Source: Nemertoderma westbladi (lineage: Eukaryota; Animalia; Xenacoelomorpha). Taken from it: a stretch of DNA of 55,839 nucleotides. Where the stretch lies: positions 1 through 55,839 of the forward strand of contig JAUCBJ010000880.1 in NCBI GenBank assembly GCA_032718475.1, given 5' to 3'. Positions 1-55,839 of this stretch are shown one piece after another; the first letter of the stretch is position 1, and every line of letters starts with the position of its first letter. The notes beneath the pieces were generated by a model. It did no database searches and was not told the DNA's origin. It saw only the letters and a list, made by a program, of their open reading frames with translations. Both the position numbers and the translations under genes were made by a program.

Positions 1-469
1 TTCGCGCTAAAATTACTGGAGATGAGTGCCAGAATGGGACAACACGAAAACCCAAAGTTAAGTTTTTGGGCTCATACCTAAAAACCAACGTTAAACAAAA
101 ATGTATTATTAATTGATTTGGTGCATCCTGGTGTCGTTAATGGAAATGAGCAGGTTACAGTGACATGTAATTCTGACCAAATCAATAAACGAGAGTCAAT
201 ATTACAAGTTACTATTTGCTGGTAATAAATATATTTATGGTAAGAAATATATTTTCTGTAGAAATAAAACTACTGTAGGCAACACCTAACGCTAATTAAG
301 TAACATAGTATCATAAAGGACCCCTTTATAAATAAGCTACAGCTTTAGGGGTAATACGATATGTTACGTTGGACATTACCTATTATAATATTGTCACAGT
401 ATTACATAATGTGAGATAATAATTTCACAAACTAATTGTAACTATTAATTAAGTAAACAAGTTAAGAAA

Positions 470-589
470 ACTGGTAATTCCGGTGAAATTCCGGCCGGAA
501 TTGACCCCATTCCGGCAATTCCGGCCGGAACCGGAAGCTAGCAAAAACCGCCGGATTTCCAGCCGAAACGGAATTCCGGGATATCCCTA
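470..589 (-). mobile_element. Terminus of a hAT-like DNA transposon/MITE (other end outside the window)
   Basis: The minus strand begins TAGGGATATCCCGGAATTCCG, followed by clustered CCGGAATT/CCGGCCGGAA subterminal palindromes. This GC-rich patch sits in AT-rich DNA. A TAGGG start resembles hAT TIRs. No partner TIR or TSD is visible. Confidence 0.45.
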
Positions 590-614
590 GTTGTCATTAA
601 AGTTACTGTAGCCA
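587..614 (-). CDS. TMEM104: Putative TMEM104 exon 5 start (C-GYSNFNDN), ending at an in-frame TAG supplied by the transposon-like end
   Basis: Strong acceptor GTTTGTGTTTTCAG (AG at 616-615). A phase-2 join with exon 4 restores Cys (TG|T), matching the VTC region of TMEM104 as recalled. In-frame TAG at 589-587. Confidence 0.4.
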
Positions 615-625
615 CTGAAAACACA

Positions 626-674
626 AACTTACTGGTAACTAACCAGGCAACTTACTGGTAACTAACCAGGCAAC
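626..674. repeat. Exact 23-bp tandem duplication spanning the exon 4 splice donor
   Basis: ttactggtaactaaccaggcaac at 629-651 and 652-674, with aac microhomology at 626-628. Confidence 0.9.
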
Positions 675-797
675 ATCTCTCATACTCTTCGGAATGGCTA
701 CGGCGTAGATGCTGAGATCTCCGTAGAGATAGATTGCCAACGACGCGTAGAAGAATAATATCCCGAAACGATTAAAGAACATCCTCGCCATATCGCC
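667..797 (-). CDS. TMEM104: TMEM104-like exon 4 (GDMARMFFNRFGILFFYASLAIYLYGDLSIYAVAIPKSMRDVA)
   Basis: Acceptor TTCCTACTCAG before 797, donor TG|GTTAGT at 666. The peptide matches the recalled TMEM104 segment GQMASMFFNKVG..YLYGDLAIYAAAVP. Confidence 0.85.
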
Positions 798-834
798 CTG
801 AGTAGGAAGTAAATAATACAACTTCGTATTATAG

Positions 835-930
835 TGGTTGTAGTAGTGGTCACCTAGTTTGTTGTAGAGGTTAAATCGGTTGCATTGAAGTCGTGGGTTC
901 GACCCCCGCATGAGTCAGGGTAGTTTTCGT
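835..930 (+). mobile_element. Degenerate tRNA-derived SINE head in intron 3
   Basis: A-box-like TGGTTGTAGTAGTGG (~835-849) and B-box GGTTCGACCC (896-905) inside a GTGGG..CCCCGC T-arm-like stem. No full cloverleaf. Confidence 0.45.
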
Positions 931-1065
931 TTCGGCGTTCGAATGCTTTGAAGAGAACAGCCAAGGCGCACCTCTGCCTTGTTTGTACAATTGCTATTTG
1001 GAACTTCACAAAAACTATAATAATTAAGTTAACCTACTACATGTGCGTGATAAGTACTCGCAGCG

Positions 1066-4000
1066 TTTAGTTAGTTAGAATCCCCTACATGACCCACCAT
1101 TTAGTTAGTTAGAATCCCCTACATGACCCACCATTTAGTTAGTTAGAATCCCCTACATGACCCACCATTTAGTTAGTTAGAATCCCCTACATGACCCACC
1201 ATTTAGTTAGTTAGAATCCCCTACATGACCCACCATTTAGTTAGTTAGAATCCCCTACATGACCCACCATTTAGTTAGTTAGAATCCCCTACATGACCCA
1301 CCATTTAGTTAGTTAGAATCCCCTACATGACCCACCATTTAGTTAGTTAGAATCCCCTACATGACCCACCATTTAGTTAGTTAGAATCCCCTACATGACC
1401 CGCCATTTAGTTAGTTAGAATCCCCTACATGACCCACCATTTAGTTAGTTAGAATCCCCTACATGACCCACCATTTAGTTAGTTAGAATCCCCTACATGA
1501 CCCACCATTTAGTTAGTTAGAATCCCCTACATGACCCACCATTTAGTTAGTTAGAATCCCCTACATGACCCACCATTTAGTTAGTTAGAATCCCCTACAT
1601 GACCCACCATTTAGTTAGTTAGAATCCCCTACATGACCCACCATTTAGTTAGTTAGAATCCCCTACATGACCCACCATTTAGTTAGTTAGAATCCCCTAC
1701 ATGACCCACCATTTAGTTAGTTAGAATCCCCTACATGACCCACCATTTAGTTAGTTAGAATCCCCTACATGACCCGCCATTTAGTTAGTTAGAATCCCCT
1801 ACATGACCCACCATTTAGTTAGTTAGAATCCCCTACATGACCCACCATTTAGTTTGTTAGAATCCCCTACATGACCCACCATTTAGTTAGTTAGAATCCC
1901 CTACATGACCCACCATTTAGTTAGTTAGAATCCCCTACATGACCCACCATTTAGTTAGTTAGAATCCCCTACATGACCCACCATTTAGTTAGTTAGAATC
2001 CCCTACATGACCCACCATTTAGTTAGTTAGAATCCCCTACATGACCCACCATTTAGTTAGTTAGAATCCCCTACATGACCCACCATTTAGTTAGTTAGAA
2101 TCCCCTACATGACCCACCATTTAGTTAGTTAGAATCCCCTACATGACCCACCATTTAGTTAGTTAGAATCCCCTACATGACCCACCATTTAGTTAGTTAG
2201 AATCCCCTACATGACCCACCATTTAGTTAGTTAGAATCCCCTACATGACCCACCATTTAGTTAGTTAGAATCCCCTACATGACCCACCATTTAGTTAGTT
2301 AGAATCCCCTACATGACCCACCATTTAGTTAGTTAGAATCCCCTACATGACCCACCATTTAGTTAGTTAGAATCCCCTACATGACCCACCATTTAGTTAG
2401 TTAGAATCCCCTACATGACCCACCATTTAGTTAGTTAGAATCCCCTACATGACCCACCATTTAGTTAGTTAGAATCCCCTACATGACCCACCATTTAGTT
2501 AGTTAGAATCCCCTACATGACCCACCATTTAGTTAGTTAGAATCCCCTACATGACCCACCATTTAGTTAGTTAGAATCCCCTACATGACCCACCATTTAG
2601 TTAGTTAGAATCCCCTACATGACCCACCATTTAGTTAGTTAGAATCCCCTACATGACCCACCATTTAGTTAGTTAGAATCCCCTACATGACCCACCATTT
2701 AGTTAGTTAGAATCCCCTACATGACCCACCATTTAGTTAGTTAGAATCCCCTACATGACCCACCATTTAGTTAGTTAGAATCCCCTACATGACCCACCAT
2801 TTAGTTAGTTAGAATCCCCTACATGACCCACCATTTAGTTAGTTAGAATCCCCTACATGACCCACCATTTAGTTAGTTAGAATCCCCTACATGACCCACC
2901 ATTTAGTTAGTTAGAATCCCCTACATGACCCACCATTTAGTTAGTTAGAATCCCCTACATGACCCACCATTTAGTTAGTTAGAATCCCCTACATGACCCA
3001 CCATTTAGTTAGTTAGAATCCCCTACATGACCCACCATTTAGTTAGTTAGAATCCCCTACATGACCCACCATTTAGTTAGTTAGAATCCCCTACATGACC
3101 CACCATTTAGTTAGTTAGAATCCCCTACATGACCCACCATTTAGTTAGTTAGAATCCCCTACATGACCCACCATTTAGTTAGTTAGAATCCCCTACATGA
3201 CCCACCATTTAGTTAGTTAGAATCCCCTACATGACCCACCATTTAGTTAGTTAGAATCCCCTACATGACCCACCATTTAGTTAGTTAGAATCCCCTACAT
3301 GACCCACCATTTAGTTAGTTAGAATCCCCTACATGACCCACCATTTAGTTAGTTAGAATCCCCTACATGACCCACCATTTAGTTAGTTAGAATCCCCTAC
3401 ATGACCCACCATTTAGTTAGTTAGAATCCCCTACATGACCCACCATTTAGTTAGTTAGAATCCCCTACATGACCCACCATTTAGTTAGTTAGAATCCCCT
3501 ACATGACCCACCATTTAGTTAGTTAGAATCCCCTACATGACCCACCATTTAGTTAGTTAGAATCCCCTACATGACCCACCATTTAGTTAGTTAGAATCCC
3601 CTACATGACCCACCATTTAGTTAGTTAGAATCCCCTACATGACCCACCATTTAGTTAGTTAGAATCCCCTACATGACCCACCATTTAGTTAGTTAGAATC
3701 CCCTACATGACCCACCATTTAGTTAGTTAGAATCCCCTACATGACCCACCATTTAGTTAGTTAGAATCCCCTACATGACCCACCATTTAGTTAGTTAGAA
3801 TCCCCTACATGACCCACCATTTAGTTAGTTAGAATCCCCTACATGACCCACCATTTAGTTAGTTAGAATCCCCTACATGACCCACCATTTAGTTAGTTAG
3901 AATCCCCTACATGACCCACCATTTAGTTAGTTAGAATCCCCTACATGACCCACCATTTAGTTAGTTAGAATCCCCTACATGACCCACCATTTAGTTAGTT

Positions 4001-7000
4001 AGAATCCCCTACATGACCCACCATTTAGTTAGTTAGAATCCCCTACATGACCCACCATTTAGTTAGTTAGAATCCCCTACATGACCCACCATTTAGTTAG
4101 TTAGAATCCCCTACATGACCCACCATTTAGTTAGTTAGAATCCCCTACATGACCCACCATTTAGTTAGTTAGAATCCCCTACATGACCCACCATTTAGTT
4201 AGTTAGAATCCCCTACATGACCCACCATTTAGTTAGTTAGAATCCCCTACATGACCCACCATTTAGTTAGTTAGAATCCCCTACATGACCCACCATTTAG
4301 TTAGTTAGAATCCCCTACATGACCCACCATTTAGTTAGTTAGAATCCCCTACATGACCCACCATTTAGTTAGTTAGAATCCCCTACATGACCCACCATTT
4401 AGTTAGTTAGAATCCCCTACATGACCCACCATTTAGTTAGTTAGAATCCCCTACATGACCCACCATTTAGTTAGTTAGAATCCCCTACATGACCCACCAT
4501 TTAGTTAGTTAGAATCCCCTACATGACCCACCATTTAGTTAGTTAGAATCCCCTACATGACCCACCATTTAGTTAGTTAGAATCCCCTACATGACCCACC
4601 ATTTAGTTAGTTAGAATCCCCTACATGACCCACCATTTAGTTAGTTAGAATCCCCTACATGACCCACCATTTAGTTAGTTAGAATCCCCTACATGACCCA
4701 CCATTTAGTTAGTTAGAATCCCCTACATGACCCACCATTTAGTTAGTTAGAATCCCCTACATGACCCACCATTTAGTTAGTTAGAATCCCCTACATGACC
4801 CACCATTTAGTTAGTTAGAATCCCCTACATGACCCACCATTTAGTTAGTTAGAATCCCCTACATGACCCACCATTTAGTTAGTTAGAATCCCCTACATGA
4901 CCCACCATTTAGTTAGTTAGAATCCCCTACATGACCCACCATTTAGTTAGTTAGAATCCCCTACATGACCCACCATTTAGTTAGTTAGAATCCCCTACAT
5001 GACCCACCATTTAGTTAGTTAGAATCCCCTACATGACCCACCATTTAGTTAGTTAGAATCCCCTACATGACCCACCATTTAGTTAGTTAGAATCCCCTAC
5101 ATGACCCACCATTTAGTTAGTTAGAATCCCCTACATGACCCACCATTTAGTTAGTTAGAATCCCCTACATGACCCACCATTTAGTTAGTTAGAATCCCCT
5201 ACATGACCCACCATTTAGTTAGTTAGAATCCCCTACATGACCCACCATTTAGTTAGTTAGAATCCCCTACATGACCCACCATTTAGTTAGTTAGAATCCC
5301 CTACATGACCCACCATTTAGTTAGTTAGAATCCCCTACATGACCCACCATTTAGTTAGTTAGAATCCCCTACATGACCCACCATTTAGTTAGTTAGAATC
5401 CCCTACATGACCCACCATTTAGTTAGTTAGAATCCCCTACATGACCCACCATTTAGTTAGTTAGAATCCCCTACATGACCCACCATTTAGTTAGTTAGAA
5501 TCCCCTACATGACCCACCATTTAGTTAGTTAGAATCCCCTACATGACCCACCATTTAGTTAGTTAGAATCCCCTACATGACCCACCATTTAGTTAGTTAG
5601 AATCCCCTACATGACCCACCATTTAGTTAGTTAGAATCCCCTACATGACCCACCATTTAGTTAGTTAGAATCCCCTACATGACCCACCATTTAGTTAGTT
5701 AGAATCCCCTACATGACCCACCATTTAGTTAGTTAGAATCCCCTACATGACCCACCATTTAGTTAGTTAGAATCCCCTACATGACCCACCATTTAGTTAG
5801 TTAGAATCCCCTACATGACCCACCATTTAGTTAGTTAGAATCCCCTACATGACCCACCATTTAGTTAGTTAGAATCCCCTACATGACCCACCATTTAGTT
5901 AGTTAGAATCCCCTACATGACCCACCATTTAGTTAGTTAGAATCCCCTACATGACCCACCATTTAGTTAGTTAGAATCCCCTACATGACCCACCATTTAG
6001 TTAGTTAGAATCCCCTACATGACCCACCATTTAGTTAGTTAGAATCCCCTACATGACCCACCATTTAGTTAGTTAGAATCCCCTACATGACCCACCATTT
6101 AGTTAGTTAGAATCCCCTACATGACCCACCATTTAGTTAGTTAGAATCCCCTACATGACCCACCATTTAGTTAGTTAGAATCCCCTACATGACCCACCAT
6201 TTAGTTAGTTAGAATCCCCTACATGACCCACCATTTAGTTAGTTAGAATCCCCTACATGACCCACCATTTAGTTAGTTAGAATCCCCTACATGACCCACC
6301 ATTTAGTTAGTTAGAATCCCCTACATGACCCACCATTTAGTTAGTTAGAATCCCCTACATGACCCACCATTTAGTTAGTTAGAATCCCCTACATGACCCA
6401 CCATTTAGTTAGTTAGAATCCCCTACATGACCCACCATTTAGTTAGTTAGAATCCCCTACATGACCCACCATTTAGTTAGTTAGAATCCCCTACATGACC
6501 CACCATTTAGTTAGTTAGAATCCCCTACATGACCCACCATTTAGTTAGTTAGAATCCCCTACATGACCCACCATTTAGTTAGTTAGAATCCCCTACATGA
6601 CCCACCATTTAGTTAGTTAGAATCCCCTACATGACCCACCATTTAGTTAGTTAGAATCCCCTACATGACCCACCATTTAGTTAGTTAGAATCCCCTACAT
6701 GACCCACCATTTAGTTAGTTAGAATCCCCTACATGACCCACCATTTAGTTAGTTAGAATCCCCTACATGACCCACCATTTAGTTAGTTAGAATCCCCTAC
6801 ATGACCCACCATTTAGTTAGTTAGAATCCCCTACATGACCCACCATTTAGTTAGTTAGAATCCCCTACATGACCCACCATTTAGTTAGTTAGAATCCCCT
6901 ACATGACCCACCATTTAGTTAGTTAGAATCCCCTACATGACCCACCATTTAGTTAGTTAGAATCCCCTACATGACCCACCATTTAGTTAGTTAGAATCCC

Positions 7001-10000
7001 CTACATGACCCACCATTTAGTTAGTTAGAATCCCCTACATGACCCACCATTTAGTTAGTTAGAATCCCCTACATGACCCACCATTTAGTTAGTTAGAATC
7101 CCCTACATGACCCACCATTTAGTTAGTTAGAATCCCCTACATGACCCACCATTTAGTTAGTTAGAATCCCCTACATGACCCACCATTTAGTTAGTTAGAA
7201 TCCCCTACATGACCCACCATTTAGTTAGTTAGAATCCCCTACATGACCCACCATTTAGTTAGTTAGAATCCCCTACATGACCCACCATTTAGTTAGTTAG
7301 AATCCCCTACATGACCCACCATTTAGTTAGTTAGAATCCCCTACATGACCCACCATTTAGTTAGTTAGAATCCCCTACATGACCCACCATTTAGTTAGTT
7401 AGAATCCCCTACATGACCCACCATTTAGTTAGTTAGAATCCCCTACATGACCCACCATTTAGTTAGTTAGAATCCCCTACATGACCCACCATTTAGTTAG
7501 TTAGAATCCCCTACATGACCCACCATTTAGTTAGTTAGAATCCCCTACATGACCCACCATTTAGTTAGTTAGAATCCCCTACATGACCCACCATTTAGTT
7601 AGTTAGAATCCCCTACATGACCCACCATTTAGTTAGTTAGAATCCCCTACATGACCCACCATTTAGTTAGTTAGAATCCCCTACATGACCCACCATTTAG
7701 TTAGTTAGAATCCCCTACATGACCCACCATTTAGTTAGTTAGAATCCCCTACATGACCCACCATTTAGTTAGTTAGAATCCCCTACATGACCCACCATTT
7801 AGTTAGTTAGAATCCCCTACATGACCCACCATTTAGTTAGTTAGAATCCCCTACATGACCCACCATTTAGTTAGTTAGAATCACCTACATGACCCACCAT
7901 TTAGTTAGTTAGAATCCCCTACATGACCCACCATTTAGTTAGTTAGAATCCCCTACATGACCCACCATTTAGTTAGATAGAATCCCCTACATTTCCCACC
8001 ATTTAGTTAGTTAGAATCCCCTACATGACCCACCATTTAGTTAGTTAGAATCCCCTACATGACCCACCATTTAGTTAGTTAGAATCCCCTACATGACCCA
8101 CCATTTAGTTAGTTAGAATCCCCTACATGACCCACCATTTAGTTAGTTAGAATCACCTACATGACCCACCATTTAGTTAGTTAGAATCCCCTACATGACC
8201 CACCATTTAGTTAGTTAGAATCACCTACATGACCCACCATTTAGTTAGTTAGAATCACCTACATGAACCACCATTTAGTTAGTTAGAATCACCTACATGA
8301 CCCACCATTTAGTTAGTTAGAATCCCCTACATGACCCACCATTTAGTTAGTTAGAATCCCCTACATGACCCACCATTTAGTTAGTTAGAATCCCCTACAT
8401 GACCCACCATTTAGTTAGTTAGAATCCCCTACATGACCCACCATTTAGTTAGTTAGAATCCCCTACATGACCCACCATTTAGTTAGTTAGAATCACCTAC
8501 ATGAACCACCATTTAGTTAGTTAGAATCACCTACATGACCCACCATTTAGTTGGTTAGAATCCCCTACATGAACCACCATTTAGTTAGTTAGAATCCCCT
8601 ACATGAACCACCATTTAGTTAGTTAGAATCCCCTACATGACCCACCATTTAGTTAGTTAGAATCACCTACATGACCCACCATTTAGTTAGTTAGAATCAC
8701 CTACATGACCCACCATTTAGTTAGTTAGAATCACCTACATGAACCACCATTTAGTTAGTTAGAATCACCTACATGACCCACCATTTAGTTAGTTAGAATA
8801 CCCTACATGAGCCACCATTTAGTTAGTTAGAATCCCCTACATGACCCACCATTTAGTTAGTTAGAATCCCCTACATGACCCACCATTTAGTTAGTTAGAA
8901 TCCCCTACATGACCCACCATTTAGTTAGTTAGAATCACCTACATGACCCACCATTTAGTTAGTTAGAATCACCTACATGAACCACCATTTAGTTAGTTAG
9001 AATCACCTACATGACCCACCATTTAGTTAGTTAGAATCCCCTACATGACCCACCATTTAGTTAGTTAGAATCCCCTACATGACCCACCATTTAGTTAGTT
9101 AGAATCACCTACATGAACCACCATTTAGTTAGTTAGAATCACCTACATGACCCACCATTTAGTTAGTTAGAATCCCCCACATGACCCGCCATTTAGTTAG
9201 TTAGAATCACCTACATGACCCACCATTTAGTTAGTTAGAATCACCTACATGAACCACCATTTAGTTAGTTAGAATCACCTACATGACCCACCATTTAGTT
9301 AGTTAGAATCCCCTACATGACCCACCATTTAGTTAGTTAGAATCCCCTACATGACCCACCATTTAGTTAGTTAGAATCACCTACATGAACCACCATTTAG
9401 TTAGTTAGAATCACCTACATGACCCACCATTTAGTTGGTTAGAATCCCCTACATGAACCACCATTTAGTTAGTTAGAATCCCCTACATGACCCACCATTT
9501 AGTTAGTTAGAATCCCCTACATGACCCGCCATTTAGTTAGTTAGAATCCCCTACATGACCCACCATTTAGTTAGTTAGAATCCCCTACATGACCCACCAT
9601 TTAGTTAGTTAGAATCCCCTACATGACCCACCATTTAGTTAGTTAGAATCACCTACATGACCCACCATTTAGTTAGTTAGAATCCCCTACATGACCCACC
9701 ATTTAGTTAGTTAGAATCCCCTACATGACCCACCATTTAGTTAGTTAGAATCCCCTACATGACCCACCATTTAGTTAGTTAGAATCCCCTACATGACCCA
9801 CCATTTAGTTAGTTAGAATCCCCTACATGAACCACCATTTAGTTAGTTAGAATCCCCTACATGACCCACCATTTAGTTAGTTAGAATCCCCTACATGACC
9901 CGCCATTTAGTTAGTTAGAATCCCCTACATGACCCACCATTTAGTTAGTTAGAATCCCCTACATGACCCACCATTTAGTTGGTTAGAATCCCCTACATGA

Positions 10001-13000
10001 CCCACCATTTAGTTAGTTAGAATCCCCTACATGACCCACCATTTACTTAGTTAGAATCCCCTACATGACCCACCATTTAGTTAGTTAGAATCACCTACAT
10101 GACCCACCATTTAGTTAGTTAGAATCCCCTACATGACCCACCATTTAGTTAGTTAGAATCCCCTACATGACCCACCATTTAGTTAGTTAGAATCCCCTAC
10201 ATGAACCACCATTTAGTTAGTTAGAATCCCCTACATGACCCACCATTTAGTTAGTTAGAATCCCCTACATGACCCACCATTTAGTTAGTTAGAATCCCCT
10301 ACATGACCCACCATTTAGTTAGTTAGAATCCCCTACATGACCCACCATTTACTTAGTTAGAATCCCCTACATGACCCACCATTTACTTAGTTAGAATCCC
10401 CTACATGACCCACCATTTAGTTAGTTAGAATCCCCTACATGACCCACCATTTAGTTAGTTAGAATCCCCCACATGACCCGCCATTTAGTTAGTTAGAATC
10501 CCCTACATGACCCACCATTTAGTTAGTTAGAATCCCCTACATGACCCACCATTTAGTTAGTTAGAATCCCCTACATGACCCACCATTTACTTAGTTAGAA
10601 TCCCCTACATGACCCACCATTTAGTTAGTTAGAATCCCCTACATGACCCACCATTTAGTTAGTTAGAATCCCCTACATGACCCACCATTTAGTTAGTTAG
10701 AATCCCCTACATGACCCACCATTTAGTTAGTTAGAATCCCCTACATGACCCACCATTTAGTTAGTTAGAATCCCCTACATGACCCACCATTTAGTTAGTT
10801 AGAATCCCCTACATGACCCGCCATTTAGTTAGTTAGAATCCCCTACATGACCCACCATTTAGTTAGTTAGAATCCCCTACATGACCCACCATTTAGTTAG
10901 TTAGAATCCCCTACATGACCCACCATTTAGTTAGTTAGAATCCCCTACATGACCCACCATTTAGTTAGTTAGAATCCCCTACATGACCCACCATTTAGTT
11001 AGTTAGAATCCCCTACATGACCCACCATTTAGTTAGTTAGAATCACCTACATGACCCACCATTTAGTTAGTTAGAATCCCCTACATGACCCACCATTTAG
11101 TTAGTTAGAATCCCCTACATGACCCACCATTTAGTTAGATAGAATCCCCTACATTTCCCACCATTTAGTTAGTTAGAATCCCCTACATGACCCACCATTT
11201 AGTTAGTTAGAATCCCCTACATGACCCACCATTTAGTTAGTTAGAATCCCCTACATGACCCACCATTTAGTTAGTTAGAATCCCCTACATGACCCACCAT
11301 TTAGTTAGTTAGAATCACCTACATGACCCACCATTTAGTTAGTTAGAATCCCCTACATGACCCACCATTTAGTTAGTTAGAATCACCTACATGACCCACC
11401 ATTTAGTTAGTTAGAATCACCTACATGAACCACCATTTAGTTAGTTAGAATCACCTACATGACCCACCATTTAGTTAGTTAGAATCCCCTACATGACCCA
11501 CCATTTAGTTAGTTAGAATCCCCTACATGACCCACCATTTAGTTAGTTAGAATCCCCTACATGACCCACCATTTAGTTAGTTAGAATCCCCTACATGACC
11601 CACCATTTAGTTAGTTAGAATCCCCTACATGACCCACCATTTAGTTAGTTAGAATCACCTACATGAACCACCATTTAGTTAGTTAGAATCACCTACATGA
11701 CCCACCATTTAGTTGGTTAGAATCCCCTACATGAACCACCATTTAGTTAGTTAGAATCCCCTACATGAACCACCATTTAGTTAGTTAGAATCCCCTACAT
11801 GACCCACCATTTAGTTAGTTAGAATCACCTACATGACCCACCATTTAGTTAGTTAGAATCACCTACATGACCCACCATTTAGTTAGTTAGAATCACCTAC
11901 ATGAACCACCATTTAGTTAGTTAGAATCACCTACATGACCCACCATTTAGTTAGTTAGAATACCCCACATGAGCCACCATTTAGTTAGTTAGAATCCCCT
12001 ACATGACCCACCATTTAGTTAGTTAGAATCCCCTACATGACCCACCATTTAGTTAGTTAGAATCCCCTACATGACCCACCATTTAGTTAGTTAGAATCAC
12101 CTACATGACCCACCATTTAGTTAGTTAGAATCACCTACATGAACCACCATTTAGTTAGTTAGAATCACCTACATGACCCACCATTTAGTTAGTTAGAATC
12201 CCCTACATGACCCACCATTTAGTTAGTTAGAATCCCCTACATGACCCACCATTTAGTTAGTTAGAATCACCTACATGAACCACCATTTAGTTAGTTAGAA
12301 TCACCTACATGACCCACCATTTAGTTAGTTAGAATCCCCCACATGACCCGCCATTTAGTTAGTTAGAATCACCTACATGACCCACCATTTAGTTAGTTAG
12401 AATCACCTACATGAACCACCATTTAGTTAGTTAGAATCACCTACATGACCCACCATTTAGTTAGTTAGAATCCCCTACATGACCCACCATTTAGTTAGTT
12501 AGAATCCCCTACATGACCCACCATTTAGTTAGTTAGAATCACCTACATGAACCACCATTTAGTTAGTTAGAATCACCTACATGACCCACCATTTAGTTGG
12601 TTAGAATCCCCTACATGAACCACCATTTAGTTAGTTAGAATCCCCTACATGACCCACCATTTAGTTAGTTAGAATCCCCTACATGACCCGCCATTTAGTT
12701 AGTTAGAATCCCCTACATGACCCACCATTTAGTTAGTTAGAATCCCCTACATGACCCACCATTTAGTTAGTTAGAATCCCCTACATGACCCACCATTTAG
12801 TTAGTTAGAATCACCTACATGACCCACCATTTAGTTAGTTAGAATCCCCTACATGACCCACCATTTAGTTAGTTAGAATCCCCTACATGACCCACCATTT
12901 AGTTAGTTAGAATCCCCTACATGACCCACCATTTAGTTAGTTAGAATCCCCTACATGACCCACCATTTAGTTAGTTAGAATCCCCTACATGAACCACCAT

Positions 13001-16000
13001 TTAGTTAGTTAGAATCCCCTACATGACCCACCATTTAGTTAGTTAGAATCCCCTACATGACCCGCCATTTAGTTAGTTAGAATCCCCTACATGACCCACC
13101 ATTTAGTTAGTTAGAATCCCCTACATGACCCACCATTTAGTTGGTTAGAATCCCCTACATGACCCACCATTTAGTTAGTTAGAATCCCCTACATGACCCA
13201 CCATTTACTTAGTTAGAATCCCCTACATGACCCACCATTTAGTTAGTTAGAATCACCTACATGACCCACCATTTAGTTAGTTAGAATCCCCTACATGACC
13301 CACCATTTAGTTAGTTAGAATCCCCTACATGACCCACCATTTAGTTAGTTAGAATCCCCTACATGAACCACCATTTAGTTAGTTAGAATCCCCTACATGA
13401 CCCACCATTTAGTTAGTTAGAATCCCCTACATGACCCACCATTTAGTTAGTTAGAATCCCCTACATGACCCACCATTTAGTTAGTTAGAATCCCCTACAT
13501 GACCCACCATTTACTTAGTTAGAATCCCCTACATGACCCACCATTTACTTAGTTAGAATCCCCTACATGACCCACCATTTAGTTAGTTAGAATCCCCTAC
13601 ATGACCCACCATTTAGTTAGTTAGAATCCCCCACATGACCCGCCATTTAGTTAGTTAGAATCCCCTACATGACCCACCATTTAGTTAGTTAGAATCCCCT
13701 ACATGACCCACCATTTAGTTAGTTAGAATCCCCTACATGACCCACCATTTACTTAGTTAGAATCCCCTACATGACCCACCATTTAGTTAGTTAGAATCCC
13801 CTACATGACCCGCCATTTAGTTAGTTAGAATCCCCTACATGACCCACCATTTACTTAGTTAGAATCCCCTACATGACCCACCATTTAGTTAGTTAGAATC
13901 CCCTACATGACCCGCCATTTAGTTAGTTAGAATCCCCTACATGACCCACCATTTAGTTAGTTAGAATCCCCCACATCACCCGCCATTTAGTTAGTTAGAA
14001 TCCCCTACATGACCCACCATTTAGTTAGTTAGAATCCCCTACATGACCCACCATTTACTTAGTTAGAATCCCCTACATGACCCACCATTTAGTTAGTTAG
14101 AATCCCCTACATGACCCACCATTTAGTTAGTTAGAATCCCCTACATGACCCACCATTTAGTTAGTTAGAATCCCCTACATGACCCACCATTTAGTTAGTT
14201 AGAATCCCCTACATGACCCACCATTTAGTTAGTTAGAATCCCCTACATGACCCGCCATTTAGTTAGTTAGAATCCCCTACATGACCCGCCATTTAGTTAG
14301 TTAGAATCCCCTACATGACCCACCATTTAGTTAGTTAGAATCCCCTACATGACCCACCATTTAGTTAGTTAGAATCCCCTACATGACCCGCCATTTAGTT
14401 AGTTAGAATCCCCACCATGACCCACCATTTAGTTAGTTAGAATCCCCTACATGACCCACCATTTAGTTAGTTAGAATCCCCTACATGACCCGCCATTTAG
14501 TTAGTTAGAATCCCCTACATGACCCACCATTTAGTTAGTTAGAATCCCCTACATGACCCGCCATTTAGTTAGTTAGAATCCCCTACATGACCCACCATTT
14601 AGTTAGTTAGAATCCCCTACATGACCCACCATTTAGTTAGTTAGAATCCCCTACATGACCCGCCATTTAGTTAGTTAGAATCCCCTACATGACCCACCAT
14701 TTAGTTAGTTAGAATCCCCTACATGACCCACCATTTAGTTAGTTAGAATCCCCTACATGACCCACCATTTAGTTAGTTAGAATCACCTACATGACCCACC
14801 ATTTAGTTAGTTAGAATCACCTACATGAACCACCATTTAGTTAGTTAGAATCACCTACATGACCCACCATTTAGTTAGTTAGAATCCCCTACATGACCCA
14901 CCATTTAGTTAGTTAGAATCCCCTACATGACCCACCATTTAGTTAGTTAGAATCCCCTACATGACCCACCATTTAGTTAGTTAGAATCCCCTACATGACC
15001 CACCATTTAGTTAGTTAGAATCCCCTACATGACCCACCATTTAGTTAGTTAGAATCACCTACATGAACCACCATTTAGTTAGTTAGAATCCCCTACATGA
15101 CCCACCATTTAGTTAGTTAGAATCACCTACATGACCCACCATTTAGTTAGTTAGAATCACCTACATGAACCACCATTTAGTTAGTTAGAATCACCTACAT
15201 GACCCACCATTTAGTTAGTTAGAATCCCCTACATGACCCACCATTTAGTTAGTTAGAATCCCCTACATGACCCACCATTTAGTTAGTTAGAATCCCCTAC
15301 ATGACCCACCATTTAGTTAGTTAGAATCCCCTACATGACCCACCATTTAGTTAGTTAGAATCCCCTACATGACCCACCATTTAGTTAGTTAGAATCACCT
15401 ACATGAACCACCATTTAGTTAGTTAGAATCACCTACATGACCCACCATTTAGTTGGTTAGAATCCCCTACATGAACCACCATTTAGTTAGTTAGAATCCC
15501 CTACATGAACCACCATTTAGTTAGTTAGAATCCCCTACATGACCCACCATTTAGTTAGTTAGAATCACCTACATGACCCACCATTTAGTTAGTTAGAATC
15601 ACCTACATGACCCACCATTTAGTTAGTTAGAATCACCTACATGAACCACCATTTAGTTAGTTAGAATCACCTACATGACCCACCATTTAGTTAGTTAGAA
15701 TACCCTACATGAGCCACCATTTAGTTAGTTAGAATCCCCTACATGACCCACCATTTAGTTAGTTAGAATCCCCTACATGACCCACCATTTAGTTAGTTAG
15801 AATCCCCTACATGACCCACCATTTAGTTAGTTAGAATCACCTACATGACCCACCATTTAGTTAGTTAGAATCACCTACATGAACCACCATTTAGTTAGTT
15901 AGAATCACCTACATGACCCACCATTTAGTTAGTTAGAATCCCCTACATGACCCACCATTTAGTTAGTTAGAATCCCCTACATGACCCACCATTTAGTTAG

Positions 16001-19000
16001 TTAGAATCACCTACATGAACCACCATTTAGTTAGTTAGAATCACCTACATGACCCACCATTTAGTTAGTTAGAATCCCCCACATGACCCGCCATTTAGTT
16101 AGTTAGAATCACCTACATGACCCACCATTTAGTTAGTTAGAATCACCTACATGAACCACCATTTAGTTAGTTAGAATCACCTACATGACCCACCATTTAG
16201 TTAGTTAGAATCCCCTACATGACCCACCATTTAGTTAGTTAGAATCCCCTACATGACCCACCATTTAGTTAGTTAGAATCACCTACATGAACCACCATTT
16301 AGTTAGTTAGAATCACCTACATGACCCACCATTTAGTTGGTTAGAATCCCCTACATGAACCACCATTTAGTTAGTTAGAATCCCCTACATGACCCACCAT
16401 TTAGTTAGTTAGAATCCCCTACATGACCCGCCATTTAGTTAGTTAGAATCCCCTACATGACCCACCATTTAGTTAGTTAGAATCCCCTACATGACCCACC
16501 ATTTAGTTAGTTAGAATCCCCTACATGACCCACCATTTAGTTAGTTAGAATCACCTACATGACCCACCATTTAGTTAGTTAGAATCCCCTACATGACCCA
16601 CCATTTAGTTAGTTAGAATCCCCTACATGACCCACCATTTAGTTAGTTAGAATCCCCTACATGACCCACCATTTAGTTAGTTAGAATCCCCTACATGACC
16701 CACCATTTAGTTAGTTAGAATCCCCTACATGAACCACCATTTAGTTAGTTAGAATCCCCTACATGACCCACCATTTAGTTAGTTAGAATCCCCTACATGA
16801 CCCGCCATTTAGTTAGTTAGAATCCCCTACATGACCCACCATTTAGTTAGTTAGAATCCCCTACATGACCCACCATTTAGTTGGTTAGAATCCCCTACAT
16901 GACCCACCATTTAGTTAGTTAGAATCCCCTACATGACCCACCATTTACTTAGTTAGAATCCCCTACATGACCCACCATTTAGTTAGTTAGAATCACCTAC
17001 ATGACCCACCATTTAGTTAGTTAGAATCCCCTACATGACCCACCATTTAGTTAGTTAGAATCCCCTACATGACCCACCATTTAGTTAGTTAGAATCCCCT
17101 ACATGAACCACCATTTAGTTAGTTAGAATCCCCTACATGACCCACCATTTAGTTAGTTAGAATCCCCTACATGACCCACCATTTAGTTAGTTAGAATCCC
17201 CTACATGACCCACCATTTAGTTAGTTAGAATCCCCTACATGACCCACCATTTACTTAGTTAGAATCCCCTACATGACCCACCATTTACTTAGTTAGAATC
17301 CCCTACATGACCCACCATTTAGTTAGTTAGAATCCCCTACATGACCCACCATTTAGTTAGTTAGAATCCCCCACATGACCCGCCATTTAGTTAGTTAGAA
17401 TCCCCTACATGACCCACCATTTAGTTAGTTAGAATCCCCTACATGACCCACCATTTAGTTAGTTAGAATCCCCTACATGACCCACCATTTACTTAGTTAG
17501 AATCCCCTACATGACCCACCATTTAGTTAGTTAGAATCCCCTACATGACCCGCCATTTAGTTAGTTAGAATCCCCTACATGACCCACCATTTACTTAGTT
17601 AGAATCCCCTACATGACCCACCATTTAGTTAGTTAGAATCCCCTACATGACCCGCCATTTAGTTAGTTAGAATCCCCTACATGACCCACCATTTAGTTAG
17701 TTAGAATCCCCCACATCACCCGCCATTTAGTTAGTTAGAATCCCCTACATGACCCACCATTTAGTTAGTTAGAATCCCCTACATGACCCACCATTTAGTT
17801 AGTTAGAATCCCCTACATGACCCACCATTTACTTAGTTAGAATCCCCTACATGACCCACCATTTAGTTAGTTAGAATCCCCTACATGACCCACCATTTAG
17901 TTAGTTAGAATCACCTACATGACCCACCATTTAGTTAGTTAGAATCCCCTACATGACCCGCCATTTAGTTAGTTAGAATCCCCTACATGACCCGCCATTT
18001 AGTTAGTTAGAATCCCCTACATGACCCACCATTTAGTTAGTTAGAATCCCCTACATGACCCACCATTTAGTTAGTTAGAATCCCCTACATGACCCGCCAT
18101 TTAGTTAGTTAGAATCCCCACCATGACCCACCATTTAGTTAGTTAGAATCCCCCACATGACCCACCATTTAGTTAGTTAGAATCCCCTACATGACCCGCC
18201 ATTTAGTTAGTTAGAATCCCCTACATGACCCACCATTTAGTTAGTTAGAATCCCCTACATGACCCGCCATTTAGTTAGTTAGAATCCCCTACATGACCCA
18301 CCATTTAGTTAGTTAGAATCCCCTACATGACCCACCATTTAGTTAGTTAGAATCCCCTACATGACCCGCCATTTAGTTAGTTAGAATCCCCTACATGACC
18401 CACCATTTAGTTAGTTAGAATCCCCTACATGACCCACCATTTAGTTAGTTAGAATCCCCTACATGACCCACCATTTAGTTAGAATCCCCTACATGACCCA
18501 CCATTTAGTTAGTTAGAATCCCCTACATGACCCACCATTTAGTTAGTTAGAATCCCCCACATGACCCACCATTTAGTTAGTTAGAATCCCCTACATGACC
18601 CACCATTTAGTTAGTTAGAATCCCCTACATGACCCACCATTTAGTTAGTTAGAATCCCCTACATGACCCACCATTTAGTTAGTTAGAATCACCTACATGA
18701 CCCACCATTTAGTTAGTTAGAATCACCTACATGAACCACCATTTAGTTAGTTAGAATCACCTACATGACCCACCATTTAGTTAGTTAGAATCCCCTACAT
18801 GACCCACCATTTAGTTAGTTAGAATCCCCTACATGACCCACCATTTAGTTAGTTAGAATCCCCTACATGACCCACCATTTAGTTAGTTAGAATCCCCTAC
18901 ATGACCCACCATTTAGTTAGTTAGAATCCCCTACATGACCCACCATTTAGTTAGTTAGAATCACCTACATGAACCACCATTTAGTTAGTTAGAATCCCCT

Positions 19001-22000
19001 ACATGACCCACCATTTAGTTAGTTAGAATCACCTACATGACCCACCATTTAGTTAGTTAGAATCACCTACATGAACCACCATTTAGTTAGTTAGAATCAC
19101 CTACATGACCCACCATTTAGTTAGTTAGAATCCCCTACATGACCCACCATTTAGTTAGTTAGAATCCCCTACATGACCCACCATTTAGTTAGTTAGAATC
19201 CCCTACATGACCCACCATTTAGTTAGTTAGAATCCCCTACATGACCCACCATTTAGTTAGTTAGAATCCCCTACATGACCCACCATTTAGTTAGTTAGAA
19301 TCACCTACATGAACCACCATTTAGTTAGTTAGAATCACCTACATGACCCACCATTTAGTTGGTTAGAATCCCCTACATGAACCACCATTTAGTTAGTTAG
19401 AATCCCCTACATGAACCACCATTTAGTTAGTTAGAATCCCCTACATGACCCACCATTTAGTTAGTTAGAATCACCTACATGACCCACCATTTAGTTAGTT
19501 AGAATCACCTACATGACCCACCATTTAGTTAGTTAGAATCACCTACATGAACCACCATTTAGTTAGTTAGAATCACCTACATGACCCACCATTTAGTTAG
19601 TTAGAATACCCTACATGAGCCACCATTTAGTTAGTTAGAATCCCCTACATGACCCACCATTTAGTTAGTTAGAATCCCCTACATGACCCACCATTTAGTT
19701 AGTTAGAATCCCCTACATGACCCACCATTTAGTTAGTTAGAATCACCTACATGACCCACCATTTAGTTAGTTAGAATCACCTACATGAACCACCATTTAG
19801 TTAGTTAGAATCACCTACATGACCCACCATTTAGTTAGTTAGAATCCCCTACATGACCCACCATTTAGTTAGTTAGAATCCCCTACATGACCCACCATTT
19901 AGTTAGTTAGAATCACCTACATGAACCACCATTTAGTTAGTTAGAATCACCTACATGACCCACCATTTAGTTAGTTAGAATCCCCCACATGACCCGCCAT
20001 TTAGTTAGTTAGAATCACCTACATGACCCACCATTTAGTTAGTTAGAATCACCTACATGAACCACCATTTAGTTAGTTAGAATCACCTACATGACCCACC
20101 ATTTAGTTAGTTAGAATCCCCTACATGACCCACCATTTAGTTAGTTAGAATCCCCTACATGACCCACCATTTAGTTAGTTAGAATCACCTACATGAACCA
20201 CCATTTAGTTAGTTAGAATCACCTACATGACCCACCATTTAGTTGGTTAGAATCCCCTACATGAACCACCATTTAGTTAGTTAGAATCCCCTACATGACC
20301 CACCATTTAGTTAGTTAGAATCCCCTACATGACCCGCCATTTAGTTAGTTAGAATCCCCTACATGACCCACCATTTAGTTAGTTAGAATCCCCTACATGA
20401 CCCACCATTTAGTTAGTTAGAATCCCCTACATGACCCACCATTTAGTTAGTTAGAATCACCTACATGACCCACCATTTAGTTAGTTAGAATCCCCTACAT
20501 GACCCACCATTTAGTTAGTTAGAATCCCCTACATGACCCACCATTTAGTTAGTTAGAATCCCCTACATGACCCACCATTTAGTTAGTTAGAATCCCCTAC
20601 ATGACCCACCATTTAGTTAGTTAGAATCCCCTACATGAACCACCATTTAGTTAGTTAGAATCCCCTACATGACCCACCATTTAGTTAGTTAGAATCCCCT
20701 ACATGACCCGCCATTTAGTTAGTTAGAATCCCCTACATGACCCACCATTTAGTTAGTTAGAATCCCCTACATGACCCACCATTTAGTTGGTTAGAATCCC
20801 CTACATGACCCGCCATTTAGTTAGTTAGAATCCCCACATGACCCACCATTTAGTTAGTTAGAATCCCCTACATGACCCACCATTTAGTTAGTTAGAATCC
20901 CCTACATGACCCGCCATTTAGTTAGTTAGAATCCCCTACATGACCCACCATTTAGTTAGTTAGAATCCCCTACATGACCCGCCATTTAGTTAGTTAGAAT
21001 CCCCTACATGACCCACCATTTAGTTAGTTAGAATCCCCTACATGACCCACCATTTAGTTAGTTAGAATCCCCTACATGACCCGCCATTTAGTTAGTTAGA
21101 ATCCCCTACATGACCCACCATTTAGTTAGTTAGAATCCCCTACATGACCCACCATTTAGTTAGTTAGAATCCCCTACATGACCCACCATTTTAGTTAGAA
21201 TCCCCTACATGACCCACCATTTAGTTAGTTAGAATCCCCTACATGACCCACCATTTAGTTAGTTAGAATCCCCTACATGACCCACCATTTAGTTAGTTAG
21301 AATCCCCTACATGACCCACCATTTAGTTAGTTAGAATCCCCTACATGACCCACCATTTAGTTAGTTAGAATCCCCTACATGACCCACCATTTAGTTAGTT
21401 AGAATCCCCTACATGACCCACCATTTAGTTAGTTAGAATCCCCTACATGACCCACCATTTAGTTAGTTAGAATCCCCTACATGACCCACCATTTAGTTAG
21501 TTAGAATCCCCTACATGACCCACCATTTAGTTAGTTAGAATCCCCTACATGACCCACCATTTAGTTAGTTAGAATCCCCTACATGACCCACCATTTAGTT
21601 AGTTAGAATCCCCTACATGACCCGCCATTTAGTTAGTTAGAATCCCCTACATGACCCACCATTTAGTTAGTTAGAATCCCCTACATGACCCACCATTTAG
21701 TTAGTTAGAATCCCCTACATGACCCGCCATTTAGTTAGTTAGAATCCCCTACATGACCCACCATTTAGTTAGTTAGAATCCCCTACATGACCCGCCATTT
21801 AGTTAGTTAGAATCCCCTACATGACCCACCATTTAGTTAGTTAGAATCCCCTACATGACCCACCATTTAGTTAGTTAGAATCCCCTACATGACTCGCCAT
21901 TTAGTTAGTTAGAATCCCCTACATGACCCACCATTTAGTTAGTTAGAATCCCCTACATGACCCACCATTTAGTTAGTTAGAATCCCCTACATGACCCACC

Positions 22001-25000
22001 ATTTAGTTAGTTAGAATCCCCTACATGACCCGCCATTTAGTTAGTTAGAATCCCCTACATGACCCACCATTTAGTTAGTTAGAATCCCCTACATGACCCA
22101 CCATTTAGTTAGTTAGAATCCCCTACATGACCCGCCATTTAGTTAGTTAGAATCCCCTACATGACCCACCATTTAGTTAGTTACAATCCCATACATGACC
22201 CACCATTTAGTTAGTTAGAATCCCCTACATGACCCACCATTTAGTTAGTTAGAATCCCCTACATGACCCACCATTTAGTTAGTTAGAATCCCCTACATGA
22301 CCCACCATTTAGTTAGTTAGAATCCCCTACATGACCCACCATTTAGTTAGTTAGAATCCCCTACATGACCCACCATTTAGTTAGTTAGAATCCCCTACAT
22401 GACCCGCCATTTAGTTAGTTAGAATCCCCTACATGACCCACCATTTAGTTAGTTAGAATCCCCTACATGACCCACCATTTAGTTAGTTAGAATCCCCTAC
22501 ATGACCCACCATTTAGTTAGTTAGAATCCCCTACATGACCCACCATTTAGTTAGTTAGAATCCCCTACATGACCCACCATTTAGTTAGTTAGAATCCCCT
22601 ACATGACCCGCCATTTAGTTAGTTAGAATCCCCTACATGACCCACCATTTAGTTAGTTAGAATCCCCTACATGACCCACCATTTAGTTAGTTAGAATCCC
22701 CTACATGACCCACCATTTAGTTAGTTAGAATCCCCTACATGACCCACCATTTAGTTAGTTAGAATCCCCTACATGACCCGCCATTTAGTTAGTTAGAATC
22801 CCCTACATGACCCACCATTTAGTTAGTTAGAATCCCCTACATGACCCACCATTTAGTTAGTTAGAATCCCCTACATGACCCACCATTTAGTTAGTTAGAA
22901 TCCCCTACATGACCCGCCATTTAGTTAGTTAGAATCCCCTACATGACCCACCATTTAGTTAGTTAGAATCCCCTACATGACCCGCCATTTAGTTAGTTAG
23001 AATCCCCTACATGACCCACCATTTAGTTAGTTAGAATCCCCTACATGACCCACCATTTAGTTAGTTAGAATCCCCTAAATGACCCACCATTTAGTTAGTT
23101 AGAATCCCCTACATGACCCACCATTTAGTTAGTTAGAATCCCCTACATGACCCACCATTTAGTTAGTTAGAATCCCCTACATGACCCACCATTTAGTTAG
23201 AATCCCCTAAATGACCCACCATTTAGTTAGTTAGAATCCCCTACATGACCCACCATTTAGTTAGTTAGAATCCCCTACATGACCCGCCATTTAGTTAGTT
23301 AGAATCCCCTACATGACCCACCATTTAGTTAGTTAGAATCCCCTAAATGACCCACCATTTAGTTAGTTAGAATCCCCTACATGACCCACCATTTAGTTAG
23401 TTAGAATCCCCTATATGACCCACCATTTAGTTAGTTAGAATCCCCTACATGACCCGCCATTTAGTTAGTTAGAATCCCCTACATGACCCACCATTTAGTT
23501 AGTTAGAATCCCCTAAATGACCCACCATTTAGTTAGTTAGAATCCCCTACATGACCCACCATTTAGTTAGTTAGAATCCCCTACATGACCCGCCATTTAG
23601 TTAGTTAGAATCCCCTACATGACCCACCATTTAGTTAGTTAGAATCCCCTAAATGACCCACCATTTAGTTAGTTAGAATCCCCTACATGACCCGCCATTT
23701 AGTTAGTTAGAATCCCCTACATGACCCACCATTTAGTTAGTTAGAATCCCCTAAATGACCCACCATTTAGTTAGTTAGAATCCCCTACATGACCCACCAT
23801 TTAGTTAGTTAGAATCCCCTACATGACCCACCATTTAGTTAGTTAGAATCCCCTACATGACCCGCCATTTAGTTAGTTAGAATCCCCTACATGACCCACC
23901 ATTTAGTTAGTTAGAATCCCCTACATGACCCACCATTTAGTTAGTTAGAATCCCCTACATGACACACCATTTAGTTAGAATCCCCTAAATGACCCACCAT
24001 TTAGTTAGTTAGAATCCCCTACATGACCCACCATTTAGTTAGTTAGAATCCCCTACATGACCCACCATTTAGTTAGTTAGAATCCCCTACATGACCCACC
24101 ATTTAGTTAGTTAGAATCCCCTACATGACCCGCCATTTAGTTAGTTAGAATCCCCTACATGACCCACCATTTAGTTAGTTAGAATCCCCTACATGACCCA
24201 CCATTTAGTTAGTTAGAATCCCCTACATGACCCACCATTTAGTTAGAATCCCCTAAATGACCCACCATTTAGTTAGTTAGAATCCCCTACATGACCCACC
24301 ATTTAGTTAGTTAGAATCCCCTACATGACCCACCATTTAGTTAGTTAGAATCCCCTACATGACCCACCATTTAGTTAGTTAGAATCCCCTACATGACCCA
24401 CCATTTAGTTAGTTAGAATCCCCCACATGACCCACCATTTAGTTAGTTAGAATCCCCTACATGACCCACCATTTAGTTAGTTAGAATCCCCTACATGACC
24501 CGCCATTTAGTTAGTTAGAATCCCCTACATGACCCACCATTTAGTTAGTTAGAATCCCCTACATGACCCGCCATTTAGTTAGTTAGAATCCCCTACATGA
24601 CCCACCATTTAGTTAGTTAGAATCCCCCACATGACCCACCATTTAGTTAGTTAGAATCCCCTACATGACCCGCCATTTAGTTAGTTAGAATCCCCTACAT
24701 GACCCACCATTTAGTTAGTTAGAATCCCCTACATGACCCACCATTTAGTTAGAATCCCCTAAATGACCCACCATTTAGTTAGTTAGAATCCCCTACATGA
24801 CCCACCATTTAGTTAGTTAGAATCCCCGACATGACCCACCATTTAGTTAGTTAGAATCCCCTACATGACCCACCATTTAGTTAGTTAGAATCCCCTACAT
24901 GACCCACCATTTAGTTAGTTAGAATCCCCTACATGACCCACCATTTAGTTAGTTAGAATCCCCTACATGACCCACCATTTAGTTAGTTAGAATCCCCTAC

Positions 25001-25686
25001 ATGACCCGCCATTTAGTTAGTTAGAATCCCCTACATGACCCGCCATTTAGTTAGTTAGAATCCCCTACATGACCCACCATTTAGTTAGTTAGAATCCCCT
25101 ACATGACCCGCCATTTAGTTAGTTAGAATCCCCTACATGACCCACCATTTAGTTAGTTAGAATCCCCTACATGACCCACCATTTAGTTAGTTAGAATCCC
25201 CTACATGACCCACCATTTAGTTAGAATCCCCTAAATGACCCACCATTTAGTTAGTTAGAATCCCCTACATGACCCACCATTTAGTTAGTTAGAATCCCCT
25301 ACATGACCCACCATTTAGTTAGTTAGAATCCCCTACATGACCCACCATTTAGTTAGTTAGAATCCCCTACATGACCCACCATTTAGTTAGAATCCCCTAA
25401 ATGACCCACCATTTAGTTAGTTAGAATCCCCTACATGACCCACCATTTAATTGGTTAGAATCCCCTACATGACCCACCATTTAGTTAGTTAGAATCACCT
25501 ACATGACCCACCATTTAGTTAGTTAGTATCCCCTACATGACCCACCATTTAGTTAGATAGAATCCCCTACATGACCCACCATTTAGTTAGTTAGAATCCC
25601 CTACATGACCCACCATTTAGTTAGTTAGAATCCCCTACATGACCCGCCATTTAGTTAGTTAGAATCCCCTACACGACCCACCATTT
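1066..25686. repeat. 34-bp tandem satellite array, ~24.6 kb, ~725 copies, consensus TTTAGTTAGTTAGAATCCCCTACATGACCCACCA
   Basis: Period 34 read directly (tcccc at 1081, 1115 ...). Perfectly homogeneous ~1.9-7.9 kb, variant-patterned higher-order blocks 7.9-20.8 kb, and 30-bp deletion variants toward 25.7 kb. Confidence 0.99.
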
Positions 25687-25801
25687 CAACTTTTCTTTCG
25701 ATCTCGTATTTATTCCGTTTGGGTTCCTGAAGATAAGTTAATTCGGATGGCTCATCGACCTCCAGACTGGCTGTAGAATCCGCGTTAACTACAGGAGGTA
25801 T
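25682..25801 (-). CDS. TMEM104: TMEM104-like exon 3 (IPPVVNADSTASLEVDEPSELTYLQEPKRNKYEIERKVEM)
   Basis: 120 nt, acceptor TTTATTCACAG, donor ATG|GTGGGT. YEIERKVEM joined to exon 4 GDMARMFF reproduces the conserved FEITDRVEMGQMASMFF motif. Not in the ORF track. Confidence 0.85.
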
Positions 25802-26065
25802 CTGTGAATAAATTGAGTGGCATTAGGGAAACTGAAACTAATCAAAGATAGTCTAAGAATGGCCAGGCCATTAGCAGTATATAACTAACGAACTATATGG
25901 CGATGTTGTCAGTACTTTATCATCAAATAGCTGGTTGCAAAAATTTATTGAAATTGAATTGATTTTTACGAAAAAATAAGTTAATTAAATATTAATTTTG
26001 TGTTAAATATTGTTTCTAAAGTTTAAGCAAATAATAAAATAGGGATAACTCAGTGACGAACTAAC

Positions 26066-26263
26066 CATAACAGAATGTTTGGCTGAGAGGACGACGTTAG
26101 CGTTGGACATGGCCTCTATCATAAACGTGACGGTCGCGTAAGAGATTACAGCGAGTAGAGTGAGAGTTAGTAAACCGAAGAACCAGCCGGCCTGGGCGAA
26201 GGCGAGGGGTAAAGCGAGGGCTCCGGTACCGACAATAAGGTTGAACACGTAAATAAAGCCAAT
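26066..26263 (-). CDS. TMEM104: TMEM104-like exon 2 (IGFIYVFNLIVGTGALALPLAFAQAGW...EAMSNANVVLSAKHSVM)
   Basis: 198 nt, acceptor TCTCCCGTTACAG, donor ATG|GTTAGT. FNLIVGTGAL is the TM1 signature of the TMEM104/Aa_trans family. Confidence 0.9.
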
Positions 26264-26530
26264 CTGTAACGGGAGATAAAGGACCATAAAGACGATAATA
26301 ATGTAAATATACTAACGTTGGTAACTTCTTAACATTTTATGACACCTTTATTCCTTGGCCTATAGAAGTGTTTTAACATTTTAAGCAGTAAGATTTCATA
26401 TTATTTTTGCTACTTTCATTAATACCGACGTACAAACCGGCTGTAGTGAGACTGATGTGATACTTTTATAAATTTAGATGCAACCTATAAAAGTGGCGTC
26501 AACCCAAACCGCCAAATACGTATATTATAT

Positions 26531-26634
26531 ATCAGTTAATGTAACGCCCCGTCCATGACAAACGGGAACAGTTCAATAAGTTAATCAGTTAATATGGCGA
26601 CCATGAGTACATACGGGAACAGTTCACAAAGTTA
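26531..26634. repeat. Degenerate ~52-bp tandem duplication near the intron 1 donor
   Basis: atcagttaat..ccatga..acgggaacagttca..aagtta occurs twice in tandem. Confidence 0.65.
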
Positions 26635-26647
26635 CCAATTGACTTAC

Positions 26648-26680
26648 CAACGGTGAATATGTTTCTTTAATTCGATCCAT
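26648..26680 (-). CDS. TMEM104: TMEM104-like exon 1 (MDRIKETYSPL)
   Basis: AAAATG start context, canonical donor TTG|GTAAGT, phase 0 into exon 2. YSP resembles the YSS/YSP preceding TM1 in homologues. Confidence 0.75.
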
Positions 26681-27569
26681 TTTGACTGATATCCAATATC
26701 TGCAAGTTTACCGGTACCAATCCACTATATACAGGCAATAGGTCGGTAGGCCTACTCCGCAGATCTGTGAACGAAAAGCGATTGAATTAACTGTCGTCAT
26801 AGGAACATCTAAACAGAATAATGTAGGATGCGTTGAAAGCAATGGATAACACACAGAATGGTTGTCGGATGCTGGTAATGTTACCGGTACCGGTAGGCCT
26901 ATTGCTATTGTGTTATACCGGTATCAGGGTATATCGGTGCCGCGAGAAGTCAACACGATTCGAGCGGCAGACTAGCCCTGTAGCCTGTCTCTATGCTATC
27001 AGTCTGAAAGTGTGTCGGTACCGGTACTTATTGCTGAACGGAAGACATAGCAACGTTCGTTCGTACCGGTATTCCAATGTTCGTAATCCTGCAAATAATT
27101 CTAGGAGGAGGCCTCATGTGAGTCATGTGTAGTCTGGCAGTCTGGTAGTGTAGTACAGTACAGCAGTAGGCTATGCAGTAGTAAGTACTGGTATTTGTGG
27201 TATAGGGCCTAAGGCAGTACAGCAGTAAGGGCTGAAAGGAAATACTGAAATAATTTAACAGTCTGACAGTTCAGCAGTTTGATTGATTGATTGATTGATT
27301 GAATTTTTTCCCATATAAAAAATACATACTGCACAATACTGAAATAATATATATAAATCACAATTTACCGGTAATTTATTTTACATTGTTTTATGTAAAT
27401 TATGTAAATTAATGGATGGTAATACATTTTTTGAAATTATATAATAAAATTGTCTTGCCTAGGTATCATAAATGGTCTAACTCTGTACAGTAGTTTACAA
27501 TAAATCACGTGTACCGTATATACATACATTAAACTTGAAATAAAATAAAATTTACAGTTTAAAATATAT

Positions 27570-28030
27570 CTGTTACGTAGCTACAGTTTAAAAAGTAGTA
27601 TCACATACGTACAGTAAAATTTATTTAACAAGGTACAATAAAATACGAACACGTAGTTTAAAACTTTTCACATATTATGTATAGTAAAATTAACTCGGAG
27701 TATCAGTACGTAACTACAGTTTAAAAAGTAGTATCACATACATACAATGAAATTTATTTAACAAGGTGCAATAAAATTTATTTAACAAGGTACAATAAAA
27801 TACGAACACATAGTTTAAAACTTATCACATATGTACAGTAAAATTAACTTGGAGTCTCAGTATAATTTTATACAATAAAACAAGGTATACAAAATAAAAC
27901 AAGGTAGACAAAATAAAACAAGGTAGACATCAATAAAACAAGGTAGACAAAAATAAAACAAGGTAGACAAAATAAAACAAGGTAGACATCAATAAAACAA
28001 GGTAGACAAAAATAAAACAAGCAGAACCTT
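27570..28030. repeat. Internal duplications in the LINE 3' UTR: ~130-bp direct repeat plus ~20-bp caaggtagacaaaataaaa tandem units
   Basis: ctacagtttaaaaagtagtatcacatac occurs at ~27581 and ~27714. caaggta(g/t)ac..aataaaa is repeated about 7 times in 27870-28020. Confidence 0.85.
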
Positions 28031-28075
28031 AAAATAAAAAACAAGTAGAAAATGTGCAATATTAGATTAAAATGG

Positions 28076-28120
28076 AGGGATAGCCTTATGAGGTTTCACC
28101 TCGTTTCCATAAGGGTCCCT
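28076..28120 (-). other. 3' UTR stem-loop of the LINE (candidate ORF2p recognition element)
   Basis: AGGGA CCCTTATG GAAAC GAGG TGAAA CCTC ATAAGG CTA TCCCT forms nested complementary arms. L2/CR1-group LINEs use 3' stem-loops for RT recognition. Confidence 0.6.
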
Positions 28121-28320
28121 GTGCTCTATGCGGCAGACAATATTATTTGCACCAAAATTGTAATGAAAATGGAATGGCGCCAATGAAATGCTAAAAGTAA
28201 CTGAAAAATACAATAAAAAATAGCAATAAATGCAATAATAAAAACACTGTAATATATAAAATATAGCCTATAAAATAAATAATTATGAAGTTCAATAAAA
28301 TACAATGTTTGTTATGTTAA

Positions 28321-31300
28321 TTAATAATCATAATAAATGTATTCATTTGCATTTTCGCTTAGCAGCTGCTGTAGGTAGTAGTCTTTGAGGTTGTGTTTGA
28401 ACACTTCTAAAGTTTTCACGTTCGTTAAGCTTTGAGGCAGTTCGTTCCAAATTTTTGGGCCCAAGTAAGTGAACGCTTTCTTGCCGCAAACTGTCGTACA
28501 ATGGGGGAGCGCAGCTGATGACTCAGTAGAACGCAGTGAGTGTGTTTGACAACGAAGGTTAACGAGGTCTGACATGTAATCGGGTGATATGTTGTTAACA
28601 ATTTTGAACATATGTGATGCTATAACTGCCTTTATTCTTTCGTTTAGAGGGAGCCAATTTATTTCTTTGAAGTGTTGGATTCCGATATGTTCACGAGGAC
28701 CGAAACCAAGGCAATATCTGACACATTTCCTCTGTAGTGCTTCCAATTGCTTACGAAGGCGTTGAGTTATGCTGTAAAACCAAGTAGATGCGGCGTAATC
28801 GATATGTGGTTGTATCAGTGTATTGCATAGCAAACGTCTTGTATAGTAGTCTAGTAATCCGCCATATCTATGTAAAAACTTCAATCTATTGTTACATTTC
28901 TTTATTACCTTTGTGGCCATCTCGGTCCCACTTAGATGTTGGTCTAGCACGGAGCCAAGGTAAGTGACCGATTTTGCATTTTTTATACGTTGCCCACCAC
29001 AATAGACTTCTAGTTCAGGAGAGGAAGCTATCTTTTGGTGTGTTCCAATGAGTATGCTGTAGGTCTTATCAAAGTTTATTGTCAGTTTATTTTGTACACA
29101 CCAGTCGAATACTCTGTCCATTGTTGAACTCAAACTTTTAGAAATTAATTCTGAGTCATCATTGGTTTTTATTAAGTTTGTGTCATCGGCAAAGGTTGGG
29201 TCCAGGGTGTCATCCTCTATTACCATGTGGAAGTCGTTAGTGTCTCCTTGGTACAGTAGAACTCCCAAGATAGATCCCTGGGGAACACCATTTTTAATAG
29301 GTTTAGTCTCCGATCGTGTGTTGCCAATAGCAACGAACTGTTGTCTACCAGAAAGATATGATTCGAACCAATCTTTTGTTTTATCGGTAGCGCCCATAGC
29401 CTTTAGTTTTTCTAACAATATATTGTGATTCACACAGTCAAAGGCTTTTCGAAAGTCTATAGTAACCATACCAGTGAGTTTGCCATTGTCCATACCATTT
29501 CTAATAGCGCTATCTACAAAGATTAATGCCGTTTCAGTTGAATATCCCTCCCGAAAGCCCGACTGAAGTTTATTTATTAGTTTGTTATTGATATAGTGGT
29601 CTTGTAGCTGGTTAAATGCAACTCTTTCAAGTATTTTAGACATTATTGGAAGTAATGAGAGCGGGCGAAAGTTTCCTCTCTCTAGTCGCGAACCACTGCT
29701 TTTATATGCAGTCTTTACACGAGCAATCTTGTAACTTGTAGGGTACTTAGTGGTTATTATAGATTGGTTAATAATATGCCGTAGGGGGGATATAATGACT
29801 GATAACCCATCCTTTATTATCTTTGCCGGTATCTCATCCGATCCAGTGGCTTTAGAAACATCAACCCTAGAACATATTTTGTAAACCTCGTCATATGTCG
29901 TAGGGTGTAATTCGAAAGAATTTTCCACAACTCCCAGTTTTTTGTAATAGTCCACCACCTTCGGAATATCGTAGTTTCCACTAGGTGGCGGCAACTTACT
30001 TACGAGCTCATCTGCTATTGTTAAAAAGTAATCATTAAAATAATTACATACATCTTCGGTGTTGCTACATATATTTCCGTCTATTTTAAGAACGGTAGGA
30101 GTTGAGGGATCCTCTTTTATTTTTTTTGAATGGGGGCCAATGTCTTTCAATGCTTTCCAAAGTTTTTTACTGTCTTTACCAGCCAATGCAATTTTCTCTT
30201 TGATATACGCAGTCTTCTTCTTTCTAATTATAGTTGTAGTTTCATTGCGGGTTTGTTTTAGAAGTTGTTCATCATTATGGCTGCGTGTCTCTTGGAATCT
30301 ATGGGTTTGTTTATTTCTATTAATAATGGCTTCTTTGACCTCAGTATCCACCCAGGGCTGAGAATGACATCGAACTCGATACTCGCGTTTGGGTGCTAGT
30401 TTATCTAGAGCAGTATTTAGAGCTAACGTTAAAATATTGGTTGCCTCATCCACATCGGTAGTAGTTGCTATCTTATCTATTTCTCTATTGTTATGCAATT
30501 CGAATATAAGTTTCTCAGCAGTATATTCATTATAGGATCTACACTTGATATATTTTGGTTCCTTAGGACAACATTTTTTACGTTTTCTAGTTGCAAACAC
30601 CATGTAATGATCACTTAACGTATCCTTAATTACTCCAGAAGTAATTACCATATTTGGGTTTGAAACAAAGATATGGTCCAATAGTGTAGCAGTTGTTGAA
30701 GTTACTCGAGTTGGCTCCCGTATTAATTGAACCATACTGTTCGACTCACAGAATTGCAATAGTTGTTTCAGGTTGTTATCGATATGTTGTATTCCTAGTG
30801 GATTTTTGACTATCTTACCCGTTAATGGATTTATCACAGACATCATATTTGTATTAGTATCACCCATTATTATTACCTCTTTATAGCGTGATAAATCACC
30901 TGCAGTTATTTCGAGGTTTTCGAATATAGAATAGTCAGCATCGGGTCTATAAATTACTCCAATGAGTATCGGTTTCGTCTTAGGAAGGTATAATTCGCCA
31001 ATTAACAGTTCAGAAGGAGTGTCATATGACTGGGGCTTCACCTCAAATGGTAAGTGTTTACGTACATAGAGTGCAACCCCCCCTCCATTCCCAGTTCTGT
31101 CTCTCCTATATATATCATATCCATCAATATTTACTTGTTGGTTTGTTATTGAATCATCTAGTTTAGTTTCAGTTATTGCAATAACATGGATAACTGGAGG
31201 GTTCAACATTACATTTAATTCATGTACTTTATATCGTAGACTGTTTATGTTTATATGAAGAAAGTGTATTCCACTCCGTTCAAAGTTTAATAGCCAGGGG

Positions 31301-31371
31301 TATGGGTGTGAGCCAACTGAATGTTCCTCACATGTGGTAGCGAGGCAGTAAGAAGCATCTGCAGTAGGTAG
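28321..31371 (-). CDS. LINE ORF2: apurinic endonuclease + reverse transcriptase; the frame is open 54 codons upstream of the annotated ATG at 31209
   Basis: APE motifs HININSL, ITETKL, GGGV, GDTN, LDHIF, SDH. RT motifs DFRKAFD, GVPQGSILG, FADD, YLG. C-terminal LIQPHIDY..W and WNELP. Confidence 0.92.
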   Translation of the reverse strand, partial: LPTADASYCLATTCEEHSVGSHPYPWLLNFERSGIHFLHININSLRYKVHELNVMLNPPVIHVIAITETKLDDSITNQQVNIDGYDIYRRDRTGNGGGVALYVRKHLPFEVKPQSYDTPSELLIGELYLPKTKPILIGVIYRPDADYSIFENLEITAGDLSRYKEVIIMGDTNTNMMSVINPLTGKIVKNPLGIQHIDNNLKQLLQFCESNSMVQLIREPTRVTSTTATLLDHIFVSNPNMVITSGVIKDTLSDHYMVFATRKRKKCCPKEPKYIKCRSYNEYTAEKLIFELHNNREIDKIATTTDVDEATNILTLALNTALDKLAPKREYRVRCHSQPWVDTEVKEAIINRNKQTHRFQETRSHNDEQLLKQTRNETTTIIRKKKTAYIKEKIALAGKDSKKLWKALKDIGPHSKKIKEDPSTPTVLKIDGNICSNTEDVCNYFNDYFLTIADELVSKLPPPSGNYDIPKVVDYYKKLGVVENSFELHPTTYDEVYKICSRVDVSKATGSDEIPAKIIKDGLSVIISPLRHIINQSIITTKYPTSYKIARVKTAYKSSGSRLERGNFRPLSLLPIMSKILERVAFNQLQDHYINNKLINKLQSGFREGYSTETALIFVDSAIRNGMDNGKLTGMVTIDFRKAFDCVNHNILLEKLKAMGATDKTKDWFESYLSGRQQFVAIGNTRSETKPIKNGVPQGSILGVLLYQGDTNDFHMVIEDDTLDPTFADDTNLIKTNDDSELISKSLSSTMDRVFDWCVQNKLTINFDKTYSILIGTHQKIASSPELEVYCGGQRIKNAKSVTYLGSVLDQHLSGTEMATKVIKKCNNRLKFLHRYGGLLDYYTRRLLCNTLIQPHIDYAASTWFYSITQRLRKQLEALQRKCVRYCLGFGPREHIGIQHFKEINWLPLNERIKAVIASHMFKIVNNISPDYMSDLVNLRCQTHSLRSTESSAALPHCTTVCGKKAFTYLGPKIWNELPQSLTNVKTLEVFKHNLKDYYLQQLLSENANEYIYYDY

Positions 31372-32430
31372 TCAATCTAGACGTTCAGCTTCGTTTCTCG
31401 TCACATCCAATCTCGTGGATTGTGATCGTTGGCGGGAGATACGTCGTTTCTGCCTAAATTGATATTCCATCTCGCGTTCAAATTTAGACAAATCTTTGTT
31501 GAAATATAATCGGTTGCTACCAACTACGAATACCTTCCGGGATATAACCTTCAATGCCTCTTCAATGGAATTAAATGTAAGAAGCAGTGGACGAGGGTTG
31601 TTATCCTGTCTTGGTTTACCTAGTCGATGGATTCCATAGTAGGGTAATCTTTCATTCAGAGACTCTTCTAGGAACTTATTATCAGCTTCACGCTGCATAG
31701 CTGTGTTACTTGCACCATCGCCAGGTACTCCATGTATAATGACATTCCGTTTCCGTTGGTCATTAAGTCGGATTACCTTCTCTATACTGTTACTAGAGGG
31801 TTCCACCTTTTGTTGCACAATTTTCTTATTTAAGTCTTCCAAATGTTTTGCGTTGCGTTTTACAATTTCCACCCATGTACCCCCACTATCTTCATCACCA
31901 TCATTCCCGGTAGAAGGGGGAGGAAATGATGCAATGGACTCAATGTTGTCCACTTTCGATTGTAGTTTGACATAGTTTGCGTCTACCTCATTCAAAAGTG
32001 TCTCAATTTCACAACGAAACACCGACAATTCACGTCCCACAACTAGCTTTTCCTCACCTTCTATTTCAGTTAGTGAACGAATGTTATCTTTGACGGTATT
32101 CTTTGTTGATTCTACTTCTTGGTTGAGTAGCAGGTTGTCATCCTCCAAGGTAACAATATGATTAGCTGCACAGAACCCACAAGCAAATTTTTTGGTAGCG
32201 AAATCGTTTTGTTTGGAGATCTCGACTGGTACAGAGATTTCTGTCCAAACAGATGTGCAGAAAGTGCACTCAACACTGGTCCTTACAAACTTCTTGGGAG
32301 CAGCCGAGGGATTAAGGGTTGTCTTTTTTTGTTTATCGATTTTTCCGGTCCCGGTTGTATTGATAGAGTTGCGCCTTCCACTTCCACCTTGCGCTTGGCG
32401 ACTTGAACCTTGGGATGGCGACAAATCCAT
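31372..32430 (-). CDS. LINE ORF1: CxxC..CxxC zinc motif, coiled coil, RRM-like domain
   Basis: CTFC..CGFC, heptad region, RKRNVIIHGVP, RLGK, RPLLLTF, DLSKFERE. Confidence 0.85.
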   Translation of the reverse strand: MDLSPSQGSSRQAQGGSGRRNSINTTGTGKIDKQKKTTLNPSAAPKKFVRTSVECTFCTSVWTEISVPVEISKQNDFATKKFACGFCAANHIVTLEDDNLLLNQEVESTKNTVKDNIRSLTEIEGEEKLVVGRELSVFRCEIETLLNEVDANYVKLQSKVDNIESIASFPPPSTGNDGDEDSGGTWVEIVKRNAKHLEDLNKKIVQQKVEPSSNSIEKVIRLNDQRKRNVIIHGVPGDGASNTAMQREADNKFLEESLNERLPYYGIHRLGKPRQDNNPRPLLLTFNSIEEALKVISRKVFVVGSNRLYFNKDLSKFEREMEYQFRQKRRISRQRSQSTRLDVTRNEAERLD

Positions 32431-33090
32431 TATATATATAACGGTATATAGTTAGAGATTACAACAATGGGTCTTTTAAACTTCAACTTTCATAAATAGT
32501 AAAATATTGAGTGGTAAAGAAACTAATATAGATACTAGAATATCTAATGCAGAGCCTCCTTTGACTTTATTACAGTACAGCAGTATTCAGGTGTTATTTA
32601 TATATAAAGTATTATTAACTGTGGCACGCCACACACAACTGCTGAACTGCGACTGCATTAGGCCTATATGTTAGCCTAAACCTGAATGAATGAATAATTC
32701 GTTTAATTTCCTGTACATAATGAAGGAATGTAAATAGGAAAATTACCGTTAATCACAAACACAGATTACATAAAACTTTATAATTACAGAAATAATACGT
32801 TAAAATTACTTTAAAAAGTATGATAAAATCCCCCCCCCCCCCCGGTAGCTAAAAATTGAATAATTCCAGTAAAAATAAATAAAACTTTAAACCGTATATG
32901 TCACTTGTTAGCTTAGCTGAGATTAGCAACTTAATAAAAATTAAAATCAGGCTAAGTAAAATAATAAATAAATAAAAAAAATTGAAAATACGTTGACAAT
33001 TGAACGATAAGCCTACAAACTAGATAAATAAAATAAAATTAAATTAAAAATAACGTGCCAATATTTAAGAATTGTAGATAAAAAACTATA

Positions 33091-33262
33091 TGTAGACTGC
33101 CACATATAATAATCAATGTCGAACAACATATACAATCAAACAAGTTACTGTAACTAAACTGTCACCTGTAAACTGCTTTCCTATATAGCTATATAACACA
33201 ACTAAGAGTTACACAATATTCATAAAGGTCAATCAGTGAACAAGGGTCAATCAGTCACTACA
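33091..33262 (-). repeat. 3' LTR (172 bp)
   Basis: Identical to 37453-37624. Preceded on the minus strand by PPT GAGGGGGGGAAG (33263-33274). Confidence 0.97.
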
Positions 33263-36200
33263 CTTCCCCCCCTCATCTTAGGTGGACGACCTCTTGGTCG
33301 AGGAAATTGAGAATGCTGGATAACGTGTGTGCATAGTCTCAAATGGTCGATGTGAATTACTTGATTCCACGTGGGTCTGTCAGGTATCGAAATACGGACA
33401 TTAACTGGACCTATATGTTCTGTTACAACGTAAGGTCCATCCCATCGTGGTATTAGACTAGACGCCAAGCCTGGAGATGTTGGAGGTAAATGTGTCCGCC
33501 ATACCTTATCCCCGACACAGAATTTCCGCTCTTCAGCTTTGTATATCTTGTCATGATATTCGTGTTGTCTGCGACGAAAGATTCGCGTTTTGTGGATAAC
33601 ATTATCTAGTTTAACTTGATTAATCGGTTTATCATTTATAATTCCCAACCAGGATAGAGCTGGTATAGGTGAGTGAACTTGATTTACAACGTCCATTGGA
33701 GATAAACCTAGACTTTTATGTACAGAGTGATTGTAAGTAGAAACAAATGAATCAATATGACAGTCCCATGAAGTTTGAGTACCATCTTTAGTTTCTACTA
33801 ATTGCGCTCTAATTTGGTCCTTTATGGTTCTGACCAACCTCTCTGCCATACCATCACACTGAGGGTGGTATGGACTGGTTACTGTATTGTTGATTTTCTG
33901 TTGACGACAAAAGTTTTTAAACTCATTTGAAATAAAGCATCGTCCTTGATCTGTCAATATGGTTTTTATTTCTAGGGGCTTTTGACATTTTCTAATCAAT
34001 TTCATTAAACATCCAATGACAGTTGTTGAAGTTGTGTTTCCTACTGCGAACACATCTAGAAACCGAGAGAAATGATCTACGACAACAAGCAAATGAGTGT
34101 TTCCAGTAGAAGACTTTGGGAAAGGGCCACAGAAATCCATAGCAACCCGCTCATAAGGTCTTGTAACCTCAGGTAGGGATTGAAGTGGCATCGGTGCTGG
34201 TGGTAAAACCTTTGCGCGAAGACACACATCACAATTTTTTAAGTAAGTCTTTAACTCCTTATCCATATTTGGCCAATAGCATTCCCGTTGTAATAATGAT
34301 AACGTTTTCTCATAACCCAGGTGAGCACTATTGTAACCATGAACAGATTTGACAACTTTAGAACGAAGTCCTTTGGGCACAAATAACCTGGATTTATAAG
34401 TGTATATCCCTTCAACAGTTTTAGTGAATCGATAATTAATTCGGTCAAATTCGCTGTCAGCTTCTTGAAGCTGAATGAGTTCCTCTTTCGAAAGTTGTTT
34501 TAATCCCCCATTTTCACTCTCATCAAGCACAAACACATCCATATATGAACAATTACTAGGCAACCTAGAAAGCGCATCTGCCACTTGATTAGAAGACCCC
34601 TTTTCGTGTTTGATAGATTTTAATCCTTCAAACTCTAGAAGTCGTAGTTGCCAACGAGCAAGTCTACCAGTTGCAGTTTTATTATTAATTAGCCATTGTA
34701 ATGGAGCATGATCAGACAAGACATGTACTTCAGCGCCATAAGTATAAGACTGGAACCGTTCCAATGCGAATATAACTGCCAATGCTTCCTTTTCTATTGT
34801 GGAATAGTTCTTTTCACTTGTAGTAAGATTCCTACTTGCAAATGCTATTGGGTGAAACAAACCAGCATTATCTGTTTGACTTATGACGGCACCAACTCCA
34901 AGATTAGATGCATCGCAATGGACAAAGAATGGTTCACCAACTTTAGGGTGTACAAGAACTGGGGCACTAATTAAGGCTTCCTTTAAACTTTCGAATGAAA
35001 ATTCCTGTTCATCACTCCAAACAAATGGGACTTGTTTCCGTGTAAGTTCATACAATGGTTCAGCAATAAGGTTAAAGTTCCTTATGAATTGTCTATAGGT
35101 ATTGACCAAACCCAGAAATTTTCTCACTTCAGAAACATTTGTTGGCGCTATCATGTTCTTAACAGCAATTATCTTTGACTCACTTGGATGTACGCCGTCC
35201 TCATCAACAATGAATCCCAAAAATTCAACTCTTCTCTGTAAAAATGAACATTTTTTTGGCTGGAGTTTTAATTTTGCAACTTTTAATCGGCGGAAAACTT
35301 CACGAAGTATCTCTAAATGTTGCTTTAGTTCCGTTGTGACCACATAGATGTTGTCCATGTAGAAAACAACGCACGACATGTCACCAAATAAATTACTCAT
35401 TAATCTTTGGAATGTTGGTGGGGCATTATTTAGACCAAAGGCCATGACAACAAATTCAAAATGGCCAAGACTACACGAAAACGCAGTTTTATGTCTATCA
35501 TCTGAGGCAAGAGGTATCTGCCAAAATCCAGATGCCAAATCTATTGATGAAAAATATTTCGCTCCGTATAGTTTATCTAATAAATCAGAAATTCGTGGTA
35601 ATGGAAATGCATCTTTCTCTGTTACAGCATTCAGTGCACGGAAATCTACGCACACTCTGTCGTTTCCATCAGGCTTCTTAACAATAACCAAAGGTGATGA
35701 ATATGGTGAGGAAGAAGGAGTGATAATATCCTTATCCAGCATATCTTTAATATTAGACTCTAGGAGATCTCTTTTAGCCAAAGGAACATGGTATGGCCTC
35801 TGAAATATTGGTATCTCAGATTTAGTTTTTATGTGATGTTCCACAAGGTTTGTACGCCCAAGTGGTGGTTCAAACAAATCATTATATTCCTTTGTTAGAA
35901 AGTAAAATGTTTCTAAATGTTCACTGGGAACATCTCTATTTATAGTACATTTCTCGATTAAATTTATTGTGACTACTTTATCATTTACTGAAAGAGAAGA
36001 AGGAATACTATCCGAAAATTTTAGTGTTACATTTAGAGCACGTAGTCCATTGACCCCAAGAATGCATGGATGAGCCGAATCTGTGGCCACGAAAACGTCT
36101 ACATCGGCCTTAGAAGTGCCTATTTGAATTGGAATTTGACAAGGACCTCGAACATTAAGGGGTACACCATTCGCAGTTTTTAAGATGAACTGAGTTGGCT

Positions 36201-36381
36201 TTAACTGATTTTCAGTAACTAATGAAGAGTGCGGAATTGTAGAGGATGCACCAGAGTCCATCAGTATCTCGCAAATCTGCCCATTGATAGTTCCTTTAAC
36301 AAAGAATCGACCTTGAGTTCTCTCATGGGCTATCACAGCAACAGTGGTGTCGCCCACCATCACTGTTGTTGGAAGTTTAAA
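33247..36381 (-). CDS. pol: Gypsy pol (protease, RT, RNase H, integrase), entered by -1 frameshift; RT catalytic motif reads YMDN
   Basis: LMDSGAS, DLASGFWQ, YMDN, CDAS, HHCC zinc finger, DFCGP/DQG/E triad, GPY. The stop codon lies inside the 3' LTR. Confidence 0.95.
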   Translation of the reverse strand, partial: FKLPTTVMVGDTTVAVIAHERTQGRFFVKGTINGQICEILMDSGASSTIPHSSLVTENQLKPTQFILKTANGVPLNVRGPCQIPIQIGTSKADVDVFVATDSAHPCILGVNGLRALNVTLKFSDSIPSSLSVNDKVVTINLIEKCTINRDVPSEHLETFYFLTKEYNDLFEPPLGRTNLVEHHIKTKSEIPIFQRPYHVPLAKRDLLESNIKDMLDKDIITPSSSPYSSPLVIVKKPDGNDRVCVDFRALNAVTEKDAFPLPRISDLLDKLYGAKYFSSIDLASGFWQIPLASDDRHKTAFSCSLGHFEFVVMAFGLNNAPPTFQRLMSNLFGDMSCVVFYMDNIYVVTTELKQHLEILREVFRRLKVAKLKLQPKKCSFLQRRVEFLGFIVDEDGVHPSESKIIAVKNMIAPTNVSEVRKFLGLVNTYRQFIRNFNLIAEPLYELTRKQVPFVWSDEQEFSFESLKEALISAPVLVHPKVGEPFFVHCDASNLGVGAVISQTDNAGLFHPIAFASRNLTTSEKNYSTIEKEALAVIFALERFQSYTYGAEVHVLSDHAPLQWLINNKTATGRLARWQLRLLEFEGLKSIKHEKGSSNQVADALSRLPSNCSYMDVFVLDESENGGLKQLSKEELIQLQEADSEFDRINYRFTKTVEGIYTYKSRLFVPKGLRSKVVKSVHGYNSAHLGYEKTLSLLQRECYWPNMDKELKTYLKNCDVCLRAKVLPPAPMPLQSLPEVTRPYERVAMDFCGPFPKSSTGNTHLLVVVDHFSRFLDVFAVGNTTSTTVIGCLMKLIRKCQKPLEIKTILTDQGRCFISNEFKNFCRQQKINNTVTSPYHPQCDGMAERLVRTIKDQIRAQLVETKDGTQTSWDCHIDSFVSTYNHSVHKSLGLSPMDVVNQVHSPIPALSWLGIINDKPINQVKLDNVIHKTRIFRRRQHEYHDKIYKAEERKFCVGDKVWRTHLPPTSPGLASSLIPRWDGPYVVTEHIGPVNVRISIPDRPTWNQVIHIDHLRLCTHVIQHSQFPRPRGRPPKMRGGSVVTD
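36325..36381 (-). promoter_or_regulatory. -1 ribosomal frameshift signal: slippery T TTA AAC plus candidate pseudoknot
   Basis: Gag frame reads GAT TTA AAC (heptamer 36381-36375), then a 6-nt spacer. Stem CAACAGTG/CACTGTTG, with loop TGGGC complementary to downstream GCCCA. The -1 frame is the pol frame. Confidence 0.8.
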
Positions 36382-37376
36382 TCAACCGCGGAAGATTGTT
36401 GCATAGAATCCGAAATGTAGTTAGCGTCAGTCGTAGCTGGTTGATACTGGTTATAATCTTGAGCGTACTGGAAACCATTGATTGATTGTTCCATCGTATT
36501 ATTAAATGCCTGTTCTGTAACTGGTGCAACACTAGCGCGATAATTTGTTGGATTTTGGAAGTGTTGAATATGGGGTGCTCGAAAATATTGATAACGAGGT
36601 TGTTGAAACCGTGGTGGTCTCATATTTTGCCGCATTCCCTCAGTGGCCTGAGGTCTATAGCCTTGTTTTAGTTGTTGGGTTTTTGAAGGACAATCTCGTT
36701 GTATATGGCCACGACCTTGACAACAGTAGCAGAGGATTGACTCACGTATCTGAGCATTTGCGCCAGAAAACCTAACAGCATCAACCTCATCTTCATAGTT
36801 AAGGTATTCATTATCTGCCACAGACGAAGACGATATTGATGGAGATTGCTTAAATGATGACTTCAATTCCTCATTTCGCGCAAGAGAGAAGGCACTCTCT
36901 AAATTTCCTGGATCCTTCAAGGTAAGTTTCTCCCGCAATTCGTCACGTAGACCAGCAACAAAGACAGAAACTGCCAAATTATTCCTATGGGTTACTGCAA
37001 TACCAGCAAATGCGTTCTTACAAATGTCTGAAATAGAGGCATAATAAGCGAGAACAGATTCGCCTGGCTGTTGTTTAGCTTTAAATGCTCGTCGCATCGC
37101 AAATCTAATTGCATTTCCTGGCCATAGCTTTGTATATAGATTTACTTCGATGTCATCGAAAGTGGGAAGACTGGTATCCAAGAGAACACGAATCTTGTAA
37201 GGAACATAAGCAGGCAAACGACGAATTCCCTCTTGATCAACCCAGCCATTTACGGTGCAAGCCAGGCGGAAATCGCGAAAGAAATTTTCGATAGATTCAC
37301 GGTCCTCATTTGCTAACTTTGGTGGAACTTCAAAATGCGTTTGTATTAATAGTTTGTCTGGCTTATTGTCTTCCAT
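36360..37376 (-). CDS. gag: Gypsy gag with CCHC zinc knuckle
   Basis: QQPGESV major-homology-like region, FVAGL, CYCCQGRGHIQRDC. Confidence 0.92.
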   Translation of the reverse strand: MEDNKPDKLLIQTHFEVPPKLANEDRESIENFFRDFRLACTVNGWVDQEGIRRLPAYVPYKIRVLLDTSLPTFDDIEVNLYTKLWPGNAIRFAMRRAFKAKQQPGESVLAYYASISDICKNAFAGIAVTHRNNLAVSVFVAGLRDELREKLTLKDPGNLESAFSLARNEELKSSFKQSPSISSSSVADNEYLNYEDEVDAVRFSGANAQIRESILCYCCQGRGHIQRDCPSKTQQLKQGYRPQATEGMRQNMRPPRFQQPRYQYFRAPHIQHFQNPTNYRASVAPVTEQAFNNTMEQSINGFQYAQDYNQYQPATTDANYISDSMQQSSAVDLNFQQQ

Positions 37377-37431
37377 TCTGGTTGTGAATGTTGATAATTT
37401 GTTCTTCGGCTGGTAAATTGATATTGATCAT

Positions 37432-37451
37432 GAATCCCACTTCTGACACCA
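37432..37451 (-). promoter_or_regulatory. Primer-binding site complementary to tRNA-Leu(CAA) 3' end
   Basis: TGGTGTCAGAAGTGGGATTC lies one base after the 5' LTR. The plus strand reads GAATCCCACTTCTGACACCA, the recalled 3' end of tRNA-Leu-CAA. Confidence 0.85.
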
Positions 37452-37452
37452 G

Positions 37453-37624
37453 TGTAGACTGCCACATATAATAATCAATGTCGAACAACATATACAATCA
37501 AACAAGTTACTGTAACTAAACTGTCACCTGTAAACTGCTTTCCTATATAGCTATATAACACAACTAAGAGTTACACAATATTCATAAAGGTCAATCAGTG
37601 AACAAGGGTCAATCAGTCACTACA
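37453..37624 (-). repeat. 5' LTR (172 bp)
   Basis: Identical to 33091-33262. Confidence 0.97.
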
Positions 37625-37641
37625 TATACATAAATAAAATA

Positions 37642-39253
37642 TCATAGCATGAAAATCGGTATCTCATTGTTTATTAGATATCTAATAGCACTTGGAGCGA
37701 AAGAGTTATGAAACATCTTGGTCCGTGTATCAGGCATTCTGTAATTATTGCGAGTTGCGGTAGAGTTTGATCGGCAACCAATAATGAAAGCGTGTAGAGG
37801 ATGACTCGGAGTGTCCACAATCTTCTTTACAATGTTGGTGAACTGTTTGGAAAACGCATCGTTTATAATGTTCATGTAAACTTGTTTTTCAATTTTAGAG
37901 TGTTTGGCAAACAGCGACAGTGGCCTCTTTAACTTCTTTTTGAGATTCTTTGGAGTGAGGGGGATCCACTCAACCGCACAGTACATATATTGTGGTACAA
38001 TGTAAGTTTCAAAGAGAAATATTTTTGTATCTTTATTTGCAAACCGGATGAAAAAACTGAATTGGCGAACTAATGTAATTTACCCTTTTTATAAGTTTAA
38101 ATATGAGTTTTCCATGATAGATTATTTGCAATCCATATTCCAAGATGTTTCACTTCGGACGGACGCGGAACCTCGTCACCATCTATGTAGATTATTTCTT
38201 CTGCGATATCTAGAACTTTCTGTTCTTTAAAGTTCATTGGAATGAAACATAGTTCTTCAGATTTCTTTGCGTTTATCTTTAAGTTTTTTCCATGTGATAG
38301 CTCAACAATTCGCTGGATGTTAGACTTATATTTATCATTTTCTGCGGAATGCCTTATCGCTTATCGCCTGTAGATTTCTTGAGTCATCAGAATATTTTGC
38401 TAGGGATCCATCGTCAGCTCGAATTTCATCAGTGTCTTTGGTAAACAAAGGTCCACTGAGAGGACCCCCTTGGGGAAAACCAACTTTCAGTGAAATAGAG
38501 GAAGAGGAAGATATGTTTTTTCCAGATTTAACCGATTGAGAGAAACCACTCATGTATGAGTGAAGCCAGCTGGCCAACCAACGCATCTCTATTGGTAATT
38601 CGTCTAAAAGTCTGTTTAAAAACTTGTTTTGTAACACTGTGTTAAAAGCAGATGAGTAGTCTATGAATAAACATTTTACAATTGTGTGTCTTTCATCTAA
38701 CGCTTTTGTAATCTGATGAAGGAGGTATAAGATTGCATCAGCTGTAGAATAACCTTTTTTGTATGCAAATTGAAAAATATCATCAGTGGATTTACTTGCA
38801 TTACGAAATATATCTAGAGCCAATCTGTCTAAACACCTAGAACTCAAAGGAGTAACACATACTGGTCTGAAGCTGATTTTTTCCGAAAATGATGAATCAC
38901 ATCTTTTAGGTAAGGCAGATGTCAAAGCCGAATTCCAACATTGCGGGTATTTTTGTTGATGGAAACTATCTCTGAATAGTGAAGCATAAGGTATAGAAAG
39001 TTCTTTTGCAAAGGTTTTATAGCAAATTGCAGAAACAATGCTACTTACTACCTTGGGCTGTATTCAGTTTCAATTTACGTATTAATTTCTCAACCACAAT
39101 CGGATCAACATGAATATCATTATCATAGGTGGTACCATTATATATAGGCTCATCCTTATTCACATCTTCGTTAAATCTAGTGAAGAAATTATTAAGACTC
39201 TCGACTTCATTTTCATCAAATTTATGAACTTGGTGTTTTTTCCTTATACAGTT
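37642..39253 (-). pseudogene. Rex1/Babar-like RT, frameshifted fragments
   Basis: FRPVCVTP, QFAY..STADA, FIDYSSAFNTV, GFPQGGPLS, KYSDD and C-terminal HPLH..RT..SFAPSAIRYL. Confidence 0.8.
39068..39253. repeat. 186-bp direct repeat, copy 1 (copy 2 at 45609-45794)
   Basis: tttcaattta(c/t)gtattaatttctcaacc...ttccttatacagtt, with one mismatch seen. Confidence 0.92.
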
Positions 39254-41500
39254 TTATTTCATCATTTCATCATCCGGCTTACGCCCCGCCCCGGTGGCTA
39301 TAATAATAAAATTCACAAGTTAAAATAATATAATTCGCATTTGCACTAAAATCAACGGGAAACACAATAAAATATTGCACAATATAAATATACACCGGTA
39401 ATTAAGCCTTGCGTTAAGTAGGTATAAGTAGTGTAGTGCAGTTGCATTAAAATCATAGGGAGACACAATTAACAATATGTATGTATAATACCTAATATAA
39501 CACCTTATCTTATACCAACTCTGCGTTAATTAATATAATTATTACTTATTAGGACTAATTAGAACACATTACATAAATATGCTGTAAACCTTAAACATTT
39601 ATATTCAGTACGGGTCGATTAATGCACAAATAGTCAAAGTATACTCATCCTCATTAAGCCCTGCGTTAAGTAATATTAGTTATTAGGACACAAAGTCATA
39701 TATATATGTGTAAGGAATGCATTTAAAAACTGAACAATTCTAAAATATGGAAATTAATATTTTATTTACATTATTAAATAAACATATTATTTAGTCGCCC
39801 AATTACTAGCATACAATTCTAATATACATTCTCTTCCATAGGCGTTAGCAGCATGTCCTTGGTCCATGTGCAGCATATGATATATATACAGATAGAAAAA
39901 TTGCTCCTTGATGGTGAGCTCCCCCTTATCTACCGCCTTAAATACGGACTTGAGGCAATACCTACCAGTTGTGAGTGACTGAAGACGTGGCATACCGAAT
40001 ATCCATCTATCGGTTGTATAATCAGCGTATAGTGGATCATGTATTCCACCCGCCAGGTAATGAACTAACAGGTGGCTAAACAGCCCGTATACTTTTGGGT
40101 TCTCACAGTTGAAGCAGGAATATATCATCCTAGTCTTTGAGAAGGCTACCATCGTTGAAAACTTATGTGAATCAAATAAGGCCTGCAACACATTGTTGGA
40201 CACATAGTTGCCCATGCGCAGTAGTGACCTCAGGGCCTTCCTCCACGTCTGTTCCAAACCATCAACTATTGATTGGTCAATAATAGCAGATCCATACATT
40301 ATTGAGGGAGTACAGATTGTCCGCCAAACCAATGCTGTAATATCAAGTGGTACATTGTCGGAAGCTAGCCAGCGTATGTTAACTCTAGATGCATTCATCC
40401 AGATTTTCTTAATGTAATGTTCCTTGACATTTCGCCATGTATCAGGCATAGGTAGACCCAGATATATGCATTTCAATACTGGAAACAGTCGAGTGCCACT
40501 ATGTGTCTGGATACTTTCCTCCGCTACCGTGTGCCTCCGTAAGTTGTCTGATGGGCATACCACATAGTGTGTCTTTTTCGTATTTATTACTAGATCATGT
40601 TCCTCTAAATATTGTTCGCAAATATCCAACATTCTTTGCAAGTCGGCTTTCCTATTTGATAACAGCAATATATCGTCAGCATATCCTAATAAAGGGAAAG
40701 GTTCCCGATTGATTTGTAGCCCCAGGCCTGACATCTCACACAAATTGAAAAGGTCATCTAGGTATATGTTAAACAAGATTGAGGACAAAATTCCACCCTG
40801 CCTGACCCCAGGATGTAGAGGTATACTTGTTTTTGATATACTGTTATTTAGCTTCATAACCGCATTTGATTGGCTGTAATAGGAATAAAGAGTGTTAATT
40901 ATGGACCTATCAAGATTCTTTGCCTCTAATTTAGCCATTAGCTTGTCATACGAAACTGTGTCGAACGCGCTGCTGAGATCCAATGACACAACATACACAT
41001 TAGACCCGCCTCCATTAAAATGTTTAATTAGCTTCGTGGCTGTAACATATGGCGTCTCTGTACATAGTTTCGCTTTATATCCCATTTGTAGGTTACTAGT
41101 TTGAATATTTTTCACTTTAGCTGATACCAAGATTTCCCATACTTTCGCTAGAATTGACAGGATTGAGACTCCGCGATAGCTACTCGTCTTGTGTATATCA
41201 CGATCCTCACTTTTCAGCAAGGGTAATAGAAGGCTGGTACATACTGTGGGAAGTAACTAATAGTCATTATGTTGTTGTACATGTCTGTTAAGAATCCATG
41301 TAATTCATCAGACTGACCATGGAGGAGGTGTTCCGCCTTCAGCGCATGATAATCTGATGATTTTCCTAAATTTAAGGATCGAATTGCTGCTGATACATCT
41401 GCCTCCGTCATGGGCTCAGATAAGCGGTGTCTATTTCTGGGCTCCCAGATGGTCTTATCTGTCAGAACTCTAAACCTTTCTTTATAGTCCATGAAAATTT
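39254..41500 (-). mobile_element. 5'-truncated RTE-group (Proto2/RTEX-like) LINE, RT with a frameshift near 41215
   Basis: KAEHL, SYRGVSIL, QMGYK, LDLSSAFD, GVRQGGILS, YADD, YLG. About 500-bp 3' UTR ending in GATGAAAT-type repeats at 39254-39275. Confidence 0.8.
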
Positions 41501-41646
41501 GGTCATTTGGTCTTTATTTGGTCTGTAACATATACGTATTACTATACTGTATACTGCTGTACTGTACTGCTTACCGGTACTGAACCTGAAATTAGTACCG
41601 GTACCGACGGCCTCGCAGACCGGTGAGCCGCTCCCGGACTGTAAAA

Positions 41647-42444
41647 ATGTCCACCCCGACTACTATAATGGGTCTCAGAAATTTAGGTAAGAGTAGACTT
41701 AACAGTTTAAAGAATGAAGAGATGCGATCGATATTACGCAATATAATCGACGAACCTCCTCCTCAAGATCAAACAGGCGATACAGCAGGTAGGTCTACAA
41801 TGGCTGAGAACGAGATTATCAAAGAAATACACAATCTAAAAGGCTATTTTGAGGATAAATTTAATAACGAGTTCGGCAAGATGCGTGAAGAGTTAGGTGT
41901 ATGTTATAACGTTATTAGAAATCAACAGCGGTATCTTGAGAGTATTGATATGGATATACGAGCACATAACCTCGTCGTACTGGGTTTGCCGGAAGAAACG
42001 ACCGATGATGGCGATGCACTTAAGAAGTTATTCCGAACTCTCAATACGGGCGAACAGACAAACGAAATCTCAGTAAACAACATTGAGTTTCGCAGGCTTG
42101 GGAAAGCAAACGAGGACGCCGCGGGAACGGGTAACGGAAGGATTGGAGCTGCAAACAGGAGAACACGGCCTTTACTACTAAAGTTTCAAAAGCGACAGGA
42201 TAGAGAACAGGTACTGAATATGTCAAAGAAGTTGAAAAGCATCACGGAGTATACGAAAGTATACATAAAGAAGGATACACATCCAGCGATTCGGAGAGAG
42301 CGGGCGAGGCTCCGAGAAGTCGAGAATGCCGAGAAAGCTAAACCTGAGAACCAAGGATGTAAAATCTTCTACGAATACAAAACGGGAACGTTGTACCGAG
42401 ACGGGACAATAATAGATCGCTATAAGCCAAACTTCATGGCTTAG
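41647..42444 (+). CDS. RTEX-like ORF1 (coiled coil + RRM-like)
   Basis: First ATG at 41647. RAHNLVVLGLPE, RRLGK, RPLLLKF, VYIKKDTHP. Confidence 0.8.
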   Translation: MSTPTTIMGLRNLGKSRLNSLKNEEMRSILRNIIDEPPPQDQTGDTAGRSTMAENEIIKEIHNLKGYFEDKFNNEFGKMREELGVCYNVIRNQQRYLESIDMDIRAHNLVVLGLPEETTDDGDALKKLFRTLNTGEQTNEISVNNIEFRRLGKANEDAAGTGNGRIGAANRRTRPLLLKFQKRQDREQVLNMSKKLKSITEYTKVYIKKDTHPAIRRERARLREVENAEKAKPENQGCKIFYEYKTGTLYRDGTIIDRYKPNFMA

Positions 42445-45400
42445 AACAGAGGCGGCAAAGATAAATGTGAGTACGATGATAAACTTCATATTCTGTCATG
42501 GAATATAGGTACATTACGGGACAAGCTAAAAATTGAGAAAATTTTTAATTACTTAAATGACTTTGATCTCGTCTGGATTTATGAAATTAAATCCTGCGCT
42601 AAGATATCGGTACCAGGATTTAAAATTTTCAGTAACCCAAATCGTAAAGGAACTCACGGTGGCATCGCTCTGTTGGTGAAAAATAAATTGCTAGAAGATG
42701 TAGTCTCTGTAAATACCGAGTACACAAACTTTATTTCAATCGAATTTCAATCCTACACGGACACACTGTTTTGCGGCTGTTACATTGAACCCAAAGATTC
42801 TTCATACTATAATGATTGCGTATGGGGTATTCTACAAGGGTTTTGCCTCTCGGGTAAACAGCCAATAATATTTGGCGACCTCAACGGACACCTATATAAA
42901 CCCAAAAACGCACAAGGAATAGAGATTGAAAAACTAGCCAAAGATTGTAATCTAAAAGTGATTAATAACGTACCACCAGCGGCCAGTGATCTTACATACG
43001 GACGCAAGACCAAATGGATGAGTCAAGTTGACCTTTGTTTAGTCTCTAGAAAGATAACCTCCACAGAAAAATTTAAAATAGATATTTTTATAAATCAAGA
43101 CTTAACACTACCATCTGATCATGCAGCTCTCGAAATCAATGTCACTGGATTACAGAAATGCCATTGGAATAAACTCATACTGAGCTCACAGAATCTTGGC
43201 GGATCGATATATCTTGATAAGTGTAAGAATAGATCAGGGAATGTGAAGGTGACAAACAATGGTGTACTAAATACAACAACATTTGGACGAAACATTACCG
43301 AAAACGTGAACCTTGAGAACCTGCCTAGCAATATAGACTCAGTAACAGATTGGCTGGAACAATTTAATTACCAGGCTAAGAATGCTTTAGATGGAGCGGT
43401 AAGTTACACACAACAGAATTTCACTACAAACCCGGCAGCTACAAGAAAAACAAATTATAAACAATGGGAAAATTTATTAAGCTCGAACGATGCAAAAGCC
43501 ATATGGACCTCGATTAATTGGAAAGGTTGTATTGACGTAGGAAACAACACAACAACTAACACACCTACTGACAACGATTTTAAAAACCACTTCTCGAAGT
43601 TGTTAAATAACGAGGATGCCACCTCTTTAGAAACGATTGATACGTCAAACTCCCCATATATACCATTGCTAGACGACCCAATCACAGCCATTGAAGTAGA
43701 TGACGCCATAGACTCCCTAAAAATAAATAAAAGCGCAACAGGAATAGCACCCGTCCTAATCAAAGCTTTGCCTATAAATATAATCGTATTTTTATCGTTG
43801 CTGATTAACACGATATTTATGTCAGGTGCGATTCCATTTAGTTGGTGTTATAGTAAGCTGGTTATATTGTTTAAAAAGGGGAACCCATTAGACTGTGGAA
43901 ATTACCGAGGAATTTCAGTGTGCGACTCTATATTCAAAATTTACGATTACATATTAACATCACGGCTCACAAAATGGACAAAGCCTAATAGAGTGCAAGC
44001 TGGAGGCCAAAAAGGCAGATCATGTTTTGAACAAATATTAGCCCTCAGGCTACTAATTGATTTAGTTAAATTTAGAAAACAAAAACTATTTATAGTTTTT
44101 GTAGACTTTTCTAAAGCCTATGATAGAGTCGATCGTGCCTTACTGATTGGAAAATTAGTGACATTAGGCTGCGGCCTAAACATGTTGAACGCTTTAAAAG
44201 GACTTTATAGGGTAACGCATTTCCGGTTAAATAATGTTGTTATAGATTTTAACATGGGTTTGAGACAAACTATTTATATCGATGCATTAGTTGCAATGTA
44301 TAATGAACTAACCAGTAGTAATACTTATTTAGACTCATTACATATACTTTTATTCATGGATGACACCGCCATATTTGCCGAAACAAGAAGTCAATGTGCT
44401 GCCAAATTGGAAATATTGTTTAAATTTTGTGCTTCGCACAATATGGTCATCAATGAATTAAAAACAAAATTTATGGTGATAAATGGCAATATACATGATT
44501 ATAATACTTTTCTTATTAGTGGTATAGCAATTAAAAATACCAGTTCATACGTTTATCTAAGGTCACAATTTACTCAGGATGGCAAAATATCCTCCGCCAT
44601 TAAACTCCATATATCAGAATGTCAAAAACAGTTGAGAAAATTTGGTATTTTTTGTGCTACGAATTCCAATATGCCGTTTATTTATAAACTGAAAGTTTTC
44701 AATTGTGCTATATTAAGCTCAATATTATATTCGTGTGATACATGGTTAGGGGGTAGCACTGTCGAACTAAAATCCATGTACATAAAACTAGTTAAACTTT
44801 TATTAAACGTACGAGTAACTACGCCGAACAAACTATGCCTTGTAGAATTAGGAATACCAGAAATAAGTGCAAAAATGAAAATTATTACGAAAAGTTCAAT
44901 GGTTAGACTAATGAAAACGTGGGATATTAATGACCCGGTATATATTATATACAATATGTGTAAGAAAGTTCAATCCCCTGGTTATTTATATTTAGAAAAT
45001 CTTATTAATACGAATGGAAATGATTTCGTGCAAAATAATCTAATTTGTTTAAAGGACTCTATTAGAAAGATGGCTCTAGCACATACGAAGTATAAAACTT
45101 ATCTAGACATAAACCCTAATTTATCCGTGCATGCAATTTATAAGCAATCAAATAATTTTATTCCAGATAGTAAACGTGTAAATTTTAGCAGATTTCGGTT
45201 AAGTTCGCACCGCCTACGGATAGAAATGGGCCGATGGGCCCGCATACCCAGTAGTGATCGTGTTTGTATATGTGATGGCAGTTCAGTACAAAATGAACAT
45301 CATGCAATTTTAATGTGCCCAAAAACCGCTTTTATAAGAAACAAGTATAGTATTGTAGGCTGCATTTGTATGTCCGAATTTATGGTTCAGTTTTCAAATA

Positions 45401-45450
45401 ATATAATAGTAAGTGCAATTACAGAATGTTTAGAAGTATTAGATAACTAG
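42445..45450 (+). CDS. RTEX-like ORF2 (APE + RT + C-terminal zinc motif); the frame is open directly from the ORF1 stop; in-frame deletion in the RT QG motif
   Basis: The upstream extension encodes LHILSWNIGTL..WIYE..HGGIAL. Also GDLN, SDH, NYRGIS, DFSKAYD, FMDD. GLRQ is followed directly by TIYID. Confidence 0.85.
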   Translation, partial: NRGGKDKCEYDDKLHILSWNIGTLRDKLKIEKIFNYLNDFDLVWIYEIKSCAKISVPGFKIFSNPNRKGTHGGIALLVKNKLLEDVVSVNTEYTNFISIEFQSYTDTLFCGCYIEPKDSSYYNDCVWGILQGFCLSGKQPIIFGDLNGHLYKPKNAQGIEIEKLAKDCNLKVINNVPPAASDLTYGRKTKWMSQVDLCLVSRKITSTEKFKIDIFINQDLTLPSDHAALEINVTGLQKCHWNKLILSSQNLGGSIYLDKCKNRSGNVKVTNNGVLNTTTFGRNITENVNLENLPSNIDSVTDWLEQFNYQAKNALDGAVSYTQQNFTTNPAATRKTNYKQWENLLSSNDAKAIWTSINWKGCIDVGNNTTTNTPTDNDFKNHFSKLLNNEDATSLETIDTSNSPYIPLLDDPITAIEVDDAIDSLKINKSATGIAPVLIKALPINIIVFLSLLINTIFMSGAIPFSWCYSKLVILFKKGNPLDCGNYRGISVCDSIFKIYDYILTSRLTKWTKPNRVQAGGQKGRSCFEQILALRLLIDLVKFRKQKLFIVFVDFSKAYDRVDRALLIGKLVTLGCGLNMLNALKGLYRVTHFRLNNVVIDFNMGLRQTIYIDALVAMYNELTSSNTYLDSLHILLFMDDTAIFAETRSQCAAKLEILFKFCASHNMVINELKTKFMVINGNIHDYNTFLISGIAIKNTSSYVYLRSQFTQDGKISSAIKLHISECQKQLRKFGIFCATNSNMPFIYKLKVFNCAILSSILYSCDTWLGGSTVELKSMYIKLVKLLLNVRVTTPNKLCLVELGIPEISAKMKIITKSSMVRLMKTWDINDPVYIIYNMCKKVQSPGYLYLENLINTNGNDFVQNNLICLKDSIRKMALAHTKYKTYLDINPNLSVHAIYKQSNNFIPDSKRVNFSRFRLSSHRLRIEMGRWARIPSSDRVCICDGSSVQNEHHAILMCPKTAFIRNKYSIVGCICMSEFMVQFSNNIIVSAITECLEVLDN

Positions 45451-45608
45451 AATTCATGTAAATTTGTATTAAGTTGGACTGTATCTTTGTCGCAATGGTA
45501 TATTTACAAGTTATTATTGTAAATTTATTTAATTGATTTAATTTGGAAGATATTGTCAATAAACATATATATATATATACATCTGTCATTTCAACCGTAT
45601 TTTCTCCC

Positions 45609-46487
45609 TTTCAATTTATGTATTAATTTCTCAACCACAATCGGATCAACATGAATATCATTATCATAGGTGGTACCATTATATATAGGCTCATCCTTAT
45701 TCACATCTTCGTTAAATCTAGTGAAGAAATTATTAAGACTCTCGACTTCATTTTCATCAAATTTATGAACTTGGTGTTTTTTCCTTATACAGTTATCAGA
45801 TAGTTTGTACAGTTGAGTTTTTGGCATATTGGTGAATTCCATGTGCCGTTTATCAAAGATCAGTTTGTTGATTTTTCTCTGGCACTCATTTCTCTTAACA
45901 TTATCCTTACATGCTATAGCTTTCTTTTTCTCAGCTAGAATGCCTTTAACACCAGGAATAGGTTGACGAATGTGAAAGTTATGTACTTTCATCTTAGTTA
46001 GAGGTAAGTGTTGATCAAAGATATCATCATAAAAATCATCAATTGTAATGCTCCCATCAGAGACATCGTCTTTTAGTTTTGACTCTTGAATCGTAACTAC
46101 AGCAACATTATCATATATTTCCACCCATTCCCGCAATATTTCATGTTTTCCTTCATACCCATTTACATTGTTGTTTATAATAAATGGAAGCGACATCCAC
46201 TCAGTACGTATCACAGTGCCATTGATTTGAGGGTCAGACAAAACAATTGGAGTGGCGGGGGGGGGGGGGGGGGGTATTGGCAGATAACTGTCGAGGTTGG
46301 CATGGACCAATGGGTTGATGTCCCGGTCAATGAGTTCTGTCCGATTGCTGTCTGGGTTGGAGGGGGCCAATGGCATGTTATACAGTTCATTTCCGTCAGG
46401 GTCGATGGGGTTTGGCAGTGTATCCGTACAGGTGGGCTCAGACAGTTCAGTTGGGTAATAGATGGGCTCAAAATGGGGGACCAGTAG
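45609..46487 (-). pseudogene. Rex1/Babar-like ORF2 N-terminus (Pro-rich linker + partially deleted APE)
   Basis: Open in frame from the ORF1 stop. LPFIINNNVNG..IQESKL..ITIDDF, then a jump to post-APE sequence LNNFFTRF. Confidence 0.7.
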
Positions 46488-47399
46488 TCAATCCATCGCT
46501 GTAGCCTCATCATGATCCATCACCATATTACTGACTTTCTCAGTTGTAATGGCTCTGTTAAGGGTGGACTTTCTGTTATGCCTCGATCCCGACTCACGTC
46601 GTCTTTGGCGGGCTTTGAAAGCCATTTCGGGTTCAAAAGCCGAAAGGTCACGGTCGAAATAAAGAGTCATATTTAGGTACATGAACGACCTTAGCTCAAG
46701 AACATTTGTAGCCTTTTCTGGTGAAGAGAACGTCAGAAGGGTTGGGCGTGGAGATCCATCCTCTCGGGGTTTGCCTAGTCATAATATTGAACGATATGGT
46801 AGGCTTCTAGTATCTAGCGCATCTTTTAGGGACTTGCTGTCAGCCTGACGCTGCTGCAAGTTCGTATTTGATGCAGAATCCCCAGGTAAATGTTTAATAA
46901 TGACATTAAACCGTCGTTGTTCTGCCTGCTTAATTACTTGTTCAATTTTATTCACTTCTATGGTGGTGTTTCTGATATTTCCACGGATTGGTGGGTCAAA
47001 CTTACTTTGGATCTCCTTTAAACTCTCAGTGTTATGTTTAACGATATCGGTCCAGGAATCAGGTATACGCGCTTCATTTGTAATGATAGTAGTATCATTA
47101 ATAGAATCTAGCTTTGACTTAAGCTTCGTTTGATTGATCTCAATATCTTTAATTCTTGTTTCTAGATCTATCCTTATATCAGTCATTGTGCATTTTTGTG
47201 CTTTGCTTTCCTTGGCCAGGATATCGATTTTTCCAGATAACTGCCTATCAAGATCATTGTTCTCTTTTCGCAGAATAGCATTGTCCGCTTCCAGCACTTC
47301 TATCTTATGCGCTGCACATACTCCGCATAGAAAATTCTGAGAAGATAAATCGTCTCTTTTAGCTATCTGCGTTTCGTTTTCGGTCCAAGCGTATACCAT
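46488..47399 (-). pseudogene. ORF1 of the Rex1/Babar-like LINE, 5'-truncated, one nonsense mutation at 46779-46781
   Basis: Alignable by eye with 31372-32430: CGVCAA vs CGFCAA, PGDSASNT vs PGDGASNT, LGKPR, LYFDRDLSAFE vs LYFNKDLSKFE. Confidence 0.8.
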
Positions 47400-47410
47400 A
47401 TATCAACTGA

Positions 47411-47573
47411 AGCAAATAAACTTGTATAACTACCGAGGCCGAAGGCCGAGATTGTTATACAAAGTTTATTTGCTGAAGTACTATTGTGTTGTTATATGCT
47501 ATGTGCTATTATACAAGTTTCAAATAATTTTTGAATATAGCAGCTAACTGTATATCACACGGTGTGATATACA
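47411..47573. mobile_element. Palindromic non-autonomous element end (Crypton-like, tentative)
   Basis: Long hairpin agcaaataaacttgtataac..CGAGGCCGAAGGCCGAG..gttatacaaagtttatttgct (47411-47474), plus a perfect 12-bp hairpin tgtatatcacac-g-gtgtgatataca (47549-47573). Confidence 0.4.
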
Positions 47574-47748
47574 ATATATCAACCGCTAAAAATAAGTGAG
47601 TACATGTGATAAAATATAATATAACATTACACAGTTTAAGTTTTACCAGTTTATAGGTTTATAAACGACTCACCAAACATTAGGCTACACGGTACTATTT
47701 ATCAATATAATATAATAATACACTATCGAGTACCGGTACAGTAAGTAG

Positions 47749-49315
47749 AACTAGACACGTTCGTGGGGACTTCGCGCAGCACGAGGCCTAGTTATTATAT
47801 ACAAATTAAAATGCAGCGACTGTATCACAAAATCAGGTTTTGAGAAATTTACCCACACCACCAATCAATCAAAGAAAGGTGGACAGTACGTGTTCACCCC
47901 TTTTAATCTCCCCCCCCCCCCACCCTTCCCAACCACCAATACATAACCGCGACATCTACCACCCACGGAAGGGTAGCACGAACTTATTTCCAATCGCACG
48001 TTAAATATGCAAAGCCAGGTGGTTTATAGGAATATAATAAACGCAGTACTCGTTTTCATTATAAGCCTCTTTGCGTTCGTCCTGTTTTGTATTTAAATAT
48101 ATTTCTTAAACGCAAGCTAGGACGATCTTTATAATAATAATAACTAGGGATGCGATCAATATGTGAAGCCAGGTGGTTTATATAATAATTTAGTCAACGC
48201 AGTACTCGTCTTCATTATATGCCTCGTTGCGCTCGTCGCTTGTCCTGTTTTGTCATAAAATATTTTTCCTAAACGCAGACTGACGATCTTTATACAGTTA
48301 TAACTATGCGAAGTTTCGAAACTGTGCGAGTAACTGTTGATACATCTATGTGGAGATGTGTGATATGTGGAGATGTGTGATACAACGCCAATGCATCTTA
48401 TGCCGATGTAGTAATATGGGTATTGAAATAATATTAAATCAATGTACACTCTTAAAGCTGCAGCGAAAAAATGTAGCTAATTTCCTAGGTTACATATAAA
48501 ATAATAATATTATTTTTAAGAACATTAATTTTACTACTTTGCAAAAATTCAATTAAAAAATAACCAGATACATTGTGGAATAAACTATTTCAGAAGCCTA
48601 CAACAGCAATGCCATGGATTGTATTTATGTTATTATATCTGTCATTTAACTGAGATAGCAATAGTAGTAATAGTCGAACGGTTATGCGGCCCGTCCAGCC
48701 TATAATAAACACAATTCAGTGATTGGGCTGGAATAGCAATACTGGTTGCCTCTATTACAATTCCTCTCAGGTTAGTCTACAGCCACAACTCCCAGCAGCT
48801 AGCTCCACACCAGCAGAGACTTGACCAATAATGGGAAGGATTAAATTTGTACTCAATAATTGTGCGGTTTAATTACGTTTAGATCAATTAAAGACACATT
48901 TATTAAAGCAAATCACTTAAACTAATTAAAAACTATAATAGAATGGCGTATGGGGATTATATCTGTATAATTTTTAAGTATAATTATTTAAATCTTATAC
49001 TGTAAAACAATTAATTTCCTTTAAAAGGCAGGTTGAAAATGGCGTTTTCACCGCAATCAACTTAATTAACTAATTAACTGCTATTATCTTAGCTTCTCGA
49101 AGGCCACACGGAAATTCTACTTGGAAAATTTCTAAACTTTTGCCAAACAACATGTGTACCAAGTTTGGATAGATTTCATCAAAGATTGGCCGAGTTATTA
49201 ACGTTTAAAATTGAACACGACAGAACGACAGAACGACAGAACGACAGAACGACAGAACGACAGGTTGATTAATGGTACCACTACGCTAAGGCTCACTCAC
49301 TTCGTGGCTCGCCCC
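47749..49315 (+). mobile_element. Helentron-associated (HINE/DINE-1-like) non-autonomous element, boundaries tentative
   Basis: AACTAG..CTAGT start, degenerate ~155-bp internal tandem repeat (48005-48295), CATGTGTACCAAGTTTG core at ~49150, (ACGACAGA)~6 microsatellite, and GC-rich end. Confidence 0.45.
49217..49263. repeat. (ACGACAGA)n microsatellite, ~6 copies
   Basis: Read directly. Confidence 0.95.
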
Positions 49316-49930
49316 ACAGTATGTATGTAAAGTATGAGAGTTTTTGTTGCAGACAGTTTTGATTGACGGATACTTCAGTACTGTTCCGGATATCCTTGTG
49401 TCTAATGTCGTTTACACTTTCTCTTGTCTCTCTTACAAGGGGAAATACTGTATGTTGGACACACCATTCAATACCATCCCACAAGTCTATAAATCTTCCC
49501 TACGATTAAAAGCTAAATCTCATCGAATGTAATTTCAGACACCACCTCCCTGTCTATCACTATCCTAACCTAAAACTATATAATTATCAATATAATTAGG
49601 CAGTTAAACCAGTACTATCTGAGGCTGTGTGGAGATTGTACTATGTACACCAATTATACCCATATAATACGGTAATAATAGAATACCGGCTGTGTAGCCT
49701 AAACCCTTATTTATAACATATTATATCTACAGTATAATTATGTATACAGTAGATGAATAAATTATATAATGTCGGGCAGCGCAGTCAAAGTATCAGATTG
49801 GATTAAATCAAAGTAGTGAATGTTTATCTCTGATCATTATAGAGTGTGCTGGTACTTAGAAATTTCTTAAAGTCTGTAAAAAATCAGTGACATTTGAATC
49901 ATTATTGAGGTAAGTTTGTAAGTATAAAGT

Positions 49931-50565
49931 ACTACTACTACGCTCGGCATGCTGCATTGCAGCTGCATTATATATATATTACATATATATTAAGAATGCT
50001 GTGCCGGCTTGTCAACAAAATTGCGCCGTCACAACTCCCTATCACCCATGATATTTGCAAGATCATCCACATCTTCAAGGCCAGTGAGTCCAGAAGTCAT
50101 GGGCTGTCCACCATGCTTATTCACTCCATGAGGCCGCCAAAGCACAATATTATGCACTGGGTGGTCCTCACGGCGAAAGCAATGTCCTGCAAAGCGGAGG
50201 CGACTTTTTTCTAGTGTTAAGCTTGGAGGAACCAATGAGACACCTCCAATGTTATATAGTGTCTGGTTGGAGATGTGTGCATTGTACTTGATACAATGAA
50301 CCCGGCGTAGCATTCTTGTGAATGTGCCATCCAGAGATTTGGTGTCCTCAGCAGTTAGAGCCCAGCATGGACTCCCATACTACTGCTGCTCTAAATAATC
50401 GGACCTTAAGTTTCCGATTAATTCCCGGTGACTTCCAAATCCTGGACAGCCTATTCAAGGCTGCCCATGCCTTTCCCTTACGTATTCGAAGGTCCTCACC
50501 TGATTTCCGGATCCATGATCCCAGGTAACAGAAGTCGTCCACATGCTCAAGCGTACCATCTTTGA
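49931..50565 (-). mobile_element. 5'-truncated RTE LINE copy, inverted relative to 53738-54377
   Basis: Near-identical peptides HVDDFCYLGSWIRKSGEDLRIRKGKAW and RLRFAGHCFRRED, with the same 3' hairpin and (TAG)n tail. Confidence 0.9.
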
Positions 50566-50835
50566 TCTTCGGTAAATATCGGCATATCGAGATTACAGAC
50601 ATGTACTGTATGCCTATATTATTGCAGTGACAAGTTGTTCGCTGTGACTAACTGACTGATAATATATTATAATTAACAAGAAGATTAATAATTAATTACC
50701 TTATCCTATAAAACATCCACAGGTTTAAAAGCAATTTTCTGGAATTATGACTTCGGCACTGCGATTGACTATAATTTACTTAATTTGTTCTGGGATGTTC
50801 ATGTCGATATTTGCAAGAGATTTACAGCAAAGGTA

Positions 50836-51580
50836 TATTATTATTATTATTATTATTAAGTTTTATTTCGGATTAATAAAATCCATATAAGTATATAAGT
50901 AACTAAGAGCAAAAACAGTAAAACAATAATTAATTTATAATATCCTACTATACACTTTACCTTTACTGTATACTGTATGCAATAAAATGTTGTCGGTAGT
51001 TGACAATCCCTTCATAAGACTTTCCAGTGATGAGTGTCGAATAATATGTACAAATTTAGGCAAATTAAGCTGGCTCATCGTTAGTCAGTCTAATTTTTTA
51101 TAAATAATATCGTGCCGCATTGTTGTACGCTACTTTTAACTTGTTAATCGCACGTAATGAATAATTACGACGTTATAGTAAATGGGCGTACAATAAGCTC
51201 TAAATAATTATTTCTTAACGAACACCGAGTAATTTATTACTAAATTGTCTTAATACCATATTTGTTCTCACATATAAAGCCTATGTCTGCGCATTTATAT
51301 CCATGTCGTCATCAGTACTACAGTGTAGCCAATGTCCTAAATTAAATATGTCAAAGAATGAAAGTACTAATCTATAGCACAAAATATAGACACCGCACAA
51401 ATGATAATGTTATCTGACGAATCAATCCTACGAAATAGGCTGCTAATGGCGTTATATCTAAGATGAACAAATAACTTCATATTATACTGAGCAAACGCCT
51501 CAGTTATGCTTGTTGGTATACCGTCAGTTAATCTAGGTATGTGGAATAACATTCGGAAGCAATTATACGTTTTCATACGT
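50836..51580 (-). mobile_element. Decayed 3' fragments of Proto2/RTEX-like LINE(s)
   Basis: LGHW..DDDMDINAQ..LYVRTNMVLRQF..LFRAYC, KVAYNN, YNCFRMLFHIPR..SDNII. The 3' end reads TATGGAT..ATCCGAAATAAA(TAA)n. Confidence 0.6.
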
Positions 51581-52469
51581 ATTGCGGCCGCACGGTGGAG
51601 CCATATATTAAAATTATTTATTTGTCATGATTATAAACAACAAAACAACATGGAAATAAAATGTGAAATAAGGCAGAAATAAAATCAGGCGGAACCGAAT
51701 TGTATATACACGTTGGGCAGCAAACATGAAATATATGATTAACATACGCACGATAATCCTATTGCACATTATCCAATACGTCAGTCAATCGTATCAGTAC
51801 TAGTTATATTATGTTAACGAGTGGGGTTGGGGGGGGGGGGGGGGGGGGTTGTTGGAAACAAACATCCCGTAATACCAGCGTGCCCAGCACCACGAGGAAC
51901 ATAATGATACTAAGTGATAGTGCTTAGTAGGGTCGGTGTCTATATCGCGTTGAAGAATTCAAGGATGCGAGAGTGCCTAGACGAGAATGATTTATTCTGG
52001 AGGTTGTAACAATTCGTGATGAGATCCATTTTTATGCGATCGCTTGTTGACATCGAACCACAATTCATCCTTGACAACAATGCTTCCTTATTATACTGGA
52101 AGGTGAGGAGAGAAGAGATGTGCGGCATCGGATACAAATTGTTGCATTTTGTGTCGGGATCGAAGATCCCGACCGGGTTATGTCTCACGCGTCACCGTCC
52201 TGCTTGCTTAGTGTCAATATTCTGGCCGAGGCCGTGGCAAGAAAACGATAGAGTTTCGTATTGTCTTGGTAATATAACAAATAGTAACACAATAAACGGC
52301 AGAAATACATACAGTGGTGATAAGGTCTGCTGTTGTTACTGACGATGACGGTAAACAATTATTGCCGGTCTGCACTAACAGAATGAGATAACTGAACTGA
52401 CTGATTCACAGACCGGTAGCAAGTAGATAATATACGACACACCAATATTACTCTACTGCTACATTACTG

Positions 52470-54377
52470 TGGCCTCTCACCTAGTGGATGCTCTCCTTCG
52501 CCCCTATTGGCTAATAACCTACTTCACGTCTCTCCACTCTCTGGGAGTGTTTCTCCCCTGTCGCTGGCCCCTGCTGGCTGTTTCCCCTTCCGAGGTGGTT
52601 TGACCTCTAACCTCCCTTTGTGTGGCTTTGGGGTTTGTACTGTCCCCGGTGTTGGTTGTCCCTGGACTGACAACAAAATTCAGAAGTGCCGAAATGACCT
52701 TCATAAGGCGCAGAAAGAGTCCCGACTCAAACAGACTACAGCGGCCAAGAATGCAGTTAAGTCTGCATCTAGGTCCCTGAACAGGCAGTACTCTGTTAAT
52801 CTACAGGAGCTAATAAACCAACAGGTTGATGCCATCAATGATGCTGACGACAGCAGGCAATCATGCCAGGCATAGGAAATCGATCAATTTGCTTACTGGG
52901 CGGAAAAGCCAACCAACCACCAAGGTTAAGGCTGAATCACCAGCCGATCGCCTCAATGGTTGGAAGGCCCACTTTGAAAAGCTCCTAAATAATGACACAA
53001 TAATGACTGATAACTTTATAGAAGTAAAAGTGTCTGAGATCTCGATTGCTGCAAAGCTATACAATAGGATTCTATTAAATCGCATCAGGGATCCCATTGA
53101 GAGACTGCTCCGTGGAAATCAGAATGGGTTCCGTAAAGGTCGTGGGACCATGGAGCCCATTTTGGCACTTAGAAGGATAATTGAAGAATTATCAAAAAAG
53201 AAAGACAGGCATCTGGCTATTATCTTTGTTGACTTCTTCAAGGCCTTTGATTCAGTCTCTCGCTCACGTATGTTCAGCATACTTTCATTATATGGGATTC
53301 CTGATGAAATTATTGCAGCAATCAGATCAGTATACGATGGTTCGACAACATTTGTGTCTACTGTTGACGGTGACACAGAACCATTTGAAGTGTTATGGGG
53401 CGTCCTCCAAGGAGACACACTTGCACCATTCTTGTTCATTATTGTGGTTGACTATGTTCTACGCATGTCCTTAGATCATCATAATGATGATGGGGTGATG
53501 ATAACTCCACCTACTGGCTCCAGAAGTCGAGGAAATCCTGCCAAGTACCTAACTAATCTAGACTTTGCTGATGACTTAGGAGTACTCTCAGAATCATTAG
53601 AGGGAGCCCAACGGCTCCTCAGCTCATTAGAACATGCTGCTTCTAGTGTTGGTCTTTTTATTAACTCCAGAAAGACCAAAATTTTGACAGTTAACTTTGA
53701 AAGTCCTCAACAAGTCTCTGATCGGATGAGCATAAGCTCAAAGGATGGTATGCTTGGGCATGTGGACGACTTCTGTTACCTGGGATCATGGATCCGGAAG
53801 TCAGGTGAGGACCTTCGAATACGTAAGGGAAAGGCATGGGCAGCCTTGAATAGGCTTTCCAGGATTTGGAAGTCACCGAGAATTAATCGGAAACTTAAGG
53901 TCCGATTATTTAGAGCAGCAGTAGTTCCAGTACTCCTCTACGGGAGTCCATGCTGGGCTCTAACTGCTGAGGACACCAAATCTCTGGATGGCATATTCAC
54001 AAGAATGCTACGCCGGGTTCATTGTGTCAAGTACAATGCACACATCTCCAACCAGACAATATATAACATTGGAGGTGTCTCATTGGTTCCCCCAAGGTTG
54101 ACACTAGAACAAAATCGCCTCCGCTTTGCAGGACATTGCTTTCGCCGGGAGGACCAACCAGTAAGTGCATAATCTTTTGTACTTTGGCAGCCTCATGGAG
54201 TGAATAAGCCCATGACTTTCTTGAGACGCATCTTAAAGGACACTGGCCTTGAAGATGCGGATGATCTCGCAAATGTCATGGGTGATAGGGAGTTGTGGCG
54301 GTGCAATTTTGTCGATAAGCCGGCACAGCATTCTTAAAAATGCAGCTGCAATGCAGCATGCCGATCCTAGTAGTAGT
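52470..54377 (+). mobile_element. RTE (BovB-like) LINE with internal deletions; RT remnant 52826-54172
   Basis: QNGFRKGR, DFFKAFDSV, GVLQGDTLAPFLF, LDFADD, YLGS, LLYGS..W, FAGHC, then a 3' stem-loop and TAG tail. The APE is missing. The 5' boundary is uncertain. Confidence 0.85.
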
Positions 54378-54439
54378 TTTTGTCTGTTCAATGTCAAGGT
54401 TGATCTCGTTTACGCTCGATACTCTACTCGTAGTTTTTA

Positions 54440-55445
54440 GAGCACAGATTCAGAATAATTACGTTCAGCCAAAAGGGCGTTACAATTGATACGAGAACAA
54501 AAAGCTTTCAATTCATCCACAATATCAATCTTTGCACCGTAAAGATTTATATCTGCATAAACACAATGTTTGCTGCACCTCGGAATGAAATATAAGCAAG
54601 TTGTTTTTTTCTTATTAAATAAGATGGAATTATTAGTTTTCGGCCGACCTAACTAGACGTTGTAACCCAAATATTGAATTGGACAGGAGGCATAAATCAT
54701 CTGCATATCCAAGATGGTTCATCCTCGTACTACCTATTAAACACCCTACCCCTGTAAATGTTAAATCCTGACTTAACCCAACCATGTATACATTAAACAA
54801 TAGAGGGGATAAGACACTACCCTGTCTGGTCCCATTTGTGACGGTAAACCTCGATGATGTAATACCAGCCCATCTAATGTACATCTCTTGCACCCTATAC
54901 CAAAAAATAAGCAATCTAACTAAATATACGGGGACTCCTCTACCTAGAAATTTACGAAATAACCCAAAATGGTTTATACGATCAAAAGCCTTGCTAGCGT
55001 CAAGCATACAGACAAACACCGGCGTATTTTGAGAGAGATAATAATTTATTACCTCCTTCAAAGCATATACGCATGTCTCTGTACCCAATTTCGCCTTAAA
55101 GCCAAACTGGTTATCTGATGTACGTAGTTTATCTAAAATTCTATTTAATATAATACGTTCTAGAACCTTTCCTATAACAGATGAAATAGCAACGCCCACG
55201 ATAATAATCCCTACTCGTAGTATCACCCGTTTTATCATTAATATAGGATTATATATACGGCTTAAATATAGGATTATCAAAAGGGTTAACTTTCGTAAAA
55301 ACAAAATTTTTATCTGATTTATCGTTGACACATTTCAAAAGTTGAGAAAGATGATCCCGCCACATTTCACTAATAGTTGCTGCGCCCAGAGCACCCCCTA
55401 CTTTAATCGGCGGGAGGCTGCTACTTGACCGGGTTGTGTACAAAT
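54440..55445 (-). pseudogene. Proto2/RTEX-like RT fragment
   Basis: QFGFK..GTETC..LKEVINYY, LDASKAFDRINH, NGTRQGSVLSPLLFNVY, LGYADD. Confidence 0.8.
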
Positions 55446-55839
55446 TTAGGAATCGCGTAATTTTTATTGAACTTTAATATCTTCGAGGTTAAGATCCCTA
55501 GATCCCTTCCTATAATAAATGTATAATAACAAACACCTCGAAGAACACAGCTTGCCAACACATTGTTACTATCAATAATAAAAAATCAGGGGCTAATAAA
55601 ATGGCAGCTGGCTTGGAAATTAATACTCCATATCTCAAGAACCTGTGGCCTAGTGGTTGTTGTCTCGGCAAAGTCGAAACGCGTAGGTGGTTTGGAGAGA
55701 TATGAGATATTAATTTCAATAAAAATTACGCAATTCCTAAAATTTATACACTACCCGGTTAAAAAAGTACGCATGTGATGGGATTAGTCATACAATTGCG
55801 CCAATAAAAGATAAGTTATTTTCGTTAAAATAAATTTAT

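What the first reader, a model, noticed from the sequence alone, without database searches (positions are those of the whole stretch)
1066..25690. A 24.6-kb satellite made by amplifying the gene's own 5' splice site
Seen: on the transcribed (minus) strand the unit is AAATG|GTGGGTCATGTAGGGGATTCTAACTAACT, i.e. the last 5 nt of exon 3 plus the first 29 nt of intron 3. The array starts exactly at the functional donor (25681) and ends in unique intron sequence TAAACG, which shares AAAyG microhomology with the exon end GAAATG. Collapsing the array leaves an intron of about 300 bp, like its neighbours. The pre-mRNA would carry hundreds of copies of the donor context. Using any downstream donor hits a stop (ATG GTG GGT CGT GTA GGG GAT TCT AAC TAA). 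Inference: de novo birth of a satellite from a single-copy exon-intron junction, and a natural test of how the first donor is chosen among identical decoys.
Basis: partly seen in the sequence, partly recalled or inferred. Interest (0 to 1): 0.8.

Follow-up and report, generated by a model that had tools for sequence, protein, structure and literature searches.

The report
Giant splice-donor repeat in transporter intron
The end of one exon of an animal's membrane-transporter gene, splice signal included, is repeated 725 times over 24.6 kb of the next intron, yet the one RNA assembly checked joins the exons at the first signal, so this is likely a tolerated, unusually large case of a repeat type already known from human and lancelet genes.

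Summary
Real. A 34-bp unit (last 5 nt of coding exon 3 plus first 29 nt of intron 3 of a TMEM104-like gene) is repeated 725 times; 603 copies keep the donor. One spliced contig joins 25682 to 797. The intron position is shared with 7 of 80 homologous loci, so the array did not bring the donor. Two DNA samples carry the repeat, roughly 12-fold apart in depth: likely a length-variable array, not a new birth in this haplotype; no one-copy allele was seen. The kind is in print: human F7 VNTR (same GTGGGT donor, first site used) and lancelet 'mirages', with 3-26 copies. The scan found the same build before on other DNA of this genome and in other animals (unchecked). Caveat: every later donor adds an in-frame stop, so RNA decay could hide its use. 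New here: the scale, and seed and giant stages side by side.

The parts
26648..26764 (-). First coding exon of a TMEM104-like (Aa_trans) gene; ATG at 26680; donor GTAAGT at 26647
   Evidence: RNA contig covers 26648-26764 and joins 26648 to 26263; translation MDRIKETYSPL
26066..26263 (-). Coding exon 2
   Evidence: RNA joints with CT..AC ends; Pfam Aa_trans E 3.8e-11; named TMEM104 hits
25682..25801 (-). Coding exon 3 (120 nt), ends E-M, phase 0
   Evidence: RNA contig; translation
1069..25686 (-). Array of 725 units of 34 bp = last 5 nt of exon 3 + first 29 nt of intron 3; functional donor at 25681
25653..25686 (-). Unit 1, holding the used donor; private change at +8
   Evidence: RNA junction
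8700..20784 (-). Middle of the array with higher-order block copies (exact runs of 33-72 units repeated at offsets of 93, 110, 115, 203, 225 units); bounds approximate
   Evidence: 51 variant-unit matches at lag 93 against at most 22 in 30 shuffles
1885..7868 (-). 176 consecutive perfect units (5,984 bp)
798..1068 (-). Unique distal part of intron 3 (271 nt) with the acceptor; 936-1064 is replaced by 30 other nt in a second haplotype
667..797 (-). Coding exon 4 (GDMARMFF...RDVA + TG, phase 2)
   Evidence: loose end of the RNA contig = window 768-796; homologues
626..674 (-). Second donor duplication: 23-bp unit (8 exonic + 15 intronic nt) in 2 copies at the exon 4 donor
   Evidence: present without gaps in contigs of X1 and X3

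Best explanation
A 34-bp piece spanning the exon 3 donor of a TMEM104-like gene is repeated 725 times in intron 3 and the assembled mRNA uses the first donor; the array likely began as a short tandem duplication of the junction and likely grew by slippage and unequal exchange, tolerated because the first donor wins. Steps: (1) shown: the unit is the junction, and the intron position is older than the array. (2) inferred: a two-copy seed formed at a 3-nt AAA microhomology; a two-copy state is seen at the next donor. (3) inferred from block copies and a 6-kb pure run: growth in jumps of 3-4 kb plus recent homogenising expansion. (4) shown in one RNA assembly of another sample: first donor used. 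(5) inferred from the F7 experiments: the most upstream donor after the exon is chosen by 5'-to-3' scanning or exon definition; any leak would add an in-frame stop and would likely be removed by nonsense-mediated decay (general knowledge). No function is needed.
For: Unit equals the junction. Intron 3 sits at the same codon boundary (E-M/L|GT...AG|G, introns 54-232 bp) in 7 of 80 homologous loci. X4 contig 25 (508 nt) runs exons 1-2-3 and then exon 4; its depth alone explains the bin 25661-25721. In X1 three contigs (a 64-nt cycle and the two flanks) account for all depth in the array bins. Simulated k=31 graphs reproduce the observed contig ends: 25647 for two alleles with the private unit 1, 25657 for two or more consensus units, read-through for one unit alone. 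Block copies. Five polymorphic insertions of 5-21 nt in other haplotypes each begin with a copy of the adjacent 5-15 nt, so short duplications look common in this species. Precedents: PMC1557585, PMC3087553, PMC3902484.
Against: No genome held, so the single-locus claim rests on contigs of one run that are filtered and cut, and X1 may be the window's own source. The RNA run is another sample whose array size is unknown. No one-copy allele seen. X1 depth ratio (154 per flank copy, about 307 consensus words per diploid) is below the 499 in the window's array alone, so 725 is not confirmed outside the assembly. Two of the three commonest variants hit donor +2 and +5, which a purely neutral model does not predict, though only 5 of the distinct substitution types fall in the 9-nt donor.
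Confidence: 0.8

Rival explanations
1. Exon edges are targeted by a mutational process in this genome: junction duplications arise far more often than elsewhere in introns, for example when exchange between very different alleles starts in a conserved exon and aborts where intron homology ends, or at transcription-linked breaks. This concerns the seeding step and is compatible with the growth and tolerance steps of the best explanation.
For: 2 of 4 coding donors in view are duplicated; short tandem duplications cover 356 of 31,199 non-array bases, giving about 3-4% for one more donor hit by chance (post hoc). 0 of 40 homologous loci of other organisms have a duplicated exon 4 donor (loci are partly redundant). 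Introns differ strongly between haplotypes. Unchecked scan notes: 18 of 19 notes in this genome fit the look-up.
Against: One window, one extra case; the notes are picked for this feature. A high background rate of short duplications plus purging of exonic ones can look similar. No genome-wide count was possible.
Confidence: 0.3
2. The decoys are used at a real rate and the array works as a dosage valve: later donors give stop-containing mRNA that is destroyed, so longer or more intact arrays lower TMEM104 output.
For: All later donors add the same in-frame TAA. U1-facing bases -5 to +7 are the same in unit 1 and in consensus units. In IFI6 and CBS nearby pseudo-sites are used (PMC1557585 introduction). 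Unit 2 is a GC variant and 28 of the first 145 units are GC. Folding does not hide the decoys more than unit 1 in a consistent way (unpaired 0.32 for unit 1, 0.15-0.44 for units 2-8).
Against: The only RNA contig across exon 3 uses the first donor. In F7, with the same GTGGGT hexamer, pseudo-sites do not compete. 603 of 725 units are intact, and array content seems to differ about 12-fold between samples, which fits weak constraint.
Confidence: 0.12
3. The copy number is inflated by assembly; the true allele has far fewer units.
For: A 5,984-bp perfect run; X1 depth gives about 307 consensus words per diploid against 499 in the window, close to the 323 left without the perfect run (and subtraction); sample S2 has about 12-fold less.
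Against: Ordered block copies with private variants over about 12 kb are hard to invent; X1 depth still means hundreds of units; depth of contigs is not a copy number and X1 lacks this haplotype's distal flank.
Confidence: 0.12
4. A satellite from elsewhere in the genome inserted here and supplied the donor.
For: None found. Not excluded genome-wide because no genome is held.
Against: The intron position is conserved in 7 of 80 homologous loci and the unit's first 5 nt code for the conserved E-M; three contigs explain all X1 depth; no 12-mer elsewhere in the window.
Confidence: 0.03
5. The long intron is removed stepwise (recursive splicing) through sites inside the units.
For: Each unit has a donor, two CTAAC branch-like words and one AG about 20-24 nt after them (and the sequence).
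Against: The AG is followed by GGG, not GT, and has no pyrimidine tract before it (sequence); 25 kb is not an extreme intron length (general knowledge).
Confidence: 0.05

Closest known systems
Human F7 intron 7 37-bp VNTR (Borensztajn et al. 2006, PMC1557585; read: abstract, introduction, discussion)
   Same: First monomer = last few exonic nt (4 there, 5 here) plus the start of the intron; same donor hexamer GTGGGT; only the most upstream donor used; length polymorphic
   Different: 5-9 copies there, 725 here; higher-order blocks and a 6-kb pure run here; in F7 two pseudo-sites would keep the frame open, here every later donor adds a stop; decoy competence was tested there, not here
IFI6 (6-16), CBS intron 13, LMNB2 and PDGF donor minisatellites (seen only as cited in the introduction of PMC1557585)
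   Same: Donor reiterated in the downstream intron
   Different: 10-26 copies; IFI6 and CBS use two pseudo-sites as well
Lancelet 'mirage' minisatellites: Adh3, globins BflGb6/BflGb9, troponin C, PGBD5 (PMC3087553, 7 passages; PMC3902484, 1 passage; the Adh3 paper PMC117041 is not held)
   Same: Tandem repeats over an exon-intron boundary, unit 10-160 bp, splicing undisturbed, length unstable, boundary units escape homogenisation, several cases per genome
   Different: 3-6 copies in the globin example against 725; no hit above 71% identity among 29 proteins suggests the animal is not an annotated lancelet (inference)
Satellite-filled giant introns of Drosophila Y genes (PMC11207136, search listing only)
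   Same: Intron enlarged by tandem DNA
   Different: Those are 100-fold longer and, from recall, built of simple satellites and elements unrelated to the host junction

Membership tests
Donor-spanning minisatellite (F7 IVS7 type) | First monomer spans the exon-intron boundary | tested here: met
Donor-spanning minisatellite (F7 IVS7 type) | Donor sequence reiterated in the intron | tested here: met
   603 of 725 units keep ATG|GTGGGT
Donor-spanning minisatellite (F7 IVS7 type) | Most upstream donor is the one used | tested here: met
   One contig of one RNA run, junction 25682-797; minor or decayed products would not show
Donor-spanning minisatellite (F7 IVS7 type) | Copy number varies between individuals | tested here: inconclusive
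   About 12-fold depth difference S1 against S2 after normalising on 5 dispersed-repeat bins, same value in both S2 runs; contig depth is not a copy number and allele sizes were not read
Donor-spanning minisatellite (F7 IVS7 type) | Pseudo-sites can be activated when the first is lost | not testable with these tools
   needs a minigene
Lancelet 'mirage' | Tandem repeat over an exon-intron boundary, unit 10-160 bp | tested here: met
   34-bp and 23-bp units; definition
Lancelet 'mirage' | Regular splicing undisturbed | tested here: met
   open frame over exons 1-4, 160 aa, 53% to the best homologue
Lancelet 'mirage' | Internal homogenisation with divergent boundary units | tested here: met
   Private variants in units 1 and 4-7, 19 unit types in the first 145 against 3 variant units in the last 145; the distal end of this haplotype is not divergent
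Lancelet 'mirage' | Somatic length instability | not testable with these tools
   only contigs were available
Dispersed satellite family | Arrays of the unit at several loci | tested here: inconclusive
   No sign in X1 (three contigs explain the depth) or in the window; no genome held
Recursive-splicing (ratchet) sites | AG directly followed by GT with a pyrimidine tract | tested here: not met
   The unit's one AG is followed by GGG, purine-rich upstream

The most novel reading that the evidence does not exclude
This animal has a mutational process aimed at exon edges that seeds splice-site duplications (two copies at the exon 4 donor) and lets some run away to satellite size (725 copies at the exon 3 donor, varying about tenfold between individuals), making its splice junctions a main birthplace of satellite DNA and of intron length.
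Probability: 0.3. Interest if true: 0.72.

Novelty: new variant of a known kind. Interest (0 to 1): 0.42.

Why it matters
It shows that a known oddity, printed with 3-26 copies, reaches satellite size (an intron about 80 times its collapsed length) while the gene still yields a normal mRNA. The origin of most satellites cannot be traced; here the parent sequence is still a working splice site, and a two-copy case lies at the next donor. Alleles of very different length in one species would allow a test of whether hundreds of U1-matching decoys cost anything, provided decay is blocked. If junctions prove to be targeted genome-wide, that would be a new mutational bias.

Tried and rejected
Whole-genome search: no genome held. 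Run search listed no holder on record as RNA; X4 was taken as RNA because its contigs skip two GT-AG introns. X4 has no cover inside the array and X1-X4 have none at 1015-1053: holes, not evidence. A 26-nt piece of the unit has 0 exact matches in metagenome contigs. No look-alike of the junction in earlier scan windows, nothing noted near it. Selection for donor-killing variants: weak and post hoc (counts are inflated by block copies), not claimed. Structure masking of decoys: no consistent pattern over 8 units. Which exon 4 donor is used: not read directly, the tables were cut; X4 depth of 16 at 625-663 fits contigs that stop at 663 (15.9-17.5 expected) and not an exon running to 656 (128) or 644 (319), and homologues splice at the first TG|GT, so the first copy is likely used. 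A one-copy allele paired with a multi-copy allele in S2 would give the same break at 25657 and is not excluded. Literature: 8 searches found no paper on donor arrays of hundreds of copies or on a genome-wide count in an invertebrate; the library lacks most subscription papers, PMC117041 was not held, and no supplements were read. PMC10078293 passages did not bear on donor-spanning units. The species was not identified.
Full report
Observation. The array is as described. TRF gives period 34, 725.1 copies, 1066-25686. Tiling on the minus strand gives 725 units from 25686 to 1069, 485 of them identical, 32 types. The unit is the last 5 nt of the exon plus 29 intronic nt; the donor GT lies at 25681-25680. 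603 of 725 units keep ATG|GTGGGT, 64 carry GC and 55 are changed at +5. With one unit the intron would be 300 nt, beside neighbours of 384 and 264 nt; as it stands it is 24,884 nt. No 12-mer of the unit occurs in the rest of the window, which is mostly mobile-element remains (read by eye).

The gene. Exon 2 matches Pfam Aa_trans (E 3.8e-11); 29 longer proteins hit, those with names mostly called TMEM104, best identity 71%. The four coding exons in view give an open frame of 160 aa, 53% identical to the best stored homologue. The animal was not identified.

Splicing. Six runs were listed, four hold the stretch, from three samples. X4 is not on record as RNA but its contigs skip 25802-26065 and 26264-26647 with GT-AG ends. 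Its contig 25 runs through coding exons 1-3 and leaves the stretch at 25681 with letters equal to window 768-796: the junction is 25682 to 797, as predicted. That contig alone explains the depth in the bin (112.2 computed, 112.3 seen). Limits: one run, contigs only, another sample with unknown array size. Every later donor adds V G R V G D S N stop, so such products would likely be degraded (general knowledge); their absence from contigs says little about what the spliceosome does.

The donor is older than the array. Of 80 loci fetched with the TMEM104 alignment (best 80 of 149 confirmed), 7 have an acceptor AG directly before the exon 4 glycine codon and an upstream exon ending E-M or E-L then GT, with introns of 54-232 bp (L006 and L009 look like one organism). 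The others are intronless or spliced there, have an intron elsewhere, or (1) end too near. 40 of 80 have the exon 4 donor at the same TG|GT; none of the 40 has it duplicated (partly redundant loci). So the array did not create the intron.

Other individuals. In X1 (possibly the window's own source, so not independent) three contigs hold the unit: a 64-nt cycle at depth 3288, the exon-side flank (21.4) and the intron-side flank (9.0); their sum reproduces the depth in both array bins (2814.6 against 2814.7; 670.0 against 670.1). This fits one locus, within the limits of filtered contigs. The exon-side contig ends at 25647 in X1 and at 25657 in X2 and X3. Simulated k=31 graphs (k recalled for these assemblies) give exactly 25647 for two alleles sharing the private unit 1 and differing in unit 2, and 25657 for two or more consensus units, while a lone one-unit allele reads through. 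The intron-side contig of X1 and X3 runs 58 nt into the repeat, so that haplotype has at least two units. After scaling on five dispersed-repeat bins, array depth in X2 and X3 (one sample) is 11.9 and 12.1 times lower than in X1. The tool warns that depth is no copy number, so I take this only as a sign of a large length difference. Against the assembly: X1 gives about 307 consensus words per diploid, the window alone 499; 725 itself is unconfirmed. The second haplotype replaces 936-1064 by 30 other nt, which trims the claimed microhomology to AAA.

How it grew. Variant units recur at lags of 93, 110, 115, 203 and 225 units (51 matches at lag 93, at most 22 in 30 shuffles), in exact runs of up to 72 units; the distal part has 176 perfect units in a row; the donor end holds the most unit types. 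I infer jumps of 3-4 kb by unequal exchange and a recent expansion at the far end. The RNA-like strand is G-rich (skew 0.43), which might favour R-loops; untested.

A second case in the same gene. The exon 4 donor is duplicated too: 23 bp, 8 exonic and 15 intronic nt, two copies, 626-674, present without gaps in X1 and X3 contigs. Short tandem duplications cover 356 of 31,199 non-array bases, so one more donor hit has a chance of about 3-4% (post hoc). Five insertions of 5-21 nt seen in other haplotypes each start with a copy of the adjacent bases, one of them in frame in coding exon 1 (one further 8-nt insertion row and a 2-nt row in repeats were not all checked: the five examined were those of 5 nt or more). 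Short duplications thus seem common in this species; whether junctions are targeted beyond that cannot be settled from one window.

Comparison. The human F7 intron 7 VNTR has the same build and the same GTGGGT hexamer, 5-9 copies, and mutagenesis showed that the pseudo-sites work but do not compete, the most upstream site being chosen (PMC1557585; abstract, introduction, discussion). That paper cites IFI6, CBS, LMNB2 and PDGF arrays of 10-26 copies, two of which use nearby pseudo-sites. Lancelet 'mirages' are the same kind, with length instability and undisturbed splicing (PMC3087553 and PMC3902484 passages); I took this lead from earlier scan notes and checked it in the papers. The array meets the tested defining features of both; it differs in scale (about 30-100 times more copies) and in its block structure. 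Eight searches found no paper on arrays of this size. Unchecked scan notes report the same build at many genes of this genome (18 of 19 notes fit the look-up, 8 shown) and in mussel, octopus, urchin and annelid genomes; I did not test them.

Verdict. Real, locally derived, likely neutral and tolerated (0.8). A new variant, by scale, of a known kind. Interest 0.42; the bolder reading, a mutational bias at exon edges, 0.3 likely and worth 0.72.

Noticed in passing
window 626-674: The exon 4 donor is duplicated in tandem (23 bp, 2 copies); each copy also holds an A|GTAAGT word, so four candidate donors lie within 35 nt.
   Followed up: partly
window 26656 (run X4): An expressed allele has a 21-nt in-frame insertion in coding exon 1, 9 nt from its donor: a 15-nt copy of the adjacent bases plus 6 filler nt.
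   Followed up: partly
window 26744, 26807, 27032, 27113: Polymorphic insertions of 5-8 nt that copy the neighbouring bases, some with filler.
   Followed up: partly
window 890-975: A high-copy element with tRNA-like look (depth 100-fold over flank in DNA runs) lies in the unique part of intron 3; its distal part is missing in the second haplotype.
   Followed up: no
window 26905-27220: RNA joint with CT..AC ends: likely a 316-nt 5' UTR intron.
   Followed up: no
window 33018-37624: A Gypsy-like LTR element on the minus strand with two apparently identical LTRs (about 33018-33203 and 37453-37624 by eye), inserted into another element; read by eye only.
   Followed up: no
window 28350-32430, 41700-45450, 50000-50560 and 53800-54360: LINE-like frames on both strands; 50000-50560 and 53800-54360 look like inverted copies of one element; 39060-39250 recurs at 45610-45800 (by eye).
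   Followed up: no
window 27574-28021: Small AT-rich tandem repeats (periods 20-157) upstream of the gene.
   Followed up: no
P0007 and P0011: A termite gene model and an insect-like transcript run on into the introns at the same two positions (after E-M and after the exon 4 TG), in line with conserved intron sites.
   Followed up: partly
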